Source: Candidatus Pacearchaeota archaeon
GTDB lineage: Archaea; Nanobdellota; Nanobdellia; Pacearchaeales; UBA284
Reading direction: 5' to 3'
DNA: 32,000 nt
Assembly: GCA_026016245.1 (NCBI GenBank)
Contig: CP061211.1
Coordinates: forward strand, 240,001-272,000
The notes under the pieces were generated by a model. That model worked only from the letters and a program-made list of their open reading frames with translations, did not search any database and was not told where the DNA came from. Position numbers and translations under genes: made by a program. This document shows, piece after piece, positions 1-32,000 of the stretch; within the stretch, counting starts at the first letter, position 1; every line of letters starts with the position of its first letter.

Positions 1-1961
1 TTCCCTTTTTCATTTATAAGAGCATATTTTTTCTTTGCTCCAAGTTTAACTGTTCTTTTTGCTACAAACAAACCTCTTTTATAGAAATCTTCAAGTTCAA
101 GCTCCATAATCCCTGGAAGTTCAGAATTTAGTTTTTTTAAAAAATCTATAGTTTGTTTTTTACTTTTTTTGCCTAATAAAAAAGCAATAGAATCTGTATC
201 AGAATAAATTATTTCATAACTTTGTTTTTTAATTTTGTCTATTGTATCTAAAATATTTTTTCTGGCTAGGGCAGCTGTTGAAGCTGCTGCTTCTCTGCAA
301 TAATAACGAGCTCCAAAAAAACCTTGATAGCCATAAGAGGCATTTGCTAGAAGTTTATAGGCATTGCTTCTTGCTTTTGCAATAGGGTTTGGATTTTGTT
401 TGTATTCTTTTTTATATTTTTTTCTTTTTTCTATTATCTCAGAAAGCATTAATGGAAAAAATCCTTGTTCTTTTGAAAAATAAACTTTTCCCTTCTCCAA
501 ATTGACTTCTAATGTCTTATTAAATTTTTTCTTTAAGAAGGTTGATAAGGAGAGATTATAAGTAAAAATCACAGAAGCATACATACTTGTAAAATCAAAC
601 ATAACTATATTTTTATACAAACCTGGCTTTGGCTGAAAAACAAAAGCTCCAACATACTTCCCCATTTGTCTTCTTTCTTTTATTTCATCATGTAATGGTC
701 TTTTTTCAGCTATCTCATTATATTTATCAAGATTATGGAGAATATAGGATTCAACTAATTGAGACATAGAATTTCTTGTTATCTCAAAGAGAGGTTCTTG
801 TATAATCCCACTGAATTCAATCATGTCTGGCCATAATTTCTCTGCTAATTTATATGTCAAAATAGAATCTTGTAAATTATATTCAAAATAATCCTTCCAT
901 TCATGCTCTTTTATCTTAGAGGAATGTTTATGATTAAATTCTTTTTTTCCTTCTCCTAATAATTCAAATGCCACTTCATTCAATCCAAGAGTTTCTGATT
1001 GCAAATATTGAGAATAAACTGATTCTATAAACCTAAATAAATCAACATGGACTATTCCTGAAATCCTTGCTTTTGGAATTCTCCCCCTAATAAATGAAGG
1101 CTGGCTTTTATCCAAACCTAATGCCAGCTTAATTTTATTTTTTTCAGCTCTGGCTTTTAAATAAGGAATATCAAAACCATCACTAAAATATCCTACGAGA
1201 ATATCAGGTGAAATCTTATTTACATAATTTATGAATGTTTTGAGCATCTCTGCTTCACTCTTAAAATATTCAACATAATTTAATTTTTCAGAGCTTTTTT
1301 TCCATGTCAATACTTTTTTAAAATTGTCAGAAACAAGGGAAATCATTAAAATCTCTCCTTTCCCCAACTCTAATTCATCTGATTCTATATCAAAGGCCAG
1401 GAATTTTGGTCTGAATTTTTTATTATTTAATTTCTCAATTTTCTCAGCCTTAATACAAACATCTATGTCAAAGGCTGAATCAATATTGCCAAATTCCTGA
1501 GAATTATTTAGAATCTCCCCAGATATCTTATGCCAAGATAAAGGAATCAGCTTTTTTTCAGTTATATACTTAGTTATAATATTAATATCATATTCTCTTC
1601 TTGCTTTTATTTCCTTAAAATCAAGCTTATCAGCTATTGGATGAGCATCTTTATAATTAGTTATAAAAATTTTGATTGCTTTTACCTTTTTGCTTAAAAA
1701 TTTTTTTTCATGAATTTCTGTTCTTTCTACTTTTGTTGTCCTTGAAGGTAGTTTAATCTCAATTTTCTCTATCTTCTTCTGAATGTCCTTTATTCTTTTC
1801 TCAGAAGCACTATCTTCAAAAATAGCCCATAGAAAAGGATCAAAGTGATCTACCACACAGGCTCTTTTACCTTTTTCATCTCTTCCTATTATCCTAATAT
1901 AGTTTTTCCCCTGAAAATCAAAATAATCATAATCTAAAGGAATAAAGTTAATTGAAGTCAT
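1..1961 (-). CDS. polB: Family-B DNA polymerase (PolB), 5' part; C-terminus lies beyond the left window edge
   Basis: Minus-strand frame is open from ATG at 1961 to position 1. It is absent from the ORF track because no stop lies in the window. My translation starts MTSINFIPLDYDYFDFQGKNYIRIIGRDEKGK. It contains FDIESD (Exo I), GYFSDGFDIPYL (Exo II), YNLQDS (Exo III), FDFTSMYAS (motif A), KLLANASYGYQGF (motif B) and YSDTDS (motif C). No intein-like interruption is seen. Confidence 0.93.
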   Translation of the reverse strand, partial: MTSINFIPLDYDYFDFQGKNYIRIIGRDEKGKRACVVDHFDPFLWAIFEDSASEKRIKDIQKKIEKIEIKLPSRTTKVERTEIHEKKFLSKKVKAIKIFITNYKDAHPIADKLDFKEIKARREYDINIITKYITEKKLIPLSWHKISGEILNNSQEFGNIDSAFDIDVCIKAEKIEKLNNKKFRPKFLAFDIESDELELGKGEILMISLVSDNFKKVLTWKKSSEKLNYVEYFKSEAEMLKTFINYVNKISPDILVGYFSDGFDIPYLKARAEKNKIKLALGLDKSQPSFIRGRIPKARISGIVHVDLFRFIESVYSQYLQSETLGLNEVAFELLGEGKKEFNHKHSSKIKEHEWKDYFEYNLQDSILTYKLAEKLWPDMIEFSGIIQEPLFEITRNSMSQLVESYILHNLDKYNEIAEKRPLHDEIKERRQMGKYVGAFVFQPKPGLYKNIVMFDFTSMYASVIFTYNLSLSTFLKKKFNKTLEVNLEKGKVYFSKEQGFFPLMLSEIIEKRKKYKKEYKQNPNPIAKARSNAYKLLANASYGYQGFFGARYYCREAAASTAALARKNILDTIDKIKKQSYEIIYSDTDSIAFLLGKKSKKQTIDFLKKLNSELPGIMELELEDFYKRGLFVAKRTVKLGAKKKYALINEKG

Positions 1962-1983
1962 GAGATTACCAAGATAAAGAGAT

Positions 1984-2016
1984 TTTTAAAATTTCTGAAG
2001 ACGAAAGATTTAAATA
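1984..2016. promoter_or_regulatory. Divergent archaeal promoter pair (polB leftward, 2053 gene rightward)
   Basis: Palindromic TTTTAAAA at 1984-1991 lies 22 nt upstream of the polB ATG (1961, minus). CGAAAG + ATTTAAATA (BRE/TATA-like, 2002-2016) faces the plus-strand gene. That gene's ATG at 2053 is preceded by GGAG at 2046-2049. Confidence 0.55.
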
Positions 2017-2052
2017 TAGATGTTACTTAACAATAGTGACAATAAGGAGAAA

Positions 2053-2646
2053 ATGAAAAAACTATTAGAAGAAAGGCTTATTGGATTAAATGAAGAAATT
2101 TTTGAAGAAATAAAGAGAGCTCTTTCTATTCCTTATATAAACCCAAAAAAAGAATGGAGATCTATGCCTTATCTTAAAGATGATCTTAATAATGCTATTG
2201 TAGGATATCTTTCTCGGATAAGTAGAGTTTCAAGGAATTTTAAAAGTAACTTGTATTCAACAATAAATAAAGAACCACTCAAGAGAGTTTATTATGGAAT
2301 TAAAAGCACAGATGAATTGCCTAAAGAATTCATGAATTCATTAACTGATTGGGAGAAAGTTTATTTTTTTGCTGGCAGATGGGATATAAGAAAACCTAAT
2401 TTTACAGAACCAATAGATGTTTTAACAGTAAAGCATGTTTATGAAGGTCTTAACTTAGTTAATAAACATCATTTTAAAAGAAAAGCTAAAGGACAATATA
2501 CCAGGCAACTTGAATTGCCAGAAAGAAAAGAGGTTAGAGAAGCATATAAAAGAATTATTAAAGCTTATGAAGAAAAGTTAGTTCCAAAAAAGGAAGAAAG
2601 AAAAACAGAAGAAAAACAGAAAATAGTCCAAGAGGCTTTATTTTAA
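2053..2646 (+). CDS. Hypothetical protein (197 aa from internal Met; ORF track start 2020)
   Basis: ORF 2020..2646. The ATG at 2020 is only 4 nt past the TATA box, so it is unlikely to be transcribed. ATG 2053 has an AAGGAG Shine-Dalgarno. No family recognised. The C-terminus QKIVQEALF is loosely PIP-box-like. Confidence 0.6.
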   Translation: MKKLLEERLIGLNEEIFEEIKRALSIPYINPKKEWRSMPYLKDDLNNAIVGYLSRISRVSRNFKSNLYSTINKEPLKRVYYGIKSTDELPKEFMNSLTDWEKVYFFAGRWDIRKPNFTEPIDVLTVKHVYEGLNLVNKHHFKRKAKGQYTRQLELPERKEVREAYKRIIKAYEEKLVPKKEERKTEEKQKIVQEALF

Positions 2647-2648
2647 AA

Positions 2649-3059
2649 ATGGAAAATAGGAAGGATAAATTAGATGAAATTGCAACTAAACTAAAGGAAA
2701 TTTCAGTTCCTACACTTAATTTATCTAAAAGTAATTCACATGGCCCAAGGTCTATGTATACAATTGATATAGCCAAGTTGAGAGAAATCCCGGATTTTAT
2801 TGATTTTATAGAAGAAGGAAAATTAAAAAAATTAGCATCTAAAATGAGATGTCCTTTATATTTACATGGAGAAGTTGATGGATATAATGTTGAAGTTCTT
2901 GTTGAAAAAGATGAGATAGAGTATGCTCTACAATGGTATGAAATGCAGAGAGACAAGGTTTTTTATGTTAATTATTTTACAGATAAGGGACATACAAACA
3001 TCAATAAAATAGATGTAACACCCAGGCAAAGAAAATTTACAAGATATTCTTTAAATTAG
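2649..3059 (+). CDS. Hypothetical protein, 136 aa, translationally coupled to the upstream ORF
   Basis: ORF track. Its ATG lies 2 nt after the upstream TAA. No recognisable motifs. Confidence 0.6.
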   Translation: MENRKDKLDEIATKLKEISVPTLNLSKSNSHGPRSMYTIDIAKLREIPDFIDFIEEGKLKKLASKMRCPLYLHGEVDGYNVEVLVEKDEIEYALQWYEMQRDKVFYVNYFTDKGHTNINKIDVTPRQRKFTRYSLN

Positions 3060-3065
3060 GATAAA

Positions 3066-3073
3066 TTATTTAA
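3066..3073 (+). promoter_or_regulatory. TATA box for fen (leaderless)
   Basis: TTATTTAA lies 22 nt upstream of the ATG at 3096. Confidence 0.5.
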
Positions 3074-3095
3074 GTTTCTTTTTCTCTTAATTTTT

Positions 3096-4139
3096 ATGGG
3101 TTTACAGATTAGCGATTTAGTTCCAAAAAAAGAGATAGGATTTGAGGAGTTAAGAGGTAAGATTATTGCAGTTGATGCTTTTAACATCTTGTATCAGTTT
3201 CTTGCTAATATTAGACAAGTTGATGGAACTCCTTTAATGGATAAAAAGAAAAGGGTAACTTCACATCTTTCTGGTCTTTTTTATAGAACTACCAACTTGA
3301 TGACTAAAGGCCTCAAATTAGTTTATGTTTTTGATGGAGAATCACCTGAGCTTAAAGCAAAGACAGCAAAAGCAAGACATGAAAGGAAAGAGGCAGCAAA
3401 AGAAAAGTATGAGAAAGCAAAAGAGAAAGGAAAAGCAGAGGAAATGTTCAAGTGGTCAAGACAAACTCTAAGATTGAGTGATGAGATGATTGATGAGAGT
3501 AAACAACTATTGAAAGCTCTTGGATTGCCTGTAATTCAAGCTCCAGGAGAAGGAGAAGCCCAATGTGCTTTTATGGTTAAACAAAAAGATGCTTATGCTG
3601 TTGCAAGCCAGGATTATGATTCCTTGCTTTTTGGAGCCACCCGATTAATTCAAAATCTTACTTTGGCAAGGAGAAGAAGAACACCTACAGGTTTTATTTC
3701 TATAAGTCCTACACTAATTGAACTTGACAACACTCTTAACAATTTGCAGATTAATCGTGATCAATTAATTTCTTTAGGAATTCTTGTTGGAACAGATTTT
3801 AATCCACAAGGAATTAAAGGAATAGGACCAAAAAAAGCTTTACATTTAGTAAAAGCACACAGACAACCAGTCTTAATTTTCACATCTCTAGATAAATTAT
3901 TCAAGGAAGGCAAGATTCCTGAACTAGATTTTGACTGGAGAAAAATTTTTGAGATTTTTAAGAAACCTAATGTTAGGAAAGATTATAAGATTGAATTCAA
4001 GAAAGTTAATGAGAAAAAAATTAAGGAATTATTGTGTAAAGAGCATGACTTTAGTGAAGATAGGGTTAATAATGCTTTGAATAAAGTAGCTGAGTATGAG
4101 AAATCTGCTAAACAAAAAGACCTAAAAAGTTATTTCTAA
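3096..4139 (+). CDS. fen: Flap endonuclease 1 (FEN-1 / XPG family)
   Basis: N-terminus MGLQISDLVPKKEIGFEELRGKIIAVDAFNILYQFL, then DGTPLMD, TSHLSGLFYRT, VYVFDG, APGEGEAQCAFM, ASQDYDSLLFGA, LVGTDFNP and GIKGIGPKKA are all FEN-1 signatures. The C-terminal QKDLKSYF is a canonical PCNA-interacting PIP box. Confidence 0.95.
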   Translation: MGLQISDLVPKKEIGFEELRGKIIAVDAFNILYQFLANIRQVDGTPLMDKKKRVTSHLSGLFYRTTNLMTKGLKLVYVFDGESPELKAKTAKARHERKEAAKEKYEKAKEKGKAEEMFKWSRQTLRLSDEMIDESKQLLKALGLPVIQAPGEGEAQCAFMVKQKDAYAVASQDYDSLLFGATRLIQNLTLARRRRTPTGFISISPTLIELDNTLNNLQINRDQLISLGILVGTDFNPQGIKGIGPKKALHLVKAHRQPVLIFTSLDKLFKEGKIPELDFDWRKIFEIFKKPNVRKDYKIEFKKVNEKKIKELLCKEHDFSEDRVNNALNKVAEYEKSAKQKDLKSYF

Positions 4140-4330
4140 AATCTTCTTGATGTAAGTGCTGATATTAATGCGATCAAACCGACTATTGCTGTTATTCCAA
4201 AATAAACTCTTGGGTCTGCTGGAAATTGTGCAATAACCCCAGGAGTGTAGCCGAAATTAAATGCTAATCCTATAAGACTTACTACCAAAACTATCAGACC
4301 GAATAAAAACAACATGAATTTTGGTTTCAT
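4136..4330 (-). CDS. Small membrane protein, 64 aa, two predicted TM helices
   Basis: ORF track. It has two hydrophobic stretches (FMLFLFGLIVLVVSLIGLAF and YFGITAIVGLIALISAL). Its stop overlaps the fen stop by 4 nt in convergent orientation. Confidence 0.5.
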   Translation of the reverse strand: MKPKFMLFLFGLIVLVVSLIGLAFNFGYTPGVIAQFPADPRVYFGITAIVGLIALISALTSRRF

Positions 4331-4386
4331 TTTTTCCTTTTTTTATGTTTTTATTTAGTATTTTAGATTTATAAATTTGTTTATTT

Positions 4387-5544
4387 TTATAACCTGGCTA
4401 TTCTTCTTAATGATGCTTGATGTTTTCTTCTAAGAGTCTCTACATCTCTATCTCTATGATCTAATAAATATCTTGCAGCTCTTCTGTATCTCTGTGCTTT
4501 TGCTATGTCTCCTCTTTGCTCACTTGTTACTGCTGCTTGCTCTGCTTGTCTTACTTGTTGGTTATGTCTTCCTATTTTCTCTCTTATTAATCTTTCATAC
4601 TTTTCATTCATTTTTTGAACTCTGGCTGCTTTATTTCTAGCTGCTTTTTCAGCGATATTTTCTACTTCTCTTTCTACCTCACCATAAATTCTTCTAATCT
4701 CTCTTTCTTTTCTCTTTTCCAACTTATGAACAAGTTCTTCATAATGTCTCCTTCCAGTCTCTGTTGTTTGAATAGAAGCTTTCTGTTGAGCTTTTTTTAT
4801 TAATCTCTTATATCTTTTCTCAATCTCCTCAGCTTTCTTTCTTTTCATTCTTTGAAGTTTAGTTTCTGCCCTGCGCGCTAGAGTATGTTTCCAAAATCCT
4901 GGCTTAGCCATCTCTCTTTCTTCTTTTATAGGTTTTATTTTTGGCATTCTTGGTTCTCTAAAACCTCTTATAGACGGTGCTCCTAAACCACCTTTGCGCA
5001 GTTTATTAAAGAGCCATATTAAAAACATGAATATAGCAATAATAATGATGGCTATTGCTATTGCATCAAGAACAACACAAACAATGTGGGGAAAAGTATA
5101 AGGGCATAATTGAGGTCTAAGCCATAAAAGCCACACTAAAGAAAGTGCTAGAAGAATAACCCAAAATGTTTTTCCTTTTCCTCTTAATTGATTCCATAAT
5201 ATTGCAAAGATGACTGCTAAAGCAAGAAGCACAACAAGCCAGCCAATTCTCGGGATTATTGGGCCATAATAATAAATTGCTCCAAGAGCTCCTATTAAAC
5301 CTAGAACAAAAGCTGCTACAAATGCCACTCCTGGACTAGTATGGAAAACTTGTTGTAAAGAAAACCAACAAACTGCAAATATTAATAAAAAAAGAAGGGC
5401 AGCATTAACCCATTCATTCTCAGCAAGTTCTGATATAGTAAGACCTTCAAAAAGACCTGGCCCATAATATCCATTGTAAGCAAGAACTGAACTAGCAAGG
5501 AGAATGAATGCTAGCAAAGACAATAATAACAAACCTCTTTTCAT
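4387..5544 (-). CDS. Multi-pass membrane protein with long R/K/E-rich C-terminal helical tail
   Basis: N-terminal signal-like MKRGLLLLSLLAFILLASSVLA is followed by about 5 hydrophobic helices. A roughly 190-aa highly charged region follows (RRAETKLQRMKRKKAEEIEKRYKRLIKKAQQK...). No family recognised. Confidence 0.65.
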   Translation of the reverse strand: MKRGLLLLSLLAFILLASSVLAYNGYYGPGLFEGLTISELAENEWVNAALLFLLIFAVCWFSLQQVFHTSPGVAFVAAFVLGLIGALGAIYYYGPIIPRIGWLVVLLALAVIFAILWNQLRGKGKTFWVILLALSLVWLLWLRPQLCPYTFPHIVCVVLDAIAIAIIIIAIFMFLIWLFNKLRKGGLGAPSIRGFREPRMPKIKPIKEEREMAKPGFWKHTLARRAETKLQRMKRKKAEEIEKRYKRLIKKAQQKASIQTTETGRRHYEELVHKLEKRKEREIRRIYGEVEREVENIAEKAARNKAARVQKMNEKYERLIREKIGRHNQQVRQAEQAAVTSEQRGDIAKAQRYRRAARYLLDHRDRDVETLRRKHQASLRRIARL

Positions 5545-5583
5545 CTATTAGGAAAGAGATAGTTATTTTTAAATTTTAAGGTT

Positions 5584-6288
5584 TTATGGCCTTAATTCAA
5601 GAACAAGCTTATCCTTTTCAAGATAATAGTTTTTTATTGGTAAAGCTACAGGGATTAATTTAAAATAAGCTTTGTTTTTTGTGAAAGCCTTAATCTCGAT
5701 GCTATTTTGCAGTTTGTTAATTATAATATCTTTCTCACTTTTTACTCCAGGAAGAATGATCTCATAAATAATCTTGTCTGTTAATCTTCTTACTGTAGTC
5801 TGTGGTTCTTCTTTTGGTAGCTTAGCTAATTTTGCTTGCTGAGCTTTTGTTAATTTCCTTGCTGGCAGCTTTATTTTTTCTTCCTCACTTTCATCTCTTT
5901 TTGCTTTTTTTATTTCTAAAGGTATCTTCTGGCCAGGACCAAATTGCCTTACTTTTATTACAGGTTGGCCATCTGGAGAGCTCTCTACTTTAATGCTTAT
6001 GCCTTGAGTATGAACTGGCATCTTTTCTAAGTTCTTCCTCTCACCTATAGTTCTATCCATCTCCCTGAATTGTTTATCTATATCTCTTATAAGTCTCTTA
6101 AATGGGAATTTGATGAAGAATGGCATCTTGAAAGCTTCTTCAAAGCTTTTTTCTATAGTCCTTATCTCTTTTTCATGATCTTCTTCGAATTTCTTTACTT
6201 CTCTTAGAGCCCTTCCACAAAAAGGGCAATAGCTAAAATCAGCATCTACTTTTTTTCCACATCTGCACTTGATTTTCTTCTTGAACAT
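5584..6288 (-). CDS. Zinc-ribbon protein with C-terminal Hsp20/alpha-crystallin-like domain
   Basis: N-terminal CRCGKKVDADFSYCPFCG (CxC...CxxC) is a zinc ribbon. The C-terminal IIYEIILPGVKSEKDIIINKLQNSIEIKA...YFKLIPVALPI...DKLVLELRP matches the LPGV / IxIxA pattern of small-HSP ACD domains. Confidence 0.6.
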   Translation of the reverse strand: MFKKKIKCRCGKKVDADFSYCPFCGRALREVKKFEEDHEKEIRTIEKSFEEAFKMPFFIKFPFKRLIRDIDKQFREMDRTIGERKNLEKMPVHTQGISIKVESSPDGQPVIKVRQFGPGQKIPLEIKKAKRDESEEEKIKLPARKLTKAQQAKLAKLPKEEPQTTVRRLTDKIIYEIILPGVKSEKDIIINKLQNSIEIKAFTKNKAYFKLIPVALPIKNYYLEKDKLVLELRP

Positions 6289-6380
6289 AAAATTACGTCG
6301 GACTTTTTGTTTTTAAATTTTTGCTCTTAGTAATATCTCAGTAATATGTTGTCACTTAAGTAGAGTAACAAATAGAAAGG

Positions 6381-6388
6381 TTTATAAA
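6381..6388 (+). promoter_or_regulatory. TATA box
   Basis: TTTATAAA lies 21 nt upstream of the ATG at 6410. Confidence 0.45.
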
Positions 6389-6409
6389 GTCTGAAATCTT
6401 ATAGAAAAT

Positions 6410-6550
6410 ATGACAAACGATGAGTATGATGAGGATTTAAAGGGAGTCTTTCCTGAGGAGAAAGGTGACAAGAAGAGGGAAGATGAACTTGAAAGTTTGT
6501 GCTTACAAGATAAAGCTAAATTATCAAAAGAATCTAAAAAATATAAATAA
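6410..6550 (+). CDS. Possible 46-aa acidic small protein (below ORF-track threshold)
   Basis: My translation: MTNDEYDEDLKGVFPEEKGDKKREDELESLCLQDKAKLSKESKKYK. The ATG sits at the leaderless distance from the TATA at 6381. Its TAA ends 1 nt before the ATG at 6552. It competes with the alternative 6465 start of the next ORF, which is in a different frame. Confidence 0.35.
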   Translation: MTNDEYDEDLKGVFPEEKGDKKREDELESLCLQDKAKLSKESKKYK

Positions 6551-6551
6551 A

Positions 6552-7175
6552 ATGGTAGAAGAAAAACAAAAGAAATTCTACAAAAAGTGGGAAGATTATG
6601 CTTTAGCAGCTTATGCTCTACCTGCTTATATAAATGGAAAAGTTGGCCCACAACAGAGAACTGCTGCATGGGAACATTTGGAGAGAACTCGTGGTCTTGA
6701 AGGAATCTTAGATAAGGCTACAAGAGAGGGGATGTTTGATGTTAAGAAAGCTCTAGCAAGTGATGCTGAACAATATATGAAATACTTTGGAGAGCTAACT
6801 GTTCAAGAAGCTTTAGACCATGTAGCATCTAAGACAGGATATAAAGGGCAATTTTCTGAGATGTTAACACCATACTTAGACAAACAAATCAAAGATCTAC
6901 AAGAAAGTGCACAGAAATATGATGAAATAGAAAAGAAATTCCAGGAAGCAAAACAAAAATATGAACAAGGATTGATAACTGGAAAGGAATTTGATAAGAT
7001 AAGTGAGGAATATAGTGGAGCTATAAAGACACGTGGAAAAGATAGTGAAGCTCTTAAATTAGTAGGTAGTTATGATAGATTGAAGATAGAGCAGTATGTA
7101 TTGCCAATAATAACTAAGAAAGTTTATGAGATTGATCACAGAGAATACAAGGAATCAAGAGAAGGAGCTGCTTAA
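6552..7175 (+). CDS. Hypothetical helical protein (207 aa from MVEEKQKKFYKKW; ORF track start 6465)
   Basis: ORF track 6465..7175. The region upstream of Met30 is low-complexity and overlaps the better-placed small ORF. No family recognised. Confidence 0.6.
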   Translation: MVEEKQKKFYKKWEDYALAAYALPAYINGKVGPQQRTAAWEHLERTRGLEGILDKATREGMFDVKKALASDAEQYMKYFGELTVQEALDHVASKTGYKGQFSEMLTPYLDKQIKDLQESAQKYDEIEKKFQEAKQKYEQGLITGKEFDKISEEYSGAIKTRGKDSEALKLVGSYDRLKIEQYVLPIITKKVYEIDHREYKESREGAA

Positions 7176-7194
7176 ATTTAATTTTTTTTATTTT

Positions 7195-8094
7195 TTATTT
7201 TTTTATTTTTCCACTAATTATTTTGTCAATTAATTTTGCCATCTCTCTAACAAACATATCTGTCTTATCTCTCCATTCGTCTATTTCACTACCTGAAATC
7301 TCTGACCTTGCTCCATGTAATATATCATGAGCAATTTTATAAACATCACGATACCAAGAAACATATTTTGAATCTAAAGTGTTTGTTCTGACAAATGTGT
7401 TTTCTAATAATTTTGCAATATGCTCTGGACTTGGGGGGACTTTTTTTGCTGCTATCAAAGCTGCATGAGATGAATCAACCATAGCCCAATATAATCCTTC
7501 TAGACTGCTGAGGAGAGAAGCTTTTGTTCTTGCTAAATGTAGTGGAGCTCTCTGTAAAATAATATAGATAGCCTCTGGAGTGCTTTTTAATTTGCCTTGA
7601 GCTAATAGTACTTTAAGAGGTGTATAGAAGCCGCCAAAATCAATAAGAGGCTGACCCCATCTTATTATGTTTATTATAACTGGCTCTCCCCTCATCATCT
7701 CAACCCACCAAGTGCTTAATCTTACAGAATTAATATGTAAAGGCTTTCTATAAGGATTAGCCCTAATTAATTTTCCCAACTCTTCTCTATACCAAGCAAT
7801 AAGTTCAGCATCCCATTGTATTGTACAATCATCAAGAATAACAATAATATCTATATCACTGCCTCTCTTCATCTTCCCCTTTGCAGCAGATCCAAATAAG
7901 ATTACTGATTTAAGGACCTTACCAAACTTTTCATAAGCTTTGGTTGCAAAATCATATGCAATATCTTGTTCATCTTTAAGCCTTAGAGTTGGAAATTCTC
8001 TTTCACGAACTTTTGTAACTTTTGGCATTCCAGGAACTTTAGGAACTTTTGGGGTTTTGGCTTTTATTATTTTTACTTTTTTCTCCTTTGCCAT
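7195..8094 (-). CDS. Fused minimal nucleotidyltransferase (Pol-beta fold) + HEPN-like helical domain
   Basis: VILFGSAAKGKMKRGSDIDIIVILDD is the GS-x(n)-DxD NTase signature. The C-terminal helical part contains RDVYKIAH, which fits the HEPN R-x(4-6)-H motif. The N-terminus has PKV repeats (TPKVPKVPGMPKVTKV). Confidence 0.75.
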   Translation of the reverse strand: MAKEKKVKIIKAKTPKVPKVPGMPKVTKVREREFPTLRLKDEQDIAYDFATKAYEKFGKVLKSVILFGSAAKGKMKRGSDIDIIVILDDCTIQWDAELIAWYREELGKLIRANPYRKPLHINSVRLSTWWVEMMRGEPVIINIIRWGQPLIDFGGFYTPLKVLLAQGKLKSTPEAIYIILQRAPLHLARTKASLLSSLEGLYWAMVDSSHAALIAAKKVPPSPEHIAKLLENTFVRTNTLDSKYVSWYRDVYKIAHDILHGARSEISGSEIDEWRDKTDMFVREMAKLIDKIISGKIKK

Positions 8095-8171
8095 TCTTAC
8101 CTCTTTTTCTTTTTTATTAAGTGAATATGTTTTTTAAAGTTTTGTTTTATTTTTAATTTTTAATTTTTTAT

Positions 8172-9944
8172 TTATTCCATTGGTGTTCCTGAAAAAGCTT
8201 CTCCTCTTTTTGGTAATCTTCCCCCTAGTTCAGTTGGAAGAGCAGAGAAACCAGCCCCATAAGTTGCAAAATGTTGTTCTGGCAATGTCATACCAAAACC
8301 TACTCCATAGCCAGCTGGGGTTCCGTAAACCCCCCTAACTTGATTCCAGAAAGGAGGCATTTCCATTCCATATAAAGGAGAGCCCATAGCCTCAAATAAA
8401 TAAGGGACAGGACTTACTTTCATGTGTTCAGCCCATGATGCAAATTCAAGAATCTTTTTACCACTATAGCCTTTTTTTTCGAGCTCTGTTAACATTTCTT
8501 TGATAGGAACTTCACCCATCCCTGGAGGAAGTTCTACATGCTCATAACCAAAATTATCAGCCAAATGAACATGCTTAACATAAGGAGCTATCTTTTTTGT
8601 TTCCTCTATTATAGCTTTTTTCGGAAAACCATGTTTCCTTAACATATTAATATGACTAACATCCCATGTTGCTCCAATAAGTTTTTCAGAAGCTGCCCTT
8701 GCTTTAGCATCACTCATCCCCTCTTCTTTTGCTTTCCTAATAAATTCTTCACGACTTTCCTTGATTAAATTGCTTAGTTCTTCTGCGCGGCCAAAAACAG
8801 TGTTAGGAAAGACATTTTCAATAGAAATTATAGGGGCCTTTTCTCCATATTCTTTATAGGCGTGTAAAGCTACATTAGCAATAGTTTTTTTACTTTTATC
8901 TAAACAAAAATCTTCTGCTGGAACATAAGTTTCTGGAGCAGGAAGAGTAGCAAGCTCTCTTAGAATTCTATTATATTTTTCAGCCATCTTGAGAGGATTT
9001 GTGTCTCTAAGTTTTTGCGCTTCTTTCCATTCTTCTCTTATTGTTCCCATTTTTTTCATTACATCCTCTTTTTTTTCTTCTGGTACAAATTCTATGACTT
9101 CATCAAACATGTGTCTTAAAGATAAGTCAACATCTTCATAACGTGCTTTTCCTAACTGAATTTCTGTAACTCCTCTGCCTTTTATAGGAGTCAATTCTTC
9201 TTCTGTAATTTTTTGTTCTTTCCAATCTTTCCAAATATCCCCAGCAGTTTCCCATCCTTCCTTGATCATGCTATCTGCTAAAAGTTTATTATGGATTAGA
9301 GAAGTTCTATTAGAATCCCAAACCCTTTCATTTATTTCTTTAAGCTCTCTTTCTGGATCTGGGATTTCTTCTTTTGGGAAAAATCTTTTTTTGATTTCTA
9401 AAGGAGCAATTCTTCCTGTCTCACGATTTACAGCATACATTATCTGTTTTCTTGGCTCTCCCTCTACCATGCGCCATTCTGTTGATGGTACGCCACCTGT
9501 AGCATGGATGGTCATAGGAATATTTCCTTTAGCACTTAAATCATGTGCTCTATCCATAGCATTCTTTAATTGATTTTCTGCCTGTTCCCTAAAAGATTCA
9601 CTCCAACCATCACGAGAAAAGCCAGCAGGATCAACTATTGGACCGTGCAATGTGAAATCCACCCCAGTTAATTTACCAATCCTTTCCACTTCTTTCCAAT
9701 GCTGCTTAGGAATAGCTTCAAAAACTTGGGGGGATACTTGTGATAGCTCCATAGTTTTTATCCCTTGACTTAATTTGGTTGAAACTTCTCCAATAATATT
9801 TGCTGTTCTTGGATCTGTTGATAAGCCAAGCTGAGAAGGTGGAACTCTATAACCAGTAAACAAAGGACCATACTCAGGATTAAGGGGACTATAAGTACCA
9901 GTATAGAGAGATTCATAAGATTGTGGTCTGCCATAAACAGGCAT
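8172..9944 (-). CDS. Xylose-isomerase-like / AP-endonuclease-2 TIM-barrel protein with large helical insertion and G/Y/P-rich termini
   Basis: DFTLHGP, MTIHATGG, PIISIENVFP, ATWDVSHINM and VKHVHLADNFGYEHVELPPGMGEVPIKEMLTELEKKGYSGKKILE match the metal-binding strands of the sugar-phosphate isomerase/endonuclease IV fold. About 230 aa of charged helices are inserted mid-barrel. AGAGGT lies 8 nt upstream of the ATG. Confidence 0.6.
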   Translation of the reverse strand: MPVYGRPQSYESLYTGTYSPLNPEYGPLFTGYRVPPSQLGLSTDPRTANIIGEVSTKLSQGIKTMELSQVSPQVFEAIPKQHWKEVERIGKLTGVDFTLHGPIVDPAGFSRDGWSESFREQAENQLKNAMDRAHDLSAKGNIPMTIHATGGVPSTEWRMVEGEPRKQIMYAVNRETGRIAPLEIKKRFFPKEEIPDPERELKEINERVWDSNRTSLIHNKLLADSMIKEGWETAGDIWKDWKEQKITEEELTPIKGRGVTEIQLGKARYEDVDLSLRHMFDEVIEFVPEEKKEDVMKKMGTIREEWKEAQKLRDTNPLKMAEKYNRILRELATLPAPETYVPAEDFCLDKSKKTIANVALHAYKEYGEKAPIISIENVFPNTVFGRAEELSNLIKESREEFIRKAKEEGMSDAKARAASEKLIGATWDVSHINMLRKHGFPKKAIIEETKKIAPYVKHVHLADNFGYEHVELPPGMGEVPIKEMLTELEKKGYSGKKILEFASWAEHMKVSPVPYLFEAMGSPLYGMEMPPFWNQVRGVYGTPAGYGVGFGMTLPEQHFATYGAGFSALPTELGGRLPKRGEAFSGTPME

Positions 9945-10004
9945 TTTTTTACCTCTTTTCCTTAATTGAGAAGAAATTACTTAATTTAAATTTTTTTATT
10001 TTTG

Positions 10005-10574
10005 TTATGTTAATTTTTTATATTTCCTAACTTTCTTTTCAGGATGTTTGAATGCAGGTTCAAATTCGCTTGCTCTAAATTCTTCTCTTTCAGTTTTTTC
10101 ATATTTAATAACTTCTTCAAAACGCCCTCCTGTTTCTATTTCTCTGAGCAAGGGTTTGGTTTCTCTGACTTTCGCAGGCTCGAATGCTCTTCTTGGCCTT
10201 ACTTCTTCTCTTGCTTCAACTCTTGTTATCTCTGCTGTAGTTCTGTATTTTGGTTCTTCTTCCTCTGCATGGACAGGAGCATAAATTGGAGCTTCTTTTT
10301 TCACTTCTGGTTTTTTAACTTCAACACTACTTAAGAAATCCTCTAATTTTTCTCCCCTAAATTCTCTTGTCTCTGTCTTCTCTAATATTGGTGCTGTTCT
10401 TTTAACAGGCTCTGGCCCTGGTCTGAATGGAATTTCCCTTATCTCTTTTATTTCCTCGACTTTTTCTTTTGTTTCTTTCTTCTTCTCTTTTTCCTTGTCT
10501 TCTACTTTTTCTTCCTCTTCCTGCTCTTCCCTTTCCTCAGCCTTTTCTTCGTTTTCCTCTTCTTCAACCATTTT
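10005..10574 (-). CDS. Acidic E/K-rich low-complexity protein (189 aa from Met44; ORF track start 10703)
   Basis: The ORF-track N-terminus overlaps the upstream gene by 125 nt. The ATG at 10574 lies 5 nt after the upstream TAA. The sequence is MVEEEENEEKAEEREEQEEEEKVEDKEKEKKKE followed by a P/E/R/K-rich, probably disordered region. Confidence 0.55.
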   Translation of the reverse strand, partial: KMVEEEENEEKAEEREEQEEEEKVEDKEKEKKKETKEKVEEIKEIREIPFRPGPEPVKRTAPILEKTETREFRGEKLEDFLSSVEVKKPEVKKEAPIYAPVHAEEEEPKYRTTAEITRVEAREEVRPRRAFEPAKVRETKPLLREIETGGRFEEVIKYEKTEREEFRASEFEPAFKHPEKKVRKYKKLT

Positions 10575-10578
10575 TAAA

Positions 10579-11949
10579 TTATTTTGGGACATTCCATCTT
10601 CCTGGTATTTCCCATTCTGGTTCAGCAAAAGAAGCCATCCCATGACTCTTCTTGTAAACATCATAAATCTTGTAACATAATGCTGAGGCTGTTCGTTCTG
10701 CAAATTTTCTTATTATAGATTCCTCAAAATTATCTTTCTTGATCTTCCCTATTTCAAGTTCTTTTTTCTCTTTTTCTTTCTTCTTCTTTTCCTCCTTTTC
10801 TTTTTTTTCTGTGAAATGTTCTAAATCTTCTATTACCTGGGAAAGACTTTGTTCTGTTACAGTTTCTACTAAACTTAGGGCATCCTTAAAATCCTCTTTA
10901 TCTAGTTCCTTGTCCAAGACTTTTAACTCATCTTCATTTAGAGCATAAGCCTTGAAGTTAACTTCTGCTCTTCCGCCAAAGACATAATGGCCTTGAGGAG
11001 TTCTTGTTGGAGTGCCTCTAAAAACAAAATCAACAAAAACACAAGCATAATAATCTCTCTTAAGTTTTAAATTACGGAATTTTTTAGGCAGATTTCCAAG
11101 ATCAGCTTCTTTCTGCACATTAATCTTGTTCTTACCTATTATGGAAAGTTCAAGAAGAATAATATTAAAAGCTTTTACCAAAGAAGGCTCTCTTGTTTTT
11201 TCTTTCATCATTAATTCTTGTGCAGCTTTAAGGTAAGGTTTTGCCCATCTTGTATAAAGTTTTAAAGAATCCACCTGGCTTTTTACCCATGCTCTTTCTA
11301 CTTCAAATCTTTTTCTCAGCTCAGCTTCGCTCCTGTCTCTCCAGGCTAAAAATTCAGCTACTCTCGGTTTAAGGACTCTCTTGACTCTGTCATTCAAATC
11401 CATCTTATCAACTTCTTCTGGATTTTTAGCAATCATGAATGCATCAATAACAGTAGCATACATGAATTGTGAAGCTAGTCCTTTAATGCTGGTATTACCC
11501 CTTTGAATATCAACCTTATCCATCCATATCTGTTTCAGACCAAGAATGCCAGACTCTCTCTTTTTTTCATCTTTGCTTTTCGCAAGATCATATTGTTTAA
11601 GTCTTATTTCAAATTCTTTTAAATCATAAAATAGATTTACAAGACTCTTTAACATAACCCCAATTGTTTGCATTATTTTCATTCCTTCTTCTTGCATTAT
11701 TTTGGCTCTCTGACCTATTTCTGCAAAATAACCACTTCCTGGAGAAGCTGCAAAATTGTCCACTATTTTTTCAACATCAAAACCTAGCTCTTTCATGAAT
11801 TCAAGAATCCAGAAATAAACAGGCTCAAGCTGTTCAGCTGGGCTGTCATAAACAAGGCCATGTTCCCAGATTGGTTTTTCATATTTTGGGTTTACACTCT
11901 CTATAATTTCCTCTGTAGTTCTAGAGCCCTCTTTTTTTTCTTCTGTCAT
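10579..11949 (-). CDS. Uncharacterised 456-aa protein (orphan to my recognition)
   Basis: This long ORF has non-repetitive, globular-looking sequence (PVYFWILEFMKELGFDVEKIVDNF; GILGLKQIWMDKVDIQRGNTSIKGL; GHYVFGGRAEVNFKAYAL) plus a KEKEEKKKKEKEKKE linker. No NTP-binding or other motif recognised. Confidence 0.7.
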   Translation of the reverse strand: MTEEKKEGSRTTEEIIESVNPKYEKPIWEHGLVYDSPAEQLEPVYFWILEFMKELGFDVEKIVDNFAASPGSGYFAEIGQRAKIMQEEGMKIMQTIGVMLKSLVNLFYDLKEFEIRLKQYDLAKSKDEKKRESGILGLKQIWMDKVDIQRGNTSIKGLASQFMYATVIDAFMIAKNPEEVDKMDLNDRVKRVLKPRVAEFLAWRDRSEAELRKRFEVERAWVKSQVDSLKLYTRWAKPYLKAAQELMMKEKTREPSLVKAFNIILLELSIIGKNKINVQKEADLGNLPKKFRNLKLKRDYYACVFVDFVFRGTPTRTPQGHYVFGGRAEVNFKAYALNEDELKVLDKELDKEDFKDALSLVETVTEQSLSQVIEDLEHFTEKKEKEEKKKKEKEKKELEIGKIKKDNFEESIIRKFAERTASALCYKIYDVYKKSHGMASFAEPEWEIPGRWNVPK

Positions 11950-11991
11950 AAAAAAATCAAGCAGGGATGATTTTTATTACTTTCGGTATAC

Positions 11992-12004
11992 AAAGATTTA
12001 AAAA
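11992..12004 (+). promoter_or_regulatory. BRE/TATA promoter (AAAGATTTAAAAA)
   Basis: TATA TTTAAAAA (11997-12004) lies 21 nt upstream of the ATG at 12026. The 11-mer AAAGATTTAAA is also present at 2004-2014. Confidence 0.55.
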
Positions 12005-12025
12005 ATATTTATGCTTCTTAATAAT

Positions 12026-12349
12026 ATGGTCTTTGGAAAAATATTCAAGAGAAAGAGGAAAGGCGCAGATGTGATTGATTTAGGTAAACTTAATGAGATA
12101 CAAAACCGCGAAAGGATATTAAAAGAAGCTACAACAGAAAAGCCAGATAGTAATAATATGGGTTTTCTTGGAACCATGGCTAGTGCAGCTGGGAGTGAGA
12201 GTAGCCAGACAACTCATGTAGCAGTTTCTGGGGTTGATATGGAAAAATTTGATAGGCTCTGCAGAAGGCTTGATCATCTGGTGGATAGATTTGAACTTCT
12301 TGAGAGAAAAATCGAGAGAATTGAACATAGGGTTGATTTAAAATACTAG
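12026..12349 (+). CDS. Small protein with C-terminal coiled coil (107 aa; ORF track start 12011)
   Basis: The ATG at 12011 is only 7 nt past the TATA, while ATG 12026 is at the leaderless distance. The C-terminus is FDRLCRRLDHLVDRFELLERKIERIEHRVDLKY. It ends 5 nt before lspA. Confidence 0.6.
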   Translation: MVFGKIFKRKRKGADVIDLGKLNEIQNRERILKEATTEKPDSNNMGFLGTMASAAGSESSQTTHVAVSGVDMEKFDRLCRRLDHLVDRFELLERKIERIEHRVDLKY

Positions 12350-12354
12350 TAAAA

Positions 12355-12819
12355 ATGCCAAAAAAGAAGGTGATGGAAAAAGGAGGGGGTGAGAAAAAAT
12401 TATTTCTCTTTCTAATAACTGTGTTCTTTATTTTTGCTCTTGATAGATACACTAAGTTATTATCACAATTTGTAAGTGGGTGTTTTATTTTTTGTATAAA
12501 ACAATCAGTTAATTATGGGGCTGCCTTCAGTCTTCTAAGTGGTTTTGAATGGACTAGAATTCTCTTAATAATCGTTGCTCTCCTGGTATTGTTTTTCACA
12601 GCTTTCTTTTATTTTCAAGATAAGAATTTCAATTATTTTCATATAGGCTTGATTTTATTATTTGCCGGAACACTAAGTAATCTTTTTGATAGAATATATT
12701 TTGGTTATGTTACTGACTTTTTGACTTTAAGTTTTATTCCAATTCCTGCTTTTAATTTAGCTGATGTGAGTAATGTCATTGGTGTTGTAATTCTGATATG
12801 GACATTAATAAAAAAATAA
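12355..12819 (+). CDS. lspA: Lipoprotein signal peptidase (signal peptidase II)
   Basis: LDRYTK, NYGAAFSL, LSNLFDRIYFGYVTDF and FNLADVSN correspond to the conserved LspA blocks (compare E. coli NYGAAFSF, GNLFDRL..G.VVD, FNLAD). It has four hydrophobic segments. Confidence 0.9.
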   Translation: MPKKKVMEKGGGEKKLFLFLITVFFIFALDRYTKLLSQFVSGCFIFCIKQSVNYGAAFSLLSGFEWTRILLIIVALLVLFFTAFFYFQDKNFNYFHIGLILLFAGTLSNLFDRIYFGYVTDFLTLSFIPIPAFNLADVSNVIGVVILIWTLIKK

Positions 12820-12841
12820 AAAAGAATAAAAAACAGAAAAA

Positions 12842-13600
12842 TTAAACTGCTTCAAAAACAACACGTACTGAAGCTGTAACTGTAACTTTTCCTATCTCTA
12901 CTGAAGCTGGCGTCTCAATTTCTCCACCCTCGCCGCCTATTGCTTTTGCTCTATAATCCACAGCATAAATCCAAGGTCTATAGTCCCAAGTGGTATCTTG
13001 AACATTTTTTATCCCTTTAATATCTAAGCCCAAACCTTGAGCTATGCTCTCTGCTTTTGTCTTTGCGTTTTCTGAAGCTTTTTGGAGAGTTTCTTCCTTA
13101 AGTTCATTCATTTCTTCATCTGACAAAGAGTATTGTATGTTGTCAACAAAGTTTGCTCCAGCATCTACTGCCGCTGTTATGAATATTCCTATATTAGTGT
13201 AATTCTCAATCTTTATCTTCAATCTATGGTAAGCTCTGTAACCTTTAATTTTTCTTGTGCCTTGTATCCACTCATACTCTGGATGTAAAGTATAAGAGTC
13301 TGTCACTATCTTACTCTCTGAAAGACCTTTGTCTATCAAGGCTTTTTTAATTTCTGCTATTGCTTTTGCATTCTCTTGCTCAGCTTCTTGGGCATTCTCA
13401 TTTGTGTTTTGGTAACCTAGATAAATAGTCGCTATAGTTGCTTGTTTTTCGAGTTCAGCATTTCCATTAACATCAATTGTTTTTCCTTGTGGCAATGGTT
13501 TGAAAATTAAGAGTGTTATAATAAAAGCTGCCACGATTACCACTATAAGAATTGTTAAAAGAATTGGTGTTGCTTTAATTGTTTTAATTCTTTTAGCCAT
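12842..13600 (-). CDS. SIMPL / DUF541-family secreted or membrane-anchored protein
   Basis: It has an N-terminal anchor ILLTILIVVIVAAFIITLLIF. Typical SIMPL layout follows: AQEAEQENAKAIAEIKKALIDKGL...IVTDSYTLHPEYEW...KGYRAYHRLKI...AVDAGANFVDNIQYSLSDEE...LQKASENAKTKAESIAQGLGL. Confidence 0.8.
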   Translation of the reverse strand: MAKRIKTIKATPILLTILIVVIVAAFIITLLIFKPLPQGKTIDVNGNAELEKQATIATIYLGYQNTNENAQEAEQENAKAIAEIKKALIDKGLSESKIVTDSYTLHPEYEWIQGTRKIKGYRAYHRLKIKIENYTNIGIFITAAVDAGANFVDNIQYSLSDEEMNELKEETLQKASENAKTKAESIAQGLGLDIKGIKNVQDTTWDYRPWIYAVDYRAKAIGGEGGEIETPASVEIGKVTVTASVRVVFEAV

Positions 13601-13622
13601 TTTGTTTTAAAAAGAATAATCT

Positions 13623-13630
13623 ATTTAAAG
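13623..13630 (+). promoter_or_regulatory. TATA box for gltX (leaderless)
   Basis: ATTTAAAG lies 21 nt upstream of the ATG at 13652. Confidence 0.5.
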
Positions 13631-13651
13631 GTTTCTTGTTTTTATAAAGTG

Positions 13652-15331
13652 ATGATGAAAAAAAGTGAAAAAAAGATTCTTGCTTATGCTTTGGCAAATG
13701 CAATATCTCATAATGGTAAAGCGCAAGTAGGAGCAGTTTTACCAAAATTATTCCAGGAAGGATTAAAGAAAGAACAAGTTAAAGCCATAATACCAAAAAT
13801 TCAGAAAATAGTCAAACAAATCAATGCGCTAAGCAAGGAAGCTCAAGAAGAAAAATACCAAAAGCTCAGCAGTTTAGTAAAGAGAAAGGAAGAAAGAAAA
13901 GGCCTTCCAGAATTACCAAACGCAAAGCAAGGAAAAGTGGTAATGAGACTTGCTCCTTTCCCAAGCGGGCCTTTACATATTGGAAATGCCCGCCCATTCA
14001 TAGTGAATGATGAATATGTAAAGATGTATCAAGGCAAGCTTCTTTTTGTTATTGATGATACTATTGGAAGTGAAGAGAAAAGAATCATGCCTGAATCCTA
14101 CAAACTTATTCCTGAAGCACTTGATTGGTTGAAAATTAGGTATAAGAAGCCAATAATTTACAAATCTGACAGACTGAATCTTTATTATAGATATGCTGAA
14201 GAATTAATAAAGAAGGATAAAGCATATGTTTGTTTCTGTAGCTCTGATGTTTTACATGAGAATAGAGTCAAAAGAAAGGAATGTGAACATAGAAGAGCAA
14301 ATATTAAAGAAAATCTAAAAAATTGGAAGGAAATGTTGAATGGAAAATACAAACAAGGACAAGCTATTTTGAGAATAAAGACAAATATGCAACATAAGAA
14401 TCCTGCTTTTCGCGACCGTGTTTTGTTTAGGATTTCTGAAAGGGAGCATCCAAAAACAAAAAAGAAATATAAAGTTTGGCCTCTTCTTGAATTTTCGTGG
14501 GCTATAGACGACCATTTACTTGGAATAACACATATATTACGAGGAAAGGATTTGATGATGGAAAGTGAGATGGAAAAATATATTTGGGACATCTTTGGCT
14601 GGAAAAAGCCAATAATAATTCATACAGGTCTTATTAACATAGAAGGAGCAAAAATTTCCAAAAGTAAAAGTCAGAAAGAGATTGTTACAGGAAAATATTT
14701 TGGTTGGGATGATCCTAGGACATGGTCTTTACAATCATTAAGAAGAAAAGGTATTGAGGCAGAAGCAGTCAGGGCTTTCTGCTTAAGTTTGGGATTAACG
14801 CAGACAGAAGCAACAGTTCCAATTGAAAATCTTTACAAGGAAAATAAAAAAATAGTGGAAAAATCAGACCGTTATTTCTTTGTTGCCAATCCTACAAAAA
14901 TTAAGATAAAAAGTGCTTTAAAAATTAAGACAAAAATTTTGTTGCATCCAGATCATCCAAAAAGGGGCTGCAGAAATTTCTCAACATATCAGGATTTTTA
15001 TATAGCAAATGAGGATTATAAGAAAATCAGGAGAGGTTGCTTGTATAGGTTAATGAATTTGTTTAATTTTACAAAAAATACTTACTTCAAATTTATTTCC
15101 AAGGAGCATGAGCCAAAATTAAAAGCCAAGCTGATTCACTGGCTTCCTGTTCAAAAAGATCTTGTTCAAGCAGAGGTTTTGATGCCTGATGGAAACATTA
15201 TAAAAGGGCTTGCAGAGAATGGGATTAGGAAACTAAAGCCAGATACAATAATACAATTTGAACGCTTTGGTTTTTGCAGATTTGATGGGAAAGAGAAAAA
15301 TAAATTTTTATTTTGGTTTGGCCACAGATAA
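13652..15331 (+). CDS. gltX: Glutamyl-tRNA synthetase, archaeal/eukaryal type
   Basis: Class-I signatures are present: PFPSGPLHIGNAR (HIGH) and KISKSKS (KMSKS). An archaeal-GluRS N-terminal helical extension (ILAYALANAISHNGKAQVGAVLPKLF) is also present. The C-terminus is FERFGFCRFD. The track start 13649 is GTG; the first ATG is 13652. Confidence 0.92.
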   Translation: MMKKSEKKILAYALANAISHNGKAQVGAVLPKLFQEGLKKEQVKAIIPKIQKIVKQINALSKEAQEEKYQKLSSLVKRKEERKGLPELPNAKQGKVVMRLAPFPSGPLHIGNARPFIVNDEYVKMYQGKLLFVIDDTIGSEEKRIMPESYKLIPEALDWLKIRYKKPIIYKSDRLNLYYRYAEELIKKDKAYVCFCSSDVLHENRVKRKECEHRRANIKENLKNWKEMLNGKYKQGQAILRIKTNMQHKNPAFRDRVLFRISEREHPKTKKKYKVWPLLEFSWAIDDHLLGITHILRGKDLMMESEMEKYIWDIFGWKKPIIIHTGLINIEGAKISKSKSQKEIVTGKYFGWDDPRTWSLQSLRRKGIEAEAVRAFCLSLGLTQTEATVPIENLYKENKKIVEKSDRYFFVANPTKIKIKSALKIKTKILLHPDHPKRGCRNFSTYQDFYIANEDYKKIRRGCLYRLMNLFNFTKNTYFKFISKEHEPKLKAKLIHWLPVQKDLVQAEVLMPDGNIIKGLAENGIRKLKPDTIIQFERFGFCRFDGKEKNKFLFWFGHR

Positions 15332-15350
15332 ATATAAGATAGGGTCTAAG

Positions 15351-17414
15351 ATGACATATACTTTGATTATCGCAGAGAAACCAGCTGCTGCAATGCGAAT
15401 AGCTTATGCTCTCGCAGAGATTGCTCCTGTCAAGAGGAATATTGCTGGAGTGCCATTCTGGGAGATTAATAGAGGTAAGAAGAAATTCATTATAGTGAGT
15501 GCAGTGGGTCATTTGTTTGGCTTAGCTCAGAAGGGAACAAGCAAAGAGTGGCCTGTTTTTGATATTGAATGGCAAGCAAGTAAGGGTTTTGTTAGGAAAT
15601 ATATGAATGTTATCACGCATTTTGCCAAGGAAGCTGATAATTTCATTATTGCCTGTGATTATGATATTGAAGGCGAGCTTATTGGTTTTAATGCTCTCAG
15701 ATTTTTATGTAAAAAAGAAGACGCAAAAAGAATGAAATTCTCCACACTTACTAAGCCAGATCTAATCAAAAGTTATGAAGATATTATGGCTCATATAGAT
15801 TTTGGCCAGGTTTATGCTGGAGAAACCCGTCACTTTCTTGATTGGTATTATGGTATTAATTTAAGCAGGGCATTAATGCAGGCAATAAAAAAAGCTGGTT
15901 CATTTAGGATTCTTAGCATTGGTAGAGTTCAAGGACCTGCTTTAGCTTTGATTGTGGAAAAAGAAAAAAAGATTCAAGCATTCAAGCCAGAGCCTTATTG
16001 GCAAATTTTCCTTCTTGTGAAAAATAAACATGAAATTGAGGTTAAATATCCTAAAGATATTATAAAAGAAAAAGAACTTAAGATTTTTGAAAAATTAAAA
16101 GGAAAAACTGGAGAGGCTAGAACAACTAAAGAAGAAAAGAGCCTGAGACCTTTCCCGCCTTTTGATTTAACAAGTCTGCAGATAGAATCATACAAGTTTT
16201 TTGGCATAACTCCTGCACAAACCCTATCAATAGCACAAAAATTATATCTTCAAGGCCTGATTAGTTATCCAAGAACTAGCAGTCAGAAGTTGCCTTTTAC
16301 TATAGGATATAAAAGAATTTTAAATAAGTTAAACAGGCTTTTTCCTAAATTAACAGCTTATGCCAAGAGAGCCATGCCAATAGAAGGCAGAAAGACAGAT
16401 CCAGCACATCCTTCTATATTTCCTACAGGTGAAAAATCAAAAAAATTGAATCAAGCAGAAAAACAAGTTTATGATTTAATTGTTAAGAGATTTATTGCAT
16501 GCTTTTCTGAAGATGCTTTTATTGAGGAAAAGAAAATAAGTGTGAAGGTTGGAAAGCATGAATTTATTGTCCAAGGCAAGAAGATTCTGAAAAAAGAATG
16601 GTTAAATGTTTATCCAGCAAAAATTGATGTTAAGGAAATTCCTGATCTGGATGGCAAAGTAAAAGTTAAGGATGTGAGAATAGATGAAAAAGAAACACAG
16701 CCTCCAAGACGTTATAGTGCATCAAGTCTTGTCTATGAATTAGAGAAAAGAGGTTTAGGCACAAAAGGAACAAGAGCTATGATTGTTGATACGCTTTACA
16801 AAAGAGGCTATATAACAGGAAGACAGATTCAAGCAACAAAACTTGGAATGAATGTTGTTTCTGCCCTTGAAAAAAATAGCCCTTTGATTCTTGATGAAAA
16901 GCTGACAAGGAAATTTGAAGAAGAGATGGAAAAAATAAGAGGGGAAAAAACAAAAGAAAAAATAGTCAAAAAAGAAAAGAAAGTAATAGATGAAGCAAAA
17001 GATCTGTTAATAAAGATTTCAAAGCAATTTAAAGAGCATGAAAAGGAAATAGGAAAAGAGCTTCTTGCAGCACATAAAGAGATTGTAGAGGAACAAAGGA
17101 AAGCCAATACTTTATTCTTATGTCCTGTATGCAAGAAAGGTCATCTTGTTATGTTAAGGAGCAGAAGAGGCAAGAGATTTGCTGGTTGTGATGCTTACCC
17201 AAAATGTAAAAATACCTATGCTTTGCCACAATATGGCTTGATAAAATTAGCAGGTAAGAAATGTAAAGAATGTGACTTCCAACTTCTTCTGCTCATAAGG
17301 AAAAGTAAACCACCATGGGAATTTTGTTTTAATCCTGAATGTAAAACAAGAAAAGTAATAAAAAAAGTAAGGAGACAAAAACCAAAAGCCAGAAAGCCAA
17401 GAAAATTAAGTTAA
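15351..17414 (+). CDS. topA: DNA topoisomerase, type IA (TopA/Topo III-like) with C-terminal zinc ribbons
   Basis: Toprim signatures are TLIIAEKP and ACDYDIEGE. The active-site Tyr context is GLISYPRTSSQ. C-terminal zinc ribbons are CPVCKKG...CDAYPKCKN and CKECD...CFNPEC. The true start is MTYTLIIAEKP at 15351, because the track start 15258 overlaps gltX. Confidence 0.92.
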   Translation: MTYTLIIAEKPAAAMRIAYALAEIAPVKRNIAGVPFWEINRGKKKFIIVSAVGHLFGLAQKGTSKEWPVFDIEWQASKGFVRKYMNVITHFAKEADNFIIACDYDIEGELIGFNALRFLCKKEDAKRMKFSTLTKPDLIKSYEDIMAHIDFGQVYAGETRHFLDWYYGINLSRALMQAIKKAGSFRILSIGRVQGPALALIVEKEKKIQAFKPEPYWQIFLLVKNKHEIEVKYPKDIIKEKELKIFEKLKGKTGEARTTKEEKSLRPFPPFDLTSLQIESYKFFGITPAQTLSIAQKLYLQGLISYPRTSSQKLPFTIGYKRILNKLNRLFPKLTAYAKRAMPIEGRKTDPAHPSIFPTGEKSKKLNQAEKQVYDLIVKRFIACFSEDAFIEEKKISVKVGKHEFIVQGKKILKKEWLNVYPAKIDVKEIPDLDGKVKVKDVRIDEKETQPPRRYSASSLVYELEKRGLGTKGTRAMIVDTLYKRGYITGRQIQATKLGMNVVSALEKNSPLILDEKLTRKFEEEMEKIRGEKTKEKIVKKEKKVIDEAKDLLIKISKQFKEHEKEIGKELLAAHKEIVEEQRKANTLFLCPVCKKGHLVMLRSRRGKRFAGCDAYPKCKNTYALPQYGLIKLAGKKCKECDFQLLLLIRKSKPPWEFCFNPECKTRKVIKKVRRQKPKARKPRKLS

Positions 17415-18260
17415 TATGTGTTTTACATGATTACTTGTGCCTATAGGCACTTCTTTTTCAGGATAAACAATTATGCCTTTTTTTTGTTTTATTTCCATAG
17501 CAACAATTTTTCTCTTTATATTTTCACCCCTCATCTTTAAAATTTCTACTGCACTACCACGCCTGCCATTTCCATAAATTACATTATAAATTATTATGAT
17601 GCCATCTGAAAGAAAGCTTACAGCTTCAGCTCTTTCAACATAAACAGTTCCTATATGTGTTGGATTGCTTACCTCACGAATTAAAAAAGAGGTAATCTCT
17701 GTTTTTTCTAGATATCTAAACAACTGTTCCATATAAACCCTGAATCTTGCTTCTTCACCTGAAAAAGCAGAAGCAATAGATGTTAAGGAATCTATACAAA
17801 CAATATCTGGTTTAAAATCTGGGGGGAAAAATACTGGTTGTATATCAATAAGCAACTCTTTTTTAGCTTCGCTAAGCAAGGCTTCAACACTTCTTGAAAT
17901 ATCAAGGGCACTATATCTTTTTATCCTGAGCAAGTCCTTTTTCTCAAATTCATCTGGATGCCAACCAAAAGCACGCATATGTCTTCTTAATCTTGATTCT
18001 GGCTCTTCAAAACTCATATAAAGAACTTTTTTTCCTTGTTTGCAGGCATTATAAGCAAGTTGTAAACAAAAAATTGTTTTGCCACTACCAGGGCCACCTT
18101 CAACAAGAACGCTGCTACCAACAGGAACCCCTTTTTCTAAAAGTTTATCAAAACCCTGAATATTTGTTTTAAAATATTCCCTTGGCTTTAACTTTAATTC
18201 TCTAACTCTTTTAACAGCTTTAGCAGCTTTTTTCTTAGCTCTTCTTACCCCTTTTTTCAT
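17406..18260 (-). CDS. Single-domain KaiC/RecA-superfamily ATPase with basic N-terminal tail
   Basis: Walker A is VEGGPGSGKTIFCLQLA and Walker B-like is DIVCIDSL. The KaiC-like layout includes GFDKLLEKGVPVGSSVLV...YMSFEE. The N-terminus is MKKGVRRAKKKAAKAVKRVRE. Palindromic TTTATAAA (18283-18290) lies 22 nt upstream of the ATG at 18260. The stop overlaps the topA stop by 9 nt in convergent orientation. Confidence 0.8.
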   Translation of the reverse strand: MKKGVRRAKKKAAKAVKRVRELKLKPREYFKTNIQGFDKLLEKGVPVGSSVLVEGGPGSGKTIFCLQLAYNACKQGKKVLYMSFEEPESRLRRHMRAFGWHPDEFEKKDLLRIKRYSALDISRSVEALLSEAKKELLIDIQPVFFPPDFKPDIVCIDSLTSIASAFSGEEARFRVYMEQLFRYLEKTEITSFLIREVSNPTHIGTVYVERAEAVSFLSDGIIIIYNVIYGNGRRGSAVEILKMRGENIKRKIVAMEIKQKKGIIVYPEKEVPIGTSNHVKHILT

Positions 18261-18429
18261 TACTTAACTTAAATAAAATATATTTATAAACTTTTTTATA
18301 AAAACCCTTAGAACAAAATAAGGCAAAATAAGGAAAAAGAAAGATTTTTAAACCTATGAACAATCATATTTTTAAGCAAAATACTGAACAAAAGTTTGAA
18401 TGAAATATTAAACAAAATAATGTACTTAT

Positions 18430-18449
18430 GTTCATTCATATGATTGAAC
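18430..18449. promoter_or_regulatory. Near-perfect 20-bp palindrome, candidate operator upstream of the wHTH gene
   Basis: GTTCATTCATATGATTGAAC pairs at 9 of 10 positions around a central CATATG. It lies 29-48 nt upstream of the ATG at 18478, abutting the A/T-rich TATA-like AAAATAAATAA. A related half-site, GAACAATCATAT, occurs at about 18357. Confidence 0.4.
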
Positions 18450-18477
18450 ACAAAATAAATAACAATTAAAATGAAAG

Positions 18478-18699
18478 ATGAATAATAACCAAAAACATAT
18501 TAAGAAACTTAAGAAAGAATTTTTAAATTTTATTTCTAAAAATAATGTTGTTACCACATCTGAAATAGCTTCAAAATTTAATTTATCATGGAATACTGTT
18601 GAAAAATATCTGCTTGAGCTAACCATAGACAAGAAGGTTGAAAGGATAAAAAAATCAAGAACAAATTTATGGATGTTAAAAAAAATAACTAAAATCTAA
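18478..18699 (+). CDS. Small winged-helix-turn-helix DNA-binding protein (73 aa)
   Basis: VVTTSEIASKFNLSWNTVEKYLLELTIDKKVERIKKSRTNLW fits helix-turn-helix plus a beta-wing. It ends 3 nt before the giant ORF. Confidence 0.7.
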   Translation: MNNNQKHIKKLKKEFLNFISKNNVVTTSEIASKFNLSWNTVEKYLLELTIDKKVERIKKSRTNLWMLKKITKI

Positions 18700-18702
18700 A
18701 AA

Positions 18703-21700
18703 ATGAGTAAGAAAAGAGGTGAAATGACAAGCCAGAGAGAAAACAAAAAGAGGATGAATAAAAAGAGTGAGTTGAAGAGAATTATATTGCTAATAGCTAT
18801 AAGTCTATTATTCACAGTGTTAATTGTTAGTGCTAATAATTTTACTAATATAACTAATTTTACTGATAATAATCAATCTAACCAAACTCTGGATTTAGAA
18901 TGTCAGCAAGATTCTGATTGTGATGATAATAATGAAAGTACATTTGATTATTGCACTAATAACTCTTGTTATTATCAAGAAATTGAATGTATAAATGATA
19001 GTAATTGTGATGATAATAATAGTTTGACTTTTGACTACTGTATAAACAATTCTTGTTATTATGTTGAACCAGAATGTTTTACTGATGAAGATTGCAATGA
19101 CAACAACGAATCAACCACAGATTTATGTCAAGATTATAATTGTATTTATGAGATTAATGAAACAAACATAACAGCAGAAATTCTTGAGCTTGAGCAACAA
19201 GAAGCTAAAATAAATGAGAAAGTTAAATGGATAGTAAAAATAAAAGCCCAAACTTTAGAAGAAGCTATATTATTAATTCCTGAAGATGCTTTTATTCTTT
19301 CATCTGAAGAACAAGAACAAGTTTTCTTGATTGAGTATGAAACTCCTATGATAGAAATAGAAGAAGAAATAATAGAGCAAGAACAAGAAATAAAAAAAGA
19401 TGAGATGACTGGTCAGGTTATTAGTCAGGCAATTCAAGGAAAAATAATAAAAAGAGTTATTATTAGTAGCAATTTCTCAGGTCATTATCATAATGTTAAG
19501 GCTTTTACAATTATTAATTTAGAAAATGAAATTCAAGAATCTCAGTTTAAGGTTTATCATCTTATTAGTAATGAAAAAGTTGATATTACAGATAAGTCAG
19601 AATATAATGTGACTATTAATAAGATTGAAGAAAATAACATCAATACTTCAACTAACTTATCAAATTATCAGATTTCTTGGCTAGTTCCTGAACTTAGTGA
19701 GCAGATTTTTGAGATAACTGCTGGTGGAGAAGGTCCAGTCATTCTCTCAACTCCTGGAGAAATAGATTCTTGTCAAACCTTAGATACAGCAGGAACATAT
19801 ACTTTAAACCAAAACGTTTCAGCAGATACTACTTGCTTTAACATAACCTCTGATAATGTTACTCTTGACTGTGCTGGTTATACTATAAATTATTCTGCTA
19901 CAGGAACTGGCTATGCTGTGAATAATTCTGTTGGTTATAGTAACATAACAATTAAAAATTGTTTTATAAACAATGTATCAACAAGTTATTCATCTAGTTA
20001 TGCTATATATTTCCAAGGCTCAAGCACAGACCCATGTTCAGGAAATGTTATAGATAATAACACTATTTTAACTTCAGGAACAAGCAGTCATGGGATTTAT
20101 TTATATGATTATGTGAACAAGACAAATATAACAAACAATAATATAACTACCACTGGGTCAAGCAGTAAGGGAATTTATTTAAATAGTAAAGTAAACAGCA
20201 GTATTATCGCCAATAACACATTAAAAACATCTCAAACCAGTTCTTATGGGATTGATGTTTATATGTATTCTGGGGAAAATATTATTTATAACAATAATAT
20301 AACAACAACTGGATCCGGCGGGTATGGAATGAGAATATATCAATATTGTGACAAAAATAATATAACAAACAATAATATAACCACCACAAGCACTGGAATT
20401 GGCATTTTTATGTATTCTGCTGATTTTAATAATATAAAAAATAATTCTTTTGTTACTGGAAGCAGTGGAGTATATGTGTATAATAGTGCAAGCAATGTTT
20501 TTTATAAGAATAATATAACAACTTCTGGCTCTGATAGCTATGGAATTTATCTTTATCAGTCTAGCACAAAATATAATAATTTTACAGATAACAGAATAAC
20601 TACTTCTGGAGCAAGTGCTCATGGGGTCTATGTTTCATCAGCAAATGATAATGCAATATTTAATTCATCAATTGAAACAACAAACACTGGAAATGCTATT
20701 TATTATGCTGGAGCCAGTAATGCGACAATAGAAAATACAGTTATAAATTCTACAAATGCTGGAACAAAGGACATTTACTTTGTAAGCTCAAGCAAAGGAA
20801 ACCTCAACTTGACAAACTGCACCCTAAACAAAACAGATGTCTCATTCCATTCAAGTTCAACAGCCAATCTAAATATCCATTATTATCTTGATGCTCAAGT
20901 TAATTACACAAACGGAAATCCAGTCCAAGATGCAAATGTAAGTGGTTATGATGTGGATAATGAGTTAGCTTTTACACAATTGACAGACAGTAATGGATTG
21001 ATAGCAAGACAAACTCTTCTTGAATACATGCAAAACTTTACAGATAAGTATTATAAAACAAAATATACAATTAATGCAACTTATCAAATAGGTTATACTA
21101 ATGATTCAGAGCAGGTTAATCTGACAGCAAACAATATAACAGATGATAATACTCAGATTATCTTGACTATTGGTACTACCTCTCCAACAACAAACTTAGT
21201 TTCTCCTGACAATGGAAATGTGAGTGATTTTTCCACGATTAATTTTACCTGCAATGCGACTGATGATTTAATGCTTAAAAATATATCTTTATGGCACAAC
21301 ATTACAGGAGCATGGGGTCTTAATCAAACTTTTTTTGGCTTAAATATTTCTTCTCAAACCTGTTCGCAGGTCTGGGGTTTTGACTGCGGTGCAGGACCTC
21401 CAGAAGCAGGAGACAACACATTTGATGATTGTACTTATAGTGGTTCAGGTGGTGGTCTTATTTCTGTTAAAGAAATCTATTTGAATGCAACAAAAATTGC
21501 TCCAGGAGATTCTTTGAATGCTACATGTTATTTTGAAAGTTATGAGGGTTATGAAGATGAATTTGATTCTGGGATATTCTATTACAATGGAAGTGGATGG
21601 TATGAATTATGGAGTGGAGACCCTTCTCCTTGCAGTGGACAGCCTTGTTATGTTAATACTTCAACAGCCTTTACAGCTAACAACACAGTAGGAACCCACT

Positions 21701-24700
21701 GGATAAGATGTTCAATCCAGTATACTGATGCAGGAACTGACATCACAGATTATTGTGCAGTAGGTGATGCTGGTTACCAAGACAATGATGACCTTAGTTT
21801 TACAGTATCTGACTCTATTGGCTCAGCAACTGCAACAGCTAGTTTTATCTTAAATGTTCCTGACGGCCATCATATCTGGAATTGTCAAGCTTATAACAAC
21901 AGAAGTAAGGATGATTTTGCTGATTCTAATTATACGTTGACTGTTCAAGAGCCCCCAAATGTTACTCTTAACCTGCCTGTTGACGGTAATTTAAGTGCAA
22001 GCAATAATATAACTTTCAATTGTTCAGCTACTGATAACAGTGGATTAAAAAATGTAACTCTCTGGGGAAATTGGAGTGGTGGATGGCATGCAAACACTAC
22101 AAATAATTTTTCAGGACTAAGTAACTCAACTGCTTTTAATTTAAATGTTTCAGAGGGTGCTTATTTATGGAATTGTTTAGTTTATGATATAAATGATTAC
22201 TCAGCTTTTGCCTCAAGTAATTTTAGTTTGACTGTAAATACTCCTCCAACAACTCCGACAAACATAACTTGTAATGGCCAGATTTGTTCTCTGAATAATT
22301 CTTTTAATAATATCATAGAAATAAATTGTTCTGGCTCAACTGATCCTAGTGGAGATGTTATTACCTATCTTATAGAAGCTAATTACACTTCTGGAGGAGC
22401 AGGAGATGCTGAGATTTCCCTTGGACCTTATGTGTATGAAAATACTGCTGGTCATGGAACACCTGTATGGTCAAGAAAATCAGAATGGGACCCTGTAACG
22501 TCCAGTTCATATTTTTATCCAACCTATGGTGATTTAGATGGAGACGGAGACTCTGACTTTATGTATGTTGCAAATAGCAATCAACTTAAAGCATATGAAA
22601 ATACTGGTTCTGCTGAAAGTCCTTCGTGGTCTTATAATGCTGGATGGAGTTTCTCAAATAGTGTTCCTACAGGAGAAGGAACAACAGTATTTAGTATAGA
22701 CCTTGGAGATGTTGAAGGTGACGGAGATTTAGATCTTTTATTTGCTAAACATAATAATATACTATTTTATGAAAATACAGCTGGAGCAGGTAATGACCCC
22801 TCCTGGAGTTATAATTCAGGCTGGACTGCAAGTCTTGGTAGTGCTACAAATATAGGAGCAAGGCTTGTTGATATTGATAATGACGGAGATATGGATATTT
22901 TCTACCATGATTGGAGTGGAAATAATTATTTCTATGAAAATACTGGCAGTCAAACTTGGTCAAGAAAATCAGAATGGGAAACTGGGTTTGTTAGTGGAGG
23001 GGCAAATTCACAATTTGGAGACTTTTATGATATTGATGGTGATGGGGATTATGATTATTTTGGTTATGAAAGCAGTTCTTATAAAGATGCTTATGAAAAT
23101 ACTGGGAGTGCATCTAGTCCTTCTTGGAGTGCTAATTCAGATTGGGGTTCAGCTATTCCAAGTTCATCAAGTTCTATTTATCCTGCTTTAGTTGACCTTG
23201 ATAATGATGGGAGTAGTTCTGGATGGCAGTTGATAGGAAATCATTCTGAAACATCTGTCTTTGAGTGGAGCATAACTGATGTGAATGAGCAGACAAATAT
23301 TAATCTAAGATGCAGGGCAGTTGACGAGCAAGGAAGTAATACTAATTCAAGTGCTTACAGTCCTGAGACTAATTTAACAATAGACCATACTGCACCTGTT
23401 TTTACTAATGTTAGTTACCAACCCAGTACAGACATTGGACTAGACCCTGATGTTCAGGTTAATGTTACTGTTAATGTAACTGACCCTGTTAATAATAATG
23501 TGAACAGCACAGTAAGTGCTGTTATATTACAATATAAGTCACAGTATGATTCTGACTTTAGTAATACAAGCATGAGTTATAATGTTTCTAATGAATTATA
23601 TGAAGGTAACTTTACTCCAAGTTTTGAGGCTAATTACACAATAAGAATATGGGCAAATGACTCTGCTCTTACATATGCTAACACTAATACCTCATCTAAT
23701 AGCACCTTAGAAATATTTTATGACTGGGTCTGGAATCACACACCTTATGACCTTGGAACAGTAGCAGGAATTCAAAAATCAACACAGACTGTGGGTTATA
23801 TTTATATAACTAACAATGCTGATTCTAATTTACATTATGACTTAAGTCATAATTATATTCTTGGAGCTGATTACATGAATTTCTCAGATGATTTGTTTAC
23901 TCTAACTCCTGGACAGAGCAAGAACATAACTGTAAACGCGACTTTTACTCCGGCAGCTGGTGAGTCTAATGTTAAAATAACAATAGATGCTACAACCCCT
24001 AATGCAGATCCTTCTGAAAATCATACTAATATCACTCTTGCTTCTTATGCAGGAGGCCCTTATTTAGATGTTGTGATAGATATTTATAATTCAATTATAG
24101 GACAAAGCAATTGGATGAATTTATCTGCTTACATTAGAAACATAGGTAATGAAACTTCACAAAACACAACCTATAACTGGACTCTTGCTAGTGGAATTAC
24201 AGTTAATAGTGGTGATAAAAATGCAGTTATAGGAAACATAACTCCAAATTCTCAGAACAGAACAAACTTGAATGTGACAGTAAGTGCCTCAACATCTTAT
24301 GGTAATAATAACATGAGTTTATTTGCTTCTGGCCAGGGTTCTAACACAAATGATACTAATCAGATAACTGTTTTTGTTCAGTGTAATTCAGGAGATGGTG
24401 TCTGCGGTGCAGGCTGTATAGATGCTGAAGGAGCACCTAACTATGATTCTGATTGTGTAGAACAGCCGTCTGGAGGCGGCGGAGGAGGCGGAGGAGTAAG
24501 TGGCCAAGCCAGAGAAAAATTCCTAACAACATCTGAAACAATAGAAATAGTAAGAGGCCAGACAACTGAATTTACTATTGAAGTAAAAAATGAATTTGAT
24601 GATGTTATAAAGGATATAACAATTGAGGTTGAAGGAATAATGTCAACTTATTTAAGTCTTTCACCTGCACATATAGATTCTCTTAATCCAGGAGAAAGCA

Positions 24701-25755
24701 AAGTTGTTATTGTCAAGCTAACATCTCCTAAATATTTCACAGCAGGAATATATGATCTTGTATTTAATATTAAAGGCCAGCTAGCAGTAGGAACAGCCTT
24801 TATTCAGATAAAAGAAAGAAGAATAGTAAATTTAATTGTTCATGAAATCAGCGAAGAAGAAGCAAGAGAAAAGCTTAATCAGGCTAAGAAAATACTAGAA
24901 CAAATGAAGCAATATAAATTAAAAACAGAAGAATTTGAAATCCTGTATGCAGAAATGGAAACAGCATTTAATAACAGAGAATTCACAAAAGTTAATAATC
25001 TTTACAATGAGTTTTATGATTCTTCTTCAATGGCAATAGAATCTTATAATCTCATTAATAAAATAAAACAAGCAATGGAGCAAGCAAATAGTAAGGGTAT
25101 TGAGACTCCAAACACCTTAAGGCTTGTTCAGTTAGCAGAATCAGCTTTAGAAAGAGCTGACTGGGAAACAGCTTTAAGCAGAGCAAAAGAAGCTGAACTT
25201 ACTTTTGCTGTAGAAACAAAAGGAGAATTTTCTTTAGGCTACTTTTTAAAAGAAAACTGGTGGAAAGTTTTAATTATGGTTTTATGTACTGGTTTTGTCG
25301 TCTTTTTAATTTATTCGTGGACAAAGTATGAAATAATTAACAAAAAAGTTAAAAATCTTGAAAGAGAAGAGCACATCCTTCTTGGTTTAATGAAAGTTGT
25401 TCAAAAAGATTGCTTTGAGCTAGGAAAAATGTCAATGACAGAATATCAAGTGGCAATTCAACAGTATGAAAACAAACTAAGCCAAGTTGTGCAAAGGTTA
25501 ATAGAACTAGAGACAATGAAAATTAACTTCTTTAAATTTAGAAAAGAAAATATAAGATTAAGCACAGAAAGAAAAAGACTGCTTGAATTGATAAAAGAAA
25601 CCCAAAGATTATATTTTGAGAAAGGCAAACTTGAATCAAGAATCTATGAAAACAAATTAAAGAGCTATGCGACCAAGATGATAGAGGTTGAAGAAAGGTT
25701 AGCATTACTTGAAGCTGAAAAAGCACTGAAAAGAACAAAGGTTTTGGAAAGATAA
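18703..25755 (+). CDS. Giant (2,350 aa) mosaic cell-surface glycoprotein with type-I membrane topology
   Basis: It is a single uninterrupted ORF. Domain order, part 1: N-terminal anchor/signal LKRIILLIAISLLFTVLIVSA; 3 Cys-repeats; parallel beta-helix coils; Ig-like modules. Part 2: five FG-GAP/VCBS blades; CARDB-like modules (RNIGNETSQNTTYNWTL; TTEFTIEVKNEFDDVIKDITIEVEG); a G8 tract. Part 3: helical stalk; TM WWKVLIMVLCTGFVVFLIYSW; 145-aa coiled-coil tail. N-x-S/T sequons are very dense. Confidence 0.9.
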   Translation: MSKKRGEMTSQRENKKRMNKKSELKRIILLIAISLLFTVLIVSANNFTNITNFTDNNQSNQTLDLECQQDSDCDDNNESTFDYCTNNSCYYQEIECINDSNCDDNNSLTFDYCINNSCYYVEPECFTDEDCNDNNESTTDLCQDYNCIYEINETNITAEILELEQQEAKINEKVKWIVKIKAQTLEEAILLIPEDAFILSSEEQEQVFLIEYETPMIEIEEEIIEQEQEIKKDEMTGQVISQAIQGKIIKRVIISSNFSGHYHNVKAFTIINLENEIQESQFKVYHLISNEKVDITDKSEYNVTINKIEENNINTSTNLSNYQISWLVPELSEQIFEITAGGEGPVILSTPGEIDSCQTLDTAGTYTLNQNVSADTTCFNITSDNVTLDCAGYTINYSATGTGYAVNNSVGYSNITIKNCFINNVSTSYSSSYAIYFQGSSTDPCSGNVIDNNTILTSGTSSHGIYLYDYVNKTNITNNNITTTGSSSKGIYLNSKVNSSIIANNTLKTSQTSSYGIDVYMYSGENIIYNNNITTTGSGGYGMRIYQYCDKNNITNNNITTTSTGIGIFMYSADFNNIKNNSFVTGSSGVYVYNSASNVFYKNNITTSGSDSYGIYLYQSSTKYNNFTDNRITTSGASAHGVYVSSANDNAIFNSSIETTNTGNAIYYAGASNATIENTVINSTNAGTKDIYFVSSSKGNLNLTNCTLNKTDVSFHSSSTANLNIHYYLDAQVNYTNGNPVQDANVSGYDVDNELAFTQLTDSNGLIARQTLLEYMQNFTDKYYKTKYTINATYQIGYTNDSEQVNLTANNITDDNTQIILTIGTTSPTTNLVSPDNGNVSDFSTINFTCNATDDLMLKNISLWHNITGAWGLNQTFFGLNISSQTCSQVWGFDCGAGPPEAGDNTFDDCTYSGSGGGLISVKEIYLNATKIAPGDSLNATCYFESYEGYEDEFDSGIFYYNGSGWYELWSGDPSPCSGQPCYVNTSTAFTANNTVGTHWIRCSIQYTDAGTDITDYCAVGDAGYQDNDDLSFTVSDSIGSATATASFILNVPDGHHIWNCQAYNNRSKDDFADSNYTLTVQEPPNVTLNLPVDGNLSASNNITFNCSATDNSGLKNVTLWGNWSGGWHANTTNNFSGLSNSTAFNLNVSEGAYLWNCLVYDINDYSAFASSNFSLTVNTPPTTPTNITCNGQICSLNNSFNNIIEINCSGSTDPSGDVITYLIEANYTSGGAGDAEISLGPYVYENTAGHGTPVWSRKSEWDPVTSSSYFYPTYGDLDGDGDSDFMYVANSNQLKAYENTGSAESPSWSYNAGWSFSNSVPTGEGTTVFSIDLGDVEGDGDLDLLFAKHNNILFYENTAGAGNDPSWSYNSGWTASLGSATNIGARLVDIDNDGDMDIFYHDWSGNNYFYENTGSQTWSRKSEWETGFVSGGANSQFGDFYDIDGDGDYDYFGYESSSYKDAYENTGSASSPSWSANSDWGSAIPSSSSSIYPALVDLDNDGSSSGWQLIGNHSETSVFEWSITDVNEQTNINLRCRAVDEQGSNTNSSAYSPETNLTIDHTAPVFTNVSYQPSTDIGLDPDVQVNVTVNVTDPVNNNVNSTVSAVILQYKSQYDSDFSNTSMSYNVSNELYEGNFTPSFEANYTIRIWANDSALTYANTNTSSNSTLEIFYDWVWNHTPYDLGTVAGIQKSTQTVGYIYITNNADSNLHYDLSHNYILGADYMNFSDDLFTLTPGQSKNITVNATFTPAAGESNVKITIDATTPNADPSENHTNITLASYAGGPYLDVVIDIYNSIIGQSNWMNLSAYIRNIGNETSQNTTYNWTLASGITVNSGDKNAVIGNITPNSQNRTNLNVTVSASTSYGNNNMSLFASGQGSNTNDTNQITVFVQCNSGDGVCGAGCIDAEGAPNYDSDCVEQPSGGGGGGGGVSGQAREKFLTTSETIEIVRGQTTEFTIEVKNEFDDVIKDITIEVEGIMSTYLSLSPAHIDSLNPGESKVVIVKLTSPKYFTAGIYDLVFNIKGQLAVGTAFIQIKERRIVNLIVHEISEEEAREKLNQAKKILEQMKQYKLKTEEFEILYAEMETAFNNREFTKVNNLYNEFYDSSSMAIESYNLINKIKQAMEQANSKGIETPNTLRLVQLAESALERADWETALSRAKEAELTFAVETKGEFSLGYFLKENWWKVLIMVLCTGFVVFLIYSWTKYEIINKKVKNLEREEHILLGLMKVVQKDCFELGKMSMTEYQVAIQQYENKLSQVVQRLIELETMKINFFKFRKENIRLSTERKRLLELIKETQRLYFEKGKLESRIYENKLKSYATKMIEVEERLALLEAEKALKRTKVLER
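18901..19161 (+). repeat. Three tandem 87-nt (29-aa) four-cysteine repeats inside the giant ORF
   Basis: The repeats are CQQDSDCDDNNESTFDYCTNNSCYYQEIE, CINDSNCDDNNSLTFDYCINNSCYYVEPE and CFTDEDCNDNNESTTDLCQDYNCIYEINE. All have C-x5-C-x10-C-x4-C spacing. TGT codons fall at 18901, 18988 and 19075. Confidence 0.9.
20041..20795 (+). repeat. About 10 parallel beta-helix (PbH1/CASH-like) coil repeats of 22-27 aa
   Basis: The motif recurs periodically: NITNNNITTTGSSSKGIYLNS, IIYNNNITTTGSGGYGMRIYQ, ITNNNITTTSTGIGIFMYS, FYKNNITTSGSDSYGIYLYQ, FTDNRITTSGASAHGVYVSS, IENTVINSTNAGTKDIYFVS. The DNA-level recurrence is aataatataac(a/t)ac. Confidence 0.8.
22432..23220 (+). repeat. Five FG-GAP/VCBS-type propeller blades (YENTG ... 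DxDxDGDxD)
   Basis: Five units each start with YENT(G/A). They end with Ca-binding-like loops GDLDGDGDSDF, GDVEGDGDLDLL, VDIDNDGDMDIF, YDIDGDGDYDYF and VDLDNDGSS. An internal (S)PSWS / WSRKSEW motif recurs. Confidence 0.8.
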
Positions 25756-25762
25756 GGAAAAG

Positions 25763-26728
25763 ATGGTAAAAAAAAATAATTTTATTATAATAATATTAAT
25801 GCTGTCGGCTTTATTAATAGCTAGTATATTTATCAATAATAATTTTGGTAATGCTGTTATATATTCAAATGAATCTATAGAAGCAAAAGAATCTCTTGAA
25901 AATGCAAGAGCTGATATGCAAGAAATGATTGAAATGGGTTTTAATGTTATTAGAGTTAATGACACTCTTATTGTGGCTGAACAAATTTATCTTGCACAGC
26001 TTGCTTTAGAAGAAAAAAAGAAAAGAGCTAATTATGAAACTGTTCTTGAAAAATGTGCTGAGATAAGGAAAATAAAAGAAAAGGCATTTCAAGCTTATGA
26101 TGAGCTTAAAGTTCTTGAAGTAAAAATTAATAAAACAACCCAAGACAAGGATGTTAATTTAACTGAAGTTATTGCTGTTTTTGAACAAGCAAAACAAGAA
26201 TTTATAGATGAGAGGTATGAGCAGTGTTTAATTTTAATTGAAAAAACTTATGAAAAAATTGATAGAGCAGAATCAGAAGCTGCCAGGTCAAGGGTGTTTT
26301 ATATAGCTGCAAGCCGCACAATAGGCGGGTTTTTTGAGAGAAATTGGAAAATAATTATAACTGTTTTGGCTGTAATAGGATTAGCATATTATATAACAAG
26401 AAAAAAAATTGAAAGATATTTATTAAGAAGGAAAATGAAAAAACTTGAGCTTGAAAAGAAAGTTTTAAGAGGGCTTATAGCAAAAACCCAAAAAGATTAT
26501 TTTGAAAAAGGGCTTCTTAGTGAGGGAAGCTATAGAATAAAAATAAAAAAATTCGGGGAACTTATCCGGGATATTGACAGACAAATTCCTTTAATAAAAG
26601 AAGAACTTGAAAAAATAAAAAAACAAAAGCCAGAAAAACAACCAAGAAGAATTCAAAAAGAAGTTAGAAGAATTTCTGTCCCTAAACCTCCTATTAAACC
26701 AAAAGCAAGAAAGAAAATTAAAAAATAA
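25763..26728 (+). CDS. Type-I membrane protein, paralog of the stalk-TM-tail region of the giant protein
   Basis: Layout is signal anchor FIIIILMLSALLIASIF, helical ectodomain, TM WKIIITVLAVIGLAYYI, then a charged tail. GGFFERNWKIIITVL aligns with GYFLKENWWKVLIMVL of the giant protein. The tail LRGLIAKTQKDYFEKGLLSEGSYRIKIKKF aligns with both tail motifs of the giant protein. It starts 7 nt after the giant ORF stop. Confidence 0.8.
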   Translation: MVKKNNFIIIILMLSALLIASIFINNNFGNAVIYSNESIEAKESLENARADMQEMIEMGFNVIRVNDTLIVAEQIYLAQLALEEKKKRANYETVLEKCAEIRKIKEKAFQAYDELKVLEVKINKTTQDKDVNLTEVIAVFEQAKQEFIDERYEQCLILIEKTYEKIDRAESEAARSRVFYIAASRTIGGFFERNWKIIITVLAVIGLAYYITRKKIERYLLRRKMKKLELEKKVLRGLIAKTQKDYFEKGLLSEGSYRIKIKKFGELIRDIDRQIPLIKEELEKIKKQKPEKQPRRIQKEVRRISVPKPPIKPKARKKIKK

Positions 26729-26729
26729 A

Positions 26730-27671
26730 TTACCTTACAAATATTACTTTTTCTGGTTTTGTAATCAATCCTTCTGACTCAGGGCATACAAAATAAACTC
26801 CCTGATTCAAGCCGTTCATACCTATCTTATCTGTTGATCTTAGTGTCTTTACTTTTCTTCCATACACATCAAAAAGATGTACTTTGTCAACTTTCCTGTT
26901 CAATCTTACTATATCTGTGGTAATATTTCCCTTTACTAGAGAAAATGGCTCTTTAACTCTGTTCTCAAGATCTTCTTTTACTCCAGTTAATTCAAAGACT
27001 AATGAATCAGCAATTAGTTGTGCATCTCCGAGTGCTTTATCAACTGTCCAATCAAGGTATTGCATAACAGGGCCTAATGTAAATTCTGATCTAATTGAAC
27101 CTTCTGGTTGTGGGTCTATGTTTTCAGCATTAAAAGCATGGTAAAAATGATTTCCTAGATTTACATTCAATTCAGAAGTGTCTTTCAAAGAAGGGTTTTT
27201 GAAATTATATGATATTACCCTAACTAAAGAATCTGTTGTTCCCATCTTGTTTATAATTTTTCCTATATTTGCTGCGTGCACTGGCAATGAATCATTAGGA
27301 TTGTTTAAGAATACTTCCCAAGCTCTTATAAATTCCTCATTATCAAAAGGAATCTTCGCAATTGTTTGATATATTTTGCCATCTCTATTTGCTTTTGCTA
27401 GATAATTAAGAGTGTCTCCTGGTCGTGGTTGATGAATTTGCCACTGACCATATGGAAGATGGCTTTTTCCTTCCTCATTAAATGTGCCTTGAGTATAATC
27501 AGGATATCCTGGTATCCAAAGTTTTGATGTATCTCCCTGAAGTGCTTGAACTGAATCTGTAGAAGGATTTGCATAGAATTCTAAAGCTCTAGTTCTTGGT
27601 TTATCAATTATTACTGGCATTGAAGGTTGACCACTTGTCGCCAGATATAAAATTATTTGACCAACTACCAT
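26730..27671 (-). CDS. Uncharacterised protein with C-terminal T9SS-type (Por_Secre_tail-like) beta-sandwich sorting-domain signature
   Basis: The C-terminus is VDKVHLFDVYGRKVKTLRSTDKIGMNGLNQGVYFVCPESEGLITKPEKVIFVR. This matches the pattern (v-x-iyD-x-x-GrkV ... l-x-x-L-x-x-GvYfv ... K-x-v) of Bacteroidota type-A CTDs. The N-terminal 240 aa are unrecognised. There is no clear signal peptide (MVVGQIILYLATSGQPS). Confidence 0.55.
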   Translation of the reverse strand: MVVGQIILYLATSGQPSMPVIIDKPRTRALEFYANPSTDSVQALQGDTSKLWIPGYPDYTQGTFNEEGKSHLPYGQWQIHQPRPGDTLNYLAKANRDGKIYQTIAKIPFDNEEFIRAWEVFLNNPNDSLPVHAANIGKIINKMGTTDSLVRVISYNFKNPSLKDTSELNVNLGNHFYHAFNAENIDPQPEGSIRSEFTLGPVMQYLDWTVDKALGDAQLIADSLVFELTGVKEDLENRVKEPFSLVKGNITTDIVRLNRKVDKVHLFDVYGRKVKTLRSTDKIGMNGLNQGVYFVCPESEGLITKPEKVIFVR

Positions 27672-27735
27672 ATTTTTTATAGGCCTCTTGTGTTTATAAA
27701 TATTTCGATTGTTGTCATTCGAAAGTGATTTTAAA

Positions 27736-28065
27736 TCAAGGATTTTCTTTGGCTATATATTCTTCTCCTAAGAAGCGCATTTCATGAATATCATCATCAA
27801 AATTTTTTCCTTTTACATATTTGCTTGTGATTTCATTATAAATTTTATCTAAGAGTTTTAATTTATCAAAAGATGATTTCTTCCTTATCAAATCAGATAA
27901 GACAGTAGTTCTTTTCATTGGTTCTGATATGTCCTCCCCTATTTTTAATTTCAAAGCAATCTCTTTTCTATACTTTCTAAATTCTTCCCACAGCTCGGTT
28001 ATAGAATTATCTTCATAAATTTGTGCTATGATAGTGTAATCTGGAATAATTTCTTTAATTTCCAT
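27736..28065 (-). CDS. Hypothetical protein (109 aa from MEIKEIIPDY; ORF track start 28101), coupled to radB
   Basis: The ATG at 28065 lies 1 nt after the radB TAA, whereas the track start would overlap radB by 35 nt. No family recognised. Confidence 0.55.
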   Translation of the reverse strand: MEIKEIIPDYTIIAQIYEDNSITELWEEFRKYRKEIALKLKIGEDISEPMKRTTVLSDLIRKKSSFDKLKLLDKIYNEITSKYVKGKNFDDDIHEMRFLGEEYIAKENP

Positions 28066-28066
28066 T

Positions 28067-28795
28067 TTAGAAGAATTTGAAGAATTTGCGCTTTTCTCCA
28101 AAAAGTCCTTTATTGGTTATCATGAAAACAAACTCTTTTTCAGGCAGACTTCTATGTTTTCTAAGGATGGCTTTTTTCCTGTTCTGGCCAAAATTCTGAA
28201 GTTCGATTATGCATTTGCTCCAATATTTCATTATATCCCCACCAACCATAGATACAGGTTTTGGTTTGCCTGCTTCAAAATCTTTTCTTGAGATGAATTC
28301 ACTATAGACTTGATCTGTTATTAAAACTGGAATTTGTTTTTTTCTTGCTATCTCACTAAGAATTCTCATCTGTCTAGCAAGGCTCCTGTTGATGATCATG
28401 ATTTTTTCCTTATCTTGCTCTTGATTTGCCTGTCCAAGTTCTAATCTGTATAACATGACCATACTATCTACTATAATTAAACCAATATCTTCTTTAATTA
28501 AATCAAGAAGTTTATTGAAAGCCTCGCGTTGTTCAGAAAAGTTTGTGGCCTTAAGAAGAAAAATATTTTTCATGATTTCTTCTGAAGTAAGCTGTTTTAG
28601 TCTATCTACAGAAAAGCCACCCTCTGTATCTATAAAAACAACTTTTTTTCCTTTAGCAGCTATTGATGCTGCTGCAAGAAGGCAAAGGTTGGTTTTTCCA
28701 CTACCAGCTGGTCCATAAAAAGTTGTTATGATATCCTTCTCATAACCTCCTGCAAGCCATTCATCTAAATTATGAGAGCCAGTTGATATTTTCAT
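28067..28795 (-). CDS. radB: DNA repair/recombination protein RadB (RecA/RadA paralog)
   Basis: MKISTGSHNLDEWLAGGYEKDIITTFYGPAGSGKTNLCL contains Walker A. VVFIDTEGGFSVDRLKQL and LIIVDS (Walker B) follow. At about 240 aa with no N-terminal HhH domain, it fits RadB rather than RadA. Confidence 0.88.
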   Translation of the reverse strand: MKISTGSHNLDEWLAGGYEKDIITTFYGPAGSGKTNLCLLAAASIAAKGKKVVFIDTEGGFSVDRLKQLTSEEIMKNIFLLKATNFSEQREAFNKLLDLIKEDIGLIIVDSMVMLYRLELGQANQEQDKEKIMIINRSLARQMRILSEIARKKQIPVLITDQVYSEFISRKDFEAGKPKPVSMVGGDIMKYWSKCIIELQNFGQNRKKAILRKHRSLPEKEFVFMITNKGLFGEKRKFFKFF

Positions 28796-28847
28796 TACTA
28801 AAAATAGAGGAAAAAGTTAATAAGTTTTACTATATAGGAACGTAAGG

Positions 28848-28856
28848 TTTATAAAA
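28848..28856 (+). promoter_or_regulatory. TATA box (leaderless 28877 gene)
   Basis: GGTTTATAAAAAA is present, with the TATA ending about 20-21 nt upstream of the ATG at 28877. Confidence 0.5.
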
Positions 28857-28876
28857 AATAGATTGATAATGATAAG

Positions 28877-29260
28877 ATGAAAGAGATAATTCCTCCTAAA
28901 ATTTCAATTAATGAATTTAGGGTTGAGACTCTGAATGTAGGAAAAAAATTCTTAGATGTTTCTTTTAGCTATACTATAAGAATTGAAAATCTAAGAGATG
29001 ATGGAAGAATCTATAGGAGATTCATTTTTAGGGATAATATCATAAATTTTATTCTTGATATTCTAGCTGATTTGAAGAAAGTAGCAGGAACAGAGACTGC
29101 TGAGATTGAGGATAGTGAGGATATTAAGGAGAAATTAGTTAACACAATGGATAGATTAACTCTGGAGATTAGTGATCTTAGGAAAATAAAAGATCATGAA
29201 AAATTCTTGAAAGCTTTTAACAGAGTTAATTGTTATAAGGCAAGTTTTGAGAGTGTTTAG
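28877..29260 (+). CDS. Hypothetical protein, 127 aa
   Basis: ORF track, with a promoter at the leaderless distance. No family recognised. Confidence 0.6.
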   Translation: MKEIIPPKISINEFRVETLNVGKKFLDVSFSYTIRIENLRDDGRIYRRFIFRDNIINFILDILADLKKVAGTETAEIEDSEDIKEKLVNTMDRLTLEISDLRKIKDHEKFLKAFNRVNCYKASFESV

Positions 29261-29261
29261 A

Positions 29262-29299
29262 TTTTTTCTTCTGTTCCTTTTTTTGTTTTTTCATTTTTT
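29262..29299 (+). terminator. Cluster of four oligo-T tracts (archaeal-type terminator)
   Basis: T6, T7, T6 and T6 runs lie within 38 nt immediately after the stop at 29260. Confidence 0.5.
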
Positions 29300-29350
29300 A
29301 CTTCCTTATATTTAATTTTATCTTTATTTACATGCACTCTTATGAATGAC

Positions 29351-29515
29351 TTAACAATCATCTAATTCACATGCATTGCTATACTGTTGCTTTATTTTTT
29401 GATACTCTTTTACTAATTCATCATGTTCCCTAAAAGTATCAAAATTGGGATTCCAACTATCTAAACGATCTTCAATAATACGCATCTTGTAATACAATGT
29501 TTGTCCGTCTTCCAT
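29351..29515 (-). CDS. Possible 54-aa small protein (below ORF-track threshold) with strong Shine-Dalgarno
   Basis: My translation: MEDGQTLYYKMRIIEDRLDSWNPNFDTFREHDELVKEYQKIKQQYSNACELDDC. AAGGAGGT lies 8 nt upstream of the ATG (29515). A TATA-like ATATTTATATAC lies about 50 nt further upstream on the minus strand. Confidence 0.45.
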   Translation of the reverse strand: MEDGQTLYYKMRIIEDRLDSWNPNFDTFREHDELVKEYQKIKQQYSNACELDDC

Positions 29516-29618
29516 TTTTGTTTAACCTCCTTATTTGTTTTTGTTTATTTTATTTTTGTTATTTGATAATAGTAACATTAAAATAGGGTATATAAATATT
29601 TGTTGTCAGATTACCTAA

Positions 29619-29632
29619 CGAAACTTTTAAAA
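29619..29632 (+). promoter_or_regulatory. BRE/TATA promoter for the TrmB-family gene
   Basis: CGAAAC + TTTTAAAA is present. The TATA ends 22 nt upstream of the ATG at 29655. Confidence 0.55.
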
Positions 29633-29654
29633 AGAACAGAACATTATTTTATTT

Positions 29655-30383
29655 ATGAATAAGAATATATTAAGAAAAATCGGCCTCACTGATTCAGAGC
29701 TAGAAATTTATCTTGATATTGTTAAGCATGGAGAAAGTCTTGCTTCTGAAATAGCTCCAAGAATAAAAATTTCAAGAACCTATATTTATGACTCCCTCCA
29801 AAATTTGATTAGTAAAGGTCTAATTGTTTATGTTATTAAAAATGGCCGACGATACTTCAAAGCTCTTGAGGTAGAAAAACTTCTTGAATATCTTGATGAA
29901 AAAAAGGAGGAAATAGAAAAGCAGAAGAAAGATGTTCTTGATTTAATCAAAGAGTTAAAGGTTTTTCAAAAACCTATTAGAGAAAAGCCAATTGTTGAGA
30001 TTTTTGAAGGAAAAGAAGGTTTAAAGACAATATTAAATGATATTGTTAAACAAGGTAAAGATATTGTTGCGTGGGGAGCAACAGATAGGATTAAAAATTA
30101 TCTACCAGAATGGTTTTTAGAAAGATATGTTAAAGAAAAAGTAAAAAAAAGAATTGAAACAAGACAATTTTATGTTGAAGGTGAAAAGACTTTAGAAGGG
30201 CCCGGTTATATTCTCAAAGCTGTTTCAAAAGAATTCTCAAATCCAGTAACTTTTGGGGCCTATGCTGATAGAATTATTATTTTCTTTTGGTCAGAAATTC
30301 CTATTATAATACGAGTCAAAAATAAAAACATAGCAAATTCTTTTAGAAAACATTTTGAATTTTTATGGAAAAAGATTAAATAA
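29655..30383 (+). CDS. TrmB-family transcriptional regulator
   Basis: LRKIGLTDSELEIYLDIVKHGESLASEIAPRIKISRTYIYDSLQNLISKGLIVYV is the canonical TrmB N-terminal wHTH. A coiled linker and a C-terminal effector-like domain follow. Confidence 0.85.
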   Translation: MNKNILRKIGLTDSELEIYLDIVKHGESLASEIAPRIKISRTYIYDSLQNLISKGLIVYVIKNGRRYFKALEVEKLLEYLDEKKEEIEKQKKDVLDLIKELKVFQKPIREKPIVEIFEGKEGLKTILNDIVKQGKDIVAWGATDRIKNYLPEWFLERYVKEKVKKRIETRQFYVEGEKTLEGPGYILKAVSKEFSNPVTFGAYADRIIIFFWSEIPIIIRVKNKNIANSFRKHFEFLWKKIK

Positions 30384-30386
30384 AAA

Positions 30387-30977
30387 CTAACTTTTTTCTT
30401 CTACCTTACCTTTAGGTTCTTTTTCAAAAAATATTTGAGCTTGGAATTTGTAAATTCTACATTCTGGGTTTAACCATATTTCTGTAGGCAATCCAGCTTT
30501 GATACAAGTTGCTCTTAAAAATTCAAGGACATTCCATTTCTGCTCTAAAGATACTTGTGGTAAGAGCAGGCCAGAAAAATGATGTGTTTGAACAATAAGG
30601 CCATCTTTTCCTATCTCAATTTTTTCTAAAATGTCCTGTCCTTTTGCTTTAATTTGTTCTGGAACTGTTAATACAGAAATCTCTATAATTATATTATCTA
30701 ACTCTCCTTTCTCAAGAGGCATGAATCTTGTATCAGAAAATGCAGCAGATTTTGCAGCTTCAACAACAGCCAAAGCAAGAGATTTTATAGGATAAGGAAA
30801 GCCTATACAGCCTCGAAGTTCTCTAGATGGAAATTTATTCAGTGTGACAAAAACTCCTTGATTTTTAGAAAATTCTTTTTTCTCTTCTTCAAAATCTAAT
30901 TCCTGTCCAGAAAACTGAGATTCTATTGCTTTTCTCGCTAGACTTATTAATTTAAAACCTTGATCTAGAGATAACAT
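30387..30977 (-). CDS. AMMECR1-domain protein
   Basis: GVFVTLNKFPSRELRGCIGFPYP, FSDTRFMPL, IEISVLTVPE, GKDGLIV, SGLLLPQV and CIKAGLP are AMMECR1 signatures. The first ATG (30983) shares its A with the tRNA discriminator base, so the second ATG (30977, MLSLDQ) is the likelier start. Confidence 0.88.
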   Translation of the reverse strand: MLSLDQGFKLISLARKAIESQFSGQELDFEEEKKEFSKNQGVFVTLNKFPSRELRGCIGFPYPIKSLALAVVEAAKSAAFSDTRFMPLEKGELDNIIIEISVLTVPEQIKAKGQDILEKIEIGKDGLIVQTHHFSGLLLPQVSLEQKWNVLEFLRATCIKAGLPTEIWLNPECRIYKFQAQIFFEKEPKGKVEEKS

Positions 30978-30982
30978 TTTCA

Positions 30983-31055
30983 TGCCCCCACCGGGATTCG
31001 AACCCGGGTCCTAGCCTCGAAAGGGCTAAATGCTTGGCCTCTACACCATGGGGGC
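30983..31055 (-). tRNA. tRNA-Glu (anticodon UUC), 73 nt, no encoded CCA, no intron
   Basis: The reverse complement is GCCCCCA-TG-GTGT-AGAGGCCAA-GCAT-T-TAGCC-CTTTCGA-GGCTA-GGAC-CCGGG-TTCGAAT-CCCGG-TGGGGGC-A. The acceptor stem is a perfect 7 bp. The anticodon stem (TAGCC/GGCTA) and T stem (CCGGG/CCCGG) are 5 bp each. The T-loop is TTCGAAT and the anticodon loop is C-T-TTC-G-A. Confidence 0.93.
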
Positions 31056-31078
31056 TTGAAAGAAAGAGAGGAGAGAAA

Positions 31079-31086
31079 CTTTTAAA
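31079..31086 (-). promoter_or_regulatory. TATA box for tRNA-Glu, embedded in the stop-codon region of the upstream gene
   Basis: The minus strand reads AAAGTTTAAAAGT. TTTAAAAG ends 23 nt upstream of the tRNA 5' end (31055). It overlaps the HD-GYP stop codon at 31082-31084. Confidence 0.5.
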
Positions 31087-32000
31087 CTTTTTTATCTAAT
31101 AATTTAGGATAAACCTCTTTGAAATAAACATCCAAAAGCCTAGAATCAAACTGGGGTTCCATTTTTTTCATTATTTCGACAGATTCTTTTAGAGTATATT
31201 TTTCAGGTTCTCCCCTTGCTTTTCTGTAAGGCCTCTTTGATGTCAAGGCATCAGCAACATCTGCAATAAAAACTATCCTAGCCTCAAGAGGGATATTCTC
31301 TCCTTTTAATCCAAGAGGGTAACCGCTTCCATCATAATGTTCGTGATGAAGCCTTATTACATTAAGTAAAATCCTGTCTTGGGCAGGATTTGCTCCATAT
31401 TCAAGCATTAGATGATAACCTTTCTCTGAATGAGCCTTAACAGGGTTTTCTTCTGGAGTAAAAGCTTCTTCACTATCTAAAGTATCGTCCCTAATTTTTA
31501 CTTTTCCTATGTCATGCCATTGCCCTGCCAAATTCAACTTTTTAATGAATATTTTGTTTAAACCTATTACTTCGGCAATCTCACATGATCTTTTTGTTAC
31601 TCTTTTAGCATGTCCTTTAAGATATGGATGTTGACTTTCTAGATAAGTATAAGTATCTTTCCCAAATTCAAGATGTCTGTTTTTTATTAATTTCATTATC
31701 TCTATCCATGGGGCTATTTGATATGTTGCTATTTTCATTACCTCAATATCAATATTTGAAAAAGCGTCTTTTTTTTCACTTATTACTTCTAAAACTCCTA
31801 CTGGTTTTCCCCTTGTTTTAATTGGGATAACTAAAGAAGAATTGGCTTTTTCATAAGTAACTCCTCTATCTAAAAAAATAGGTTTTACTTTGCTTTTATC
31901 CCATTTTTTATGCAGATCAGGGGCATATAAAGTTTCGCCTGTCTCAACAGCTCTTCCAATAAATCCCTTGCCTGTAGAATATATTAGCTCTGCTGTTTCT
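31082..32000 (-). CDS. GAF + HD-GYP domain protein (N-terminus beyond the right window edge)
   Basis: HD-GYP signatures are GHAKRVT, WHDIGKV and HHEHYDGSGYPLGLKGENIPLEARIVFIADVADALTSKRPYRKA. The frame stays open upstream of the track start (31738) to position 32000. That upstream part reads ETAELIYSTGKGFIGRAVETGETLYAPDL...SSLVIPIKTRGKPVGVLEVISEKKDAFSNIDIEVMKIATYQIA, a typical GAF-domain C-terminal half. Confidence 0.85.
   Translation of the reverse strand, partial: ETAELIYSTGKGFIGRAVETGETLYAPDLHKKWDKSKVKPIFLDRGVTYEKANSSLVIPIKTRGKPVGVLEVISEKKDAFSNIDIEVMKIATYQIAPWIEIMKLIKNRHLEFGKDTYTYLESQHPYLKGHAKRVTKRSCEIAEVIGLNKIFIKKLNLAGQWHDIGKVKIRDDTLDSEEAFTPEENPVKAHSEKGYHLMLEYGANPAQDRILLNVIRLHHEHYDGSGYPLGLKGENIPLEARIVFIADVADALTSKRPYRKARGEPEKYTLKESVEIMKKMEPQFDSRLLDVYFKEVYPKLLDKKV

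Follow-up and report, generated by a model that had tools for sequence, protein, structure and literature searches.

A giant surface protein, a short stalk paralog and a KaiC-like ATPase in a gene neighborhood that recurs across DPANN archaea

What is a 2350-aa archaeal surface protein for, when its gene lies directly between those of a tiny DNA-binding protein and a second, far shorter membrane protein? The question is raised by a 32,000-nt stretch of a Candidatus Pacearchaeota MAG (GCA_026016245.1, CP061211.1), here called the window; all loci compared with it are likewise MAG-derived. The three ORFs (wHTH, giant and ORF3) lie on the plus strand with gaps of 3 nt (wHTH/giant) and 7 nt (giant/ORF3), and a sequence-only reading had placed them behind a divergent AT-rich spacer, with coordinates and gaps that are borne out here. 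Everything that it listed in the giant (Cys repeats, beta-helix, FG-GAP, Ig-like modules, G8 hinge, helical stalk, TM helix and tail) was recovered as well. The actual unit differs from the one then described, in that it comprises a variable head on a constant base, an ancient paralog (ORF3) and a KaiC-like partner. With confidence and doubt in about equal parts, we propose that this locus represents one instance of a module recurring across DPANN archaea, an adhesin-display platform coupled to an ATPase (Table 1).

Table 1. Features of the locus, with window positions and residue numbers
Feature	Position	Strand	Residues	Basis
KaiC-like (RecA-superfamily) single-domain ATPase, basic N-terminal extension	17406..18260	-	284 aa	Pfam PF06745, 161.7 bits
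AT-rich divergent intergenic (promoter) region, 217 bp	18261..18477	.		GC 18.9% vs 32.4% for window
Near-perfect 22-bp palindrome TGTTCATTCATATGATTGAACA	18429..18450	.		28 nt upstream of wHTH start codon
wHTH, winged-helix DNA-binding protein	18478..18699	+	73 aa	Pfam FaeA-like, 30.6 bits (cut-off 20.7)
Giant, whole ORF	18703..25755	+	2350 aa	
Giant: basic N-terminus, hydrophobic signal/anchor	18703..18846	+	1-48	Kyte-Doolittle segment aa 22-48
Giant: three 29-aa four-Cys repeats	18901..19161	+	67-153	Cys positions, aligned repeats
Giant: acidic E/Q-rich linker	19162..19422	+	154-240	36% E+D+Q
Giant: right-handed parallel beta-helix (PbH1/NosD-like), head part	19735..20982	+	~345-760	Pfam Beta_helix, E 2.3e-16
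Giant: Ig-like modules and Cys-rich insertion, head part	21100..22392	+	~800-1230	NxT-rich repeated modules in translation
Giant: FG-GAP/VCBS blades	22420..23262	+	~1240-1520	Pfam FG-GAP_3, E 1.2e-12, 4 stretches
Giant: constant ~800-aa G-type base	23359..25746	+	1553-2348	Homolog alignment, HMM, AlphaFold
Base: three beta-sandwich domains			~1566-1895	
Base: Cys/Gly hinge with G8 run			1896-1943 (G8 1924-1931)	
Base: NEW3/CARDB-like beta-sandwich			~1944-2047	
Base: helical ectodomain			2051-2184	
Base: TM helix			2185-2208	
Base: two cytoplasmic helical hairpin repeats			2209-2348	
ORF3, S-type short paralog of base	25763..26728	+	321 aa	BLASTP, giant aa 2043-2293 vs ORF3 aa 30-304, E 3e-10
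ORF3: signal-like N-terminus			1-29	
ORF3: five-helix ectodomain			36-193	
ORF3: TM helix			~195-218	
ORF3: one cytoplasmic helical hairpin			219-287	
ORF3: basic C-terminal tail			

The giant divides into a variable head (aa 1-1550) and the constant base. The head begins with 10 K/R within the first 25 residues, and the E/D/Q-rich linker spans aa ~150-240. The beta-helix region, which also matches the NosD family (E 4.4e-13, NCBIfam) and has coil-period repeats of 78 nt in its DNA, is common to ~100 of the 119 homologs; the region at aa ~800-1230 is covered by only 4-20 of them. The earlier count of about 10 beta-helix coils, and the paired Ig-like modules at aa 800-1230, appear approximately right when read from the sequence. 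Five YENTG/A blade motifs (aa 1245-1464), four DxDxDG calcium-type loops and blade-period DNA repeats mark the FG-GAP region. The claim of an adhesin-like ectodomain is supported; it is heavily decorated with sequons (107 NxS/T against ~49 expected), all of which fall within aa 46-1883.

The base is 30-34% identical to P0122-P0132 over ~800 aa, and an HMM of alignment A2 finds it whole (positions 2-810, E 1e-183 to 0) in all upstream large ORFs; in the fetched loci, wherever a large ORF precedes an S-type gene, its product ends in a G-type base. Four beta-sandwich domains, a Cys/Gly hinge modeled as disordered and the helical ectodomain make up the AlphaFold model of aa 1553-2350 (pLDDT 74.9) as far as a single long TM helix, beyond which lie two helical hairpins on the cytoplasmic side. 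Foldseek matched this model to generic tandem Ig/MG domains, integrin chains among them, and NPCBM_assoc/NEW3 at aa 1951-2023 lies slightly below its Pfam cut-off (23.8 vs 24.4 bits). The helical stalk, previously put at ~190 aa, is rather about 130-140 aa. The tail motif is present twice in the giant, and the cytoplasmic location proposed for the tail agrees with both the positive-inside rule and the sequon distribution.

ORF3, whose AlphaFold model has a pLDDT of 86.8, has no match in Pfam or NCBIfam and no informative structural match in PDB, and belongs to an S-type family of 1609 clusters at E<=1e-3. The topology is supported by its sequon N132, kept in 28 of 32 members, by a sequon density of 2.07 per 100 aa outside vs 0.24 inside, and by K+R, which are enriched past the TM helix (2.6 before it vs 5.5 after). 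The cytoplasmic hairpin is the best-conserved segment of the S-type protein, with Q243, Y246, F247, R269, D270, R273 and E280 (ORF3 numbering) near-invariant. Mean BLASTP bits of 157 for S-S, 204 for G-G and 37 for S-G pairs separate S- and G-type modules into two clades. Judged by its sequence, ORF3 is thus an ancient short paralog of the stalk, TM helix and tail of the base, not a recent duplicate. The earlier proposal that the tail was duplicated in a short partner holds for the conserved stalk, TM helix and tail together, with the correction that the duplication is ancient and not local. Fused G+S gene calls also occur (P0128 and several more).

The order of giant then paralog is conserved in 21 non-redundant fetched loci, and in one further place known without DNA, among Pace-, Woese-, Aenigmat-, Micr- and Nanoarchaeota MAGs. 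The same is not true of the wHTH, which the sequence-only reading had taken for a dedicated member of the operon: phmmer found no homolog in any other locus. Four other loci have a tiny DNA-binding ORF directly upstream of the giant (HTH in L020 and L024, RHH-like in L012 and L030); to judge from their sequences, such genes recur but are not orthologous. The wHTH itself has a second Pfam match, HTH_24, at 22.0 bits (cut-off 21.9). The spacer upstream of it is common to the KaiC-like gene and the wHTH-giant-ORF3 operon and contains the palindrome TGTTCATTCATATGATTGAACA, which is self-complementary with 2 mismatches, unique in the window (0 matches expected in 100 shuffles) and accompanied by a related copy at 18355-18368; we consider it a candidate operator. 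A small two-TM protein, O4, is often part of the module and is absent from this window.

The most conserved partner in the module is not the wHTH; it is the KaiC-like ATPase, whose gene diverges from the operon just outside the region that the sequence-only reading covered and was missed there. Topoisomerase I, RadB and FEN1-like genes are also found near it within the window. The protein is 65-77% identical across DPANN phyla, with Walker A (GGPGSGKT, aa 55), the catalytic EE (aa 85-86) and Walker B (IVCIDS, aa 153) all kept. Its best PDB match is KaiC (8zn5, E 6.5e-40), and its scores are under every NCBIfam equivalog cut-off (KaiC 103/408, KaiC_arch_3 91/249, ArlH 52/215). In most loci no more than ~1 kb separates the KaiC-like gene from the cluster, which it may precede or follow on either strand; the neighborhood is conserved in variable orientation while the remaining flanks are unrelated. 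When loci were sampled starting from the KaiC-like gene, an S-type gene turned up in two of three places. Against the module, in L005 and L006 the KaiC-like gene is more than 10 kb from the G/S pair, ~15 genes away, and L032 has the ATPase with no S or G within 10 kb. In this locus as well as in L031 the ATPase adjoins topoisomerase I, and it is at times annotated as RAD55-like; it may have a DNA-related role.

KaiC-family ATPases have been predicted as regulators of archaeal surface structures (PMC4858521), and giant surface proteins of nanohaloarchaea carry a cytoplasmic ATPase (PMC10266531). In the module as we see it, a large N-glycosylated type-I surface protein bears an interchangeable N-terminal head, here made of Cys repeats, a PbH1 beta-helix, Ig-like modules and an FG-GAP propeller, on the constant base. 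Immediately downstream lies the gene of the S-type protein, represented here by ORF3, which at ~290 aa is anciently paralogous to the base over its helical ectodomain, TM helix and hairpin. The highly conserved single-domain KaiC-like ATPase is encoded next to these genes, and often O4 is present too, as is a tiny DNA-binding gene ahead of the giant. The helical ectodomains and TM helices, homologous between base and S-type protein, would bring the two together in a membrane platform from which variable adhesin heads are presented to a host or surface. We infer that platform and ATPase are coupled through the near-invariant cytoplasmic hairpins of the giant and ORF3, which would dock a KaiC-like hexamer; the ATPase may then regulate or energize display, assembly or contact signaling, and a contact-sensing role is conceivable for the module as a whole. 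Expression of both arms would be set by the wHTH, bound to the palindrome in the divergent promoter that they share.

ArlH is a KaiC-like ATPase that works with the coiled-coil membrane scaffold ArlX, and here too the likely docking partner is a membrane protein that is monotopic and has a helical domain in the cytoplasm. However, type IV pilus genes and ArlI/ArlJ are absent here, the ATPase scores far under the ArlH model, and ArlX is anchored at its N-terminus whereas the partner here is type-I with a helical ectodomain. The archaeal KaiC-like regulators more generally resemble the present case in that a single-domain KaiC-like ATPase is encoded beside cell-surface-structure genes (PMC4858521). 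Nanobdella aerobiophila has pectin-lyase-like and Ig-like N-glycoproteins with a C-terminal TM helix (bioRxiv 10.1101/2023.10.27.564410); compared by description only, these share the beta-helix, the Ig-like folds, dozens of sequons and a proposed part in attachment, but that study describes neither a constant base nor a partner paralog nor any link to an ATPase. The integrin alpha chain offers an analogy only: its FG-GAP propeller head stands on Ig-like 'legs' that lead to one TM helix and a cytoplasmic tail, and a second type-I chain is its partner. The FG-GAP head is not conserved in the G-type family, the partner is a stalk paralog rather than a beta chain and the tails are long helical hairpins; no homology is implied.

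In the slaA-slaB pair of Sulfolobales, a large variable glycoprotein gene is followed by that of a small helical membrane-anchored stalk. By this precedent the locus could specify an envelope or S-layer-type coat, with the G-type protein as main glycoprotein, the S-type protein as SlaB-like anchor stalk and the ATPase a co-regulated or mere housekeeping neighbor with no physical coupling. We regard this as rather unlikely. It would account for one operon with a large variable glycoprotein and then a small helical membrane-anchored partner, for the Ig-like legs of the base (S-layer candidates of DPANN are Ig-rich glycoproteins) and for S-type genes in housekeeping contexts without giants (L001, L019, L021, L026, L027). 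The heads, however, are radically different between close relatives and giants occur in tandem (two in L007 and in the P0147 place), which fits adhesins better than a lattice-forming protein, and long near-invariant cytoplasmic hairpins would have no role in a pure anchor. SlaB, moreover, is not paralogous to the C-terminal part of SlaA, SlaA itself lacks a TM helix, and a conserved cytoplasmic domain or associated ATPase is found with neither protein; Pfam, NCBIfam and fold searches gave no similarity to proposed DPANN S-layer proteins or to SlaA/SlaB. In kind, we rate the module as kin to the giant DPANN surface proteins already known, among them the membrane-anchored SPEARE giants of Nanohaloarchaeota (PMC10266531; Hamm et al. 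2019, as cited therein). These join a Sec signal, a huge Ig-rich ectodomain, a TM helix, a VirB4/TraG-like ATPase domain and a cytoplasmic coiled coil in an episymbiont, have a second ATPase gene directly downstream and are proposed to act in host interaction (PMC10266531). With giant, TM helix, helical tail and a neighboring P-loop ATPase present here too, giant and S-type protein could make up a 'straw' or channel reaching the host, through which the ATPase powers effector or nutrient transport. This is improbable, as G and S have one TM helix each, the window has no polytopic channel component, the ATPase is of KaiC/RecA and not VirB4/FtsK-like type, and Pfam finds no ATPase domain inside the giant. 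In the SPEARE giants, further, the ATPase is part of the giant itself, whereas here it is a separate KaiC-like protein, the tail of the giant consists of two helical hairpins and a short anchor paralog is encoded downstream; no sequence similarity was detected.

The giant could also be a stand-alone adhesin among unrelated neighbors, the KaiC-like protein being a RadA/Rad55-type DNA-repair paralog and the wHTH an unrelated regulator. Generic names such as 'RAD55 family ATPase' in some sources, the DNA-related genes nearby and the lone ATPase of L032 speak for this. It is nevertheless unlikely, since S/G-ATPase adjacency is found in five phylum-level lineages and four relative orientations with all other neighbors changing, and such persistence in small, shuffled genomes is hard to explain without selection. 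That the giant ORF is a repeat-driven chimera, a concern for any metagenome assembly with beta-helix and FG-GAP repeats inside an ORF, is scarcely credible: its internal DNA repeats are <=85 nt and mostly 60-80% identical (one 28-nt pair at 93%), with no long near-identical ones, an identical protein is on record from a 710-kb contig, and head-plus-base architecture and neighbors recur in many independent assemblies.

For the adhesin-display platform, no description of the gene set as such was found in Pfam, NCBIfam or the literature searched, in agreement with the earlier statement that it maps to no described system. Counting against the platform, five loci have S-type and KaiC-like genes without a giant, suggesting that the core may serve a non-adhesion function. 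Overall, the module may be the host-attachment apparatus of many small symbiotic archaea.

The sequence-only reading had proposed that three closely packed genes on one strand, encoding a small winged-helix regulator (ORF1), a giant surface protein and a short paralog of its stalk and tail (ORF3), form a surface-attachment operon. We recovered all three ORFs on the forward strand, with gaps of 3 nt (ORF1/giant) and 7 nt (giant/ORF3), behind a divergent spacer whose GC content is 18.9%, compared with 32.4% for the window. On its other side the spacer faces a gene for a KaiC-like ATPase that is transcribed away from the operon. Genes flanking the operon (GluRS, topoisomerase I, RadB and TrmB) are archaeal, and a scan for bacterial promoters and terminators was uninformative for an archaeon. 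Database entries identical to ORF3, to the giant and to the ATPase come from a 710-kb contig of a Candidatus Pacearchaeota MAG. Since no long near-identical DNA repeats were found within the giant ORF, a repeat-driven chimera, the assembly artefact that the earlier reading had allowed for, is extremely improbable and we reject it. Two other genes of the window deserve mention: a bacterial-type signal peptidase II (LspA; Peptidase_A8, E 7e-24), present in an archaeal genome, and an ORF convergent with ORF3 that has no obvious signal peptide and a weak, sub-cut-off match (E 5e-4) to the T9SS Por_Secre_tail C-terminal sorting domain, which is odd for an archaeon.

Features of the window and of related loci (L-numbers, loci fetched as DNA from other assemblies)
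Feature	Locus	Coordinates	Strand	Size
Signal peptidase II (LspA)	window	12355-12819	+	
Topoisomerase I	window	15258-17414	+	
KaiC-like ATPase	window	17406-18260	-	284 aa
AT-rich spacer	window	18261-18477		217 bp
Near-perfect palindrome	window	18429-18450		22 bp
ORF1 (wHTH)	window	18478-18699	+	73 aa
Giant (G-type)	window	18703-25755	+	2350 aa
Giant, NEW3-like domain and helical stalk (aa 1944-2184)	window	24532-25254	+	
ORF3 (S-type)	window	25763-26728	+	321 aa
ORF convergent with ORF3	window	26730-27671	-	313 aa
RHH-like ORF	L012	4205-4351		48 aa
RHH-like ORF	L030	5835-6011		58 aa
O4	L001	10910-11359		
O4	L012	10918-11436		
O4	L019	3247-3756		
O4	L020	6932-7429		
O4	L026	3102-3608		
O4	L027	1519-2025		
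O4	L028	154-660		
O4	L005	11001-11402	opposite	
O4	L021	10831-11217	opposite	
O4-like membrane ORF	L011	5441-5908		
O4-like membrane ORF	L017	3286-3723		
Tandem giants	L007	3-2144 and 2159-10126		
Topoisomerase I	L031	7629-9887		
KaiC-like gene	L031	10001-11053		
Diversity-generating retroelement	L005/L006	3253-4999		
Target-like gene of retroelement	L005/L006	432-3173		

The giant divides into a variable head (aa 1-1550) and a constant base of about 800 aa. The head begins, as had been read by eye, with a basic N-terminus (10 K/R in 25 residues) and a hydrophobic segment (aa 22-48), followed by three four-Cys repeats of 29 aa each (aa 67-153) and an E/D/Q-rich linker. Pfam likewise recovered the beta-helix (PF13229, Beta_helix/PbH1, E 2.3e-16; 60.3 bits against a cut-off of 25.9, in three stretches at aa 435-605) and the FG-GAP/VCBS blades (FG-GAP_3, PF13517, E 1.2e-12; 48.7 bits against 26.9, in four stretches), and five YENTG/A and four DxDxDG motifs, the latter Ca-type loops, are seen as repeats in the sequence at aa 1245-1500. 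The giant is not a NosD, since its match to that family (48.6 bits) lies under the 300-bit cut-off. Full-length orthologs of the giant were not found, the best matches having 30-34% identity over ~34% of the query. When the matches of 119 homologs were mapped along the protein, about 100 had only the beta-helix in common with it and almost none shared aa 1-300 or the FG-GAP region, while about 16 of the giant's homologs shared one single block, aa 1553-2345.

This block is the base. A profile built from its alignment (A2) matches the window giant at model positions 1-808 (E=0). In the fetched loci, every large ORF that precedes an S-type gene ends in the complete base (E 1e-183 to 0 over model positions 2-810; proteins of 1035-3181 aa). 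Heads of the relatives include beta-helix, LamG, RCC1 and FG-GAP modules. In L007 and at the place of database protein P0147, two tandem giants precede one S-type gene, each with a complete or near-complete base of G type. An AlphaFold model of aa 1553-2350 (nine aligned relatives, pLDDT 74.9) reproduced the predicted layout of beta-sandwiches, hinge, stalk, TM helix and tail: three beta-sandwich domains, a disordered Cys/Gly hinge that holds the G8 run, a fourth beta-sandwich, a helical ectodomain, one long TM helix and two cytoplasmic helical hairpins. One modelled beta-sandwich sits where PF10633 (NPCBM-associated NEW3/CARDB-like) matches the giant at 23.8 bits against a cut-off of 24.4, and PF10633 is annotated in relatives; Foldseek returned generic tandem Ig/MG domains and nothing more specific. 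Six database proteins (P0128, P0266, P0281, P0294, P0297 and P0304) resemble fused G+S gene calls. We also observed, in a Woesearchaeota MAG (L005/L006), a diversity-generating retroelement (bAvd and reverse transcriptase) a few kb upstream of the G/S pair; it adjoins a target-like gene for a surface protein with a beta-helix/FGE-sulfatase fold.

The claim that ORF3 is a paralog of the giant's stalk and tail was upheld by alignment (ORF3 aa 30-304 with giant aa 2043-2293, E 3e-10); the tail motif occurs in two copies in the giant. ORF3 belongs to a family of ~290-aa proteins, here called S-type, with more than 120 matches at E<=1e-35 in a word-indexed search and 1609 clusters at E<=1e-3 when a profile was run against 1.84 billion representatives. 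Where the source names the organism, it is a member of the Pace-, Woese-, Aenigm-, Micr- or Nanoarchaeota, and neither Pfam nor NCBIfam has a model for the family. AlphaFold predicts an all-helical ORF3 (pLDDT 86.8), in which five ectodomain helices continue into a TM helix and then a cytoplasmic helical hairpin; Foldseek against the PDB gave no informative match. The hairpin is the best conserved region (consensus LIxKTQKDYFEKGxxSExxYxIKxKKFxELIRDIDRQIPLLKEEL). Its 'YFEKGxLSxxxY' motif was considered as a SHOCT domain (PF09851) and this was rejected, neither tail having a Pfam match even at E<=10. The topology is supported by a sequon at ORF3 N132 kept in 28 of 32 S-type members, by sequon densities per 100 aa of 2.07 in the ectodomain versus 0.24 in the tail, and by mean K+R counts of 2.6 before versus 5.5 after the TM helix in the adjoining 15 residues. 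Judged by mean BLASTP bits between modules (S-S 157, G-G 204, S-G 37), the S- and G-type sequences form old, separate clades, so the paralogy is older than the divergence of these DPANN lineages and a recent local duplication of the tail is ruled out. In the giant, 107 NxS/T sequons, against ~49 expected from composition, all lie within aa 46-1883; the NEW3-like domain next to the membrane has none, nor do stalk and tail. The count for aa 1944-2184 is zero, compared with 7.9 per 100 aa in the Ig-like legs directly above and with the conserved sequon of the S-type ectodomain, and this segment may be a buried protein-protein interface.

To define the conserved neighbourhood, we sampled loci from three starts: S-type proteins, giants and the ATPase. 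The proposed order of wHTH, giant and paralog was kept in part. A giant is followed by an S-type gene in 21 non-redundant fetched loci and in one place for which there is no DNA, typically with a gap or overlap of a few bases, while the wHTH has no homolog in the other loci by phmmer. In most loci with a long enough contig a KaiC-like ATPase gene lies beside the cluster (phmmer E 1e-98 to 1e-136 against the window protein), upstream or downstream and on either strand, and the other flanking genes are unrelated between loci. Exceptions are L005/L006, with the ATPase ~15 genes away on the same contig, and L032, with an ATPase and neither S nor G within 10 kb; five loci have S-type and ATPase genes and no giant. 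We define the module by three parts: a large protein that ends in the complete ~800-aa base, an S-type gene that follows it directly, and a neighbouring gene of the KaiC-like subfamily. It is complete in the window, where the KaiC-like gene lies 443 nt upstream of the giant on the opposite strand.

The window ATPase consists of one KaiC-type domain (PF06745, 161.7 bits against a 26.6 cut-off) with Walker A at aa 55, the catalytic EE at 85-86 and Walker B at 153, and falls under every curated NCBIfam cut-off. Its subfamily retains 65-77% identity across phyla, and the sources give it generic names only. The window protein is neither a circadian clock KaiC, being a single rather than a tandem domain and scoring 103 and 77 bits against cut-offs of 408 and 546 (NF006799 and TIGR02655), nor an archaellum ArlH/FlaH (52.4 against 215 bits), and no arl genes (ArlI, ArlJ) were found in the window or the related loci. 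The 3' ends of the ATPase and topoisomerase I genes overlap in the window; the two genes are adjacent and divergent in L031 and within 10 kb of each other in L001. From this arrangement one may suspect a DNA-related role of the ATPase, or simply close kinship of these genomes.

A fourth family, O4 (130-170 aa), adjoins the S-type gene in about ten loci, usually between the S-type and ATPase genes; in L012 and L020 it comes after the S-type gene, with the KaiC-like gene upstream of the giant. O4 proteins bear the motif FLSMDLAERMIRIEQRV in a conserved cytoplasmic N-terminus, after which come two TM segments that have a 'TGNVV' loop. They have no Pfam match, and none was detected in the window at E<1 among ORFs of at least 50 aa. 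Related 145-155-aa membrane ORFs lie between the divergent KaiC-like gene and giant in L011 and L017; their 'LTGNVV' motif resembles the O4 loop, and the O4 profile gives no match. L017 (JAIPGS010000062.1) is labelled Candidatus Babeliales bacterium yet bears an archaeal G/S/KaiC-like cluster, and is probably a mis-binned DPANN contig. A cluster of DPANN-specific proteins labelled 'alpha helical protein', with NEQ484 as its type, has been described (PMC6393860) and might correspond to the S-type or O4 family.

As for the dedicated tiny regulator, its winged-helix identity stood (FaeA-like PF04703, 30.6 against 20.7 bits; HTH_24 PF13412, a marginal 22.0 against 21.9) and DNA binding is predicted, while its membership of a conserved family did not, phmmer finding no homolog in the other loci. 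In four of these, even so, a tiny DNA-binding ORF immediately precedes the giant: those in L020 and L024 are HTH proteins, and those at the same position in L012 and L030 are nearly identical RHH-like proteins (Pfam matches sub-threshold). This looks like non-orthologous replacement in which position is kept and family is not. The palindrome, 28 nt 5' of the start codon of ORF1, occurs once in the window, where chance alone would give none, and is a candidate operator in a promoter region common to the operon and the divergent ATPase gene.

With the architecture, topology, paralogy and conserved linkage of the module established, we infer a possible mechanism. The homologous helical ectodomains and TM helices of base and S-type protein would hold the two together in a platform showing interchangeable heads; the near-invariant cytoplasmic hairpins (Q243, Y246, F247, R269, D270, R273 and E280 in ORF3) would recruit a KaiC-like hexamer; and the ATPase would regulate or power contact signalling, assembly or display, whichever way the signal or work runs. 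Two precedents make hairpin-ATPase coupling plausible: KaiC-family ATPases show a genomic association with surface structures of archaea, which they are predicted to regulate (PMC4858521), and nanohaloarchaeal giant surface proteins bear a cytoplasmic ATPase domain and have a further ATPase gene adjoining (PMC10266531). We tentatively suggest, as a possibility still open to considerable doubt, that across much of DPANN a single transmembrane machine is made up of base, S-type protein, ATPase and, in loci that have it, O4, with the ATPase hexamer physically clamped to the hairpins of the head-bearing platform.

The gene pair and Ig-like legs would fit an S-layer-type coat, with giants as the coat glycoprotein and the S-type protein as a SlaB-like anchor. 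We consider this unlikely: it leaves head variability, tandem giants and the conserved cytoplasmic hairpins unexplained, and searches of Pfam, NCBIfam and the PDB, the last by sequence and by fold, showed no similarity to SlaA or SlaB. That the ATPase is a Rad55-like repair protein and an unrelated neighbour would accord with topoisomerase I adjoining it in the window and L031; adjacency to S/G genes in four orientations and five lineages is hard to reconcile with this, and makes it improbable. More improbable still is a SPEARE-like conduit, a secretion or transfer channel powered by the adjacent ATPase. In SPEARE-type giants the cytoplasmic part includes a VirB4/TraG-like ATPase domain, whereas the window giant has no P-loop domain in Pfam or NCBIfam and a tail modelled as helical hairpins; the channel component is missing and the ATPase is of the wrong kind. 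Membership of a known anti-phage defence system is rejected on PADLOC profiles, which gave the module proteins only weak generic P-loop/HTH matches, and none for S-type or base.

Giant, mosaic, glycosylated surface proteins of DPANN are already well known (PMC10266531). The view that the locus maps to no described system agrees with the profile libraries and literature searched, in which the constant base and ancient short paralog are undescribed; so are the tight linkage to a distinct conserved KaiC-like ATPase and the recurrent tiny regulators, in a search that did not take in the 2017 mBio work of Makarova et al. on archaeal KaiC-like ATPases. The means by which DPANN archaea recognise their hosts and keep hold of them are a central question for the field, and the majority of their conserved, lineage-specific genes lack a functional assignment. 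One odd giant gene has here become a defined, testable module: a base for many heads, an ancient short paralog, a strongly conserved KaiC-like ATPase and recurrent tiny regulators. It supplies profile models with which its components can be sought in any genome of the DPANN, a small set of invariant residues on the cytoplasmic side and the concrete prediction of hairpin-ATPase docking, and it explains the mosaic 'giant proteins' of DPANN genomes as head-swapping on a fixed chassis. If the proposed machine exists, it would equip these minimal cells for host attachment or contact signalling with an apparatus that is driven by ATP or gated by phosphorylation, and would be a core, hitherto unrecognised part of the episymbiotic lifestyle.

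What the first reader, a model, noticed from the sequence alone, without database searches (positions are those of the whole stretch)
25180..26728. Conserved juxtamembrane + cytoplasmic tail motif present three times (twice in the giant protein, once in the paralog)
Seen: three segments align column by column after the C-terminal TM helix. They are ILLGLMKVVQKDCFELGKMSMTEYQVAIQQY (giant, about 25375-25470), RLLELIKETQRLYFEKGKLESRIYENKLKSY (giant, about 25580-25675) and VLRGLIAKTQKDYFEKGLLSEGSYRIKIKKF (paralog, about 26465-26560). The invariant pattern is L-x2-L-x4-Q-x3-F-E-x-G-x6-Y-x6-[YF]. The pre-TM segments also align (GYFLKENWWKVLIMVL vs GGFFERNWKIIITVL). Inference: the helix-Gly-helix shape and size resemble the SHOCT short C-terminal oligomerisation domain. 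Here it appears to serve as a membrane-proximal cytoplasmic module. It could mediate homo- or hetero-oligomerisation between the giant protein and its short paralog, or dock an unknown cytoplasmic partner.
Basis: partly seen in the sequence, partly recalled or inferred. Interest (0 to 1): 0.65.

Follow-up and report, generated by a model that had tools for sequence, protein, structure and literature searches.

The report
Shared membrane anchor of DPANN surface proteins
The repeated motif is real: it is a roughly 60-residue tail on the inner side of the membrane, shared by a giant, highly variable surface protein and its small neighbour in tiny symbiotic (DPANN) archaea, it is not a SHOCT domain, and it probably joins the two proteins and links them to a neighbouring KaiC-type ATPase.

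Summary
The three segments lie where stated and are homologous (BLASTP E=3e-8, 7e-5 and 8e-7; class profiles 96-97% hhalign probability, reversed control 0.4%). Each belongs to a ~60-residue unit: helix A continuing from the TM helix, a short break, then helix B, both helices with heptad seams.

The short protein is a stand-alone paralogue of the giant's whole C-terminal module (five-helix ectodomain stalk, TM, tail; hhalign 99.4%, E=2e-21).

The pair is DPANN-wide. The tail profile finds 1299 protein clusters. In 27 of 31 informative loci a large protein with two tail units accompanies the short gene, directly upstream in 26. At least nine clusters are natural fusions, in both gene orders. 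A KaiC-type ATPase flanks the pair in 26-27 of 38 loci; no housekeeping family exceeds 5.

The SHOCT reading is not supported: no PF09851 hit, hhalign 0.3-2.3% (the same as reversed controls), and Gly in only 47 of 98 units.

Best reading: a new, unannotated anchor and tail module that assembles giant and short chains and probably docks the ATPase. The docking step is inferred from synteny only.

The parts
17406..18260 (-). Single-domain KaiC-type ATPase (284 aa), divergent from the giant gene and 443 nt from its start. It is the candidate cytoplasmic partner.
   Evidence: PF06745 KaiC E=2.4e-47. Best PDB match is KaiC 8zn5, E=6e-40. It falls below every NCBIfam cutoff. Orthologues (E=1e-98 to 1e-125) flank the pair in 26-27 of 38 loci.
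18703..25755 (+). Giant surface protein (2350 aa): N-terminal signal/TM, Cys-rich repeats, beta-helix, FG-GAP repeats, Ig/CARDB-like domains, then the conserved C-terminal anchor module.
   Evidence: ORF and translation. Pfam hits: Beta_helix 2e-16, FG-GAP_3 1e-12, NPCBM_assoc 5e-5. There are 107 NxS/T sequons in the ectodomain and none in the tail.
24850..25230 (+). Five-helix extracellular stalk of the giant (aa 2050-2176), ending in LTFAVETKGEF.
   Evidence: AF2 helices 51-172 of the C-terminal 350 aa, pLDDT about 90-96. Aligns with the short protein's ectodomain (hhalign 99.4%). Conserved in the giants of other loci.
25258..25320 (+). TM helix of the giant (aa 2186-2206), preceded by the pre-TM motif GYFLKENW (nt 25237-25284).
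   Evidence: Sequence. AF2 predicts one continuous helix 186-239 running from the TM into the tail.
25348..25536 (+). Tail unit 1 of the giant (aa 2216-2278): helix A, a break at GKMSM, helix B.
   Evidence: Tail HMM E=1e-20 (this copy is in the profile). AF2 break at residues 240-244 of the model. Repeat-1 class signature Q.ecF..kKmSM.EY.
25549..25737 (+). Tail unit 2 of the giant (aa 2283-2345): helix A', a break at KGKLES, helix B'. It ends 5 residues before the C-terminus.
   Evidence: Tail HMM E=2e-18. AF2 H282-305, break 306-311, H312-349. Repeat-2 class signature Q.dY..kgklETR.yE with Glu29 in 30 of 30.
25763..26728 (+). Short paralogue (321 aa): signal/TM, five-helix ectodomain, TM, one tail unit, then a K/R/P-rich extension. 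It starts 7 nt after the giant's stop codon.
   Evidence: More than 120 homologues at E=1e-35 to 1e-90, all from DPANN MAGs, all 'hypothetical' and without Pfam domains. AF2 pLDDT 89.2, all-helical. hhalign to the giant C-terminal module 99.4%, E=1.7e-21.
26345..26398 (+). TM helix of the short protein (aa 195-212), preceded by GGFFERNW and followed by RKKIERYLLRRK (positive-inside).
   Evidence: Sequence. AF2 predicts one continuous helix 195-249.
26435..26623 (+). Tail unit of the short protein (aa 225-287): helix A to YFEK, a break at GLLS, helix B with ELIRDIDRQIPLIKEEL. This is the best-conserved part of the whole family.
   Evidence: Invariant in 38 of 38 short proteins: Q19, Y22, F23, L43, I44, D46, R49, Q50. 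AF2 H195-249, break 250-253, H254-287.
26624..26725 (+). Low-complexity K/R/P-rich C-terminal extension of the short protein, predicted disordered and not conserved.
   Evidence: pLDDT 44-58 and no secondary structure. Variable or absent in homologues.

Best explanation
The three segments are copies of one cytoplasmic unit of about 60 residues. Helix A is the direct continuation of a TM helix, or follows the previous unit after 2-5 residues. A 4-6-residue break follows, then helix B. Both helices carry a regular 3-4 hydrophobic seam, and one flanking Gln is invariant.

The unit is the inner end of a larger conserved anchor module: five-helix extracellular stalk, TM helix, then tail. DPANN archaea encode this module twice in one operon. 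One copy is the C-terminus of a large, fast-evolving, heavily glycosylated surface protein, with the tail unit duplicated. The other is a stand-alone protein of about 290 aa with one tail unit.

Shown: homology of the three units; paralogy over the whole module; DPANN-wide conservation; operon structure; natural fusions; KaiC-type ATPase linkage; absence of any SHOCT signal.

Inferred: the two chains pair side by side through stalk, TM and tail, probably 1:1 as in the fusions. Their three hairpins then form a cytoplasmic helical platform. The giant's units keep mainly the seam and the Gln, which suggests a packing role. The short protein's unit carries an extra invariant charged motif (ELIRDIDRQ...E), which would serve as the docking site for a conserved cytoplasmic partner.

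The best candidate partner is the KaiC-type ATPase encoded beside the pair. This would couple a variable outward-facing, probably host-contacting, ectodomain to an ATP-dependent or phospho-signalling component.

My confidence is about 0.8 for the anchor and hetero-association part and about 0.35 for the KaiC docking step.
For: Homology of the units.

Whole-module paralogy: (99.4%, E=1.7e-21, 212 columns), plus matching AF2 helix layouts.

The tail is the most conserved region of the short family.

Heptad seams occupy profile positions 1/4/11/14-15/18/22-23 and 28/33/37/40/44/47/51/54/58/61. Gln19 is present in 98 of 98 units.

Cytoplasmic location: positive-inside residues after the TM, and 107 (giant) and 4 (short) glycosylation sequons in the ectodomains against none in the tails.

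Spread: 1299 representative clusters at E<=1e-3 and 491 at E<=1e-10. Loci come from Aenigm-, Pace-, Woese-, Micr-, Nano-, Nanohalo- and Undinarchaeota.

Operon: 27 of 31 loci with upstream DNA carry a two-unit large protein, 26 of them directly upstream on the same strand, with gaps mostly -4 to +24 nt. Giants from other loci were not in the profile, yet both of their units are hit at E=1e-7 to 1e-12.

The ectodomains of those giants differ (beta-helix/FG-GAP, LamG, F5/8-C, Big_13), while the anchor is constant.

Fusions: P0121-P0125, P0239, P0244 and P0256 run giant then short; P0134 runs short then giant. All have three units and a TM in the right place for the topology.

KaiC linkage: 26-27 of 38 loci, always flanking the pair on one side or the other. 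The next families reach 12 loci (a small 2-TM protein lying between the short gene and the KaiC gene) and 5 or fewer loci for all housekeeping genes. Where the giant is missing (L001, L022, L027, L036), the short gene still sits beside the ATPase gene.
Against: There is no direct evidence for any physical contact. Only monomer AF2 models were available, and their pTM values (0.57 and 0.45) show that the mutual arrangement of stalk, TM and tail is not defined. Model coordinates could not be inspected, so the hairpin packing is inferred from the break and the heptad seams.

The KaiC link rests on synteny alone. Gene orientation varies: convergent, co-directional, or divergent as in the window. 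One well-covered locus (L007) has no KaiC gene within 10 kb.

Four loci have a short gene without an adjacent giant, so the short protein can presumably also act alone or with a giant encoded elsewhere.

Co-variation of the turn Gly between units (p=0.019) is driven by one clade.
Confidence: 0.6

Rival explanations
1. The tail is a divergent SHOCT domain (PF09851) used as a membrane-proximal oligomerisation module.
For: AF2 predicts two amphipathic helices separated by a short turn. hhalign picks the same 16-column register a human eye does: EKGLLSEGSYRIKIKK against DDGVISEEEFEAMKAK. Unit 2 of the giant lies at the extreme C-terminus.
Against: No PF09851 hit at E<=10 for the whole proteins, 22 isolated tails or the family consensus, while a SHOCT control peptide scores 50.7 bits.

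hhalign probabilities are 0.84% for the pooled tails and 2.3, 0.4 and 0.3% per class, against 0.2-0.4% for reversed controls.

The hallmark Gly is present in only 47 of 98 units. The unit's own invariant residues (Gln19, Tyr22/Phe23, ELIRDIDRQ) have no SHOCT counterpart. The unit is about 60 residues, not about 30 (PMC3581485).

None of the 120 listed family members carries a precomputed Pfam domain.
Confidence: 0.04
2. The similarity is chance resemblance among K/E-rich coiled coils and is not a real feature.
For: The tails are K/E-rich and helical with heptad periodicity. Weak Pfam noise hits go to coiled-coil families.
Against: Composition-adjusted BLASTP gives E=3e-8 to 8e-7. Reversed-sequence controls fall to 0.4% against 96-97% for the real comparisons. 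Position-specific invariants recur across 98 units from seven DPANN phyla. The genomic and architectural context is conserved.
Confidence: 0.01
3. The module is a self-contained envelope anchor, comparable to an S-layer large and small subunit pair. Stalks, TM helices and tails simply hold a surface lattice or adhesin in the membrane by homo- or hetero-oligomerisation. No cytoplasmic partner is involved, and the KaiC neighbour is regulatory or coincidental.
For: A large gene followed by a small gene in one operon, with a helical stalk and a single TM in the small one, recalls slaA/slaB. Makarova et al. describe a DPANN-specific secreted protein family 'next to S-layer-like proteins' (PMC6393860). 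Heptad seams would suffice for self-association. KaiC gene orientation is variable.
Against: The strongest purifying selection falls on the cytoplasmic tail, including surface-exposed charged invariants (D46, R49, Q50, E56) that a purely structural coiled coil would not need.

KaiC linkage (27 of 38 loci) is more than fivefold above any housekeeping neighbour (5 or fewer). In one clade the ATPase gene sits in the same operon, behind a small 2-TM protein.

The giant has no S-layer domain hit. The experimentally identified Micrarchaeon S-layer protein is a different protein of 101 kDa, with S-layer domains and no C-terminal TM reported (bioRxiv 10.1101/2021.04.28.441871), while a Micrarchaeota MAG also carries this pair (L012).
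Confidence: 0.25
4. The tail is a sorting or assembly signal. A cytoplasmic machine, possibly the KaiC-type ATPase, reads it to insert, position or turn over the giant protein. It would not be a permanent structural or signalling platform.
For: It has a fixed position directly after the TM at the C-terminus of proteins with otherwise unrelated ectodomains, as C-terminal sorting domains do. An ATPase is encoded next door.
Against: The short partner carries the best-conserved copy, yet has no cargo-like ectodomain variation. The unit is duplicated in giants and triplicated in fusions, which is unusual for a signal. There is no similarity to known archaeal sorting signals, and no archaeosortase or related gene appears in the neighbourhoods.
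Confidence: 0.1

Closest known systems
SHOCT domain (Pfam PF09851; Eberhardt et al. 2013, PMC3581485)
   Same: A short two-helix amphipathic unit with a turn that often contains Gly, followed by h-h-[ST]-x3-[FY]. It often lies at the C-terminus and sometimes after TM segments.
   Different: No HMM or profile-profile signal. The unit is twice as long. The Gly is dispensable. The invariant residues are different. It is restricted to DPANN surface-protein anchors. SHOCT's own function is unknown, and oligomerisation was not supported experimentally.
DPANN 'dark matter' cluster cls.004306 (NEQ255) of Makarova, Wolf and Koonin 2019 (PMC6393860)
   Same: DPANN-specific, predicted secreted, 'often encoded next to arCOG02487 ... 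S-layer-like proteins', and still called enigmatic. This description fits the short protein and its giant neighbour.
   Different: Identity with NEQ255 could not be verified here. That paper lists no tail module, no paralogy with the neighbour's C-terminus, no fusions and no KaiC linkage.
Sulfolobales S-layer pair SlaA/SlaB
   Same: A large surface protein gene followed by a small one in an operon. The small protein has a signal peptide, a helical stalk and one C-terminal TM helix.
   Different: Here both proteins have their own TM helix and conserved cytoplasmic tails, and they are paralogous in the anchor. There is no sequence or fold match to SlaB. SlaB has essentially no cytoplasmic domain (own knowledge).
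Integrin alpha/beta heterodimers (functional analogy only)
   Same: Two single-pass chains, one with FG-GAP repeats in a large ectodomain, pair through stalk, TM and short conserved cytoplasmic tails that recruit cytoplasmic factors. This is from my own knowledge of integrins.
   Different: There is no homology. The tail here is a 60-residue helical hairpin, duplicated in one chain. The organism is archaeal. The candidate partner is a KaiC-type ATPase.
Giant SPEARE-type surface proteins of nanohaloarchaea (PMC10266531)
   Same: Very large, membrane-anchored, Ig- or lectin-rich DPANN surface proteins implicated in host interaction, with an ATPase gene adjacent.
   Different: SPEARE proteins are 5-9 thousand residues long and carry a VirB4/TraG-like ATPase domain, with a VirB4-like neighbour. 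Nothing reported for them corresponds to the stalk-TM-tail module, the short paralogue or a KaiC-type neighbour.
KaiC-like ATPases docking to membrane machines (ArlH of the archaellum; 'signal-transduction hub' proposal of Makarova et al. 2017)
   Same: A single-domain KaiC-family ATPase encoded beside membrane proteins. The neighbour here scores E=6e-14 on the ArlH model and E=2e-47 on PF06745.
   Different: It falls below every curated cutoff, including ArlH. No archaellum or pilus genes are in the neighbourhood. The 2017 paper could not be read here.

Membership tests
SHOCT (PF09851) | Matches the Pfam SHOCT HMM at or above the gathering score (27 bits) | tested here: not met
   No hit at E<=10 for either whole protein, both isolated tails, 22 family tails or the family consensus. 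A typed SHOCT consensus scored 50.7 bits as positive control.
SHOCT (PF09851) | Profile-profile similarity to an alignment of SHOCT domains | tested here: not met
   hhalign 0.84% for pooled tails and 2.3, 0.4 and 0.3% per class, against 0.2-0.4% for reversed controls. The SHOCT alignment was small: 6 real plasmid sequences plus 1 consensus.
SHOCT (PF09851) | Strongly conserved Gly between the two helices (PMC3581485) | tested here: not met
   Gly in 25 of 38 short units, 5 of 30 repeat-1 units and 17 of 30 repeat-2 units. It is replaced by K, N, R or S.
SHOCT (PF09851) | Strongly conserved Glu six residues after the Gly, in a domain of about 30 residues without indels | tested here: not met
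   Glu at that column is conserved only in repeat 1 (SM.EY) and is variable in the short protein and in repeat 2. The conserved unit is about 60 residues.
SHOCT (PF09851) | Two amphipathic helices joined by a short turn | tested here: met
   AF2 predicts helix-break-helix in all three units, with pLDDT about 85-97. Heptad seams are present on both helices.
SHOCT (PF09851) | Lies within 50 residues of the C-terminus | tested here: inconclusive
   Unit 2 of the giant ends 5 residues, and the short protein's unit 34 residues, before the C-terminus. Unit 1 does not, and in fusion proteins the units are internal.
cls.004306 / NEQ255 cluster (PMC6393860) | Restricted to DPANN archaea | tested here: met
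   All named hits and 31 of 33 genome loci are labelled as DPANN lineages or as unclassified archaeon MAGs. The 'Babeliales' contig and the 'Heimdallarchaeota' fragment are probably mis-binned.
cls.004306 / NEQ255 cluster (PMC6393860) | Predicted secreted protein encoded next to S-layer-like, Ig-domain surface proteins (arCOG02487) | tested here: met
   N-terminal signal/TM in the short protein. A large CARDB- or Ig-containing surface protein accompanies it in 27 of 31 loci, directly upstream in 26.
cls.004306 / NEQ255 cluster (PMC6393860) | Sequence homology to Nanoarchaeum equitans NEQ255 | not testable with these tools
   The NEQ255 sequence could not be obtained. The paper's supplement does not list the members.
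SlaA/SlaB-type S-layer pair | Small subunit related in sequence or fold to SlaB | tested here: not met
   No PDB sequence hit below E=0.1, and no Foldseek hit below E=0.05.
SlaA/SlaB-type S-layer pair | Large subunit has no membrane anchor of its own and is held by the small one | tested here: not met
   The giant has its own TM helix plus two cytoplasmic tail units.
KaiC family (PF06745), for the neighbouring gene only | Matches the Pfam KaiC model above its cutoff, with a P-loop | tested here: met
   161.7 bits against a cutoff of 26.6. GPGSGKT motif present. Best PDB hits are KaiC structures.

The most novel reading that the evidence does not exclude
DPANN archaea share one two-chain transmembrane coupling device. 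A hypervariable, glycosylated ectodomain for host contact is interchangeable on a constant stalk-TM-tail anchor. It pairs with a small invariant paralogue, and their three cytoplasmic hairpins recruit a dedicated KaiC-type ATPase. Contact at the surface is then converted into an ATP-dependent or phosphorylation signal inside the cell, or the ATPase controls the adhesin from inside. This would be an archaeal, integrin-like signalling apparatus built from a domain with no known relatives.
Probability: 0.25. Interest if true: 0.85.

Novelty: new variant of a known kind. Interest (0 to 1): 0.62.

Why it matters
How DPANN archaea recognise, hold and communicate with their hosts is an open question. 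The large surface proteins thought to be responsible are so variable that they offer no common handle.

This analysis identifies a constant part that many of these proteins share: a stalk-TM-tail anchor, a small obligatory-looking partner, and a dedicated KaiC-type ATPase next door. The module is found across seven DPANN lineages and is missing from domain databases.

It gives three practical things:
- a sequence profile that finds candidate host-interaction proteins whatever their ectodomain;
- a defined protein-protein hypothesis (short-protein tail to ATPase) that can be tested with recombinant fragments from uncultivated organisms;
- a probable functional context for a protein family previously listed only as 'enigmatic' dark matter.

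Tried and rejected
- Pfam and NCBIfam scans of whole proteins and isolated tails gave only noise: Exonuc_VII_L, Nup54, WHD_MCM8, and a below-cutoff Cap12 hit.
- PDB sequence searches with the tail, short-family and giant-module profiles found nothing below E=0.07.
- Foldseek against the PDB with both AF2 models found only generic long-helix or designed-repeat matches, E>=0.05. The one domain-level hit, the Borrelia BB0323 N-domain against the ectodomain, is not significant at E=0.4.
- The SHOCT relationship was tested four ways and rejected.
- The homology search with the giant's C-terminus returned only 6 fragments because of the word index. The exhaustive profile search and the locus scan were far more informative.
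- Identity with NEQ255/cls.004306 could not be checked.
- The KaiC 'signal hub' paper is not held.
- I considered that the giant is the DPANN S-layer protein. No S-layer domains are detected, and the experimentally identified Micrarchaeon S-layer protein is a different protein.
- I considered SPEARE-type giants. Their architecture and their ATPase are different.
- Gly co-variation among the units of one genome was examined as a hint of co-packing. It is too confounded by phylogeny to use.

Full report
**The observation.** The window encodes a 2350-aa protein (18703-25755, + strand). Seven bases after its stop codon a 321-aa protein begins (25763-26728). BLASTP with composition adjustment aligns the giant's last 350 residues with the short protein over 163 residues covering pre-TM, TM and tail (E=3e-8). 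It aligns the giant's second repeat with the short tail at E=7e-5, and the two repeats of the giant with each other at E=8e-7.

**What the unit is.** The short protein has more than 120 homologues (E=1e-35 to 1e-90). All come from DPANN metagenome-assembled genomes, all are 'hypothetical', and none has a Pfam domain. In an alignment of 28 of them the cytoplasmic tail is the best-conserved region, with consensus LKxLIxKTQKDYFExGxISEGxYxIKxKKFAELIRDIDRQIPLLKEEL.

I built a 63-column tail profile and aligned 38 short-protein units, 30 giant repeat-1 units and 30 giant repeat-2 units from 38 loci to it. One Gln is invariant in all 98 units. L4, L14, Y/F33 and Y/F40 are nearly invariant. Each class also has its own signature:
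- short protein: Y22, F23, L43, I44, D46, R49 and Q50, each in 38 of 38;
- repeat 1: Q.ecF..kKmSM.EY;
- repeat 2: Q.dY..kgklETR.yE.

Hydrophobic positions follow a clean 3-4 spacing on both sides of the turn. The three classes match each other at 95.9-97.3% hhalign probability, against 0.4% for a reversed control.

AlphaFold2 models are confident: pLDDT 89.2 for the short protein and 86.5 for the giant's last 350 residues. In each unit helix A is a continuous extension of the TM helix or follows the previous unit. A break of 4-6 residues follows at the G-x-x-S position, then helix B. The unit starts 0-10 residues after a TM helix, and unit 2 follows unit 1 after 2-5 residues. Positive charges after the TM helix, together with 107 (giant) and 4 (short) glycosylation sequons in the ectodomains against none in the tails, place the tail in the cytoplasm.

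**The paralogy covers the whole module.** Both AF2 models show the same five-helix ectodomain in front of the TM helix. A profile-profile comparison of the short family with the giants' C-termini gives 99.4% probability (E=1.7e-21) over 212 columns, from the first ectodomain helix to the tail. The short protein is therefore a stand-alone copy of the giant's entire C-terminal anchor module. The similarity is not limited to a shared motif.

**Distribution and context.** An exhaustive profile search of 1.84 billion representative proteins finds 1299 clusters at E<=1e-3 and 491 at E<=1e-10. Most are proteins of about 290 aa with one unit, or large proteins with two. A scan of species-representative genomes returned 33 loci from Aenigm-, Pace-, Woese-, Micr-, Nano-, Nanohalo- and Undinarchaeota.

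The analysis covered 38 non-redundant loci, and 31 of them have upstream sequence available. In 27 of those 31, a large protein with two tail units accompanies the short gene. In 26 it lies directly upstream on the same strand, usually overlapping by 4 nt or separated by fewer than 25 nt. These giants were not in the profile, yet both of their units are detected. Their ectodomains differ (beta-helix/FG-GAP here; LamG, F5/8-type C or Big_13 elsewhere), while the stalk-TM-tail-tail end is constant.

At least nine representative clusters are natural fusions with three units. Eight run giant then short and one runs short then giant. Each has a TM helix where the topology requires one. Fusions in both gene orders are classical evidence that two proteins act together.

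**The neighbour.** A single-domain KaiC-family ATPase lies divergently upstream of the giant in the window (17406-18260; PF06745 E=2e-47). Its orthologues (E=1e-98 to 1e-125) flank the pair in 26-27 of 38 loci. They sit either directly after the short gene or directly before the giant, and several of the remaining contigs are truncated.

I clustered all ORFs of the loci. The next most frequent neighbour family occurs in 12 loci. It is a small 2-TM protein that lies between the short gene and the KaiC gene, which puts the ATPase in the same operon in that clade. No housekeeping family exceeds 5 loci. Where no giant is adjacent (L001, L022, L027, L036), the short gene still sits beside the ATPase gene. 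The linkage is therefore specific, but it remains synteny only.

**The SHOCT hypothesis.** PF09851 gives no hit at E<=10 for the proteins, for 22 isolated tails or for the family consensus, whereas a SHOCT consensus peptide scores 50.7 bits. I collected six real SHOCT domains from annotated plasmid genes and compared profiles. The probability is 0.84% for pooled tails and 2.3, 0.4 and 0.3% per class, indistinguishable from reversed controls at 0.2-0.4%. The only alignment found is a 16-column stretch around the turn.

SHOCT is defined by a strongly conserved Gly and Glu in an indel-free domain of about 30 residues (PMC3581485). Here the Gly is present in 47 of 98 units and is absent from all three units in a whole clade. 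The Glu is conserved only in repeat 1, and the unit is about 60 residues. I therefore do not file it as SHOCT. The helix-turn-helix shape is shared, which is a statement about shape only. The SHOCT paper also reports that its own experiment did not support oligomerisation.

**Other comparisons.** No sequence or fold relative exists in the PDB.

[quoted passage not shown] S-layer-like proteins', and call it enigmatic (PMC6393860; PMC5898192). The description fits the short protein, but I could not obtain NEQ255 to verify this.

The giant is unlikely to be the S-layer protein itself. It has no S-layer domains. The S-layer protein identified experimentally in Ca. Micrarchaeum harzensis is a different protein of 101 kDa, while Micrarchaeota also carry this pair (L012). 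The SPEARE giants of nanohaloarchaea have a different architecture and a VirB4-type ATPase.

**Mechanism.** The following are shown: three homologous cytoplasmic helix-break-helix units with heptad seams; module-wide paralogy; operon arrangement; fusions; and specific KaiC linkage.

The following are inferred. The giant and short chains pair through stalk, TM and tail. The giant's units, which keep mostly the seam and the Gln, would serve packing. The short protein's extra invariant charged motif (ELIRDIDRQ...E) would be a docking surface for a conserved cytoplasmic partner, most plausibly the adjacent KaiC-type ATPase.

I put about 0.8 on the anchor and hetero-association part and about 0.35 on KaiC docking. 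The main rival, at 0.25, is a purely structural envelope anchor without a cytoplasmic partner.

**Limits.** Only monomer models were available, and their coordinates could not be inspected. The pTM values are 0.45-0.57. No multimer prediction could be run and there are no experimental data.

**Verdict.** The feature is real, conserved and unannotated. It is best described as a new domain and module within a familiar class: single-pass surface proteins with a small partner and conserved cytoplasmic tails.

Noticed in passing
L001:10910-11359, L029:10744-11169, L022:3247-3756 and 9 further loci; no copy in the window: A third linked family of about 141-232 aa, with an N-terminal cytoplasmic helical domain (FLSxDLxERMIRVEQRV...Y.KTEYY) followed by two TM helices. 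It lies directly between the short gene and the KaiC-type ATPase gene in 12-14 of 38 loci, so it may be a further component of the system in one clade.
   Followed up: partly
L007:432-4999: A diversity-generating retroelement cassette (913-aa beta-helix/FGE-sulfatase target protein, bAvd, reverse transcriptase) lies about 1 kb upstream of the LamG-type giant that carries the two tail units in a Woesearchaeota contig.
   Followed up: no
L003:10981-12000 (- strand); also P0123 and P0124: Some giants continue beyond tail unit 2 with a further TM helix and a Cys-rich extracellular segment, or with several extra TM helices. The tail is therefore not always C-terminal.
   Followed up: partly
window 26730-27671 (- strand): A 313-aa ORF convergent with the short gene has a weak, below-cutoff match to the T9SS/Por C-terminal sorting domain (E=5e-4 on Pfam, 7e-4 on NCBIfam). 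This is odd for an archaeon and may simply reflect a beta-sandwich C-terminus.
   Followed up: no
window 18901-19149 and 24472-24495: The giant's N-terminus carries three Cys-rich repeats of about 27 aa (C..DSDCDDNN..T.DYC.NNSCYY), with a weak Dicty_CTDC match. A run of eight Gly precedes the last Ig/CARDB-like domain.
   Followed up: no
L018 (JAIPGS010000062.1, labelled Candidatus Babeliales bacterium) and P0259 (MCE7739897.1, labelled Candidatus Heimdallarchaeota): Two carriers of the module are labelled as non-DPANN. L018 has the same gene order as the DPANN locus L005 (KaiC-type ATPase gene, giant, short), and P0259 is 49% identical to the window's giant C-terminus, so both are probably mis-binned DPANN sequences.
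   Followed up: partly
window 28067-28795 (-), 29655-30383 (+) and 15258-17414 (+); L001: A RadB/Rad51-like ATPase, a TrmB-family regulator and a topoisomerase lie near the cluster in the window, and all three families also occur in L001. Each recurs in only 3 of 38 loci overall, so this is local synteny between relatives, not part of the system.
   Followed up: yes
window 6465-7175 (+ strand): A 236-aa ORF contains a SHOCT-looking stretch (YEQGLITGKEFDKISEEY) but gives no Pfam hit at E<=0.01. It shows how easily this short pattern arises.
   Followed up: partly
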